Origin: Somniosus microcephalus
Lineage: Eukaryota
Reading direction: 5' to 3'
Length of the DNA stretch: 64,000 nt
Assembly: GCA_052327205.1 (NCBI GenBank)
Contig: CM126223.1
Span: 69,936,001-70,000,000 of the forward strand
Shown here: piece by piece, positions 1-64,000 of the stretch
Layout of the letters: each line of letters opens with the position of its first letter
Position numbering within the stretch: the stretch's first letter is position 1
The notes under the pieces: model-generated
Database searches by the model: none
Seen by the model: the letters and a program-made list of their open reading frames with translations, nothing else
Told to the model about the DNA's origin: nothing
Translations under genes and position numbers: made by a program

Positions 1-454
1 TATTTGGGATTGGGCTCATAGTAATGGGGATCCCATTTGTAAATGGAATCCCCATAAGCAGATGAGGAGTCCTCCTTTCTGATTGGAGGACCTGGCCCAT
101 GTGATCCCAGGAATGTTTCCGAACCGCCAGGCGTACTCCAGAAGTGCGCCTCCGGCCGCAACTTCCGACCCGTTATGAAATCAAGTGCTGAGTTTATTGC
201 ACATTAAAAACAATAAATTACTAATAAACTAAAAATTATAAATGATTTAACCATGCACCCAAAAGAAAACCAACCAAAAAAAGACTTTGAGAACACCAGA
301 GGACTAATATTTAGAGAATTGCCACCCATTCCCTTATCAAACCTTAACTCTGCATTTTATGCAATAGGGCTGTATTTTCCACCCACTGACTATGAATAGG
401 TAGAAGCTAGATTATGTTCTGCATTCCCACCACTCTCACTGCCTTACTTTGTGT

Positions 455-575
455 TTTTTTTTTATTCGTTTATGGGATCAGGGCGTCGCTGGAAAGGCCA
501 GCATTTATTGCCCATCCCTAGCTGCCCTTGAGAAGTTGGCGGTGAGCCACCTTCTTGAACCGCTGCAGTCCGTGT
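455..575 (-). mobile_element. 3' tail of the non-LTR LINE family also seen at 8113 and 25420
   Basis: Reverse complement of ...GGTTCAAGAAGGTGGCTCACC...GGGATGGGCAATAAATGCTGGCC tail. Confidence 0.8.
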
Positions 576-599
576 TCTGTTGTTATTTTGTCACATCAG

Positions 600-870
600 T
601 TCAATGGAAGAAATAAACCATGCCAAGGGTCAGAGTCTCTGAAAACTTTCTGAATGCCACGTGCCCACTCGCAACGAATGTGCAGCAGAGCCAGACCAGT
701 CAGCCAGTCTTCACTCATAAAGTTCCTTTGTACTTCTGTCTTGAAGGCTTCATGGGAGACTAGGTCAACTGTGTAGGTATCCCACAGAGAATACACCAGT
801 TCATCACTTTGGAAAAGGTGGACTTTATTTGGATTGAGGTTCTGAACAAGAAAGCTGTAACGGCATTCCA
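600..870 (-). mobile_element. Decayed hAT transposase C-terminal (dimerisation) fragment
   Basis: QRNFMSEDWLTGLALLHIRCE resembles the hAT/THAP12-type LRSTMxxxRLxGLALLHIH motif. Confidence 0.55.
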
Positions 871-1299
871 TTAGTTGGTCCTATTACCACATGGTTCAAA
901 ATGGGATGAAGACCGTCATCCTGTAGGATTCTGCTGGGTTAGCTGGAGTGAGGTTGCTGTGATGCATTTGTCTTCTAAATGCTCCTGGCACAGATTTATT
1001 TTTGATGATTGTAGACTCTTCCCATGGTGTTACTTCTGCATATATTGTAGGCAGTCTGGCACTAGGTCCTCTGGCTGGCTTCTGAGAGCTTGGATAATAA
1101 CTGTTGCTTCAGACAACAGAATCAAGTCAGCATCCACGTGATGTTGGAGTTTCATCATAATTTTTGCAGCTCTGAAACACTTTTCTTTTGCCATTCTGCC
1201 TATACGGACCTGGGCTTGCTTCTCACTACAGACCACCAGCTGATTTTCACCACCCTCCCTCCCAAACCCCTTTACCCACAGTGAGGGCTTCTCAAGATC

Positions 1300-2000
1300 A
1301 GGTATGGCATTCCCTATGGGTATCATCATGGAGAAGGAGCACAGGTCAGATTGCATTTATGAAGGATGGACACCACCAAATATTACCAGACTACACCCCC
1401 CTCCCCCCCCCAACCATAGAATATACAGGAAACACAAGGTGATAGGAAGGCCTCACTCAGGAGATGTGTATAAGAAGAGTGCACTTCACTAAAGAGGCAA
1501 TAGGACAGCGCTGCATGTTACCTACTGCACGAGGACCTTCAGAAATGCTCATCTGCTCGCATTGCTTTCTCTGTGGCTTTGTAGGTGACCATCGTATTCA
1601 ATTTTTATAGTGCTGTCTCATTTCAGGTAGACACCGGTGATCTCTGTAATATCAGCCAGGCTGCAGTAGGGGACGTACTTTAGAGAAGCTGCAAATTCAT
1701 CACCTTTGACATCATAGCAAGCACAGCGAGATAGGTTCATCCAATTTTATAGACTTGCTGGCTTTCCCGAAGTCCAGGGTGCAATCAGCGGTCAGCAGTG
1801 AGAAGCAAGTCCATGTTACTTTACATGTTCCCACAGAACACCCCCTCAGCAGAAAGGGCTCCCACTCCCCCCAGTGACAACATGCAGAGGATTCAACACA
1901 TCAACGCCAAATATACTGGCTCCCCTTCAACTCTGCAGGGAAGAAATTCATATCAACGGGCAGCTTCTGGGTGACGACTCCTACCCCTTGTTCCCACGGG
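1300..2000 (+). mobile_element. Decayed PIF/Harbinger (HARBI1-like) transposase
   Basis: Fragments LSVAL*VTIVFNFYSAVSFQVDTGDLCNISQAA (about 1565-1665), AGFPEVQGAI (about 1757-1786) and LLGDDSYPL (about 1964-1990), with stops and deletions. Confidence 0.72.
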
Positions 2001-2154
2001 TAATGGGGGGTGATTTTAACCCTACCCGCCACCTTCCTCCAGGTGGCACAAGTGATATTTACGGGAGGTTTTCTGTTACACACACCCAGCGGTCTGTGTC
2101 TCCTGATGTCAATTTTCTCAAGGGGGGCTTGCAAGTCTGAGTCTGTAAAATTAT

Positions 2155-3605
2155 GGGCCCGGATTTTGTGGTGGTAATGACAGCAAAACTGTCAGCATCG
2201 ATGTTATTACCCCCTCTGAAACTGACCGCAACTTCAGGATTTAGCGCATACGCAGACAAACGCAGAAATCCATAAGTTGTGGTCAGTCATTCCCTGCTCC
2301 TCCATAGGTTGCGCTGTGGAACTCCGGCAATAAATTCAAATCACACTGAAGGACTAAAACTGCCACTATTATGTTGGAATATCACTGTTAACCTCTGACA
2401 TGAATCAGTCATTCATGAAAGACTTATGAAATAATACTGAGCGGCCTATGGGTGGTGCTGTCCAGGGAGAGTATAATTTCTCGGGCACAGGCCCAGCTTG
2501 CGTAGGACATTCTTAACAGGAACTAGTGAAGGACACAACTAGACCTCCATGTTGTAAAACAGTTGATTAAAGCTTTGTTTAACGCTTAGACTAAGTGCCT
2601 AGTAGTTTTCTTACGTCAACCCCCCCCCCCCCGAAAAAGGTAAGCCTTGTTGAAAGAGGTGTAACTGGGTTTTTAAACAGCATATTGACTGCTGAACAAC
2701 CATTCTGTCCCTGCAAAACAAATTGTATATTTGTGGAATGTCAATTTTTCCATTAATATGATTACATGGTTTTTAAAATAGTTTATTTTAAGTTTGTTTA
2801 TGATAATTCAGCTTTTACCTTAAACCTCTGTGTATGTCCCAATCTTTATTTCGCTCTCTGTAAAATTTATTTAAAAATAAATTATAATCTGTGCATTTTA
2901 CTTCCTGGTTTGCTGTCTGTGAGAATTCTTCAATGTGATTGGCTGTTTAGCCTGCTTGATACCTGGGATGGCAGGAATGACGTATGAGGAGAGATTGGGT
3001 CGATTGGGCTTATACTCGCTGGAGTTTAGAAGAATGAGAGGGGATCTCATTGAAACTTATAAAATTCTAACAGGACTAGACAGACTAGATGCAGGAAGGA
3101 TGTTCCCGATGGCGGGGAGTCCAGAACCAGGGGTCACAGTCTAAAGATAAGGGGTAAGCCATTTAGGACAGAGATGAGGAGGAATTTCTTCACCCAGAGA
3201 GTGGTGAACCTGTGGAATTCTCTACCACAGAAGGCAGTTGAGGCCAATTCATTAAATATATTCAAGAAGGAGTTAGATATATTTCTTAAGGCTAAAGGGA
3301 TCAAGGGGTATGGGGAGAAGACAGGGACAGGGTACTGAGTTTGGATGATCAGCCATGATCTCATTGAATGGCGGAGCAGGCTCGAGGGGCCGAATGGCCT
3401 ACTCCTGCTCCTATCTTCTATGTTTCTATGTTTGATGACATCACTGTTGCTGGTCGCTGGAGATTCACTTGATTTGGCGCCAGATTCAAACTCAGGTCGG
3501 GAGAGCTGAAATTCATGCCACAGAGATCGCTAGATCTTTGTGGGCAGCTTTCTTCGAGGTCAGTGGCAAGTGTGTCACGTCATCACTGACCGCAAATTCC
3601 AGGCC
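2155..3605. mobile_element. Non-autonomous Harbinger-type element interrupted by a CR1 fragment
   Basis: Imperfect TIRs GGGCCCGGATTTTGTGGTGGTAATGAC ... GTCATCACTGACCGCAAATTCCAGGCC. Confidence 0.6.
2961..3432 (+). mobile_element. CR1 LINE 3' fragment
   Basis: YEERLGRLGLYSLEFRRMRGDLIETYKIL (CR1 ORF2 C-terminus) followed by the conserved 3' tail ending in TTCTATGT repeats. Confidence 0.9.
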
Positions 3606-3894
3606 ATTGTCTCTTCTGTGCCTGGGTGCCATACTCTGCTGGCCTTGTTTTGCTGTGTTTGCTAGCTGCACCTGTAGTGGGCATTATTGAAAAGTATCAG
3701 AAAAAAACTGATGAGACAGACTGTGAAGTTAGCAGAGAGTCAACTGAGCAAGCCAAACACTCCTTCCTCCCTACACTGCTCTTTCCTCAATCTGCTGCTG
3801 CTGCCGTGTTCGGCCCAAACTGTCTTTTGAAAGGCTACTTGTGAATTTCCACATATCCCAGCTGATTGCACTCGTTTTACACAGAATTTACCCC

Positions 3895-4316
3895 AAGGAG
3901 CAGGAGTAGGCCATTTCTCCCTTCGAGCCTGCTTCGCCATTCAATAAGGTCACGGTTGGTCTTCTACCTCATCTCCACTTTCCTGCACTCTCCCCATATC
4001 CCTTGATTCCCTGAATATCCAAAAATCTATCGATCGCGGTCTTGAATATGCTCAACGACTGAGCCTCCACAGCCCTCAGAGGCAGAGAATTCCAAAGATT
4101 CACCACCCTCTGAGTGAAGAAATTTCTCATCTCAGTCCTAAATGGCCGACCCCTTATTCTGAGACTGTGACCCTGGTTCTAGACTCCCCAGCCAGGGGAA
4201 ACATCCTCCCTGCATCTACCCTGTCAAGCCCTGTAAGAATCTTGTATGTTTCAATGAGATCACCTCTGGTTCTTCGAAACTCTAGAGAATATAGGACTAG
4301 TCTACTCAATCTCTCA
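3895..4316 (-). mobile_element. CR1 LINE 3' fragment
   Basis: Reverse complement of the same ORF2 end and tail as 2961-3432. Confidence 0.85.
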
Positions 4317-6164
4317 TGCAAATGAAGTGACCCAAGAAATGCATATAAATACCTGTCCAGACCACTGCAAGTCTAAATGTTTTTCGATTGACGTAAAATC
4401 AGTGCAACTCACAAGGAAATCCCTCACACACACAGTGTCAATCCCAGTCAGGACTTCACATGACTGCAGAACTAAGTCGAGTGAGACTCCAGAGGAAGGA
4501 AGTTGCTTCTCATGGAATGCAAATCCCATTGTCGTGTAAATGCACCCTGAGTGCGCCCTTTAGAGCCCTCTTTTTGAATAGTTTCAGCAACACCTATCTC
4601 CGCAGTAAAGCCCGTGCCTTTCTGAAAGCACATCATGTCAGCTGTTCACAGGAGTGACCGCCAGTAACCCCTCGCTTTAGCGCCACCCCCATTGTGCCAA
4701 CACTGAATGGCAGTCTAGAGCTCAGTGACCGATAGTTACCCCGCATTGCAAACTCTGTAGCCAAGTTCCAGATAATCCTCGTAGCCCTGCTTATAGATAT
4801 CTTGTAAGGACACAACCTGGAATTTTAGTACGTTGTTAATTTATCTCGAAATTTTAAAAAGAAATATACAACTTATATGGGGGGGGGGGCAATATTTTAA
4901 CAATAAAGGGACTTTAGTCCATACATTTCTCGTCTGCAGAAAATGTTTGAAAAATTCTCATTCCGGATGCATCACTTCGAAATGAAATGAGAGAAACATT
5001 GATCCGCTCTTCGCAATGCACAGAACTCTACAACTTTTCACATGATGGGATATTCGGATTATTTTACATTAAAAAATCCAGTGAACTGCAGATCATTCGG
5101 GGAAAAAATACCTCCTTAATAGGGAGAACAACGAAATCAAAAGCGATTTTATACATAAGCAGCCGCTGAACAAAATAATAAGACTTTTAATAAGGTAGAA
5201 ACATCTGTGTATGAATTTGAAACGGATACATTACTACCTCTGTATATTTTTTCTGGCACTATATAAAAGGATTGTTTAGCTTTCAAGTGAATATAAAAGG
5301 TAGCCACTTCGGTACAGCATCTTGTGTGGCTTTCAAGCTGTCTTTTTGTAGGCTGCACTGCTGATTAGCATACTCTCCATCAGGAGGTTCAGGCGCCTGC
5401 TCGGGAATTAGGTCAGACTCACACTCCCTTCAAAACTCGATATTGCATTCGATTTGTTGCCCTGAGGGAGGGTACAGCATCGCCTGTTCCCTCGTATGAT
5501 TTTACATCAGTTGGGTTGGTCCTTTCATCACTGTGGGACATTCAACTTTACGAATCCTTCCTATAGGCTGTTAACCAAAACAAAGGGAGCCGGGGGAAAG
5601 TCAGTGGAATGGCTAAGCACGTTTCTCAGAGTCTCAGACTCTCTTACTGAAGGGAAACTTTGTTTTCACTTTTCACAAGGAGTTTGGCACCGGCTCTGTT
5701 TGTTAAAAGAATAGCATAGGTTGTGGGGTGGGGGCACTTTTAGAATTGATTAAGATTAAATGTTTAGAAATGACTTACTAATGAAATTATTTGTATAATT
5801 TTGGAACCCCTAGAAACGAATGACTGCAAACTTAACAGGCAATGGAGTCACTTTGCACAGATCTTACCACAAGCTTGTCTATTTTCACAAGCCTCTACCC
5901 AATTATGTCAAAATGATCAATAGTGACAATCTAAGTAAGGCAATATAATGTTCAAAGCAGTTAAACACGAAAGCACTGGTACGCTCGTATTAATAGCACA
6001 GAAGAGGTTCTGGAGGTAGAGGCAGCTTTCTGAAAGTGATCTCGACACGCTGTTATGGGGTTCATTTAGGCTGCAAATTTACCATCCCTGGGAAGAGAAA
6101 AATCACTTTGCAGCAATATTAAAGTTGCTGTACAAATCCTGAGTTGGACTTCGAGATTCTAGAA

Positions 6165-6465
6165 AGACTTGCATTTATATAGCACCTTTCACGACCTCAG
6201 GATGTGCCCAAAGTGCTTTACAGCCAATTAAGTACTTTTGATATGTTATAATGTAGGAAATGTGGCAGCCAATCTGCGCACAGCAAGGTCCCACAAACAG
6301 CAGCGTGATAATGACCAGATAATCCGTTTTAGTGACGTTGATTGAGGGATAAACATTGGCCAGGACATCAGGGAGAACCCTGCTGCTCTTCGCCATAGTG
6401 CCATGGGATCTTTTACATCCACCTGAGAGCACAGACGGGGCCTCGGTTTAACATCTCATCCGAAA
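6165..6465 (-). mobile_element. DeuSINE (SacSINE1-like), partial
   Basis: Reverse complement of the central and 3' part of the copy at 12242-12705. Confidence 0.8.
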
Positions 6466-7574
6466 AAGCGGGGAACAGTCCTGTGAGACTTTTTTGCAGG
6501 TCTCACATCATGTCAGTGTGACATTGCATGGCGTACTGTCTGACTACCTGGCTGGAGCCAGTATTATGGCTACCGGTCTCCAACCAGTAGAAGCAGCATA
6601 AATGCACCAGAAGTGTGATGTGAATCCCTTTACCATATGATGAGTTCCCAAACTGGGCCAGGCTGTAAGGACTAGAATCCAAGGAAGTGCTATAACCTAC
6701 AAGGCTACAAAACAAGAGCTGGAAAGTGGGATTAGGCAGGAGAGCTCTTTTTCGGCCAGCACAGACACGATGGGCCGAATGGCCTCCTTCTGTGTTGTGA
6801 TTTTCTATGATTCTATGAAGCCACATCTACCCCAGACGCAGGAAAAAGCAGGATTAAAGGGTTAAAGGCAGCAGAACATTGGTTCTGAGGGCCATTGGAA
6901 GAATGCTAGGAGTAGGTTGCTTTCTACACATCCTTTGGGTGTGGTGCGCGGCGGAGACCATGGGTATAGCCAGACACACCCACTGTACACAAATCTACAC
7001 ACGCTTTATCCACTGGGGCAACACTGGGTGAAGTCACAACACACCCACAGGATCTGGCCGGAAGAGTGCAGCCACTCGCTGCTTGATGATCTTCTCACTG
7101 CTGATCTGAGCTGCAGCTTTATTGTAGGACCAGACTGTACTGCAGGCTTCAAGGGGAAATTGCTGGCCTCGCTACGCATCAGGAAGGTTCATCCACTGCT
7201 CAGAGAGGGCTCCTCTGCAGCAAAGCAGTAGTAAGAGCCGCAGATGGGACCAGCAGTGTGAAAGACACTAAGGATGGAAAGTGCTTTTGTGAAACGGGAG
7301 CATCCTGGAGAGGGAAAATAGCTGTGTGAATTGGGGGTGAAAAGTGCCTTTATGAAGGGTGGGAGGGGGGCTTAAAGAAAGACTTGCATTTAAATAGCAC
7401 CATTCCATCCTCAGGGTATCCCTAAACACTACACAGCCAGAGAATTCCCTGGGAATACCATGGGAATCCTATATACCCATTTGAACAGGAAGACAAGGCC
7501 TTGGTTTAGCATCTCACCTGAGCGGCAGCATCAGTGCTGCACTGAAGCATCAAATGAGATTATACGGAGTGGGA

Positions 7575-8110
7575 TATAGGAACATAGGAACAGGAGTAGG
7601 CCATTGAGCCCCTTGAGCCAGTTCCACCATTCAATGAGATCATGGCTGATCGGTAAGCTAACTCCATATACCCGCTGACGTAATAAAGACTCACTGCGCA
7701 CTTGGTTGTACATAAAGCAAGGCTTTAATCGACTTGTAACAAAACATGGAGGTCTAGTTAGTAGTCACTAGCTTCCTGTTTCCAGACTGTCTCTGGCCAA
7801 GGTGGGCCCACGCCTGAGTATTTATACTCCTCGGGTGGCGCCCTCAGCTGGCCATTCAGTAGTACTTCTTGTAGAAGTTGCGATTTATGACACCCCCCTT
7901 TGGCCCATATCCCTTAATACATTTGGTTAACAAAAATCTATTAATCTCAGATTTAAAATTAACAATTGACCTAGCATCAATTGCCATTTGCAAAAGTGAG
8001 TTCCAAACTTCTACCAGCTTTTGCATGTAGAAGTGTTCCCATACTTCATTCCTGAAAGGCCTGTCTCTAATTTTTAGACTATGTCCACTAGTCCTAGAGT
8101 CCCCACCCAG
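7575..8110 (-). mobile_element. CR1 LINE 3' fragment (host of the solo LTR)
   Basis: CR1 tail AGGAGTAGGCCATT...CCATTCAATGAGATCATGGCTGATC, and SRTSGHSLKIR...VEVWNSL ORF2 end. Confidence 0.8.
7676..7892 (-). mobile_element. Solo LTR (217 bp) inserted into a CR1 3' tail
   Basis: TG...CA ends; imperfect terminal inverted repeat (TGACGTAA / TTATGACA); flanks CCCGC / CCCCC; minus-strand TATAAATA and ATTAAA; splits a contiguous CR1 tail. Confidence 0.72.
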
Positions 8111-8112
8111 CA

Positions 8113-8670
8113 GATAGGCCTTTCCACCATCTACAACGCACAAGTAAAGAGTGTGATGGAATACTCTCCGCTTGCCTGGATGAGTGCAGCTTCAACAACA
8201 CTCAGGAAGCTCAACACCAGCCAGGACAAAGCACCCGGCTTGATCGGCACCACATCCATCACCTTAAACACTAACTGCCTCCACCATTGGCGCACCGTGG
8301 CTGCAGTGTACGCCATCTACAAGACGCACTGCAGCAACTCGCCAAGGCTTCTTCAGCAGCACCTCCCAAACCTGCGACCTCTTCCACCTAGAAGGACAAG
8401 GGCAGCAGGCGCATGGGAACACCACCACCTCCAAGTTCCCCTCCAAGTCACACACTATCCTGACTTGGAAATATATCACCGATCCTTCATCGTCGCTGGG
8501 TCAAAATCCTGGAACTCCCTCCCTAACAGCACTGTGGGAGCACCTTCACCACACGGACTGCAACGGTTCAAGAAGGCGGCTCACCACCACCTTCTCAAGG
8601 GCAATTAGGGATGGGCAATAAATGCTGGCCTTGCCAGCGATGCCCACATCCCATGAATGAATTTTTAAAA
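8113..8670 (+). mobile_element. Non-LTR LINE 3' fragment (CR1/L2/Crack group)
   Basis: YNAQVKSVMEYSPLAW...WNSLPNS...FKKAAHHHLLKGN* RT C-terminus, then a TGAA-repeat/A tail. Confidence 0.85.
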
Positions 8671-9199
8671 ATGAAGTGTTGGGGGGGGTTACCTCAATGA
8701 AGAGGAGTCATTATTCGGGTAGATTTGGGGGAAATGATGCCCTGGTTGGTCTGTTGAATATGGATCATTTTAAATGTCACTTATTTTTCTTTTTTATAAG
8801 AGCACAAGCCTATCAATTGTCAAGTACAAAACGTGTTTCAGCTTAACCAAATGTAGCATATTAATGTCAATTCCATTTTTTCCCAGAACAGCATGTTCCG
8901 CAGACTCTGTACTGTCTGATATACACAGCGTCCTTTTGTTTCTCAGGTTTGATAGTGAACTGAGTAAAGTACATAATTATACTAATTTATAAAGAAAATA
9001 CATTAGCGTGGCTGTACTTGTGATGTGATTGGATTATTAAAAGCTCAATAGATTTGACGTGTCATTTTGTCAAATCCAAATTAAGTCCAGCCCTTAACAA
9101 GACTTTAAGCAGATGCCAAACACCCATTAAACGAAAAACAGGTTTTACAAGTTTGAATGTAAACTAAGTCACTTTTGTTCCCACGGCAGAACATTCTCT

Positions 9200-10100
9200 C
9201 GGGTGTATCTTTTCCCGGGGGGGGCGCGGGGGGAGAAACCAAAGAAAAAAGAAATCAGAAACCAAGAATGCTTCGTTCAAAAGGCGCTCGATAAATCCCA
9301 GAGAAAGCTGAAGCTGATCGGTCCCTTAAACATCATCCGATCTCTGATCGCCAAGGAAATCACTCCACAGCACTCCTCCCTTCCACCAAATAAAAAAAAT
9401 GCTGAGACTCGGCGACTTTAAAAGGGGTTCTGCGAGGTAACTCGCGGTCAGACTCGCCCGAGCAGATGGAGCTCTGGCTTGTGGCGACCCTTCAGGCGCT
9501 GTCAGTTTCCCAGTGGTGCTGAAAGTGACTCGGCAGCGATGTGGTCGCTCGTCTTGGCGCTGCTGTGGTCCTCGGATACAAACTTGGTCAACTGCGACCT
9601 GGGCGCTTGGCAGGGGACGGGCAGGGCTGGCGTTCACTACCTGGTGAACGGCACCTACTGTGCCAAGAGGTCCGGCGTCCTGGCCGGGGCAAAGCAACCG
9701 ATTTTGGCCCAGATTTCCGACGGCAGCGAGATGGTGCTGTCGGTGCTGGGGCGCAGTGGCCAGGTGCTGGGCTGCTCCGTCACAAGCGAACGGGACGCGG
9801 TCCAGTCCTTCATGCACGCCTGCCGGCTCAGGTCCAGCCAGCAGCCAGGCGGCGCTTTCACCCCGAGGACTGCCCTTAAAGAGCGCTGGCAGACGGAGAG
9901 AGGCGACTGCCAGTCGTTACTGCGCCAGAAAGGGGCTCCTCGCCAAGAAGATGTAGCTGCCGGCCGGCCCTCCCGGAACACCGGGCCGGGGGCTCGATCC
10001 CCCCGACAGACGATTCTTCGCAGGAGTAAGAGGGGCTTCACCTACCCCGGGACCCTGTGGTGCGGGGCTGGGAACAACGCCGACAGCTATGAGCATCTGG
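9200..10100. promoter_or_regulatory. CpG-rich promoter/first-exon island of the PROCA1-like gene
   Basis: Sharp rise in GC and CpG content relative to the AT-rich flanks, covering the start codon and exon 1. Confidence 0.6.
9539..10100 (+). CDS. PROCA1: Group III secreted phospholipase A2-like / PROCA1 orthologue, coding exon 1 (signal peptide, N-terminal prodomain, furin site, Ca2+-binding loop)
   Basis: ATG at 9539 begins hydrophobic MWSLVLALLWSS. The frame reads RRSKR|GFTYPGTLWCGAGN (bee-venom/group III PLA2 Ca2+ loop). GT donor at 10101, phase 1. Symbol inferred from tail-to-tail position next to SUPT6H. Confidence 0.88.
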
Positions 10101-10394
10101 GTAACTGGACAAAAAAAAACCCAAAACCGATTAATACTTTGCGGTTATGTTGTTTCATTTACAAGTTTTAATCTAGAACGGAACTACAAATAGTTTAATA
10201 GCAAAACGTAATTTGACAGAATTGAAAGAGTTAAACGCTCACTTTTAAAACAGTTTGCAAGGACAGAAGCGTTAGAGCGAAAAAAATAACATTAATAAGT
10301 CTCCAGCATAAAGTAGCCAGGGAGGCAACTCAATTACGTTTAAAATTCCGAGATCTTCTGCGCTCCTTTGGTTTGATTCCGCCCAGATTAAGAA

Positions 10395-10760
10395 CATAAG
10401 AAGATATTAGGAGCAGGAGTCGGCCATACCACCCCCGAGCCTGCTCCACCATTCAATGAGATCATGGCTGATCTTCAACCTCAACTCCACTTTCCCGCCC
10501 GATCCCCATATCCCTTGATTCCCCTAGAGTCCAAAAATCTATCCCAGCCTTGAATATACTCAACGATTCAGCATCCACAGCCCTCTGGGGCAGAGAATTC
10601 CAAAGATTCACAACTCTCTGAGTGAAGAAATTCCTCCTCATCTCAGTCTTAAAATATCCTGAGACTACGCCCCCTAGTTTTGGACTCTCCAGCCGGGGGG
10701 AAACAACTTCTCACCATCTACCCTGTCAGTCCCCCTCAGAATCTAATATGCTTCAATGAT
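10395..10760 (-). mobile_element. CR1 LINE 3' fragment in PROCA1 intron 1
   Basis: Same tail family as 3895-4316. Confidence 0.82.
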
Positions 10761-10931
10761 TAAGCTGTTATCTGGGCGGAAACTCCTATGTTTAAAACTA
10801 TTTTCAGAAAGTGTTGTCTGCAGGTCCCGCGGTGAGGCTGGTACCATTCGACCATCGTTAAGTTTCTTAATCACTTCTGATGAGCCGAAATACATTTTAA
10901 CAGGCGTGGAATTGTATCTTTTGTTTTCCAG

Positions 10932-11064
10932 GTGAGTTTTCAGAAACAGATAAATGCTGCCGGGAGCACGATCATTGCGCTCATGTGATCCACCCTTTCG
11001 CATATTCCTACGGTCACAGGAACTTCAGGCTGCACACACTGAGCCACTGCGACTGCGATGCTGA
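10932..11064 (+). CDS. PROCA1: PROCA1/PLA2G3-like coding exon 2 (catalytic His-Asp and HCDCD motifs)
   Basis: ttttccag acceptor. Translates [45 protein letters not shown]. Donor gtaggt at 11065. 133 nt, phase 1 to 2. Confidence 0.93.
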
Positions 11065-11479
11065 GTAGGTAGCGGCCATTCGGCCCCTCTGTGCTTCCCC
11101 CTGTCTGTTCATTGGGGAACTGGAACAACGTGTCATTGGGAGGGGTTTTAGTGGAGAAATAAGTGACTGTGACCCCAAAAACCTTTTGACAGGGAATTGT
11201 GGAAAAGAATGCAAAGGCAATCCATAGGGACTCTGGGGTGTTATCACAGCTCTTGTAGTTTGGGGGACGGGGTGTGTGTGTGATTAAACATTGGAGAAAT
11301 TATTTGCAGCTTGAAACAAATAATTAAAAAATATATAATCAAGGACTAAGTTAGAAGGGGAAACGGCAGGAGATAAAAATCAAGGAAACAGGTCAAGTGA
11401 CAAATTTGCAGATGTAAACCTGTAGATTTTCCTCTTTCTGTGCTCTCTCTCTCACTCTCCACCTGCCTTCTCCTCGCAG

Positions 11480-11614
11480 GTTAAAGCAGTGCTTAAGAAG
11501 AGTCAACGACACGTCTTCCCGGGTTGTGGGACAGGCATTCTTCAATGTGTTAGCAGTCTCCTGCTTTGACTTGGTCTACGAGGAGCACTGTATTGAACGG
11601 TATTGGTACGGCTG
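11480..11614 (+). CDS. PROCA1: PROCA1/PLA2G3-like coding exon 3
   Basis: Polypyrimidine tract plus cgcag acceptor. Translates LKQCLRRVNDTSSRVVGQAFFNVLAVSCFDLVYEEHCIERYWYGW. gtgagt donor at 11615. 135 nt, phase 2 to 2. Confidence 0.93.
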
Positions 11615-12241
11615 GTGAGTTCACTTTTAACAATGTTGTAAATGACGCAGGCGAGTCAATGCATAGGCTGCACACTGGAAATAGCTGGTACTTGGCTCTT
11701 TCGATTTAATGATTTCACATGACACATGGAGTCAACTTCAAAGTGATGGGCTGTCATTTCAAAGAATGTCTGTATTCAGTGTGACAGACATGAACATATT
11801 GCACAAAACCCTTGGTTTTGCAAACGCCTTTGATCTATTAAGGGTAATAGACCGCGAGCCAAGATTTTCTTTGTACCATATGTGTGATGAAATCATAACC
11901 CTTTTCTTTATAAATAGGCTTAAGATTTTGTTCCGCTATGGCACAGAAAAATTCTCCCCCATATAATCAATGCAAATCTGTTCATTTATTCTATAATTAC
12001 ATTAAGGTGTGATCCTTAAGAGTATGTACTCTTTTCTGTGCAACACGATTCATAATTAGACAACAACTTAGTTTAAGTTGGTATATAACAAACTATTACA
12101 CATATTCACACAGAATTAGACTTTGAGCATTTAGCTGTATGGAAACAATGAAAGCCCCATATTGTTGATGCTCATGGAAAATAGATAGCCCATATCAAAT
12201 CATTTAGTGGTTATTATGGGAAGAGTTTTGGGTAAAACAAT

Positions 12242-12705
12242 GTCAGCTGTGGCTCAGTTGGTATCACCCTCACCTCTGAGTCAGGAGGCTGTGAGTTCAA
12301 AGTCCCACTCCAGGGACTTGAGCACATAAAGCTAGGCTGACACTCAAGTGCAGTGCTGAGGGAGTGCTGCACTGTCGGAGGTACTGTCTTTCGGATGAGA
12401 CACTAAACCGAGGCCCCATCTGCTTTCTCATGTGAATGTAAAAGATCCCATGGCACTATTTTGAAGAAGAGTAGGGGAGTTATCCCTGGTGTCCTGGCAA
12501 ATATTTCTCCCTCAATCAACATAACAAAACAAATTATCTGGTCATTATCACATTGCTGTTTGTGGGAGCTTGCTGTGCGCAAATTGGCTGCCACGTTTCC
12601 CACATTACAACAGTGACTACACTCCAAAAGTACTTCATTGGCTGTAAAGCACTTTGAGACGTCTGGTGGTCGTGAAAGGCGCTATATAAATGCACGTCTT
12701 TTTTT
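12242..12705 (+). mobile_element. Near full-length tRNA-headed DeuSINE (SacSINE1-like) in PROCA1 intron 3
   Basis: A box TGGCTCAGTTGG, B box GAGTTCAA, Deu-like core, tail GGCGCTATATAAATGCA..TCTTT. Confidence 0.82.
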
Positions 12706-13026
12706 AAAACTCCATTTTGAAATTCCACTTGCCACTGACCAAACAGTAACTTAAGATTTGGTTCATTCAGACCACTGCCAGTTAACATGGTACTATATTA
12801 ATTCAATAATCAATTGAAATGTCAATCCTGGTTTGTGGTTGTAAAAGGAGGGATTTTGCTAATTTTATACACCAGCAAATTTCAGCTAATAGTTTTCATA
12901 TGTCTATGGTTCAGGCACTGATTAAACTATACAGATGGTGGGGGAATACTGTGGAAGATTTCTGTGTAGTGAATAAAATCATTTAGGATGTAAGAGGTTT
13001 CAATTATTTCTGATCATATTTGTAAG

Positions 13027-14161
13027 GTGCAAGAAGTACGATCGTGTTCTCATTGCTGTACCCAGAGACTCTGTGCTGTATGATTATGGAGGAGATTTGA
13101 TCGATGAGCTAATAGTGGAGCCTAATCCTGACTCAGACACCCCAACAACCTTTTCTTGGCTAAGCGGCACCCCATCATTTACAGCCACCCCAGGAATCGC
13201 TAAACCGGAAGCTACAAGCCAACAGTCAACACTTGGCCAAGTGCTTAATGCAGCAGAAGACCTCCTTAAAGTCATGGCAACTGTCACTCAGAGCTCTGCC
13301 CACGGCAATGTGCCCGGCACTGCAAGCAGCACTGCGAACGAGAAGACCGGCATTTCATCAGACAAAGCCAAGAAGAAGAAAAAGAAAAGAAGGAAAGGCA
13401 AAAAGGGAAGGAAGGGGAAAGGAAAGAAGAAAAATCGCAAAGCCAAACTCAGTTCCCAAAACAGCAAGGCAACTAATATATTGCCAATCCTGGAAAAGAA
13501 AATTCATAACAAGGAGGACTATTTCACTGAGATTGAGAAGACGGGAAATAATAATGAGTTTAATCAACGTTTCTTTGACAATTCTATGGATTTGGTAGTA
13601 AAAGGAGATATTTTTAATGACGTCATGAATGATGAATCTTACAGAGGGGACAGCTTCACTCAGCTTTATCAGACCTTCACCGAGGCTGTGACCAAACCTA
13701 ATCGCAGATTTCAACATTACAGAGCTGAAGGCTTTACACCCCTAGCAGTTCCACCGATCCCTAAATCTGAATTTTATAGAGAAGGTCTGACCGCCAAATC
13801 ACTGCGCAAGCCAGATGATGCACATCTGTCCTACAGAGAAGAAACATTCACCCCGCCACCTACTAAACAAAGTCCCAATTCTCGCTCCAACAAAAAAGAA
13901 ACTTCAGTTTTAACGGTGGTTACGTCTGGACAATACAGAGAGGAGGCATCTACTCCCTTGACTATCCACAAAAAGCTTAACGAGGTGGCGATAAATGCTA
14001 AGCTGAAAGCAAACCAACCGGCTCCTCCATCAGATAGAAAAAACAAGAAACAACGGCGTAAAAGAAAAGGCAGGAGGAGGCAGCATGAAAAGACCTCAAC
14101 AAGAGAACAAGCTGATGTTACCGACAGCCCCCAGCAAGGTTGTTCACAGTGTACTCGTTAA
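13027..14161 (+). CDS. PROCA1: PROCA1/PLA2G3-like terminal coding exon (end of PLA2 domain, Thr-rich linker, Lys/Arg-rich tracts)
   Basis: tgtaag acceptor, then CKKYDRVLIAVPRDSVLYDYGG in frame with ORF 13073..14161. Total CDS 562+133+135+1135 = 1965 nt = 654 aa + stop. Confidence 0.88.
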
Positions 14162-14440
14162 CTAGCATTACAGCTTAACCTCCATGTGCATGCATATTAA
14201 AGTATGCATGGGCCAAATGCATGTATGTGCCAAATCACAAATTATACCGTAAATCATAAAAACTTTGTGACTGGTGAAAGTATGCATGCCGTTACAATGA
14301 TATCATGGAGAAGAGTGGGCTTCCTGAAATAGACTCGAAGTATACACTGAGGTTTCTTACTGTGTTTTGGTTCATTTGTTGGTTCATGATTTGTATGAAT
14401 GGACCCAACTACCCCATAGAAAGGAACCTTTATAAAGTTT

Positions 14441-14446
14441 AATAAA
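14441..14446 (+). promoter_or_regulatory. Candidate polyadenylation signal of the PROCA1-like gene
   Basis: AATAAA about 280 nt after the stop codon, followed by U/GU-rich sequence. Confidence 0.5.
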
Positions 14447-14810
14447 TCTAATACCTTTTAGCCACTTTGTTGCTGAGTACATTTTCTCTAGTTGAAGCAC
14501 ATTTGAAGATATTCAGCTGCCGTTCTTTCCCGTCACGATTCATCCCTTTCCCTCAAAAATAGCTTCGACAAATTACAAAGTTGATAGAGTAATGGCGTAA
14601 TGTCTTGTGTTTACAAATCAATGAAGATAATGTTACTATGATGGGTGTTATGGCTTGTTTGAAATGTCAATGTTTGCAGATTGACGGAATTGTAGTTTCT
14701 GGCCCTGATCAGCTGTGAAACTTACTATTGGAGATTGTGTGTAGGAAGCCAGCAATTTCCAGCTGCTACCACTTTTTCTTTCAACGTGTAAAAACTGTTA
14801 ACATTTTGAT

Positions 14811-15015
14811 CCAAAGATGTGCGGGTTAGGTTGATTGGCTATGATAAATTGACCTTAGTGTTAGGGGGATTAAATACGTGGGGTTACAGGGATAGGGTGG
14901 GATATGTGTTGGTGTAGGGGTTACGGGGATTGGGTGGGATATGTGTCGGTGCAGGCTCGATGGACCGAAATGGCCTCTATCTGCACTGTGGGGTTTCTGT
15001 GATTCTGTGATTCTC
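14811..15015 (+). mobile_element. 5'-truncated HE1-like V-SINE with an internal tandem duplication
   Basis: Reverse-complement match to the 3' half of 30138-30432. The segment GGGGTTAC.GGGAT.GGGTGGGATATGTGT.GGTG is duplicated. GTGATTCT tail. Confidence 0.78.
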
Positions 15016-15164
15016 TGGTTGTTGCAAGGAGGTTGGTTGATCTTCAAAGGAAAAAACACCCGTATACTCCAGAGAGCTTCTCACGATCTTTAGCCTTCTA
15101 TTCACCATCTTTATGACCAGTCTGGAATAGAAACTATATGAGCATGATGGTTCCATATATATCA

Positions 15165-15305
15165 GATTTCGGTAAATTTTTGGATCCTTAGGGAACCAAG
15201 GGATATGGGGATAGGGTGGGAAAGTGGAGATGAGGTAGAAGATCAGCCATGATCTTATTGAATGGCAGAGCAGGCTCGAAGGACCAAATGGCTCCTACCT
15301 CTTAT
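15165..15305 (+). mobile_element. CR1 3' tail
   Basis: GATCAGCCATGATCTTATTGAATGGC.GAGCAGGCTCGA motif. Confidence 0.75.
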
Positions 15306-17242
15306 GTAGAGTGTTATGCACATTCATTTCATTAATATGTTCTGAAATACATTAAAAAAATTATGACTGAACTCTTAATGACTTTATAAATCTTACATAA
15401 TATGGTGCATGATACTTCAAATTTTAATGCCAGGCCATTTTCAGTGGTGCTACAGTTAGTCTCAATGCCCCGGGTTAGGGTGGAAACTATTAGGTGAGGG
15501 ATCTCCCTTTACATCTCAATCTAATAATTCATGAGGGAAGTGCACGTGTGTGAATGTCAGGTGGAGATAGGATCAGACTCATCTGTGATGCTTTCACAGT
15601 CAAGTATGCCTGCAACACTTAGTGCCACATATGGAGTGGCCACTTGGGTGAGAGTGGCTGGTCACTGTAGAATCATATCCCAGCAAGGTGTCAACACTTT
15701 GAGAGCAGAAAAGGAGGATGAAAATTGGTTGGAAAAAAAAGAGGAAAAAAGTTCCTTATGAAAAAAAGCGGGAAAAAGCACCAAGATGTGATTTAACACT
15801 TTATCAAAGGATGGTCGACAGGCATTTATGAGGCTCATGTGGGTCTTCTGTCGCGGAAGTATAACTCTTTGAATGGTTCATTCAGCTGCCCTGCCTCACT
15901 TAGTCCTGATGTGAGAAGTACAAATAATGAGGGCAATCAGACACAACAAAAGAGCCTTCCCTCTATTCTGATCTGTCCAACCCATATATTGTGAAATCAT
16001 AGTTAACGATGAACTATTTCATGCTAGGTGTGCTATCCTCAGCCATGTTGCACCATAGGTCTCACCTTTCTCAGAATTAAAGCTTACTTTGCTCTGTGCA
16101 CTTTCTTTTAAGCACACATGGGGTTGAACAGATTACCAACTGTGTTAAAGGAACACCGACAGGAATTTAATCGGAACACTTTAATGAGTGTGCTGAAGTA
16201 GCATACAGGGGAAATTAAATCCTTTTATGGTTTAACAACCATTTCTAACATAAAGTAACTAATATTAATGAAATTTAAGAACATTAACAATGAAGTGGTT
16301 AAATAATGCACATTATAGGTCAACAATGTATAATAGCTTTCTCATGCTCTTCTATAGAAAATTCCAGCCCTCCCCCATTGCTACAAGCAAGAAACTACTA
16401 AGTGACATTGTGATATGTGGTATACTATTCTGAAGTCCTGAATGACTCATTATCTGGCTGATTTGTAATTGAGCAACAATTTAGTTTAGCCGAAGGCAGA
16501 AACAATCAATAGGAAAGTTGTCTGAAGAAAAAGCTGAAAGTCACTTGACATCGCCGCTAACTGCTAAAGAGCTGCCACCAATCTTTTTGAACCTTAGACT
16601 CTACATACTGTAGTGAAATGGTGCTTGAAATGGTGGATTTTGCAGTTAGATCCCAATAACTAGATGGGGTTTTACAGAGAAATAATTAATCTTAACTCCA
16701 ATCTTGAGTATTTCCTCTCAAGAAGCTGTATTATATCAGTCCTGTGGAGCTTATAGTTCTCTGAAGCGAGGAAAAGGTCTAAAATGTTATCTTAAAACGG
16801 AAGTAAGATTCTCCAATAGGCCTTAGGAACATTTTATAATTAATTTATTGCACAAGGTAAAGTTACAAATTATTAATAAAACAGACTGAAATTTTGGTTA
16901 ATGTCATGGAAAGTCTATCCCTCACCCAGTGAATCTATAGTGAGTGAATTCTTCCAACCATAAATGTATATAGTTCAAAGTGTACAGTGCAGACACCTGC
17001 CTTTTATTGGTTTATTTTTTGTTTCCTCACCAAGTTTCTCCCCTCTCCTTCCCTCCTGTCTTGAAAACATTAACACTTTGCTCCACAAGAGCCAATTGCA
17101 CTCTCAGTACCTCATCCAAATGGCCATTAGTCATGTATAAGCCTTGATGAGTTAGCAGGCTATTTCTTTATGTGGGGCATCACAGTTGAGCCATATCCTG
17201 TCCTCACCTGGCACCCACACACCAGAGAGCTGTGGAGACGGA

Positions 17243-17425
17243 GTCATTGCATATAATCAAGGCAGAGATCGACAGATATTTAACCTACAGGGGAGTCAAG
17301 GGTTATGGGGAGCGGGCGGGAAAGTGGAGTTGAGGCCAAAATCAGATCAGCCATGATCTTATTGAATGGCGGAGAAGGCTCGAGGGGCCAAATGGCTGAC
17401 TCCTGCTCCTATTTTTACGCTCTTA
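17243..17425 (+). mobile_element. CR1 3' tail
   Basis: GATCAGCCATGATCTTATTGAATGGCGGAG motif. Confidence 0.75.
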
Positions 17426-18276
17426 TATATGCTCTATCAGTGTTGTCTGGATAACTTTGGCTGATTTCCCGCCTCCCCTTGCCTCCCTAATTCAGCTGTG
17501 CTGTAATTTTTCTACTTTTGCCTCAGTTGAGATAGTTTAACTTGACACAGACCAGGTATTACCTGGTTTCTTCCCTTAATGTATATATAGCTCAGTTCTT
17601 ACAGACTTGAGTTGCTAAGCCATTGTTAGGGGAGGGGGTGAAAATCACCTGGCATTTAGAACGAGTTTGATGCAGCATCCCCATACAGGTAATGGTCCCA
17701 CTTCTCAGGAATGATGATTTGCAAAGAAATGCTATGCTTTAATTTGAATATTGAAATGCTGCGCTTGAATAGCCTCTATGTTTATCTAATCTCAACTGTA
17801 TCCTTTTGTGGATGAGACAAAAGGGAACGAATGTTGAAGTGGGCAAGTGACAGCTACATTTATTCTGTGAATCCTGCCACCAGACGAGGCAGTGAGGAAA
17901 ACAGATCTGTTTCATCAAGAGTCTGTGAGCCACACACGAACATCCCAACAGTGCTGCACTGTCAGCAGTTATGCACATTCTTTACATGCACTTAAAGTGA
18001 ACAATCAGTTATTGTTAATTTTCAGCATATTCCCAACATATTCCAAGAAACATTTTTAAATGTTGCAGTAATATTTTTAATCCACCCCCGAGAACATGCT
18101 GACATTAACCCTTCCCGTGCTGCTGTGAGGCAAGGCACGGTGTCCAGCAGTCTGAGAAATGACCAAGACTTATCACAAAAAGGAATTGAGATTCATCCAA
18201 AGTCAAATATTTTTTTTGTTCTTCCTATGAACAAACCAAATTAGGTTGCTGTTTAACAAAATCTACCTTCAGGAGC

Positions 18277-18549
18277 TGTATTGATTTCTTTGTGGGTTCA
18301 ATGACGAGACATTTATGAAAGAGAATGTCTTTTAATCTAAAGTCTGTTCAACTCTTTATACAGCATTTACAGGAGACATCATGCTAGGGATGCATCTAGA
18401 ACGAAACTGAAACTAAACTGAACTGCCTTGCTTGTCTCTGTCACATGCCCTCTGCTGGTCAGGCACAAGCAATCAATACATGCAAACATGCTGTTAAGGC
18501 ATCATAATCGAACAGGCAAATACCATCTCTATTTGCTGATATCATTACA
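18277..18549 (-). repeat. 3' LTR of the gypsy element
   Basis: Direct repeat of 22785-23057; abuts the polypurine tract. Confidence 0.95.
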
Positions 18550-18564
18550 TCTCCTTTTCTTAAA
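18550..18564 (-). other. Polypurine tract
   Basis: Minus strand ...AAGAAAAGGAGA directly before the 3' LTR. Confidence 0.8.
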
Positions 18565-18766
18565 ACAAAAGTATTTTACTTTTAACTAACAACATGTTTT
18601 CTTTGTATTAATCTGCATTTTAACTGTAACACTTAATGAACTTACATTATCATTATCATGATCAAGGTTTTTTAACCTTGCTTTGTGTGTTCACATGAAA
18701 TATGTCAATACACTAGAACTTGAAGAAAGAATAAGATAACATTACTTCCTTCTATAACAATAGTCC

Positions 18767-21700
18767 TTAAATTTGCTCAATGAGTCTCTCAGGAGGCTTC
18801 ACGTGTCTTGAGAATTTTCTGATTGATTGTCCTTGAATCTGAGTTGTTGCCTCAGATGATGGTTTCTCAGCTGTGTGATCAGGCTGTTCAACAGTATCAG
18901 TCTCTTGACCTGCTGTGACTGGTCCCATGAGAAGATCTCGATGATTTCTTCTCAGAACAGCACCCTCATCTGTCTGAATGGTGTATGATCTTGGTTGAAC
19001 TTCACTCAGGACAGTTCCCTTCTGAGTCCATGTGTTTGTTTTGTCTTTGAACCTTACTTGGTCACCAGTGTGGAGTTCAGGTAGGTTTTGTGTTCCTCTG
19101 TCATAGTAGTACTTTTGCTTTTCTTTCTGTTGTTCTTTGAACTTCCTCACTTTCTCCCCCTCTTTTGTTTTCAGGAGGTTCTCCGGGATGGGTAGGTTTG
19201 ACCTTAGCCGACGTCCCATCAGGAGTTGGGCTGGTGACATACCACACTCGAGCGGCGTTGTGCGGTATACAAGCATGCTTTGGTAGAAGTCAGTTCCACT
19301 GTCTTTTGCCTTGTACATCAGTCTTTTCACTGTCTGGACCGATTTTTCCACTAGTCCATTGGACTGTGGATAGTGAGGACTTGACGTTGTGTGGACAAAG
19401 TCCCACTCTTTGGCAAAGTGTCGGAAACTTGCATTGTAAAACTGGGGTCCGTTGTCTGTGAAGACCTCGCTTGCCACGCCATGTCTGGAGAATATGGCTT
19501 TCATACATGTTATCACAGCATCTGCAGTGGTGGTGTACAGTCTACCAACCTCTGGATACAGGGAGTAATAGTCTGTGACTACAAGATAGTCCTTCCCTTG
19601 ACATACGAATAGGCCAGCGCCTACCTTCTGGTAAGGTCTGTCTGGCGCTGGATGTGGCTTTAGTGGTTCTACCGGATTGCTTGCTCGATATTTCAGGCAT
19701 ATTGTGCAGTTTGACACCTCATTTGTCACATCTTGGTTGATTCGTGGCCAGTACATCACCTCTCGTGCTCTTTTCTTACACTTTTCGATTCCCAGATGTC
19801 CTCCATGGATCCTTTTTAGCACCTCTTTTCTCAGACTCTTTGGGATAACTACTTTACTTCCTTTGTAGATGATGTCTTCGACCAGTGATAGTTCCGCCCT
19901 GCAGTTCCAGTACTCTGCCATGTCAGGTGAGCAGTCTTGCTTCATGTTGGGCCATCCATCCAAGATGCTTTTCCTCAGTCGTCTCATTGTTTTATCTTTG
20001 TTGGTCTCAGTCTTTATGAGCTCCATTTTTGCATCTGCTATGGGCAGTGCACTTGTGATCATGTCCACGTAGGCGTTCACTTTTTCATCCATTTTGGTGT
20101 TTGCGGGCTCACTTGGGTCTACAGCTCTGGACAATGTGTCTGCTGTATACATCAGCTTACCCGGTGTGTACGCAACATTCAGTGTATAGCGTTGCAGCCT
20201 GATCATCATTCTTTGTATTCTAAGCGGACAGCTATTTAGTGGCTTTTGGAACAATGCAATCAAGGGCTTATGGTCAGTCTCTACACGGATTGCTTGTCCT
20301 GCCACAAACTGGTGAAATCTTTCACAGGCGTATGTGATGCTGAGCAGCTCCTTTTCTATTTGAGCATATCGCGTCTCCGCGTCTGTCATTGAGTGCGATG
20401 CATATGCAATAGGTTGCCAGTAGTCATATTTTTGCAGAAGAACGGCACCGAGCCCACTCTGTGATGCATCTGATGATATCTTGATGGGTCTCGCTGGGTC
20501 ATAAAACCTCAGAACTGGTTCCTCTGTGAGCAGTTTCTTTAGATCGCTCCATGACTTCTCATGCTCATGATTCCATTCCCATTCTATGTTCTTTTCAGTT
20601 AGTCTTCTCAGTGGCGCCATCTTTTCTGAGAGGTTGGATATGAATTTCCCCATGTAGTTGATCATTCCATTAAACCTCTGCACGTCCTTTTTGCATTGTG
20701 GCTTTGGCATATTCTCAATGGCGGACACCTTTCTGGGATCTGATCTGATGCCCTCACTGCTAAGGATATCTCCCACGAATGTCAGTTCTGTCACCCCGAG
20801 CTGGCATTTCTCTCTATTCAGCTTCAGGTTTGTTTTCCTTGTTGCTTCTAGCACTTTTTTCAGTCTCTCGTCATGCTCAGTTCTCGTGGTTCCCCATACT
20901 ATGATGTCATCCATTGATGTATCAACTCCCTCCAGGTGCTCATAGATCATATGGATAGTTTTGTGATACACTTCAGGAGCTGAGGCAATGCCAAATGTTA
21001 ACCTTAGGAATCTGTATCTGCCAAATGGACTGTTGAACGTGCACAGTCTTGAACTTGCTTCGTCCAATTTCATCTGCCAAAATCCTGATGATGCATCTAA
21101 CTTGCTGAAATACTTTGCATTTGCAAACTGTGCCATGATTTCCTCACGTGTAGGAAGCTTGAAGTGCTCTCTCTTTATTGCTCTGTTTAGATCTCTTGGA
21201 TCCAGGCAAATTCTGAGCTTTCCATTCTTTTTGTCCACTACGACGAGGGAACTTACCCACTCAGTTGGCTCATCTATCTTCTGAATCACGTTCAGGCTTT
21301 CCACCCTGTCCAACTCTGCCTTCAGTTGCTTTTGAAGAGCAAACGGAACTTTTCTGCATGGATGTATGACCGGTGTCATACTTTTATCTACTCTGATCGT
21401 GTGTTCTCCTGGAATGCAGCCTAGACCCTTAAATAGGTCTTTGTACTCTTTCATGAGTTCATCATAGACTGTCTCTCCTTCGCTTTCCACAACGAGGACT
21501 CTCTTTACCAGGTTCAGTCTCTCACAGGCTTTTAAACCTAGTATGGCTTGCACATCCTTTGGCACCATGATTAATGCTAGCATGTGCTCTCTGTCCTTGT
21601 GTGTTACTTTGACAATGCATTTTCCTTTCACTGGTATATCAGTACCTGAGTATCCTGTCACTTTCACTTTTATTCCATGTATCTTTGGTCTGGGTCTAAT

Positions 21701-22015
21701 TTTCTTAAAATCAGTCTCTGATATCACATTAACTTGTGCTCCAGTATCCAATTTAAATGGAATGTGTATGTCATTCACTTTTAGTGTCAACATCCAGTCT
21801 CTTTCTTCTTTTTTGTTTTCAGACACAACATCTACATTGAACTCCTCTATGTCGCTTTCGTCTACTGCATGGACCTTGCTTTGTTGCACTTGGTTCTTGC
21901 AGCAACGGGCATAATGGTTGTTTCTGTTGCAACTATTGCATGTTTTACCATATGCTGGACACTTTCTTGGTGGATGCTGTGTACCGCATCGACTACATGA
22001 CTTTCGATTGTCCCT
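18767..22015 (-). CDS. pol: Open frame for zinc knuckles plus pol (protease, RT, RNase H, integrase) of the gypsy element
   Basis: Frame open from 22015: CSRCGTQHPPRKC and CNSCNRNNHYARC knuckles, LDTGA protease, RT SMDD, RNase H SSDAS/TDHKPL, integrase HHCC and TDNGPQF/SNGLVE. First integrase Asp appears replaced (VGAGLF). Confidence 0.9.
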   Translation of the reverse strand, partial: RDNRKSCSRCGTQHPPRKCPAYGKTCNSCNRNNHYARCCKNQVQQSKVHAVDESDIEEFNVDVVSENKKEERDWMLTLKVNDIHIPFKLDTGAQVNVISETDFKKIRPRPKIHGIKVKVTGYSGTDIPVKGKCIVKVTHKDREHMLALIMVPKDVQAILGLKACERLNLVKRVLVVESEGETVYDELMKEYKDLFKGLGCIPGEHTIRVDKSMTPVIHPCRKVPFALQKQLKAELDRVESLNVIQKIDEPTEWVSSLVVVDKKNGKLRICLDPRDLNRAIKREHFKLPTREEIMAQFANAKYFSKLDASSGFWQMKLDEASSRLCTFNSPFGRYRFLRLTFGIASAPEVYHKTIHMIYEHLEGVDTSMDDIIVWGTTRTEHDERLKKVLEATRKTNLKLNREKCQLGVTELTFVGDILSSEGIRSDPRKVSAIENMPKPQCKKDVQRFNGMINYMGKFISNLSEKMAPLRRLTEKNIEWEWNHEHEKSWSDLKKLLTEEPVLRFYDPARPIKISSDASQSGLGAVLLQKYDYWQPIAYASHSMTDAETRYAQIEKELLSITYACERFHQFVAGQAIRVETDHKPLIALFQKPLNSCPLRIQRMMIRLQRYTLNVAYTPGKLMYTADTLSRAVDPSEPANTKMDEKVNAYVDMITSALPIADAKMELIKTETNKDKTMRRLRKSILDGWPNMKQDCSPDMAEYWNCRAELSLVEDIIYKGSKVVIPKSLRKEVLKRIHGGHLGIEKCKKRAREVMYWPRINQDVTNEVSNCTICLKYRASNPVEPLKPHPAPDRPYQKVGAGLFVCQGKDYLVVTDYYSLYPEVGRLYTTTADAVITCMKAIFSRHGVASEVFTDNGPQFYNASFRHFAKEWDFVHTTSSPHYPQSNGLVEKSVQTVKRLMYKAKDSGTDFYQSMLVYRTTPLECGMSPAQLLMGRRLRSNLPIPENLLKTKEGEKVRKFKEQQKEKQKYYYDRGTQNLPELHTGDQVRFKDKTNTWTQKGTVLSEVQPRSYTIQTDEGAVLRRNHRDLLMGPVTAGQETDTVEQPDHTAEKPSSEATTQIQGQSIRKFSRHVKPPERLIEQI

Positions 22016-22658
22016 TTAATTTTTGTTCGCTGGCCACGCCTCTTTTTTCACATTGGCGCTCTTTTTGTTAAACGGTTTGTATCCGTTCTTTCTCACTGCA
22101 TCCACGTTGCAGCTACTGTCACTGAACAGCTCCTTTGCCTGCAACTTCACAGTCTCTGTAGCCCTACACAGTGCTATGGCTTTTCCCAGGTCTAGATCTT
22201 GCTCTCTTAGCAGTCTTTCCCTTAGACCATTATTCGGAATACCACACACCAGTCTGTCTTTTATCAGCGAGTCTGTCAGTCCCTCAAATTCACATGTTTT
22301 GCTTCGGTTTCTCAGTTCAGTCACATACTGATCAATAGTCTCTCCCGTTTTCTGTACACGTGAAAAATCTGTGCCTCTCAAATGTCATGTTACATTTAGG
22401 TATGCAGTAGGCCTCAAACTGTTCCATTATTTTATCTAGCTTCATTTTGTCTCCATCAGCAGCGAATGTGAAGTTATTATACACCTCCAGCGCTTCACCA
22501 CCCACGACATGTAAGAACAGTGACGCTTTCATTTTATCACCTTTCTCGTCAGCTCCGATTGCTGATAAATACAACCCCAAACATTGTTTGAACCTCCTCC
22601 AATTTTCAGCCACATTACCTGTCAACTGAAGCGTCACCGGTGGGTGTAAACCTTCCAT
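22016..22658 (-). pseudogene. gag: Disrupted gag of the gypsy element (frameshift near 22355, nonsense codon at 22016-22018)
   Basis: ORF 22332..22658 (MEGLHPP...ERHRFFTC) continues in another frame as VQKTGETIDQYVTELR...IKDRLVCGI (22016..22381), ending in TAA. Confidence 0.88.
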
Positions 22659-22770
22659 TTTTTCACTTTGTTAGCTTTTCTCCAATGGTAAGCAACGATG
22701 TTCTCTTTTGACTTGCTAATCTGTGGAGAGCTGATTTAACTTCAGATTTTTTCTCTTCATCTCTTTCAAT

Positions 22771-22784
22771 CACTTCTGACACCA
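22771..22784 (-). other. Primer-binding site, tRNA-Leu-type
   Basis: Minus strand TGGTGTCAGAAGTG immediately 3' of the 5' LTR; complementary to the ...CACTTCTGACACCA 3' end of vertebrate tRNA-Leu(CAA). Confidence 0.85.
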
Positions 22785-23057
22785 TGTATTGATTTCTTTG
22801 TGGGTTCAATGACGAGACATTTATGAAAGAGAATGTCTTTTAATCTAAAGTCTGTTCAACTCTTTATACAGCATTTACAGGAGACATCATGCTAGTGATG
22901 CATCTAGAACGAAACTGAAACTAAATTGAACTGCCTTGCTTGTCTTTGTCACATGCCCTCTGCTGGTCAGGCACAAGCAATCAATACATGCAAACATGCT
23001 GTTAAGGCATCATAATCGAACAGGCAAATACCATCTCTATTTGCTGATATCATTACA
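22785..23057 (-). repeat. 5' LTR of the gypsy element
   Basis: Direct repeat of 18277-18549 with 3 substitutions; abuts the PBS. Confidence 0.95.
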
Positions 23058-23889
23058 GGAGCTTCATTTGCCCAGTGCCTATTTGAATGATTGATCCTTC
23101 CAATGAGAAGAGGCACAAAAGCATTGAATAACAGGGTCTTCAACTTAATAATATGGTTACGTATATAGAACAGAGGGAGCTTAATAATAACTGGTAACAA
23201 TGATCCAAGTCAGCAACTGCAACAGCACTCTATCTTCCTTCCATCTATTCATCCGCATCTATTGCTCCACAGATTTTGTCTTGTGTACCCAACTTACCCC
23301 ATCTCTTTCCACAGCCCAGTCCCACCAGTATTAGATTGTTTGGGACCAATTTTAACTTGCCAAAATCAGTGTTAATGGGATCGCAATGGCCTCAAAATGG
23401 AGTCGGTAGACTTACAGCCTGCTAATGACGACACTCTGCTGCTGCCATTTTTATAGAGGCCTACCACTGGGCGGCTGCAGTACCTGCTTGTCTCAGGCAG
23501 TGGGCCCCTTTTAATATCCAAATCAGAGTCCTATGGCGTGTATTCGATCTCGACTGCCATTTTAGGACTTTTGGACATTTTACTTGTGATATCTGAAGAG
23601 ACCCCAGAAAGGCAAGTTGTAAATTATTTTTGTGGAGCCTGGAGGGGTGGTCACCCAATATTGCACCATCCCTAATCCGGTAAGCTACATCAGGACACCT
23701 GTTTCGGATGGACCATTCACTGGGCCTCAAAATGGCTCCGGCTTCTTCGCAGTTGGATTGGGTGGGCAGCCTGAGCACTTGGCCGATCCACCACTCAAAA
23801 GGTTAAAATCTACATGGAACTATGAATTTGATAAGATGGTCAGGTTGAGCAAATCACTTTCATGCATCCATAAGTATGGCAATTTCCGT

Positions 23890-24290
23890 AAGTAGCACTC
23901 TTGCCTCCGAGTCAGAAGGTTGTGGGTACAAGTCCCACTCCAGAGACTTGAGCCCATAATCTAGGCTGAGACGGGAGTGCAGTACTGAGGGAATGTTGTA
24001 CTGTTGGAGATGCTGTCTTTCAGATGAGATGTTAAACTGAGGCCCCATCTGCCCTTTCAGGTGGACGTAAAAGATCCCATTGCACTATTCGAAAAAGAAC
24101 TGTGGAGTTTTCCCGTGTGTCCTGGACAATATTTATCTTTCAACCGACATCACTAAAAACAAATGATCTGGTCATTATCACATTGCTGTTTGTGGGGCAT
24201 TGCTGTGTGCAAATTAACTGCCGCACTTCTTAAAACAGCAGCTACACTTCAAAAAGTACTTCATACTATTAATGCAAGTTCTTTCTTTTT
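23890..24290 (+). mobile_element. DeuSINE (SacSINE1-like)
   Basis: Similar to 12242-12705 along its length. Confidence 0.8.
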
Positions 24291-25419
24291 ATAAGGAATT
24301 CCTGTCCACAGGTAAACAAGAGAAAGCAAAGCCATCATATGAACTCTGATAAGAGCTAGGGTTTTAGATCTTCCCGAGCCCTACAAACAAAATAATTTAC
24401 ATACGGTTTAATCTCGAATTGGGCTCAGATTGTTTTTGACACCGATAATGTGAAATGCCTCCACTTACACTTACTCAAACTGTATTGCTGTAAGAGAAGT
24501 TAGGCATGTTGTGGTGAATTTATCAATTGCAGTTCTGCCTCAGGCTAATGCTGGTTATCAGATTTTTGGTGAGAATCCTGCTTTTTACCGGATAGGAAAG
24601 AGGTTCAGTTTCCAGGAGTGGCAATTGATTTCAATGGTGCCATGCAATTTGTTCCTTAGTTTTTGAAATTAACTTGGTGAAACTGGGGAAATGACATGAA
24701 AAGAGGGATGTCTATCGAGTCTTACAGCCTGTATTCATAATTAATTCCAGCGATTTCTTACGACGCAGGGTGGATGGGGAAAATGATCATGGAGAGTACA
24801 TCTTAGATAGCCCTTTGTGTAACTGGATTCAACTACTGCTGAGGAAATTCATTCCCCACATTTTTCAGATGCTGAGACGTCAACGTGACCTTGAGTGTTT
24901 TGCACCAATATTTTCTAAGGCATCACACAAATTCTTGGACCATGCACCTTTGGAGTCTAATGAACTACCTGTTCATAACATATCAAAGTTTACACATAAC
25001 TTATTGAAATGATTGAGCGCGCCAACTCAAACTTCAATTTAATATTGAACATTTCTCCACTAACTGCTTTGGAAATTTGTCATGTTTGCTGAAATTATAA
25101 ATGCCAGCACTGTATGATGTATTTAAATTTGATTTAAAAATTCCTCCCCCCCCCCCAATGGCATCGACTCCTTGCTCTGGTGTAGTTGCACAGGTGCAGG
25201 CTGTTCTCTGACTCAAATTACCCTGCATGTTTGGCAGTAATTAACACTTATCACACATCGTTAAAAGGATACTTAGACTGAAATGGACAAGACTAACTTT
25301 GTGGCGAGTTTAGTTCATATCTACCGTGCAAATACAGCAACTTCATGCCATTCAATGCATTTCAACGGCGAGCCAGACAGCGAGATGCCATTTTTGTGAA
25401 GCCAACGGTAGAGCAGCGC

Positions 25420-26110
25420 AACTTGGGACATCAACATCCTGGGGGTTACCATTGATCAGAAACTGAACTGGACCAGCCATATAAATACTGTGGCTACAAG
25501 AGCAGGCCAGAGGCTGGGAATTCTGCGGCGCGTGTCTCACCTCCTGACTCCCCAAAGCCTTTCCACCATCTACAAGGCACAAGTCAGGAGTGTGATGGAA
25601 TACTCTCCACTTGCCTGGATGAGTGCAGCTCCAACAACACTCAAGAAGCTCGACACCATTCAGGATAAAGCAGCCCGCTTGATTGGCACTCCATCCACCA
25701 CCTTCAACATTCACTTCCTCCATCACTGGCGCACTGTGGCTGCAGTGTGTACCATCTACAAGATGCACTGCAGCAACTCGCCAAAGCTCCTTCAACAGCA
25801 CCTTCCAAACCTGCGACCTCTACCACCTAGGACAAGGGCAGCAGACGCATGGGAACATCATCACCTACAAGTTCCCCTCCAAGCCACACACCATCCTGAC
25901 TTGGACCTGTATCGCCGTTCCTTCACTGTCGCTGGGCCAAAATCCTGGAACTCCCTTCCTAACAGCATTGTGGGTGTACCTACACCATATGGACTGCAGC
26001 GGTTCAAGAAGGCGGCTCACCACCATCTTCTCAAGGGCAATTAGGGATGGGCACTAAATGCAGGCCTAGCCAGCCAGCGACGCCCACATCCCATCAATGA
26101 ATAAAAAAAA
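25420..26110 (+). mobile_element. Non-LTR LINE 3' fragment (same family as 8113-8670)
   Basis: ORF 25490..26044 RT C-terminus; TGAATAAAAAAAA tail. Confidence 0.88.
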
Positions 26111-26842
26111 ATTCATGGATATTTGAGTTTAACTGCACATCTGCCCCATGCCAGAAATTGCTGTACCATTTGCGCATAAACAACAGAGTGCCATTACATA
26201 AACGTTTCAAAATATGTGGGGGAGTACCGAGTAGTTACTCATGTTCCTTTGCGCATACAAGTTCCAGATTTGGGGAGTAAAAAGCTGGTCCCTCGAGAGA
26301 TGTTCTGAACAAGTGAAAAACATTCACTCTATAACTGTTTAAAAAAGTTTAAATGAAAATGGTTTTGTACTTGGAATTACCACACTGAAGTGTTCTGTAC
26401 ATTAAAAAAGCTTGGAAGCTGCAACTTGGAATAGTACAATGTATTAATTGCAGGTTGACTTTCACGCTGTGCGCTGACAAACATTTAATTTAGAAGTTTC
26501 GTGAACTGAAATGTCACAGTCAACCTTTGAACTTCTGTGCAGGGGAAATTCAGTCATTAAAATATTGAAACATGAATGTCTTTGTGTATTTGCTTTATTC
26601 ATGGAAAGATACAATAGACATCAAGAATGGAAAGCATGATAATATGGTTTAAATTTCCTTGTGTTGCAAATACAACAATACACATTTATGAAACCATAAA
26701 ACTTTAAATTATTGAAATAAGAGAGTGCAAGGAGAACCCCATTATTTTCCATGTAATATGTTTCCCACCATTTGTAATCAGTGGAAAAAGGCATTCTCAC
26801 CAATAAAAAGAACTAGTAATAAGTAGATTTAAGATACTAGTA

Positions 26843-27171
26843 CAGGAAACTTTCGATTAACCGGCCCCTAAATAACTGGAACGCTCTATCCACCGGCAAA
26901 ATTCAGGAGTCGGTTCAGGTAACTTTTTTGTTACTTTTTTTTAAAACTCCATTTGTTGCTGTGCAAGGGTGTAGCTGAAACTGTTGCTAAGCTACAGAGA
27001 CGCTTGCAACTTGTGCCGATTGTTTTGAACCTGCTGCTAAGCAACAGGGGTTGTTGCTTTATACGGAGCTCTGAGCTCCGTATCTTTTACTATAGCGTTC
27101 GGTTATCCGGAATTGTTGATGAACCGGCACCACGTCGGTCCCGTCCGTGCCGGATACCAGAAAGTTTCCTG
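26843..27171 (+). mobile_element. Tigger/pogo-like MITE, family A copy 1
   Basis: TA-CAGGAAACTTTC...GAAAGTTTCCTG-TA: TIRs with TA TSD. Confidence 0.85.
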
Positions 27172-29672
27172 TAATTATATAGGTTTAAACAGGTTTTTCT
27201 TCAGTGTAAAATGGAACAGAATTACATCATATTTCAAAGCATAATACAGTTCCCAGTGTGCATAAAACTGGCTTCAATGCACAGCCCAAGCTTACTCACA
27301 TTCAACCTAATTACAACTCTTTAAATTCAATGCTTTTGCAGGTAGGTTAACTGTGCCATTGCGGATTTACCCAAATTGCATACGGCTACATTTGTGCAGG
27401 CTTGTAGCTACAAAATGCTAGTTTCAATAAGCAAGATTTGAATTCACAGTACTTTTATTTAGAACAAAAGCTTCAGATATTTTAGGTGAAGATTGTATTG
27501 AAAATGTCAACTCTCCTCTTCAAGGGGACATCATTCAAGATTGTGTAAAATTATTCCGTAATGCAAAACGATTAAATACAAAATGAAGCTCTTATGGGTC
27601 AATCATTTTGGATAGAGCATGTATTCTTCCTAATTGATTGAAATCACTCCCTTGTCAACCCATCTTAACTCCAACATTTCAATGCCTTTAGATAAGACTT
27701 GGACTCAGTTTCATAGGCCTATACAAATCCAATCTAGATTAGTGTTTGCACTACTGCAAATTCTAATGATTAGAAGGTGTTTGGGTTAATAAGACATTGC
27801 ATTAGATCAAATGCTTATTAAAGTACCACAAGCACATCCTAAGCATGTCTCACGTGTAAATTACCATTTTTCAACTGAAAACTTAACTTCTAGCTGTGGA
27901 AGTAACTTCTCTGACTAGCTTTTTGATTAATAACAAAGCAAAGTTGAAACCAGATGCTTGGACAATGCACCAGTTCTAAACCTTTGTTACTCGTATTGAA
28001 ACCTTACGGCTGAGGATTCAGCATTTGTAATCCAGGTATGGGGCAGTTTCAAAGAACGCGACCAATTTCAGGAATAAAATACAATTAGTACAGTACAAGC
28101 AGGATGATAGTAAACCCCACTAATGCTTTTCCATAAGTAACACATTTGTTTAATACAAACTGGTTGCAATCTCCATTGGGTTAAATATCTTGGAAAATAC
28201 AGTACTGTAAATACTCTATATTTCTTGAAGGCCTTCAATTATTTTTGAGCCATGTTTCTGAAAGGGTTTTATATTGGATTATTGATAGATGTGACAAAAG
28301 GGAGTAATTTAATATACCTAGGATATGCTATTTTGCTGCAACACAATGAAAAATATAGAACACACAAGTTGGAGTCTGTTGCAAGGGAATATATGAAGGC
28401 ATTCAGGTGACTTTACAGATATCAAGAACGGTATATCTATTCCATTTTAACAGTGTCATTCCTTACAAGTGGTTTTCTGTGAGCTGAAGCCACAGGATAG
28501 ACTCTTGATTGGGTGAGACGAGTTGAGCTGAAACGCTATTGTACCATGTGATTTGGACCACAGCAGCATTGACTTTCATTTCGCTACATGCTGTGGGGAA
28601 ACAGCAGACCCTGTATATATTACAACAAACTGCTGGAGATCAAATGACATTGCACAATGGCACTCCAGCTCAATGACTTGGTACAACAGTCGGAGCCTAC
28701 TTTCCATCTGACAGAACACCCGCTGCCAAGAAAAATTGCAAATGGAATAAACCCACCCCTAAATATAATATATATATTAACACATGCCATCGGAGTTCAG
28801 ATATTGATAAACTGATCCAATTTCTCTTAGTCTTTGAGATTATGCCAATCCCTCATTGCATCACCACTTTATGCTATCCTTTACATACTGAATGGCTTTG
28901 AAATACATATGCAGAAGTACTGCTATTTATGTTTGAATCATTTAGTACTCCAAGTACTTATTAGGTAACTGAAATATACTGTTCTAATTTGGTAAGTTAC
29001 AAAATAACCAGAATGTGAGAAAGTGTCTTGAAAAGTAAATGCTCTTTTATTTAAAGGGGAAAAAAATGATCTTAATAAATCAAGTACAATTTAAACTATC
29101 TTTTCCCACCAGAACATATAAGCACCACATGCTGGTGACTGTTCTGTTGTTTGTCAAGTTTCACCACAAGCATAAAAAAACAAAACAAGTTTGCATATAC
29201 CTACTTATGTACACCATTATAATATATGATATGAAGCATTTGTATTTGTCAAGCAGGTGATAACCAGTATGCTTTACAGGGTTATCTATTACTTAACGGT
29301 TACAAATGTTCTGAAATCCCAGCTCCGCAGAAATTAAAATTAGGCTGTCTGTAAACTGGCATTTTTTGCACATGTGCAAGTCTCAGTAGGGTCGGGGTAT
29401 GCGTTCACTGTTTCAGCCATTTGGCATAGTACACAAGCCCACTGGCTTATTTATTCCAACATTCCAGTGATTTCCTTTAGGCTTCTGAAAGTATCAAACT
29501 TCCTTTTGTATCGGCAATACTGAATGTCGCAGACATTCTGAAAATAGCCAATACATAGCTTAGAAAAAAAATCCCATGCCAATCTGTAGCTGTTTGGTAT
29601 AGGGAAACACTGAAATTAGCAGACCCAGGTAAGGTGGGATCAAAGTTCAAATGGAGTTCATTTTGTCCTCCT

Positions 29673-29862
29673 CTACCGATCCATTTCATCTAGCAGTGGG
29701 GTGGCATCACCAGCAATGGACATTGGGGTGCCTTCAATCATGGGACTTGGTGAAGGCCGAGGAGTCATCTTTGCTTTCTGTTTTCGTCTCTCCTGTTCTT
29801 TTTCCTGCAGCCACTGTTCTGCTATTTTGCCCCAGTCAACTGCAGTATGAGCAGTTGAAGTC
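29673..29862 (-). CDS. SUPT6H: SUPT6H last coding exon ([29 protein letters not shown]...[12 protein letters not shown])
   Basis: ttag acceptor; TAG at 29673-29675; conserved vertebrate C-terminus. Confidence 0.96.
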
Positions 29863-30137
29863 CTAAGTCAAAGGGTGAGAAACAATGTTAGTGTTCTTGA
29901 ATCCATGCGTTTGCCATGTTAAATTTTTCTTACAGCTGTATACCATCCAAAAATACAACACTCCTTCCAATCACAAGAACGCCTCCCGGATTGGGTGCCT
30001 GAAATTGGGACATTGCAAACTTGTGATGCTCAAAAAAAAACCCAGTGGATGCTCAGTTGTTGAGTATATTCAAGGTAGAGATCGATTGATTTTTGGATAT
30101 CAATCAAGGGTATGGGGATAGTGCAGGAAGGTCGAGT

Positions 30138-30432
30138 TCACAGAATCACAGAAACCCCACAGTGCAGATAGAGGCCATTTCGGCCCATCGAGCCTGCACC
30201 GACACATATCCCACCCGATCCCCTAACACTAAGGGTCAATTTATCATAGCCAATCATCCTAACCCTCACATCTTTGGACTGTGGGAGGAAACCGGAGCAC
30301 CCGGAGAAAACCCACGCAAACACAGGGAGAATGTGCAAACTCCACACAGACAGTCGCCCGAGGCCGGATTCGAACCCGGGTCCCTGGCGCTGTGAGGCAA
30401 CAGTGCTAACCCGCTATGCCACCGTGCTGCCC
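30138..30432 (-). mobile_element. Full-length HE1-like tRNA-derived V-SINE nested in a CR1 tail (host about 30045-30530, +)
   Basis: Minus strand GGGCAGCACGGTGGCATAGCGG (A box)...GGTTCGAATCC (B box), V-domain TGTGTGGAGTTTGCACATTCTCCC, GTGATTCT tail. Confidence 0.88.
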
Positions 30433-30884
30433 TATTGACCGTGTTGACGTATAAGATCAGCCACGATCTTATTGAATGGCGGAGCAGGCTCGAAGGGCCG
30501 AATGGCCTACTCCTACTTCTTATGTTCATAAACCTGTATCTTATCCAGAGCTTCAGGCATCACTTTTGATAATTAGTTGCCATTTAAGGTTGCTACTGTA
30601 ATTGGTTAAAGTGTTTATTTCCCATTCGGATACACAAGACAATGTCAATCTTTGAAAGCAAATGGTAGATCACGGGGCACATGTTTATCTTGGCGCTCCC
30701 AGCACATAGTTTGGTATGCCAGGCGTGCATATTGGGAGCCTTCCCTCATGAGTTTTCATTATTACACGCAGTCTCATTAAATAAATTCTTGATGTGCTCC
30801 TGGTGCACAAAGCTTTGCAGTGGGGTTGCTGAAAACTAAAATTCACCTCTCAATTTTACACCATTCTTCCAAGCTATATAAACC

Positions 30885-31725
30885 TAGGAACATTCAGAAC
30901 AGGGAGCAGGCCATTCAGCCCCTCCAGTATATTCTGCCATTCAAGTAGATCATGGCAGATCTGTACCTCCATTTATCTGCCTTTGATCCAAAACCCCAAC
31001 AAAATCTATCTACCTCAGTCTTCAAAGCTTCAATTGTCCCAGCGTCCACAGCATTTTTGGGGAGAGTTCCAGATTTCCACTACCCTGTGTGAAAACGTGC
31101 TTCCTGATTGTGCTCCTGTATGGCCTAGCTCTAATTTTAAGATTATATCCCCTTGTTCTTGATTTTCCCCACCGGAGGAAATAGTGCCTTCACAGCTACC
31201 CTATCAAATCCGTAGAACATTTTGAACACCTAGATCAGACCACCCCTTAATCTTCTATACTCAAAGGAATACAAGCTCTCCAAGTCCCAGTATCATTCTA
31301 GTGAATCTGCGCTGCAGTCCCTCCAAGGCCAATATATCCTTCTTGAGGTGCGGTGTCCAAAACGGACTGCAGTATTCCAGATGGGGTCTGACCAAGGCTC
31401 TATAAAAATGAAGCACGGTTTCCTCCTCGCTGTATTCCAGTCTGAGATAAAGATCAACATTCCATTAGCCTTTTTGAACTTATCTACTAGCTTTTAATGA
31501 TGTGTGTATTTGGACACCCACATCTCTTTGCTACTCTACAGTTCCTAGACTCTTATTTAAAAAATGCTCCTATTTATCTTTATTGGGTCCAAAGTGGATG
31601 CCCTCACACTTACCCACATTGAACTTAATTTGCCACAGTTTTGCTCATTTACTTAATCTTTCCATGACCCTTTGCCACTTTCTGCTCCCATTTGCATTAC
31701 TTACTGTCCCACCTAACTTGGCATC
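30885..31725 (-). mobile_element. Old CR1 LINE fragment in the last SUPT6H intron
   Basis: CR1 tail plus degraded ORF2 (reverse complement of LVRPHLEYC at about 31370-31400). Confidence 0.75.
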
Positions 31726-31750
31726 AATCAACCACTCCAAAGATACTCAC

Positions 31751-31920
31751 TTTGGCTGTGACCTTTGTCGGGTTGTAGACGGCGGTGCGACAGAAGGTTG
31801 GGGTGTAGCATTTCCATGGTACTGAGGTGTTGTAATGGGTTGCTGACTGGGTGTTGTGTACGAATAGCTTGGAGTCATCAATGGTGTTGCTACTGGCTGC
31901 TGTGCAGGAGTTGCAAAAAC
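31751..31920 (-). CDS. SUPT6H: SUPT6H penultimate exon ([35 protein letters not shown]...QP)
   Basis: AG/GT boundaries, 170 nt. Confidence 0.93.
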
Positions 31921-32997
31921 CTGAAAAAAGAATAAAGGCCGCTAAATCAGGTTCAACTAAAGGCAGAAAATAGGTAGCTAATTTAGAAGATTACAGGGAT
32001 CACACCATTCTTGTTGTATTTTAACCATGGAAAGGTACCTGTTGCTCCAACACTCAGTATTACTGGAATATAAAACAAGCTTAGACAGCCACAGGCTTCA
32101 TTACTGTATTTCTTTTTAGGATCTCTATGTTCCTTAAAGAGGTTGTTGAAAATTAAACCACAGTCAACATTACACAGTGACAATTTTAATGTCATTTGTA
32201 CTTTGAATGCATAAAATATTGCAGTACAACAAAGTAGGCAACAATCCAATGAGTATTTGAAAACATTGGGACACAAAGAAAATATGGGGTTCCAACTGAG
32301 TACATCAGTGTTTTGGAGGTAACGTTAGAGTTGGATGTAGCAAATGATTTCTTGCTGGCCAAGCTGGTATTTGCTGGCAAACTTAGATAGAAAATGTAGC
32401 GGTTGACTAAGTTCGGTGCACCTCATTCATGTAAAGACTTGAATTTGCTTGAGGTGTTGTCTTCTGTGAAGTTGCTACTTTGTTGGATAGGGCGATTTTG
32501 TAGGCAAACTCCGGGGTATCTTCAGTGAACTGCGGATTCCTCTCTAATATTATGAACCAACCCAGAGGACGAGATCTCTCCAAAGTGCCATGCTGGTATG
32601 TGGATGCACAGCATCTAGTAGAAATAGAGGCAAAGGGGGGAGTACCTTCAATTTCACTGTGACTATCCTCCTAAGCAGTGATATGACAGGCTATTTTACC
32701 TGTCATAAGATGCCAAGGAGAAGGGAGAAAAGTTACTCTGGTGCACAGTTTAGAGTTTGGCTGTTAATTGTTCCTAGGTATTTCCAACCTATCACAGATC
32801 ATGTGAAGAGGTAAGTTTCCCATTTGTGTGCTGGGTGTTTTGTGGATATTGGACATACGCTGGCTAGGGAATAGTTAAGTTGTATTTGGGACATGAGGGC
32901 AACGCTTTGGACATGAAAGATATTTAGAAATGAGCACCAATGTTCTAGGGTTTAAAAAGTTGAAATTAGAAATCTTAAGGAAAACAGTCAAACGTAC

Positions 32998-33152
32998 GTG
33001 ATAGGCACTGCTTCCGCCATAGCCATACTGACTGGATCCCCACTGTGCTGGCGTAGCATTTGGATTCTGACCCTGTCCGGAAACAGCTGCTATGGCATTG
33101 AACATTTGCGTTGTCATGTTCTGTGGGAGAGCATTAACTACTCGCGTAAGAT
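32998..33152 (-). CDS. SUPT6H: SUPT6H exon ([51 protein letters not shown])
   Basis: AG/GT boundaries, 155 nt. Confidence 0.94.
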
Positions 33153-33914
33153 CTAGCACAGAAAGGAAAAGGATTATTTTTCAAACTACTGCGTATGCCA
33201 ATTACATACTGATTTCGAGAAAATATCATTTCATTAGCACACCTGAATCAAAGTAACAGTTCTATTTTAACTGCACTGAAAGCTTACCAGATACAAGGCA
33301 GATTTAGTATGCAATATATACCATGATTCTGTTAATATTAATTACTGCAAATGGAAGTCATATACATTATAACAGTATAAATGAAAACCACAAAACCACA
33401 TAATATAACCACTTTCTTTCCACAGATATACATGTCAAAACAAATCAAACTCCACCATAAAACATTCCGGATTAGGAGGCAATTTTGTTCGATTTTATTA
33501 CCCCAATATCTCACTTTACCTCCTTTAGGTGCAAATTTGGGGTTCAGGGCTACAGGATTATAAATCTCTACAAAAACAAACCCATACAATTCATTCTGCC
33601 CACCCGGAAATATGTTTATCAGCTAAACATTAAACAGAATTAGCAGGATGGTCTTGGGAGGCACAGACCATCACTATGGAATATGGGAGGCTAAGAAGAT
33701 ACAAAATGATGTCCAACCTAACCTCCCCCATCACTGGTTTACTAAAACCGCATTAGTTAAAACTTCAAAATCCTAAGCAAAGGTTTATTTAGGTTATGCT
33801 CCTGCTGGCTGCTGAACTACTCCACTGAATTGTTAACTGGGAAATACAAGGGGCTCGAGTGATCGTGACAGCAACACTATTAAGGGAGGCAGGAGCGAGC
33901 AAAGTGTACCAAAA

Positions 33915-34122
33915 TAACAACAGAAAATGCTGGAAAAACTCAGCAGGTCAGGCAACATCCGTGGAGAGAAATTTGAGTTGACGTTTCGGGTCGAACCCTT
34001 CTTTTCAACCCGAAACTTCAACTCAAATTTCTCTCCACGGATGTTGCCTGACCTGCTGAGTTTTTCCAGCATTTTCTGTTGTTATTTCGGATTTCCAACA
34101 TCTGCAGTATTTTGCTATCGTA
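33915..34122. mobile_element. Penelope-derived palindromic insertion with 14-bp TSD
   Basis: Arms 33912-33995 and 34004-34087 are reverse complements (first 70 bp perfect). AAAGTGTACCAAAA is duplicated at 33901-33914 and 34123-34136. Confidence 0.8.
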
Positions 34123-34390
34123 AAAGTGTACCAAAAGTCAGACTTAGAACTGCAAAAGTTGCATATCAAATAAAACTTTCCACTGTAACAATCTGATTTA
34201 GTATATTATAATTAGCCATTTCCTATCATTGACATTTCCGTGATCAGTGCCATCTAGCTTTATTTATCACTGATAATAAAACTGGCATAAATACCTTCTG
34301 TCCAAGAGTATAGCAATGTATTTTATAATCAGAAACATAAGGTAACCAATACTTTTAATGCAGGAAAAACAAGTATTTCCATATATGTAC

Positions 34391-34471
34391 CTGCCAAATT
34401 AATATTAGCTGGTGTTGCATCCATAGAGGCGGGTGTTCTGCTGGATCTGCTTGTACTTGAAGGCGTAATAC
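34391..34471 (-). CDS. SUPT6H: SUPT6H exon (ITPSSTSRSSRTPASMDATPANINLA)
   Basis: AG/GT boundaries, 81 nt. Confidence 0.92.
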
Positions 34472-34723
34472 CTGGAAACAGTAATCTGTATTCATTTGGA
34501 TATTCATAGCACAAGGATAAATACCTTGTTTGCACAATCTCCACAACAACAAAAAAATTAATAAATGCCAGTGTATATTTTATCCAAGCTTTCAATAGAA
34601 TTGATTCAAATGATTAAAAAGTCAACTACCCCTGTATTTTCCTTACCAATTCATTCTAGCCCATTATAAAGCGCACAGGCATGGTGTTATCTTCACTGGC
34701 ATCTGTAGTTAGACTAGTCTTAC

Positions 34724-34836
34724 CTGGCACAGGATCCTGGAAGTGATCTTTAAACCATCGAAATAGTCCGTTCACAGTTGGGAAAACTTGCCCTCTGTAG
34801 CGGTATCCTTCTGGTGTCACCGTAACAAACTCAACC
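34724..34836 (-). CDS. SUPT6H: SUPT6H exon ([37 protein letters not shown])
   Basis: AG/GT boundaries, 113 nt. Confidence 0.95.
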
Positions 34837-34975
34837 CTGTAAAACAACATGGCATTTAGAGCGCAGACACCAAACTATGGACAGGAAATTATTTTGTTAA
34901 ACTGTTTTTTTTACAATTGCCATATAAACTTCCAGATGTTTAAACCACTACTACGGCAGGCTCCCTTCAATAATA

Positions 34976-35308
34976 CAGGAAACTTTGGTTTATCCGGAGG
35001 TTGCATGTCCAGAAACCTCGATCTACCGGCAGAAATCAGGAGCTGTTTTGTTAGGTTTTTTTTCTTCTCGTGGCTTTGTTTTCAACAGTCAGGCTCTGGA
35101 AAGTCTCTCTGAAGCTGTTGCTAAGCTACAGAGACGCTTCCAAGGTACGGGCCGACTGTTTACAAGCTGTTGCTAAGCAACAGTATTTGTTGTCAGATAC
35201 GGAGATGAAAACCTCCGTATCCTTCAACATTAACTTTGTATGTCCGGCAGTTTTGATAGATCGGCAACAGCTCGGTCCTGTCGGTGCCGGATATAACAAA
35301 GTTTCCTG
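34976..35308 (+). mobile_element. Tigger/pogo-like MITE, family A copy 2 (diverged)
   Basis: TA-CAGGAAACTTTG...CAAAGTTTCCTG TIRs; shared internal blocks. Confidence 0.8.
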
Positions 35309-36009
35309 TTTACGGTATCTCTACAATAGATTTTCTATCTTTACAGAAAGAACTACAGATTAATTCCTCACATCCTAAACCTGAAGCACAAAGAACCCTA
35401 TCTTCGACAGCAGCTGAGTTACAGTCTTAAATTTATTTCAAATTCTCACAACTCTAGCAAATTCACATCTTTGGTCTCCACACTAATAGACCATCTTTGA
35501 AAGAAATTAAGATTTTCTAAAAATAGAATATTCTCCTGTCCTAAAATGAACCATTTACATCATATCATAAATTAAAACACCTAACTGAGTTGTGGCAGAT
35601 CCCTTCTAGTCACCTACTGTGATCAGAATGCTGCCGGTTTCAGTTAACGACTAAGATCAGACTGGGTCTGTACCTTTATGCGGATATAAAACAATGCGGC
35701 ATGTAATTCATAATTGAGATTCACATGCTTTTTCAGCTCAAGACTTCCAGGAACACTGCTATCCACTCTGTAACCCCACGAGTGTGACACTTATTTTCCG
35801 GTGTGCAATCACAAGTATCAAAATTATATCCGTAATAAATACTTAATAGGGCCCAGGGAGAGGAGAGAACTTTCAATACAAGAATTACATGGGCTTATTT
35901 AGAATGTTAGTTGTATGTATCTGGATTAACCAGAAGCAGGGTTATAATTACTGAGGTTTCAGGAACAGTTTATCTATTGATAATAGAGTAACATTTTGGG
36001 GATATTAAC

Positions 36010-36134
36010 CTTGGTTTAGCACGAGGTTGGTAGCCTAACAAAAATTTTCCCGGCAGTTCCTTTGATGCTGAAACAAAATAGGGAATAAAAGAGGGCTTTT
36101 CCCTTTTGGATTTTGATAGGAGCTCTTCCATTTT
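36010..36134 (-). CDS. SUPT6H: SUPT6H exon ([41 protein letters not shown])
   Basis: AG/GT boundaries, 125 nt. Confidence 0.94.
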
Positions 36135-36364
36135 CTAGAAAGAAAAACAATTAATGCCACATTTAATATTTTTGTATAGTCACACAGAACATGAAGGTAC
36201 AGTATAACCCCCCCAAAAATGACCATTTAAAGGGGTTTTTTTTTGGGCAGAGATTAATTTTAAAGTTTAATTAAAAAAAAACATGAACATGACTCTTGCC
36301 TTTACAAACTCTGACTGACCTGCTGTGTATCATCAGCATTAAGTTTTTTATTTTAACGGACAGC

Positions 36365-36750
36365 AGCAGGGATGAGGGACTTCAGTACGTGGAGAGACGA
36401 GAGAACCTGGGATTGTTCTCCTTAGAGCAGAGAAAATTTAAGGGTAGATTTAATAGCGGTGTTCAAAATTATGACGGGTTTCGATAGAATAAATAGCGAG
36501 ACACTGTTTCCACTTGCAGAAGGGTTGGTAATCAGAGGAGACAGATTTGAGGTCATTGACAAAAGAGATGAGAATAATTTTTTTTTACCCTGTGAGTTAT
36601 GGTGATTTGGAATTTGCTGTCTGAAAGGGTGGTGGAAGCAGATTCAATATTAACTTTCAAAAGGGAATTGGATGAGTTGAGGAAGATCAGCCATCTTCTA
36701 ATTGAATGACAGAATAGGCTTGAGGGGTTGAATGGCCTATTCCTGTTTCT
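36365..36750 (+). mobile_element. CR1 LINE 3' fragment
   Basis: YVERRENLGLFSLEQRKFKG ORF2 end plus tail. Confidence 0.75.
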
Positions 36751-36765
36751 TAAAGCATGATTTTT

Positions 36766-36824
36766 TTTTGTAGAGCTTGTGCAAATCTAGTGTGTTTTTG
36801 TAGAGCTTGTGCAAATCTATTGTG
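36766..36824. repeat. Tandem duplication, period 30
   Basis: TTTTGTAGAGCTTGTGCAAATCTA.TGTG occurs twice. Confidence 0.8.
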
Positions 36825-38184
36825 TTATAGCAGGAATCATGTCCTCTTGCTTTTCATCTAACATATTATCCGCAGTTACAAATAAATTAATGGCAACTGC
36901 AAGCCAAGGCTCAGTGCACAATTTCTCTTCCCTTCTCTGTAGTGTTTCTTCCTGCTTTACACCACTTTCTCCCAGGTTACAGCCAATGCCGGTTATGAAT
37001 TCAGGTCTGCCATAGATACCTTCTCTGGTTCAGTGGCATCAGTCGCTCCTGTAAATGATCTGTGTCTCTTACTTTTTTGGGAGCGACTTTCAGTGTCCTA
37101 TATCTGCTTGTATAACAGCATAACCCAGCCTGTAACAATAGCATCCCTATGTAACCTGGATTGGATATTTGCATCTTTTGTACATATATCGCTTCAATTT
37201 CTCTGATGGCAGATCAAGTTAATACTGGAAGAAGTGAATTTTTATTGAATTTATAAACTGAATTATTCCAAATTGAGGCGATACATACACAGTAACAAGT
37301 ATGATGAGAGTCACCACTTAGTTCAAATTGGTACAACTTCTATCCGTGTAACGATATGAAATAAAGGACATGCAATGCTACTCCCAATTCAGTGGGTCAT
37401 CTCACTTGACAAAATAACTCCATTGTATTCTGTCGTACCAGCCAAGGAAAAACTTCTCTCCCTGCAGTCTCCTGTCCATTACAAAAAAAATCTTCTACCA
37501 ACATCTCGCTGCCTGAGTTTTTGGTGTCTGTTTCTTTTTAAAAAGCCTGTCTCTGGTATCAGCATTTAGTCAAAACTGACTAACCCCACTCCCCCAGAGC
37601 TGAGTCCATCAGCCTAACTTGACAATGACCCCTGTTGAGTTCAAATGAATAGGACTGGCACAGCAGGAATGAGTGCGGATGGTTGGTAGAACATCAAATT
37701 ATCTTTCATTGTTTACAGGATGCTGATTTCAGACATCCTGCCTGAAAATTAATATACACCTGCAAGCCCTACTGTCCTAAGTTTTTAAAGCAATCTTCAA
37801 GTTAAAAATCACATTTTAAAGTAACTCATATTTTAGACCCTTCCCATGGAAAATCGTCTAAACCAACCCCACCCAGCAACATGACAGCTTCCTATAACCA
37901 ACCACCAGGAGGGGCCAATGCCGCTCCACGAATCTCCCCTCTTCCCCCCGATGGCAGAAACAACAGTTTCATTGCAGCTTACTTGTTTGATGGGTATTAG
38001 GATAATTTAGTGTAAAATGTCCAGATTATTGAGGCATAAGGCAAACTGGTAGAGTGAAGATTAAAGTTAATGTGTAGTTGAAAAGCAAAACTGTACTATT
38101 TTCTCACCCAAACCCATATTAATAAACTCATTAGGATTGTTCACAGTGAAACCAGCTAGCCAAGTTAGCATGTTGTGCAAGTAC

Positions 38185-38298
38185 CTTGCGGTCTCCACCA
38201 CTGCAATCCTGGTAGTATTTGTGATATAGCAGGTCGCGAGCAAAAGATGCCATTGGCTGCACATAGCGAGCAGTAATTTCATCAAGGTCTTCAAATTC
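38185..38298 (-). CDS. SUPT6H: SUPT6H exon ([38 protein letters not shown])
   Basis: AG/GT boundaries, 114 nt. Confidence 0.95.
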
Positions 38299-38490
38299 CT
38301 GGATAATGAAATTGCAGATCAAAAACTAAGAAACTTATAATGCAAGATGTGCTTTTCAGTAAGATACATAAACATACAATGTATATATCACTATAAACAT
38401 TTGCAGAACCACTTTAATTTAAAAACCTCACTATACATTTTACACCAAGGTGTTTCATGCTCTGCAGAGATACGCCTCAAACATCTGAAC

Positions 38491-38617
38491 CAACGTCTCC
38501 TCTAAATTTTGCCCCCTGCGTGGGCCCTATAAATTTGCTGCGTGGTATCTCTTCCAGTGGTGGCTTGCGCGGTACTTCACGATTGGTGTGCAGCCGCGCG
38601 CCTTAGGGGGAACATTG
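38491..38617. mobile_element. Tiny hAT MITE (127 bp) with 8-bp TSD
   Basis: TIRs CAACGTCTCCTCTAA / TTAGGGGGAACATTG. ATCTGAAC duplicated at 38483-38490 and 38618-38625. Confidence 0.82.
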
Positions 38618-38935
38618 ATCTGAACCCAAGTGTAAAATGTGTCTAAAAGAAAAGCTGAATATTGAAAATGCACGAAGCTATACATGTCACATTACAGATC
38701 ATTTACTGTAAATTTGAAGCCAACAATAACCAGTATCAAATCTGTATTTTAATTGTAAATAAAAGCAGATAAAAATTAGAATTAGAGAAAAAACGATGCA
38801 ATTATTTTGAGGACACTGTGGTGCCTACTCTGAGCAACAGAATTTCCACATATTTCACTAGATACAAATGCAATGAAACTTCATAAAATGTATACTGAAC
38901 TTACAATAAATATGAAGACGTGCTTTTGCCCCTAC

Positions 38936-39174
38936 CTCATTGTTGATCAAAAGAGACTGTCCCAAACTGAAGGCATTCTCTTTGCCTTCTTCTCTCACAT
39001 CTATATGTTGATAGATCCCATCTATCACTTTCCAGGTTACAGTGAGGTGATTTGCTCCTTTGCTGCTGGGTCTGATGATAACATCTCCTTGGTCCATGGT
39101 CTCCATCATCTTCTCGGCCTGCTTGAAGTTGATATTGTGGAATGACGGGTGCACTATTACTCGCTTGATGTATG
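38936..39174 (-). CDS. SUPT6H: SUPT6H exon ([39 protein letters not shown]...LINNE)
   Basis: AG/GT boundaries, 239 nt; SH2 domain IRPSSKG. Confidence 0.96.
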
Positions 39175-39514
39175 CTACGGAAGAGTTAGCAAGTTAATAT
39201 TAATAAAGCAGGATTCATTTTTCTTTTAAAATGCAAACATTTCAGTTTTTACGTACTATTGACTTATTATACCTGCAACTTCGTAAGTTTGCAAAACTAG
39301 AAAGTTTTAAGATGAATGCTTTCTCAGATGACAGGAAACAAAAGCAGCCTCCAAATAAGTCTAAGGCCTCTTCTGAAGTTGTGTTACATTTAAAAGATAA
39401 GAGGACTAGCTTGGAGGTTAATGCTTACAGCAAATTAATGGATCAACTGGAAACTGCGCTCAACAGACAGGTTTTCAATATAAAGAATTCAAATATTATC
39501 CTGTTGAGCATCTA

Positions 39515-39802
39515 CAGGAAACTTTTTTTTTATCTGGCACGGACAGGACCGAGGTGGTGCCGGTTCATCAAAAATTCCGGATAACCGAACGCTATAGTAA
39601 AAGATACGGAGAAACCCTGTGCTTCAAAACAATGGCCACAAGTTGCAAGCGTCTCTGTAGCTTAGCAACAGCTGCAGCCACACCCTTGCACAGCAACACA
39701 TGGAGGAAGGCAAGTAATAAAAGTTACCTGAACCTACTCCTGAATTTTGCCGGTTAACGAGATTTCCGGTTATTTAGGTGCCGGTAAATCGAAAGTTTCC
39801 TG
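39515..39802 (-). mobile_element. Tigger/pogo-like MITE, family A copy 3 (reverse orientation)
   Basis: TA-CAGGAAACTTT...GAAAGTTTCCTG-TA. Confidence 0.85.
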
Positions 39803-39818
39803 TATTAGAGTGACTCAC

Positions 39819-40014
39819 TTGTGCGCTGCTGTTTCTTCTTTGCATCATCTTCTACTTTGTGGTCTGCTGCCTCAGAATCAAAGTCATAATACGTGTCCTT
39901 GGGCAACTTCCATTCATTGTTCTTGTCCATCAGATCGGACGTTCGACACGTAAGGTCCACACTAAATTTTTCAATGTCTATCTTCATTATTCTGCAGTGC
40001 ACAGTCATACCAAT
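39819..40014 (-). CDS. SUPT6H: SUPT6H exon ([28 protein letters not shown]...KKKQQRT)
   Basis: AG/GT boundaries, 196 nt; the preceding intron is only 85 nt. Confidence 0.95.
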
Positions 40015-40099
40015 CTACAAGGGAACAGCGGTGGTCAATTATATATCCAGTCAGATATCTACCAACATTGGAAATGGTTTGTAATAAAATAATCTCTAC

Positions 40100-40240
40100 C
40101 TTGACCCTTTCTTCGGGGTGTTTAACGTTTTTGTCACTGAGGAATTTTGTTGGAATGAAACCTGTAACGTTGTTGTCTAGCCTTGTTTTCACTCCTATAG
40201 CCTGGCCAGGACAGGCACCGCTGTCAAAATGATTCCAAAC
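40100..40240 (-). CDS. SUPT6H: SUPT6H exon ([47 protein letters not shown])
   Basis: AG/GT boundaries, 141 nt; S1 domain. Confidence 0.95.
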
Positions 40241-40469
40241 CTGGGGGGGAAAAAGACAAGCTTTTAAGAGCAACTTCAATTATTTAGTAATTGAGTTTTT
40301 CTGCTTAAAGAATGTGAGGGACAATGATGCGGAAGAAAGTAACAATGGCCAAGCTCACATCCATCTGCAGTACTATGCACTCCTTCAAAGTAACAGACAT
40401 GCTGAGGGAGAAAAAATATCCTTTTCTTTTGATTTTTACACTGTAAATAGATCTTCAGGCAGAAAGCCA

Positions 40470-40866
40470 GGCTTGCATTTATATAGTGCCTTTCATGGCC
40501 TTAGGATGCCCAAAGTGCTTTCCAGCCAATAAAGTACTTTTCAAGTGTAGTCACTGTTGTAATGTAGGAAACACGGCAGCCAATTTGTAAACAAGCTCCC
40601 ACAAATAGCAATCTGATAAATGACCAGATCATCTATTTTTCAGTGATGTTGGTTGAAGGATAAATATTGGCCAGGATACTGGGGAGAACTCCCTTGCTCT
40701 GCTTCAAACTAGTGCCATGGGGTCTTTTACGTTCACTTGGAAGGGCAGACGGGGCCTGGGTTTAACGTCTCATCCGAAAGATGGCACCTCTGACATTGCA
40801 GCACCCCTCAGTACTGCACTGGAGTGTCAGCCTGGATTATGTGCTCAAGTCTCTGGAGTGGGACTT
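40470..40866 (-). mobile_element. DeuSINE (SacSINE1-like)
   Basis: Reverse complement of most of the 12242-12705 copy. Confidence 0.8.
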
Positions 40867-40950
40867 TAAGAAAAGAAAATGCTGAATTGTAAAACATACA
40901 TTAAAAAAAATATTCCCCAAACACACACACCAAATTTGAGAACAGTGCTA

Positions 40951-41118
<168 letters not shown>

Positions 41119-41216
41119 TTAAAAACATAGGAAATCCAGCAAACTTGCAGATTTAAAAAATGTTTAATATTGCTTTTCTAATTTTATGCATTAGCCACCA
41201 GTGAGAAAAACCTTAC

Positions 41217-41364
41217 CAATGTAAAACGTCTCCGGAGTTTCTTTCGTTAGCATGTTGAAAATCTCCTCCGAGTTTGGTGCGCGGCATGGTACACGCAAAT
41301 CCTTATACCTGCAGCTCAGCTCAGCTCGAATATCATACAGTGTGATACCTTTGTTACCGTAGCC
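41217..41364 (-). CDS. SUPT6H: SUPT6H exon ([26 protein letters not shown]...TPETFYI)
   Basis: AG/GT boundaries, 148 nt. Confidence 0.94.
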
Positions 41365-41489
41365 CTGTTAATGATAAGTTAGAATAGATCACTCCAGTGT
41401 AAACTAGACACTGAAAATTATTTGTTCTGCTAGTTAATTAGTACTCGCTGGAAGTAATGTTCATTACAATTCACAAAAAATTAAAACTT

Positions 41490-42055
41490 CTGCTGAATTT
41501 TAATCAGCTGTGGCAAACATGCATATTTGCAAATATAGACTGCATTCTTGAGCTGACACATAGGTTTGAATTTTAATCGGGAGGGTGGCGGTTCTAGGAA
41601 GCAATCGGGAATGGGTTTCTCCACAGGCCCTGCTGAATTTAATGGCAGGGCCTGATTTGCATTGGAAACCTCTGTTTCGCACCCGCAGCCGGCCAGATCG
41701 AGTGGCTGGCTGGCTGCGGGCGGGTAGACCTGCGGCACTAGGCTGTGGAGGGAGGGAGCATCGGGAGGGCCGGAGGAGCGGTGAGGGGGGTGAGCATCAG
41801 AAGGCTGGGGGCAGCATGATCGGGGCGGGGCCTGCAAAACCCAACCAGCTACAGTTAAATTTAAAAAGGTGGTTAAATCTGAGACATGCCAGCTTCATTG
41901 TATTTAAATGGGCGACGTGCCTACTGGGAGCGGGTTGGCTGCTTGCCCCCTGTCCCACCTCTTAAAACTGGACGTGGGCGGGTTGGGATTCAGACCTTTA
42001 ACACTTTAACTTCCCACCCGACCCCAACCCACTTTTTTGGGATAAAATCCCCCCA
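41490..42055. mobile_element. GC-rich non-autonomous Harbinger-type element(s)
   Basis: Ends of the TGAATTTTAATC ... TAAAATCCCCCC type around a GC-rich interior, within an AT-rich intron. Confidence 0.5.
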
Positions 42056-42261
42056 CCCATACACAGAATTATTCACAGCACACTTCACAGAATATTCCTT
42101 TCCTAACATGTTAGCTTACTAATAATTTTTCTAAAGTCAGAGTGTGATTTTAAGTACTGTATGCGGAGGTGTAGGTATAAAATTAAATTCACAAATGTTA
42201 AATGGAACTTTAAAAAAAAACTTGAACAGCAGTGAGTTTCAGGGAAAAATACCTCAAAATA

Positions 42262-42515
42262 CAGGTTGAGCGTCCTGAATCCGGCAACCTCAGGACCGAG
42301 GCCGAGCCGGTTTTAGTGTTTATCCGGACTTCAGAATGTGTTTCTGATGTCCGAAGTCCGGAAATATCGCAACCTGGGCTCAGGCGTTTCCGGACTTCGG
42401 ACATCAGAAACAGGTTCCGAAATGCCTGGGCCCAGGTTGCGGTGTCCGGATTCCAGACGACCCTGCCACCAATCGTCCTGGATTCCGGAACTCCGGGTTT
42501 TGGACGCTCAACCTG
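42262..42515. mobile_element. Tigger-like MITE, family B, internally palindromic
   Basis: TA-CAGGTTGAGCGTCC...GGACGCTCAACCTG-TA TIRs (MER46/Tigger4-like ends); internal inverted block TGTTTCTGATGTCCGAAGTCCGGAAA / TTTCCGGACTTCGGACATCAGAAACA. Confidence 0.85.
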
Positions 42516-43005
42516 TACATGCTTTTTTTGGGGGGGAAGAAGGGAGTTACTTTCAAGTAGTAAAACAATAGAGATTTCCCACAAATAATTTTGCGTAATT
42601 TGAGCAGCTTGTTAATTAAACTGATGGTACTAATTGGTATATGCTACACAAAGCAATAATTTGATCATTTAATCTTAGTTAGGGTTACAACTGGGAACAC
42701 CCAGGACCTTAAGTGGAAGAAACAAATACGCTGTGCAAATACATGGGCAGGTTTGTGCTCAGTTGAGAAGCCCTCCCAAAACAGGCTGTTGTCATTGACT
42801 GTCGACTCTCGCACATGATTAGGTACCAGAAGGCTGGTAGTGCCTTTGAAATTGCACCACAGCAAGTTAGCATTGTCAGGATAGAAGGAGAAAAAACAGG
42901 AAAATACCACTGTATCAAGCACAAAGACGACAAGAGCTTTTTGAAGGTTCATTACACGTTATACCGTTCATGTATAATAAGGATTTGAAAAAGAATTGCC
43001 CGTCA

Positions 43006-43404
<399 letters not shown>

Positions 43405-43754
43405 TCACTGTCAGCAAAAGATAAAAGGAAATAAATATTCCTTCCTTGTCAAATTTAGTTTTCTTTATATACATAACATTTTTTCTAATGCGTTGAGCAT
43501 AAAATTTTATATCCTATCCACTTTAAGTAATTTATAAGTCAACGAGAAGAACCGTTTAAGTGAGTTGGGGGAAATTTGCTCAGCAATGATTAACAAAGCA
43601 AACTGGAGAGATAATTGGGGCGGTACTTTAGTTCCGTCAACATTACTCAAAATAGACAAATTACAATGGTATGACTAATATTTATTAATAATCAACTTTC
43701 ATTCTTCTTTCAAATTCATAATAACTTGGCTACTTAGTGATTGAAAACTTCATA

Positions 43755-44077
43755 CAGGAAACTTTTTTTTATCCGGCACCGACGGGACCGACGTGGTGCT
43801 GGTTCATCAAAAATTCCAGATAACCGAAAGCTATAGTAAAAGATACGGAGCTGAGAGCTCTGTATAAAGCAACAAACCCTGTTGCTTAGCAACAGGTTCA
43901 GAACAATGGCCACAAGTTCCAAGTGTCTCTGTAGCTTAGCAACAGCTGCAGCCACACCCTTGCGCAGCAACAGATCGAGGAAGGCAAGTAATAAAACTTA
44001 CCTGAACCTACTCCTGAATTTTGCTGGTTAACCGAGATTTCTGGTTATTTAGGTGCCGGTAAATCGAAAGTTTCCTG
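43755..44077 (-). mobile_element. Tigger/pogo-like MITE, family A copy 4 (reverse orientation)
   Basis: TA-CAGGAAACTTT...GAAAGTTTCCTG-TA; closely similar to copy 3. Confidence 0.85.
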
Positions 44078-44843
44078 TATCATTAATTGTACAAAATATC
44101 AAAATATATATTCAATTTTTTCCTCACTACCAATTCTCTTCATTTCAATACATGAAAACAAGGCAGCTTTTGTCACTTAGTTAGGTTAAAAGGTGGGAGT
44201 ACATAATCGTGTGCTGTGGCCACATCCAGTCCTGCTCATCATGAAGGAGAGTGTATATATATGACAATAACTTATACAAGAATTGCTGAGTACAACAATC
44301 CACAACATGTCAATGATTAGGAGGGGATAATAGATTTGGTCAAATTATCACTCATTTGAATGATTATTGCCAAAATTTTTCAAAATGCAGGCAACAGAAA
44401 TAGAGGGTTAAACAGTAAAGCTGGGATGCACAGTGAAATATAATTCAGTCAAATATCATTCTAGAATTCAATATTTGAGATAAAACTCAATGAATAGCTT
44501 TTCTCAAGTTTAAAGAACTTGATTTACATTTTATACTCATGCTAATTATGCCCATGATGCATTATGAAGTAGTATATTCTGGAAGACAGCGCCCATATCC
44601 AAAAAGGTGAAAATGGAAGGAAGGGAACACAATTTTTGTTTTGAGGTCATATTGATCACAAATAATGCAGACATTAGTGCAACAGTGGATGCAAGAGCAG
44701 TTAGGTAGCTGCAGACCTCTGGGGCGCTACACTATCAGATACCTATACAACTGCGATTGTCAAATTACTGGAAAACTATGCAGGGTTTTGTTCAATATTG
44801 CACAAAATTTCACAAACTGTACTTCTATATTATTAAGACTAAC

Positions 44844-44971
44844 CTGTCCCCTAATGATGCAGTATCTATTTTAATAAAGCCTGCACAATTGATGAATACT
44901 TTTGGACCCATATGGCACATCGTAACGAGCTGGGTCCTGTTTTCCAGGCGAGTGTTATTCTGTTTGAGGAT
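44844..44971 (-). CDS. SUPT6H: SUPT6H exon ([42 protein letters not shown])
   Basis: AG/GT boundaries, 128 nt. Confidence 0.95.
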
Positions 44972-47278
44972 CTGCATAAGAAAATAATGATAGCCTGTTA
45001 GTTGTAGTCTGTACAGAAGTCAAAAGCATAATCCTGCTGCAGCAGCATCTGACAGAATTAAATTATAAATGTTTGCTTTACACTACACATCTTATTCTTC
45101 AAAACCAATGCAATTATCTGGCTATACACCACATCAGTAATTCTTATGATGTAAAATGGTTTGGAAAGTCTTCATTTCCTTGAATAGTGACATTTCCAGC
45201 CAAAACAAAAACTAAGCAACCCCCAAATAATTAAATGCATAAATCAGATGTTGCAGTATTATTACACAAATCACAGCTTTCAGTAATGTTCTAGTAACGC
45301 AAGTGTTTTTAGGCACATGACCATCCGCTCTAACATTCCTTCAGGCTCCTTTCTTTGATTCTCAAAACAAATAGCCCGATAATCTCATTTCCTAATAGGA
45401 AGTCATCCAAAACGTTAAAAAAAGTGCATGGCTTTCTGTTCCACTACTCCTGCTAGTAATTGGTCACAATTCTGTCACACTCTTATTAAAAAAAGTTACT
45501 TCAATTATCTACATTTTTGGGCACACTTAACTTTAATAAACTGTGACGCTCCTTGAGTCCTGTGCCCAAAAGAACTTCTCTGGATCCAAATTCTACATGA
45601 CCATAAACATTTTCAAGACCTCTATCAAGTCAACCCTCTCGCTCCTCTCCACCCTTCCAGAGAGGGTGGACAGTCTTTCCTTCTAACCTAATTTCATGAA
45701 TCAGCAGTGACGTTCTCCTCTGGGCTCTCTCTTTTAATTCTACATCTTTCCTGTGAGACAAACCAAAATTGAACATGGTGCTCCAAATATGGCCATACTA
45801 AAGCCGGATACAACTTCCAACATCACCATCTTTACCTCTTGGTTATACATACCAACATTTTATTTGCTTTCTTGACTACCCGCAGATGCTGACCAGATGG
45901 TTTTAACTACCTATTCACCAAAACTCACAGAACTCTTACCCGCTTTGTTCCCACAAGTGCATTACTATATAACATCTACTCCACATTCTCACTTCCTATA
46001 CCAATCTCACGTCTTTACAAGTTATTGTCCTTTGAAGTACTGATATGATGGCGTTTTAGATAAAAGTTATTTGCTTTCGTTGGGAATGCTGAATTCAACA
46101 AAACGCCAACATAAAAACCTAGTTAGCATACAACGTCTTACTGTGCAATTAAGTGCTCAAATCTTGGCATCTAATCAAACATTTCAGATGATCAAATTGC
46201 ATCAAGATGGCACCTCTGCAATATGCACAATAAACACTTTGCCAGAATAGGAGCTCTGGAATTGCTAGATTCATTGAATTACACCGATTCAGCATGTTTT
46301 CTGCAGCACTTCCCTTCAAGTCCGAAAGGTTTCTAAAAAGGAGTCTACCACGTGTATGTTCCAGAAACAGTTCTTGTTTTTTGCCACAAAAGTATACATC
46401 TTGTAATAATTTTCTGTGGAACTTCTGATTAAATTTTGATATTCACACTATCTTTCTCACCCCCTTAAAAAAAAATTCCCCAATACAAGAAATGTGTTTA
46501 ATTAAACCCCCCCCCCAAAAAAATGAATAAACATATTTTCCAATTCTTGTCTTATTAAAACAAAAGCAAAGTAAGACTCTCCACAGATGCTGACTGATCT
46601 GCTGAGTATTTCCAGCATTTTCTGTTTTTATTTTTCTGACGTAAGTTATGCAACTCATACAATTAGATGCACTAATCAATGTTTAGCATTAATCCATGTT
46701 TAGCACCATTTGCTTTCCTAACTGCTTGCTGTACCTGCATATTAACTTTCAGTGATTCGTGTACAAGGACACCCAGGTCCTTCTGAACACCAACATTACC
46801 CAATCGCTCACCTAAGGATGCTAAGGAGCATCCATATAAGTTACAATAGCATAGAAGTGTAGGTTGCACCATGTCAGGATGGAACTGGCTGGATAGACCA
46901 GCTGTACTTTATGTATGTTTGTAGGTCAACTGATCTTTAATAAACAAAGCACTCAAATGCTACTGTTGTAAATGATTGCAGTTTATTTATTGGTGCGGTT
47001 CATTATTTTTTTTCAACTTTCACATAAATTAAGTTTTCACTGGATATAGGATTATTTTAAATATTTCTCTTATGCCTCCCTTCCCCCTCAATGCACTTCG
47101 CCCCCCCAAGTGTTGTATACTTGAGATAAAATTTTAAGCAGCCTGGATTTACAACATGGGAGGTTTGGCTGACCAGCCGCAGCTTTCTGTTATTAGTATT
47201 ATACAGTGCCTATTACAATTGACAAGAACATGACCAGAGAATCAGCCCTAATCAGTGGTCTTCAGTTTACTTTCTTAC

Positions 47279-47446
47279 CTTCTGTAGGTGTGATCCTTTA
47301 CGAGGTCCGAGACCACAGACGTACTGAACCAGTGCCTGAGTATGTGGATGGGTTATTGCTCGGTTTACATCCACGCCTACTTCATTCACTCGGTTTATGA
47401 ACTCACAGTAAAGTGCATTCAATAATTCTTCTTTTATGACTTGTTC
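47279..47446 (-). CDS. SUPT6H: SUPT6H exon ([28 protein letters not shown]...[12 protein letters not shown])
   Basis: AG/GT boundaries, 168 nt; HhH motif GLGPRKG. Confidence 0.95.
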
Positions 47447-47935
47447 CTGATGGGTAGAAAAAGAAATGAAACATGCAAGAAAACACTTTAAAACCTCTTT
47501 CAATTCAGACAGCTCAGTGAGCCGAGGGTGCCGTGATCCACGCAAATGTTTCTCTTTCAGTATGGTAAAGGTACAAGTAACTTTAGGTACTTCACTCCAA
47601 AATTGTTCACTTTTCAACATTAGAGACTGTATCAGAATCTAGCTTTATAGAGTCAACAGCATGTTTTTCACATTCACCCAGCAAAATGAGGCAAGACAGA
47701 GTATACAACAGACACAGCAACATGACACTGACAGTCCCCAATTTAGATTACATTAAGTTGTACGAGTACTCACCAAAAGCTATCACCCATTTTATATTAT
47801 TGCACAAATTCACGATCTATCCTCTTAATTTTATTATTGACAAGATAAAAGGCAGCCAACTTATTTTTCAGTACTTTCCTTTTTAAAAAAAATGGTGTGT
47901 ACAAATGTGAAATATAAAATAACAAGGTAGATTAC

Positions 47936-48073
47936 CTGCAATGGATGGAATTTGAGACAAACAATGTCTTCATCTGAGCTGCAAACTTGAGCAAACTCTA
48001 CAAGTGGATCCTGTACCCGGCGAGCCAATGATACTGCTTGACGTAGCAATGGTGGATAATCCCTAAAATCAGT
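47936..48073 (-). CDS. SUPT6H: SUPT6H exon ([46 protein letters not shown])
   Basis: AG/GT boundaries, 138 nt. Confidence 0.95.
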
Positions 48074-49387
48074 CTAGTGTACAAGAGAACAAAGTTAAAG
48101 AAAGTTTTCTTTTGGTTGAAAGCACAAATCCCTCTATCCTATCTCCAGCCCCTCGATCTCACTAAATCACATTTGCGAGAGGGCTGCCAGCCCTCTGCCA
48201 ATGCCTTTCTTCAGTAGGTTGCTGGGAGACACACAACAGGAACAAAGCATAACAAATGTCCTTCAGATTCCTTTCTCTATGAGGGACATCTGGTCTTCTC
48301 CTGGCACCTCCGACACCAGTGCTGTGGAAATCAGGGACTTAGCCAGAAAACAAGAAAGATCGTGCTCCAAAGTGCTATAAGAATGTGCCACCAACAGATT
48401 TTAAAATGAAGTTAACATTAATGTAATTTAATTTTGAACCACAAGAATGGATCTGTGCTATCAATGAATACTTGTATATTGATTTGAATTTGAGATGCAA
48501 TATCTACAAATATGCTTTCAGTACTTTTATGACGCACAATATACAGCATGTATATTTGACTCAATTTTCTTCTAATACAAGTAAACTTTTCAAATACAGT
48601 AGTCTGCATTTGTTTATAGTTTACAAAATTTGACAGTGAAGCAGTAGGACTCTCACCATAAACTAATGATACTCAGTCACACTGCAGGTATGTGTAGTAT
48701 GTACTACAGACATTTAAAAAAGTGTAGAAAATAATATTGAAATTTTCTAATTTTATATAGTTTGTGATTTACTGTTCTTTTGTACGCTTTTATAAAAAGT
48801 GTGTTTTTTGGCATGTGCTGCTCTATTACATCATTATTGCAACAGGTTTTGTAATTCCCATACAATCCCCAGCTATACTCTCTGTCACCAAATGTAGGAG
48901 GAGGCACTCTTTGGTTTAGAAGACCCAAAGTTCAAGCTTTCCTCTCTGCTCAACATGCAGCAGCTGAGCATTGACTAACTTTGCTAACCGAAGCAAACCC
49001 AGCTCTCATGACAGGCTCAGACCTCCTGGAATGCAAATGATAGCTCATCCACTTCAGCAACAGGTACTTGGCTGCTCAGCTGTTAAGTCATCACTTTGCT
49101 ATTTTTTGGTCTGAAATATTAACTTCGGTGAGATATATAACAACGGGCAACTCTTTGATAGCTGTTGAAGCGACAGCTTGGGAATGGAAGCAGGAAGGGA
49201 AAGAATTGAGGGACAAGTAATGACATTCGATGGAGGTTTGAGAAATTTCAATGAGGGTGGGTAGTAGCACCAATTGAAGGTTACAAAAAATAGGTCAAAA
49301 ATTTGCATTCTAATGATTATGCTGTGTACTCCTAACTAACAAGTTCAGTTACTTCAATTGTGACACTTATATTTACATATTTCTTAC

Positions 49388-49523
49388 CTCTGACTTTTTA
49401 CTATTCATGTAGAGAAGAGCTAGCTCATTGTCCAGCAGCTGCACTCCGATGGGTGACATTTGATGCTCCTGCTCTAATTCATTCACTATTCGTTTTATGT
49501 CCTCTACAACCATAAGTGCATCC
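49388..49523 (-). CDS. SUPT6H: SUPT6H exon ([45 protein letters not shown])
   Basis: AG/GT boundaries, 136 nt. Confidence 0.94.
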
Positions 49524-50144
49524 CTAACAAGAAAAATACTGATATATTAAACACCTGGTGTATGGTGTGCATGTCTTGTCCAAAACATTACTTAATGTAA
49601 GATGTTTAAATGTCAATATTCATAATTGACATAATTATAAAGGAATGGTCAAGAGGACTATAACCAGACCATAACCAATGCTTCTCTGATCATGTAACTA
49701 CAGATGGGCAGGATGAACTGTCCACAGATTTGTCTCCTACCTAGGAAATGTCTGGCCTCCCTAAGACCCCCAAACATATGGGAACCCTATTGGATAAGGA
49801 ACAGTAGCATGTGTGCTCAGTACGTTAGGGTACATATAAACTGTACCACTCAACTGCCTCAAATTAGAGATATTTTCGATGAAGTACAGTAGGTACAGTG
49901 GTTTTAATGTGTAAAAAAAATTGAGTTTTGTCTTGGCAAACTTTCTTGCAGCTACTACAAAGTGTGTTTTTTATTTTAATAAAAAGTCTCAATTAGGATC
50001 TCAACTTTAAACTATTCTCTGCTTAGCAATAATTCCTACATCAGGCTCGGGTGACTTTTGCAAAGATTTCACTGCATCACGGTTATGGTTTAAGCCCCAA
50101 AACCTACTATTTTTTTTACAAAAGGTAAGGTTATAAGACTCTAA

Positions 50145-50834
50145 GGCCTAGAAATTGGGTGGGCTGCACCACCAGTTAGCACCTAAAGAGGGCACTCAGT
50201 GGCTTTAGCGCCACTGGCCACGCCTCCCGCGATATTTAGCTGGGGCGCTAATGGCGGAGTTAACCTGTTGCGCTGCGCCGCCTCCGATGACGTCATCGGT
50301 GTGCGCAGCACCCCGCTACCGCCCTGATCGCGATATTTGGCAGCGACCGCCTCTGTAGCGCCGTTCGCAAATGGCGCCTGGTTCACGGGGCCTTCCTGTG
50401 GCGGCAGTGGCGCAAATTAAGGTGGAGGTGCGGGGCGGCCGTTTTTTTTCGGCGGCCGCTTGGCAGCACCTCCGTCCCCGGCCTCCTGATCGCCCCCCAG
50501 GCAGTGCCGGCTGTTTTCCGAGAGCCTGGCACTTCTCCTCGGTGCCGGGCTCTTTTGCCGGCACTCGCGATCTCTGATCGCGCTGGTGCAGGCCCCTCCC
50601 CTTTAAGAATGGGAGGAAGGCCTGCAGTACCGCAGCGCGCCGTGCCGCAGCGCGCTGCGATATTCAGTTTCAGCGCCCTAAGAGGGACGCGGAGCGCCTC
50701 GAGCCTCGCCCCGTGTCCCTCTTGGGGCGCTCAAGCTGAATTTCCGGCGGTCGCTACTGCTCCAAATGCTGCGCTAAATCTGGCGCCCAGGCGAGCTTGG
50801 TGCCCCGTTTGCGGCTCCACCCACTTTCTCCCCC
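50145..50834. mobile_element. GC/CpG-rich Harbinger-type MITE with TAA TSD
   Basis: TAA-GGCCTAGAAATTGGGTGG...CCACCCACTTTCTCCCCC-TAA; 3-bp TAA duplication is typical of PIF/Harbinger. Confidence 0.75.
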
Positions 50835-51412
50835 TAAGTCTATTATAAATATATTGATGTGTCAATTTACCAATAAACACAATTCACCAATAAACAAATA
50901 CAAGATTTTACAAAAATTGCAGTAAATATTACTTCAGCCATATATCACTAATTAACCAACCAAACTGATTTTGTTGTTGCTATGAACCCTATAAAAGTAG
51001 CCGTCACACTGCCACTCTTAGTCCCGTGACCGCTAGTTTTTATATTATATCAATGCTTTCTATCTGGAACTTGCCCTTTACTCATCACCTCTTCAGAGTT
51101 GGAATCTTTTGCACTTTCATCACGATCAGACAAAAAGACAATTACACTACGTCAATTTTCTCAACAAAGTGCCAAGGATGCATCAGGTGAAACTGGGCTT
51201 TTGACTGGATGCAAAAGAAAGCTTTAAAATGATTCCATCAAAAAAGGGTCTGTTCAAATCTGATTTGACCAGATCATAAAAAAAGACAGGCACCCCGTTG
51301 GTGCACCAGAGGGTTGTTCATCAGTAATTCAAATTTAGTTATATTACAGCTGAGATAGTTAAAAAAAAGTCCAGCTTAGCTGATTACTAAATTAATGAAA
51401 GCGATTCCTCAC

Positions 51413-51489
51413 CTGTTTTCTCCACCAATAGCCACAACATGAGGCTTCTTACTCAGCAGAAATTTTTTCAAAGTTTCAATATCATGTGC
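51413..51489 (-). CDS. SUPT6H: SUPT6H exon ([25 protein letters not shown])
   Basis: AG/GT boundaries, 77 nt. Confidence 0.93.
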
Positions 51490-51649
51490 CTGTGGACAGA
51501 AAAGGTACAGCATTGAGGTGCTGAAATCCAATTCAATTTACTTCTCTTCACCTCTTTCTATTTTCTTGCATTTATGCCGACTATTACCCTTGACAACAAT
51601 GGGAGCAGAAATGTTGACAGTCTGATAAATGTCAAATTTTAAAACCAAA

Positions 51650-51905
51650 GAGAAAATGCAAAATATAAACAGAAAACAATGGCAATGCACAGACCAGACA
51701 GCACCTGTAAAGAGAGGGTAGGTTATAGCATTTCAAATGTGTACCCTTTATTAGAGCTGACAGATAAAAGATTAACAATTTTTTATTCTCCAGTTCTGCT
51801 GACGGGTACACACGACAAAATAATAATCCGTCTTTTCTCTTTACAGATGCTGACTGATCTGTGCATTTTCCATTTTTATTTCTGATTTACAGCATTTTCT
51901 TTTTA
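51650..51905. repeat. Old degraded Penelope-derived inverted repeat
   Basis: AAACAGAAAA...GCACAGACCAGACAGCACCTGTAAAGAGA...TCTCTTTACAGATGCTGACTGATCTGTGC; same architecture as 33915-34122. Confidence 0.55.
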
Positions 51906-52362
51906 TTTGTATTGTAGAATTGCAAAATAATTTGACTTGATGGGAATAGTGACTAAGTGACACAGTAATAGTGAATAAGCATTTGACCAAGAAAATAATT
52001 ACATGCAGTCACTAAAGCCCATTGTATGCCACAATTAACTAGAGCCCACTGCACGACATAACTAGAATAATCAATTTTGTTCCAGGTGCTTTACAGGAAA
52101 GCGTACACAAGCATTGCATTGGGACAAAACAGCTGGAACAAAACTGATTTTCTCATGTCAAATCAAATTGTAACCTTTAATTACATAGCAACAGTTTCAA
52201 GCACAAGACCGTTAGTCCATCTATCCCACCTATCTATAGTATTCCCGTGGCACATTGCTAATAACCCCTGTCCACTAAAACCCCCAAGATCTTGCTCCTG
52301 TATCTCAAGTACCTCCCTATTTAGCACATAATTCACATCAACCTTACCTCTGCCAAATCACA

Positions 52363-53620
52363 TTACCTTCCATTCCCTTTATTAAATCGAGTCTGCCATT
52401 TCTCTGCCCACTGATTGAGCTTGTCAACATCTTTTTGAATTTGTGCATGATGACATTCATCATTTGCTACTGCTCCCAATTTGGTACCATCTGCAAATCT
52501 GGACACAATTCCTTCCTCTAAATCATTTATGAAAATGATAAACAACGGCCCCAGCATGAAACCCTGCGGCACTCCACTGGTAACTCTCTACCAACCCGAT
52601 ACCTACCCTTGCACGACTACTCGTCCACTAACCAACCATTTGAATCCATTCCCATCGATCATATGAGCTTGGGCCTTATGTAGTAGCCTATGAGGGACAG
52701 TGTCAAATGTCTTCCTGAAATCGAGGTAGATTACATCCACTGTCTCTCTCCATCGACTGGGTTTGTCAGCTCTTCACAGAAATCCAATAAATTAGTCAAA
52801 TTTAACCCCCCACCCACCCCTCCAAAAACTATGCTTGGATTAGCTCATACTCCTCAAAATGCTCCTTTATGTTATCTCTCATAATACTTTCAAACACTTT
52901 TCTAACAGTGGAAGTAAGGCTTGCAGGTCTAGAATTTGATGGTTCGTACCACGCCCTTTTTGAGATGGGAGTCACATTTGCTATTTCCTAGTCCTCTGGG
53001 ATTTGGCTCGAGTCCAGTGAGCTCTCTCCACTTGAGGACTTGCAATCGTTTGAACCAATTCCTTCAGAACCTGGGGATAAAAGTCGTCAGAGCCAGGCGC
53101 CTTATCTACCTGGAGCTTTAACTATCTCCCCAATATGTCCTTCCTTGTGATTTAAAAATGTTTTAGTCTACATTCACCTTTAAATTGCACCCCCCTTACT
53201 CTGGCATTTCTCCACCTCCCCCCACCCCACCCACCATTTCTTTTGTGAACACTGTTGATAAATAATGGTTAAGCACTTCACCAATTTCTCTATCGGCAGA
53301 CACCACTTGCCCATTGTCAATTTTAGTGGGCAACCCCTCCTTGCACCCTTTGTTTACCCCGGACATAATTGAAGAATGCTTTACTGTGCTGCTTTGTTTC
53401 CATCTATGTTTTCCTCGTAATCCCTTTGGAGCCCTCATCAATTTCTTAGAATTACTCAGCCTACCTTTATAAATCTCACCGTTTTCTTCCTTGTCTGAAC
53501 ATTTAAAAATTGGTTGCTTTCTCTCTCTCTCTCTCTCCATAATACAGCTCAGAATTTTGTTAGTAAGCCAAACTGGTCTTACTCTTATATTCTGTCCCTA
53601 CCTAAAGAGGTAAGATTCCT
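52363..53620 (-). mobile_element. Old CR1 ORF2 (RT) fragment
   Basis: PQGFMLGPLFIIFINDL...FADGTKL RT motifs and IGEVLNHYLSTVFTKE linker. Confidence 0.8.
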
Positions 53621-53984
53621 TTTGCATCTTAAACAATTGGTGTTAAGCTTTAACCGTCCAACATGATTTCAAGTATTTTTACAGTTGGCTGTATGATTCG
53701 GATCATCAGCGAGGGCTGAAAATGCTTCTGCTATAAAGAACCATCACCTCAGTGGGTTGCTGAACATCAAAGTAGGGCACAGAAGAAAAATTCTAGGAGC
53801 ACAATTGCTCTAAGAGCACATCCACAGTAGCTATTGTTTCTAGATATTATAGTCACTTTGAGAGATTATTTTAATGGAGATTATGGGTTCCAGTATTGCT
53901 GCTCAAACCAAGTGCATTTAAGGAAGTGCACTTCAGAGCCAGCTGGTCTTGCCTCTAATCTTAATTTAAATATTTTACCTTTGT

Positions 53985-54600
53985 GACTGTGACACAGGTA
54001 AACTATCCCTCCTCGTCCTTCTTGACTTGTCTGCAGCCTCTGACACGGTTGACCACTCCATCCTTCTCCAACGCCTCTCCACCTTCGTCCAGCTGGGTGG
54101 GACTGCACTCGCCTGGTTCCATTCTTATCTATCTAATCGTAGCCAGAGAATTACCTGCAATGGCTTCGCTTCCCGCTCCCGCATCGTTACCTCTGGTGTC
54201 CCCCAAGGATCTATCCTTGGCCCCCTCCTATTTCTCATCTGCATGTTGCCCGCTGGCGACATCTTCCGAAAACACAGCATCAGTTTCCACACGTACGCTG
54301 ATGATACCCAGTTCAGTACCTCACTACCACTTCTCTCGACCCCTCCACGGTCTCTAAATTGTCAGACTGCTTGTCCGACATCCAATTCTGGACGAGCAGA
54401 AATTTTCTCCAATTAAATATTGGGAAGACCGAAGCCAGATTGTTTTCGGTCCCCGCCACAAACTCCGTTCCCTAGCCACTGACTCCATCCCTCTCCCTAA
54501 CATCCGTCTGAGGCTGAACCACACTGTTCGCAACCTTGGTGTCATATTTGACCCTCAAATGAGCGTGTGGCCACGCTGTCTGTTGCCTAAGCCCCAAGCT
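53985..54600 (+). mobile_element. L2-clade LINE RT fragment
   Basis: LDLSAASDTVDHSILLQRL...GVPQGSILGPLLF...YADDTQ, with frameshifts. Confidence 0.85.
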
Positions 54601-54832
54601 GAGGAATTCCCTTCCTAAACCCCTGCGTATCCATTTCCTTGTTTAAGGCACTCCATACACCCTACCTCGTGTGCAGTGCCTTGGGACGTCATACTACTGT
54701 AACACACACACACACCCACACGAACACAACACACCAAAGTCAGTGCAGACTTGCGCATGACCACTCCAATCTGTGCATCAACACACCAGAAGTGGTGCAT
54801 AAAATATTTTAACAGTCAAAAACAGACATTAC

Positions 54833-54950
54833 CTTTCTCTCTCTTTCTTCCTCTCGCCAAGCATTCCTTCGCTTCAAGAAATATGGCAAACGAAGGAAAT
54901 CTGTCACTTCACCCTCTCCATTAACAAGAGAACAGAAGACCGGTGTATCC
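54833..54950 (-). CDS. SUPT6H: SUPT6H exon ([38 protein letters not shown])
   Basis: AG/GT boundaries, 118 nt. Confidence 0.94.
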
Positions 54951-55972
54951 CTAGCAAAAAGGGAACATTACATGAAACATTACTAAATAGTATTTTTGAT
55001 GAAGCTACCACAGCTTTAATACACCAGTAATTTATTAAACTGAAGATTTATTGTAAAACCAAAAAAATCCACGAATTTTAAGTATATCCTCACACAGAAA
55101 CAACTCCAAATTTAACCTCACTATGTAGATTTAAATTATTTATTTTTATTTGAAGTATTTAACAAATTAATCCAAAAGATCATGCAGTGAAGGAGGAAAA
55201 TGGGTCCATTGAAATCCAAGCTGTTAGTGTGTGTGTGCGCGTGCGTGTGTGTGTGCCAGGGGAAAGAAGACACAGAAGAGAAGTGGGCTGGTCATATCAG
55301 TGAGCCAGACCATTCAGTTCACATTATGGGATCGAGAATCAGGAGAGGTTGAGGCCACAGAGGGGGACCGGAACACTTCACACCAGACAAATCTCCGAAC
55401 CTTCACTCGTTGTCTGCACAAGGCAGCTTTGATTAAAGCTGGCTGGAAGTTCTTCAAATAGACACATATAAACTGTCTCTATTGATTTCAGAATTACATT
55501 TTAAAACACTCCATGAATTAGACTGCACAGCTGTTATGTATTTGACTAGCCATTCCATCACTTTGAAGCTGACAAGTAAAACATGCTGTGCGAACACTGC
55601 AGTTTCTCAACTCAAATTACTTTTAGAAAGAGCAGCATTTTTTCAAGACAGACCTACTAACCAATATGGTAGACACACATAATATGCAAGGTCGAAATAT
55701 ATTCTATGACAATTCACAGGAAAAAACCCTTCCCCTCTCCCAAAATACAAGTCTATTCAGTATTTTAAAGCAAGAGTACCCTTTTTCATAGTATACCGAT
55801 TCAATAAACATACTTGAATCTTTTAGCAGACCCTTCACCAAAATACACAAGGTGAAGTACACAATGTGGCAAAGTCCATTTCAAATGGTTGTATCCATGT
55901 TGTGTACCTGTGCTGCATTATACTGTAGCTTATGAACACAAATGGATCAGACTGAAATATTAAAGGAAATGA

Positions 55973-56268
55973 CAGGAAACTTTCGATTAACCGGCCCCTA
56001 AATAACCGGAACGCTCTATCCACCGGCAAAATTCAGGAGTCGGTTCAGGTAACTTTTTTTTTACTTTTAGTTACTTTTTTTTACTCTATTTGTTGCTTTG
56101 CAAGGGTGTAGCTGAAGCTGTTGCTAAGCTAGAGACGCTTGCAACTTGTGCCGATTGTTTTGAAGCTCTGAGCTCCGTATCTTTTACGATAGCGTTCGGT
56201 TATCCGGAATTGTTGATGAACCGGCAACACGTCGGTCCTGTCCGTGCCGGATACCAGAAAGTTTCCTG
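55973..56268 (+). mobile_element. Tigger/pogo-like MITE, family A copy 5
   Basis: CAGGAAACTTTC...GAAAGTTTCCTG-TA; closely similar to copy 1. Confidence 0.85.
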
Positions 56269-56570
56269 TACAGTATTTGGCAAGTTTGCTCAGTTTGTCA
56301 ATAAAATGTGAATTGACTAAGTATATACAGAGTTGTGTTGAGCCACATGGGGTTGTACCACAAGTGCATTAATTCACAACATTATTTTTCTTCTGTGCAC
56401 TGCAGTACTACAACATGGGTAACACCTTTGTTATGAAGCTAAGAAGCGAGAACTCCACAAGGGTTTATTGCACGAAAAGCACAATTGGTGGTTTCCAGGT
56501 TTCTCTTGGCGTAAATGACTGCTCACTGGGACATGTTAAAATGAAAATAAATGTTTCCTTGCACACATAC

Positions 56571-56713
56571 CTTTCCTCTGAAAATGCCAGACCTAGCACT
56601 CGAACACCTTTGCCCTGACTTTCCTCCATAAAGTCATCATCATCTTCTTCATTCTGCTGGTCAGGCCGATATGGTGCGACTTTCAGCCAGTTGTAAAGTT
56701 TGCGGCTACAACA
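56571..56713 (-). CDS. SUPT6H: SUPT6H exon ([47 protein letters not shown])
   Basis: AG/GT boundaries, 143 nt. Confidence 0.94.
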
Positions 56714-57657
56714 CTAATGTTTGCAGAAAATTAGCCCCTTCTAAAAATGACATTACACATTTAAACAAAGACACAAAACCCAGGTCTTCACATGACTATC
56801 AGTTGGTCAACAGATTAAACCCAGCTGAAATCAAACACTTAAATTCATTTATCGGATCTGTTTTTTGGAAGGGGAATAGGTGTGTTTTTATGAACTTTAA
56901 AGAGCACCCACATCAACCATTTCATTTCACACTCCGCTCCTTTTATGCCTCGAATGAGACTAGAATTAATAACAATCTATACTGAAATGTGGGCAGTTTT
57001 GAGTTGTGGGTGCTCACTCTTTTAGGAATAGGTTGATTGTGGCCCAAGCTTATTTTATGCAGAATCGTTTACTTTTTCAGCCCGCTCTCTATTCAAACTC
57101 AAAAAAGGTCCCTAAGGTGAAGGAACAGTGCTTTAACGTCTGTCATCGTCCAGATTCCCTACCCCAAAACATTGAAAAAAAACCCTACTTCCCTTTGGAA
57201 CTCTCTGCTGCTCCTTCCACTCACCATCAGACGCACATACACTTCCAATATCACATCTTAATGCAAGAAAAGGTTACTTTTGGGGTGGCACTTGTGTAGG
57301 TGTCCAAATGATAGTCGGAACAATTAAAAAGCACTCTGGACTTGCCTGACATTTGCAATACTTGACCTATACTAGATCTTTCGCTGCGTCAGCATAAAAG
57401 AAAGGCAAGTAAGATTTAAAGTAATGCATTTTGCAGTTTTTAAGCTAGGTGCGTGTGCACACACTGCTTTTCTGGATTTTGCCCCTCGTCTCCTTTCCTG
57501 CGAATAAAATAATTGAAACATTTAACACGATAAAGGCGATGCCCTTTGAGGTTTAGTGTGCATCACCATTTTGCTTGATGCGGAAATACAAGAGAGAAAA
57601 AATTTTACATGACCAATGTTACAGGGGAAATGCAACCATTACAAAGCCCTAAATATA

Positions 57658-57995
57658 CAGAAAACTCTCGGTTTACCGGCACCCAAACAACCGGAAATCT
57701 CGGTTAACCGACAAAATTCAGGAGTAGGTTCAGTGAAGATTTTCTTCATATTAGTGGCCGTTTCTTGACTCTTGGCTGTGCAATCGGGGGTTCCTGCACT
57801 TGTTGCTAAGCAACAGGGACGCTTGGTCTGTGGTCGGGCTTCTTGCAGCTGTTGCTAAGCAACAGAGAAGCCTGGATTTGTTGCTGTGTATGGAGCTCTT
57901 GTACCTTTTAACTATAACTCTCTGTAATCCGGACTTTTTGATAAACCGGCACCACGCTGGTCCCGTCTGTGCCGGATAAAAAAAAAAGTTTCCTG
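57658..57995 (+). mobile_element. Tigger/pogo-like MITE, family A copy 6 (diverged)
   Basis: TA-CAGAAAACTCTC...AAAGTTTCCTG-TA; shared AAAATTCAGGAGT.GGTTCAG block. Confidence 0.8.
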
Positions 57996-58065
57996 TAGAT
58001 CACGATCCTGTCCTAAACAAAAAGGTCAACACCCAGAGCAGAAACAATAACTTTTCATTAGATAC

Positions 58066-58261
58066 CTTGCAAAGATAGTCCCTCGCCTCAATTAGCAGTT
58101 TGTTTTTCAGCTCCTTGCCCATCTGTGGGTAGAGGAACTGGTTCAGTGCCCGTTCGATTGCCATGCTGCGCTGTCTGTTCCATTCTTGCACTTGGTGGCT
58201 GAATTCATCACGGTAATAAAATTGCTTGATTTCATCAAAATAAGTCTGGTCATTCCCATAA
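58066..58261 (-). CDS. SUPT6H: SUPT6H exon ([31 protein letters not shown]...DYLCK)
   Basis: AG/GT boundaries, 196 nt. Confidence 0.95.
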
Positions 58262-59691
58262 CTAAAATGTAGGAGATGAAACCATAAATCAAACTCATTA
58301 TCTGGTAAGAGATTATACTGCATACCATGAATACCAATGAAAGTTTCTCTGCTTAAGCTTCAATAAGAGGCAATCTGGAGCATATGCGATCATTGGCTAT
58401 CCTCAAAAAATACAGGGAGCCACAAAAATACTTCCAGAATGAGTTTACCAACACTCATGATTGTGCTAACACCCCCAAGAACCACCGAATTTAACGAGGC
58501 ATAATACTGATATGTAAATTAGGTACAGGTGGGTCCCTCAGATACCTTGCCAAAGTGGTCATTCTTTATCTGTTAACCTAGACACAAAGGGCTGGCAGCG
58601 TATTCGTCCTGGCAGCGATCAGCTAACTCAACACGGCCCAGAAATTGAACCTGGCCTGTACTGCTCAATTATAAGTTGCCTTTAACAGTGCAGCCATTAG
58701 GAAACCCACTCCCATCTTTTAGAATTAACCAAGTCATTCTGTAATTGCAATGTTTTACTAATGCTAAGGAGCTTGGGTAATTGGTAGGGATATATTGGCA
58801 TAGAAAATGAGCAAGAGAATCGAGCTGTGTGAAATTACAGGAATTGCAGCACTCCCCTTTTTACCGCAAGGGTTTGGGTTGCTCCCATTTTGGACCTATA
58901 TTTACTGCATACTTGTTAACTTACACAACAATACTAATAGATTTGGTAGAGAGTATGACATTTAAATACAACTACAGCACAAAAATAATGGAAGAAACAT
59001 TGCTACAGGCTTATGGATACTGCAAAAAAAAAATCTACAACCGATTTTACTTTGATTTTGACTTTTGGGAAACCAAAATCCCTTTATAAAACACCCATTC
59101 AATCCTTAACTGAAATTGTATACCATCAATTTTTATTCTGTTACATTGAGAGAAAGATAGTTTAATTTGATTAACATTCCTCTTTCTCTTGTCTGCTGCT
59201 CCCATCAGCTTTTTTGGCCAGGTTGGTTAGTTGAAGTTTTAATCTTCAAAAATTCTGTTAATTCCACTTTGATAGGCTGAAGAGAAATACTGTTCTATGG
59301 TACAGAGCTACGTTTGTGCTCCTAAAGAATACTCTGGTCATCCATTCTTACACCCCTGTTCACTATTTCAGAGGCCCACCTTTCAGTTTTTCTTTGGGGG
59401 GTGGGGGGGGGGGGGGGAAAAGAGGAAGAGCAAATGGACCATGGGCTCTTTATTCTATTATCCAGGAGAATATCTGCCAAGATATGGCATCCTACATCAA
59501 GTCACCCAAACCCTGATTGTATGAAACCAACCTGGACAAGAATTAAGTGTCACAGTGTGCCCATGAGGAGATGTAGCAGAAATCTTTGGAAATATGTTAT
59601 GTAATAAATACCAATTTATATTTGCAAACATCGTTTTCACTGCTCCACTGATGAACCCAGTCTACAGCCATGGGAACTTCAATTTCCTCAC

Positions 59692-59846
59692 CCCTCAACT
59701 CCTTTCATATCAATACAGATGTCAACTGTCAGCAAGCCATCGTCCTCAGCAAGGCACATCTTCAGGAACTGATCATCTCTTAATTCTTTGACTGGCTTGT
59801 TCTTCGCATATTTGAAAGAATAAGCAAAGTGTGCTTCATCAATATC
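59692..59846 (-). CDS. SUPT6H: SUPT6H exon ([39 protein letters not shown]...)
   Basis: AG/GT boundaries, 155 nt. Confidence 0.94.
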
Positions 59847-60562
59847 CTGCAATGACAAAAATAGGCACTGTGTTATAATCTCATGATACTGTAAATTCTC
59901 ATTTATAATATTTGTGCTGTAGACACAAGTTTATTGGGAATATATAAGCATGGCTGCCGAAAATTATTTGACTTAATCTTTATCCCATTTGCCTGATCTA
60001 TATTTAAACACCGATCCCTACAGTACAGGGGTTCTGACATACTACACCTCCAAATCCCCAAAGGAATAATTTTTTAAAACTGTCACCTCTCAGGTTCTAT
60101 ATGATGGCAGTTGATTTGAATCATCATACAGGTACATTTCACATTACAGAAATGCATTTTATACGTCTTAACTACACCATAAATTAGTGTTTAATTGTTA
60201 ACACAGTATCTCAAAAGGAGCGGATAAGCAGCTGAGTGCTTTAATAAGAACCAAGGTGAAGAAGTTTATTTATTTTGTACTTTCCAAAACAGACTACATG
60301 CACATTTTAATTGCAGAAATAAATACTCCTGTTGTTACTGCTTTTATTTTAGGCCAATGCTATTTTAACTCACGATGAGCTAACATGAATGTTATACAGT
60401 TTCAGTGCTGAGCTTAGGGTGTGGGGTAGTCATCACAACAAAAACTTGTTGATTGCATTAGCTTCCTCAATTGGACATGGTGTAAACGGGGACCAAAAAA
60501 AACACCCTGAATTTGCCTCTTGATTTCTAAAAACACATCAATTTTCAGGTTCTGTAGATTAC

Positions 60563-60713
60563 CTTTTTGCCTTTCTTTGTGGGTGTAATATTAATCTTGG
60601 CTCTCTCTTGGAAGGTCTGTCTTACAACTTGCTTGACCAATGGCTCTCGGGCAATCTGCATGGCCACCATGTATCGAGAACCTTCCAGTACAGCCTCAGG
60701 TGATGAAAATTGA
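60563..60713 (-). CDS. SUPT6H: SUPT6H exon ([34 protein letters not shown]...KGKK)
   Basis: AG/GT boundaries, 151 nt. Confidence 0.94.
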
Positions 60714-60901
60714 CTGAAAGATGCATACAGAGGTTATCAGACTGATACACACGGCTAACTTCACATTTGTAACTTCACATTTGTAAAAGTAATGATCAAA
60801 GGTTCACTGTTCTAATTTAGTGAAAACATTCATTTTTTCATGTGAGTTTTGAAATGGCATGTTAAACCCCAAAAAGTGGCTGACATAGCTTCTAAGTGTT
60901 A

Positions 60902-61219
<318 letters not shown>

Positions 61220-62497
61220 TTAGACTACTTGATCTCTCATGGTGTTCAGTAGGAGTCACAATCAAGTGCAGTCTTCAGCTAAAACAGATTTAGAAGCCAG
61301 GAGCAACTGGTCCAGAGTGTGCAGACATACTTCAGCCTCCACTTCAAAGTTATACCATTCTGTCCTTATTAGCTTTCCATTACAAATAATTAGGACCACA
61401 ATGATAGTGGAAACTGCCAATGTAAACTTGTCATGCTGCACCCTGCCGACAGGAGGAGTTACAGCATCACCACCGATAGGAGGGTGCAATTACAGAATGA
61501 CAAGCTTACATTATGAATGTGGACAAAGGAATTTAGAATGATGGGGAAGTGTGTGCAGAGGTAAGATGTTTAATAAATTAATTACAGACTATAGCTGGAT
61601 GTATATTGACTAAATCAAATGTAATAGTCAAATACTTGAGTTTAAATTCTACTCCACTGACTTCAGTGTGCTTAGTAATCATCTGAAGAGCCAGAGTTTA
61701 ACCATAGCATTAATTTACTTTAAAGTCCTACCAGCATTTAGCTGTCCCACATTTTTCACTCATACCAGCAACCATACTGGATACCTTCTACTTTCCCAAC
61801 ATACACCTTTAGTGATATATGGTGAAACTATACAGTGAATCCATAGGTTAGATGAAAAATGGTGCTGGCATTGGTACTGTGGGGTTAAAGCACACTCGTA
61901 GGCCAATGTAAAGAAGCTCTAACACTGCATCAAACTTAGCTTCTAGTGGACTATTGGAGGACTGAAGTATAAAGCTCAATTTCTAACCAAATTCAGCCTA
62001 CATGTATAAATAATAATTATTAAAATTTGCAAGATACAGGATTGATCTTTGTATACATTTAGTGCGATGTGCATGGATCATGTATACTTCACTCATATAA
62101 AAGGATGAATAAACATCAAGGAATTACCACAGCAATGCTGTGACAGTGTCAAAACAGGACTAGCCATAGCATAGCTGCATCCAAAAGATAAATTCTGTTT
62201 TTATTTCATTGCCAGTATCCCTCCCACTAGGGGAAAAGTTGTCCCCCAAGGTTCCTGATAATCTGAGTCACTTAAGTTTGGTTAAAACCAGATTAATCAC
62301 GTTGGAGATTGAGGTGACAATTTAATGTTCACACACAGACTGCACCTAGAAATTGTCAAGGAGGACATTTTTATTTTGTAACCCAAATGTTGCCCACAAA
62401 TGCTATTTTATACTAGGTAGTTTAAAAAGAAAAATGGAATATTATTTTGGCTTGCTATTAAGAAGAGAGCTGAGGAGAATAAGCTCCAACTCTTTAC

Positions 62498-62599
62498 CTA
62501 GGCCAGCAGTCTGGCAGATAGTATACATGTCTCTGCGGGAAGCCTGCTTAAGTTCTGGCCCATGCCGTTCATCATCTTCAACCTCTTCATCCCGCTCTC
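62498..62599 (-). CDS. SUPT6H: SUPT6H exon ([33 protein letters not shown])
   Basis: AG/GT boundaries, 102 nt, phase 1 to 1. Confidence 0.93.
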
Positions 62600-63757
62600 C
62601 TGAAAAAAAGTAGGATGAAAATAGATAGCAATGATCAATCAAATGCAAAAAATGGTGACCCACATCAATACTAAAATTACTGTAAACAGAATAAAATTAT
62701 AGTAGACCTCAGAATGTTATCACTGATGCATTGTATAGTCCAAAAATCAATCTATGCTACGTACATCTACTGACCAACTATTCTTTGGACATGCAGGTAA
62801 ATGGGGGCTTTTGTTTATAAACAGAATGCAACACAAATTCGTGTCAGGATCAGATACTTTTCTACCTTTTAAAATCATCAAAACCCCACACATTTGTCAC
62901 TGCATGCAATTTCATCTTACAAGGGCAGAACTGAACATTTAAAAAGATCAATTTGTCCTCAGCGTAACCAAACAACTCCTGTTTATCTTGGCTTGCAGTT
63001 TATCACCAACTGGCATATAAAATAACTATATCTTTAGGGTTTAAAATGATATACAGCAGCTGAAATATATAAGCAAAGGAATAAACAGGCTAGGAATCTG
63101 GGAACCTGAAACTAGATGTTCATCCAGACTTGTACAACAGGGGTTGGGATCGGTAAACAAGCGGAGATCACGTCTTACTTTAGGTCACAATTTTGATTCC
63201 TTCAGGTTTTCACTATGTAATGAAAGCCCAAGTGCTATTATGGAAAATCCTCAAACAGGAGATTGCTAAGGAGAACATTCACAGAAGGGGAAGGGTAGTA
63301 CTTGCATGCTTTCTATCTAGAACACATTTCATCTCAGAAATACCAACTAGGGTGAGGGAAAAGTGGTCTTATATAAACCTGCCCTATTCGCACCTAGCAC
63401 TGCACTTTATACTTGCATTGTATTGTGCTGGCATCACTATCCAAGAGTAGAAAGGATGAAGTTCCTAGCGTAAATCAGTGTATCTGTGCAGCTGAGTTCT
63501 AGCTCTAGCCTTGATCCCAACAGGCTAAGTAACCACAAGCACTAGTATTAAAATCTTTAAAGCAGATTATTTAAACTAAAACTTTGAGAATGCTTTAAAC
63601 AAAATACTATTCCCCCCCACCCCCCAAATCCCATCTATAGCAACGCTCCTCATTAAATACTGTTCTATGTGTCAAGACCTCAAGAAAATTATTTAATCTT
63701 CTGTAATAGGAAAAGATAGGAACAGCAAATTTTGTGTTAAAATGGAGGTACACTAAC

Positions 63758-63912
63758 CTTCCTCTTCATCCTCTCCACCTTGCTGATTCTTTTTGTATTT
63801 CTTTTTACTTGGTTTTGATGCATTTTGCATTTTTGGAATATCACGACCATAATAGAGCAAGAAGTGATTATAGACATCTCGCAACTCATCAGTCGACTGT
63901 ACGTCCTTCAGT
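63758..63912 (-). CDS. SUPT6H: SUPT6H exon ([28 protein letters not shown]...EDEEE)
   Basis: AG/GT boundaries, 155 nt, phase 2 to 1. Confidence 0.92.
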
Positions 63913-64000
63913 CTACACAAATGAAAAGAAGGAATTTCTATAGGACAAAACAGCACTAGAGCACAATTTACATAAACAAATGCAGAAAAATGTAAAGTTG

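Follow-up and report, generated by a model that had tools for sequence, protein, structure and literature searches.

An intact PROCA1 gene in Somniosus microcephalus predicted to encode a secreted group III phospholipase A2

Reviews count 11 mammalian secreted phospholipases A2 (sPLA2s) with one group III member, and mammalian PLA2G3 is described as being processed to an active core (PMC7603386, in excerpt). The catalytic pair of the bee enzyme is numbered His34/Asp64, and the mutation H34Q abolished its activity (PMC4773801, in the text available). For PROCA1, "protein interacting with cyclin A1", a cytoplasmic location and a partnership with cyclin A1-CDK2 have been reported (PMC9830831, in excerpt). 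The protein is included in the boar sperm phosphoproteome (PMC8322956, likewise in excerpt), and a table in the available part of PMC10379444 places chicken PROCA1 in glycerophospholipid metabolism. The term "proca" was absent from the accessible portions of the vertebrate PLA2 family papers checked. None of the papers listed by our literature searches treats PROCA1 as a second group III sPLA2 or describes the loss of that state in placentals, none is a functional or evolutionary study of non-placental proca1, and none reports on the activity, secretion or cleavage of a PROCA1 protein. The PLA2 domain of PROCA1 orthologues is already visible in automatic database annotation, by which several of them are named "phospholipase A2" in UniRef. 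Here we analysed a window of 64,000 nt from Somniosus microcephalus (contig CM126223.1, positions 69,936,001 to 70,000,000), and propose that the gene described below is a cartilaginous-fish PROCA1 orthologue, a second vertebrate group III PLA2 gene beside PLA2G3, and probably encodes an active, secreted, calcium-dependent enzyme.

Gene structure and active-site residues

The gene occupies positions 9539-14161 of the window on the plus strand and consists of four exons, with a coding sequence of 1965 nt that translates into 654 residues without internal stops; all three introns are of the GT-AG type. Exon 1 (9539-10100) encodes a hydrophobic N-terminus, an N-terminal (pro)domain, a furin-type site and the calcium loop, whereas exon 2 (10932-11064) carries His200 and Asp201 (10967-10972) together with the partner Asp230 (11057-11059). 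Exon 3 (11480-11614) contributes the third helix, the remaining domain cysteines and an N-glycosylation sequon at N241. The last domain cysteine is encoded by exon 4 (13027-14161), followed by a basic, Ser/Thr-rich tail of 349 residues with a pI of 10.0 and two Lys/Arg clusters, and a TAA stop. In a related organism, a contig of 2395 nt, from a run presumed to be RNA, has precisely the same four exons joined and extends to 14649, past a candidate poly(A) signal AATAAA at 14441-14446 on the plus strand. The shark PROCA1 gene is thus intact, and it is spliced correctly in a close relative. Exon 2 is kept in this contig, and exon-2 skipping is rejected as the main form.

Pfam PF05826 matched exons 1, 2 and 3 in profile order, at profile positions 2-20, 23-63 and 66-95 with E values of 0.0033, 1.9e-13 and 6.1e-7, respectively, and an orthologue 90% identical to the shark protein scored 129 bits against the same profile. 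A short signal peptide (9539-9595, plus strand, about residues 1-19 with an approximate end) is predicted from hydropathy alone, the best 8-residue mean being 2.44. The predicted proprotein-convertase site RRSKR (aa 161-165; 10019-10033, plus strand) precedes the mature N-terminus G166, and is followed by [22 protein letters not shown]; HCDCD is also present. The calcium-binding loop YPGTLWCGAGN (10043-10075, plus strand) comprises WCGAG at residues 174-178, with W174, G176 and G178, and the 90%-identical orthologue aligns to bee PLA2 (1poc). An orthologue alignment to 1poc also matched the catalytic His200 and its partner Asp230, and the calcium-binding Asp201 directly follows His200. Ten cysteines are found in the core domain, at mature positions 10, 31, 32, 38, 62, 64, 71, 95, 104 and 113; these are the disulfide residues of the group III core, with the family's pairing pattern presumed. 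The open frame was confirmed, as were the convertase site, calcium loop, catalytic residues, HCDCD motif and expected cysteines on which an earlier note had based its claim of an apparently intact group III PLA2.

Comparison of a skate orthologue model with 1poc gave an E value of 5.5e-10 and a TM score of 0.74 by target length. In a fold search with the full-length skate model only three bee PLA2 entries fell below E 0.001, and the N-terminal domain had no credible match; the C-terminal tail of this model is of low confidence.

The motif CCxxHDxC was found in 119 of 120 non-placental orthologue rows, marsupials included, and WCGxG in 115 of the 120. The sequence R-x-x-R stands immediately before G[FL]TYPG in 114 of the 120 non-placental orthologues, and the N-terminus has a hydrophobicity of at least 2.0 in 97 of the 120 rows. 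All seven aligned marsupial proteins are intact, as is that of opossum, and the long basic, Lys-rich tail is kept from shark to marsupial. One orthologue search was used with the best 120 of 157 matches listed; there was no monotreme among the matches listed, and none of the matches was recognised as a lizard-venom group III protein. Judged from these alignments, the intact state with its Lys-rich tail is the norm across non-placental jawed vertebrates and not peculiar to this shark. The tail, which the earlier note had given as a feature of the mammalian protein, is present in placentals; its distribution leads us to reject it as a mammalian novelty.

The protein might be secreted and keep its fold but have little lipase activity or none, and serve mainly as a ligand or use its basic tail to bind membranes or matrix. 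We consider this unlikely: across jawed vertebrates, 115-119 of the 120 non-placental rows share the His, the two Asp and the glycines of the calcium loop without change, as catalysis under selection predicts. On the other side, signalling by some sPLA2s does not depend on catalysis (PMC4773801, in excerpt), and the conservation of the long basic tail would suit a binder. Placentals retain PROCA1 despite lost catalytic motifs, and therefore a non-catalytic role exists at least in that lineage.

It is more doubtful still that, behind an intact sequence, the gene is no longer expressed or has begun to decay in S. microcephalus. Of two RNA runs from this species (tissues unstated), about 24% and 31% were read, and in both the exon reads were near zero, with a depth of at most 0.39 in repeat-free bins. 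Against this improbable reading stand the open 654-codon frame, the canonical splice sites, the short terminal branch of the shark gene in the tree (0.048) and the abundance of the spliced contig in the close relative.

Orthology and neighbouring genes

The nine best matches of exon 2 were chondrichthyan proteins with 83-95% identity, six of them named proca1 or PROCA1-like. Phylogenetic analysis placed the shark gene within a chondrichthyan clade (99/93), nested in a 40-row PROCA1 clade (100/98) and separate from PLA2G3 (98/99). The same split between PROCA1 and PLA2G3 was obtained without the exon-1 columns (SH-aLRT 95), and in both trees the lamprey and hagfish rows lay closer to PROCA1 with weak support. 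A genome search revealed two group III loci, the gene at 9539-14161 and one on C19; the latter has a WTVPGT start and an exon of the Cys-containing PLA2G3 C-terminal domain, which is absent in shark PROCA1. In addition, placental PROCA1 scored higher against the shark protein than against all four PLA2G3 proteins tested (for armadillo, 139 bits against no more than 85.5). The clade and the separate C19 locus uphold orthology to PROCA1 and paralogy with PLA2G3, as the earlier note had supposed. The two genes probably stem from a genome duplication early in vertebrate history.

Human PROCA1 lies tail-to-tail with SUPT6H, with RAB34 upstream on the same strand. Exons of SUPT6H were located downstream of shark PROCA1 at 29675-43401 on the minus strand, also tail-to-tail, including the last coding exon (about 29675-29862) and exons with profile matches to SH2_2 (38936-39166) and HHH_9 (43003-43401); these are domains of Spt6, the protein encoded by SUPT6H. 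Exons of a Rab gene lie 85-108 kb upstream of shark PROCA1 on the same strand, in agreement with the expected RAB34, and the closest paralogue of this gene is on C19 together with PLA2G3. Searches of a 34-aa Rab exon against Pfam, the ESM Atlas and the PDB yielded only family-level names (Ras/Rab); the gene is presumably RAB34 and not RAB36. An Rfam scan of the 120 kb upstream, for snoRNAs that could mark RPL23A, gave no matches and was uninformative. An identity with PLA2G3 itself, or with a duplicate of PLA2G3 confined to sharks, as the common Pfam family and the database label "group 3 secretory phospholipase A2" of sturgeon and bichir PROCA1-clade proteins could suggest, is hardly credible and is rejected by the tree and the distinct locus on C19, with the placental scores and the flanking SUPT6H and RAB34-like genes also against it.

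Degeneration in placentals and proposed mechanism

The placental orthologues differ: CCxxHDxC and the WCGxG calcium loop are each present in 0 of 120 rows. The calcium-binding Asp is replaced in all 120, mostly by Lys, whereas the catalytic His is kept in 115 and the partner Asp in 88; an N-terminus with a hydrophobicity of at least 2.0 remains in only two rows, and the signal peptide is gone. The earlier note had described the mammalian protein as degenerate, with both the His-Asp dyad and the calcium loop lost. This holds for placentals and for the loop; a loss in all mammals is rejected by the intact marsupials, and of the dyad it is the Asp that was lost and not the His. Since CCxxHDxC is present in 119 of 120 non-placental rows, marsupials included, and in none of the 120 placental rows, the later conversion to a pseudoenzyme is upheld, and is placed on the placental stem and not at the origin of all mammals. 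Because the catalytic motifs are broken in every placental copy examined, the human protein has probably lost its enzymatic function and been put to another use within the cell.

We propose that the shark protein would enter the secretory pathway by its predicted signal peptide, and that a furin-type convertase would cut after RRSKR to remove the folded N-terminal domain. The core of about 140 residues would bind Ca2+ through Asp201 and the backbone of W174, G176 and G178, and His200, held by Asp230, would activate a water molecule for cleavage of the sn-2 ester in phospholipids of membranes or lipoproteins. The basic tail is probably either removed by trimming or used to anchor the enzyme at anionic surfaces. 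In the stem lineage of placentals the signal peptide and the calcium loop would have given way to a new 5' end, and Asp would have changed to Lys, likely giving an intracellular pseudoenzyme. On balance we favour the wider scheme in which PROCA1 is a second jawed-vertebrate group III secreted PLA2, active from sharks to marsupials, and was turned by first-exon replacement and the Asp-to-Lys change into an intracellular, sperm-associated pseudoenzyme.

If this is true, there is an additional unstudied secreted PLA2 in fish, amphibians, reptiles, birds and marsupials, and its name, which comes from an intracellular human interaction, masks it. Studies of lipids, immunity and reproduction would be affected in zebrafish, Xenopus and chicken, all of which permit a PROCA1 knockout, and human PROCA1 would gain an origin. 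PROCA1 would also be a dated example, open to testing, of an enzyme that turned into a pseudoenzyme and exchanged the secretory pathway for the cell interior, an undescribed shift of both chemistry and compartment coinciding with the origin of placentals. The finding is sound and modestly novel, and changes no general principle.

Comparison with known group III enzymes and PROCA1 proteins

The fold and active-site layout modelled for the skate orthologue resemble those of bee venom PLA2 (Api m 1, PDB 1poc). However, the identity is only about 34-37%, the position of bee Tyr87 is Phe in the shark protein, as it mostly is in the PLA2G3 rows displayed, and the shark protein has large N- and C-terminal extensions; nothing suggests a venom role. 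Similar to shark PROCA1, vertebrate PLA2G3 has an N-terminal domain, a basic convertase site, a central PF05826 domain, the calcium loop, the His/Asp residues and ten cysteines, and the core exon breaks match. It differs in having its own clade and chromosome, a GWTxPG-like mature start in place of GFTYPG, and a Cys-containing C-terminal domain, whereas shark PROCA1 ends in a long basic low-complexity tail. Placental PROCA1, including the human protein, is an orthologue by the tree and shares the Lys-rich tail as well as the exon 2-4 sequence, with the His, most of the Cys and the ERxWYGWCK stretch, but is without the hydrophobic N-terminus, the calcium loop, the furin motif and the calcium-binding Asp. 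The direct orthologues of the shark gene are the database entries named proca1 or PROCA1, with PF05826, from sharks, fish, amphibians, reptiles, birds and marsupials.

Gene structure and transcript evidence

The joined reading frame of PROCA1 comprises four exons on the plus strand (9539-10100, 10932-11064, 11480-11614 and 13027-14161), with GT-AG introns throughout, and encodes 654 residues with no internal stop. A leader of 165 residues ends in RRSKR and precedes the mature start; His200 and Asp201 lie in CCREHDHC, and the HCDCD motif supplies Asp230. The core domain carries ten cysteines, and the C-terminal tail of 349 residues is basic, with a pI of 10.0. Pfam search revealed that exons 1-3 cover the PF05826 profile in order. 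All four motif groups described in the earlier note, namely RRSKR, the Ca2+ loop, the catalytic motifs and the cysteines, were found in the translated protein; the signal peptide it had claimed agrees with a hydrophobic N-terminus, being predicted from hydropathy only. An upstream open reading frame of about 18 codons (9466-9522, plus strand), out of frame and ending shortly 5' of the start codon, lies here together with a TATA-like TTTAAAA near 9417. It could reduce PROCA1 translation, provided that the transcript includes it.

Four sequencing runs were aligned to positions 9200-15000. A 2395-nt contig links all four exons, each of its three joints agreeing with a predicted GT..AG junction; it comes from X1, a run of another organism with exon identities of about 94-98% that is only guessed to be RNA. 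As this contig crosses every predicted joint, exon 2 is included in the relative, and the skipping of exon 2 considered in the earlier note was not seen there. A second run, X2, covers the third joint only. The two same-species RNA runs, read to about 24% and 31%, gave almost no reads on the PROCA1 exons, their depth falling on intronic repeats; any expression in Somniosus microcephalus would probably be tissue-restricted. LINE/SINE-type repeats occupy introns and flanks at 8078-8608, 10364-10751, 12250-12700, 14800-15300 and 25412-26044, the intronic ones attracting nearly all RNA reads placed on the locus.

Gene neighbourhood and orthology

The Spt6 domains HHH_9 and SH2_2 were found on the minus strand downstream of PROCA1, with the last coding exon of SUPT6H nearest, near 29.7-29.9 kb, therefore giving the tail-to-tail arrangement that the earlier note describes for mammals. 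Between PROCA1 and this exon, a 1082-residue open frame (18767-22015, minus strand) with protease, reverse-transcriptase, RNase H and integrase-like motifs, judged by eye, is read as a Ty3/Gypsy-type LTR retrotransposon. On the plus strand upstream of PROCA1, six exons of a Rab gene were located at a distance of 85-108 kb. The searches name it to the family level only; we take it to be RAB34, which in human lies upstream of PROCA1 on the same strand.

In a protein search with exon 2, the best nine of 50 matches were chondrichthyan (83-95% identity), six of them named proca1 or PROCA1-like. The genome search with this exon yielded two loci among 8 candidates, the window gene and one on another contig, C19 (25.84-25.87 Mb, matches L013-L015). 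Since the core of the latter begins with WTVPGT and its C-terminal-domain exon matches teleost PLA2G3, it is PLA2G3 proper; its Ca2+ loop and HD motif look intact. The only other genome match to an upstream Rab exon (71%) is also on C19, at 69.24 Mb, about 43 Mb from PLA2G3. Such a Rab paralogue on the contig of PLA2G3 is compatible with two chromosome segments related by duplication, as judged from two gene pairs only.

A tree of 75 core domains (141 columns) placed the window gene with sharks, rays and chimaera (support 99/93), within a PROCA1 clade of 40 rows (100/98) containing chondrichthyans, ray-finned fish, coelacanth, lungfish, tetrapods, marsupials and placentals, while the PLA2G3 rows form a separate clade (98/99). 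A second, quicker tree without the exon-1 columns (108 columns, five long-branch rows left out) gave the same split. The window protein therefore groups with PROCA1 and not with PLA2G3, as the earlier note had supposed. Because the alignments are short, the deep forks, including the lamprey and hagfish placement, are tentative. Five lamprey and hagfish group III proteins (P0191, P0195, P0221, P0229 and P0264) look nearer to PROCA1 than to PLA2G3, with weak support, and one lamprey protein begins with GFTYPG. Because of this closeness, PROCA1 may be the more conservative paralogue of the pair.

Conservation and predicted activity outside placentals

In the best 120 of 232 PROCA1 proteins of the non-placental set (non-placental wherever named), CCxxHDxC is present in 119, WCGxG in 115, a furin-type motif before the mature start in 114 and a strongly hydrophobic N-terminus in 97. 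The five proteins without the calcium loop miss the whole exon-1 part and look like incomplete gene models. Among the orthologues P0003-P0183, the leader is longest in sharks, chimaera, lungfish, sturgeon and bichir (153-196 residues); it shortens to 120-126 residues in one lizard and one frog, to 64-66 in one snake and one turtle, and to 34-36 in chicken and marsupials. The model of the skate orthologue matches the bee PLA2 fold. Its N-terminal part, roughly residues 26-114, is modelled with confidence as a domain made of one beta-sheet plus two helices, for which no PDB match was found; the tail is of low confidence. The shortening of the leader suggests repeated loss of this folded domain within amniotes.

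Based on family knowledge, PROCA1 would enter the secretory pathway and be cleaved by a convertase, Asp201 together with the backbone of the loop would bind calcium, and His200 and Asp230 would catalyze hydrolysis at the sn-2 ester. In mammals, PLA2G3 is reported to undergo processing that yields an active core (PMC7603386), and His34Gln is reported to abolish the activity of bee PLA2 (PMC4773801). The chief rival is that PROCA1 acts mainly as a non-catalytic ligand. The position of bee Tyr87 is Phe in 118 of the same 120 proteins; however, the PLA2G3 rows examined mostly have Phe there too, so this is no argument for lost activity. We consider it likely that PROCA1 is a secreted, active enzyme.

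Proposed conversion on the placental stem

The placental set, the best 120 of 157 proteins gathered with a placental query (placental wherever named, many being isoforms and not independent), includes afrotherians, xenarthrans, laurasiatherians and euarchontoglires, with no monotreme among the matches listed. Neither WCGxG nor CCxxHDxC occurs in any of these 120. A hydrophobic N-terminus remains in 2, and 80 have an unrelated MWVRTT start. The catalytic His is kept in 115 and its partner Asp in 88, whereas the calcium Asp position is occupied by Lys in 83, Gln in 15, Arg in 9 and Asp in none. Thus the degenerate PLA2 domain that the earlier note gives for mammals holds for placentals but not for marsupials, which are intact (7/7 aligned, plus opossum); likewise, of the claimed loss of the HD dyad and Ca2+ loop, the loop and the calcium Asp are gone while the His is mostly kept. 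Even with the exon-1 columns removed (second tree), the placental stem is a long branch of 0.54 changes per site, and one conversion on it would be the simplest history. The overall interpretation, including the proposed later conversion to a pseudoenzyme, is upheld once the loss is restricted to placentals and to the parts that bind calcium.

Databases already name the orthologues proca1, assign PF05826 and in part call them phospholipase A2. A chicken transcriptome table places PROCA1 under glycerophospholipid metabolism (PMC10379444), the placental protein is described as cytoplasmic and linked to cyclin A1-CDK2 (PMC9830831), PROCA1 is recorded in boar sperm (PMC8322956), PLA2G3 is given three domains (PMC2708930), and a review lists 11 sPLA2s in mammals, one of them in group III (PMC7603386). 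No account of PROCA1 as a phospholipase or of a placental loss was found among the open-access papers listed. Within a conserved family that already carries annotation, the window PROCA1 is not unusual; less ordinary are what is apparently a second group III sPLA2, seemingly unstudied, and its probable conversion on the placental stem. The replacement of the calcium Asp by Lys in placental PROCA1 (83 of the best 120 of 157) resembles the Lys49 PLA2 homologues of vipers, which belong to an unrelated sPLA2 group and seem to offer a parallel.
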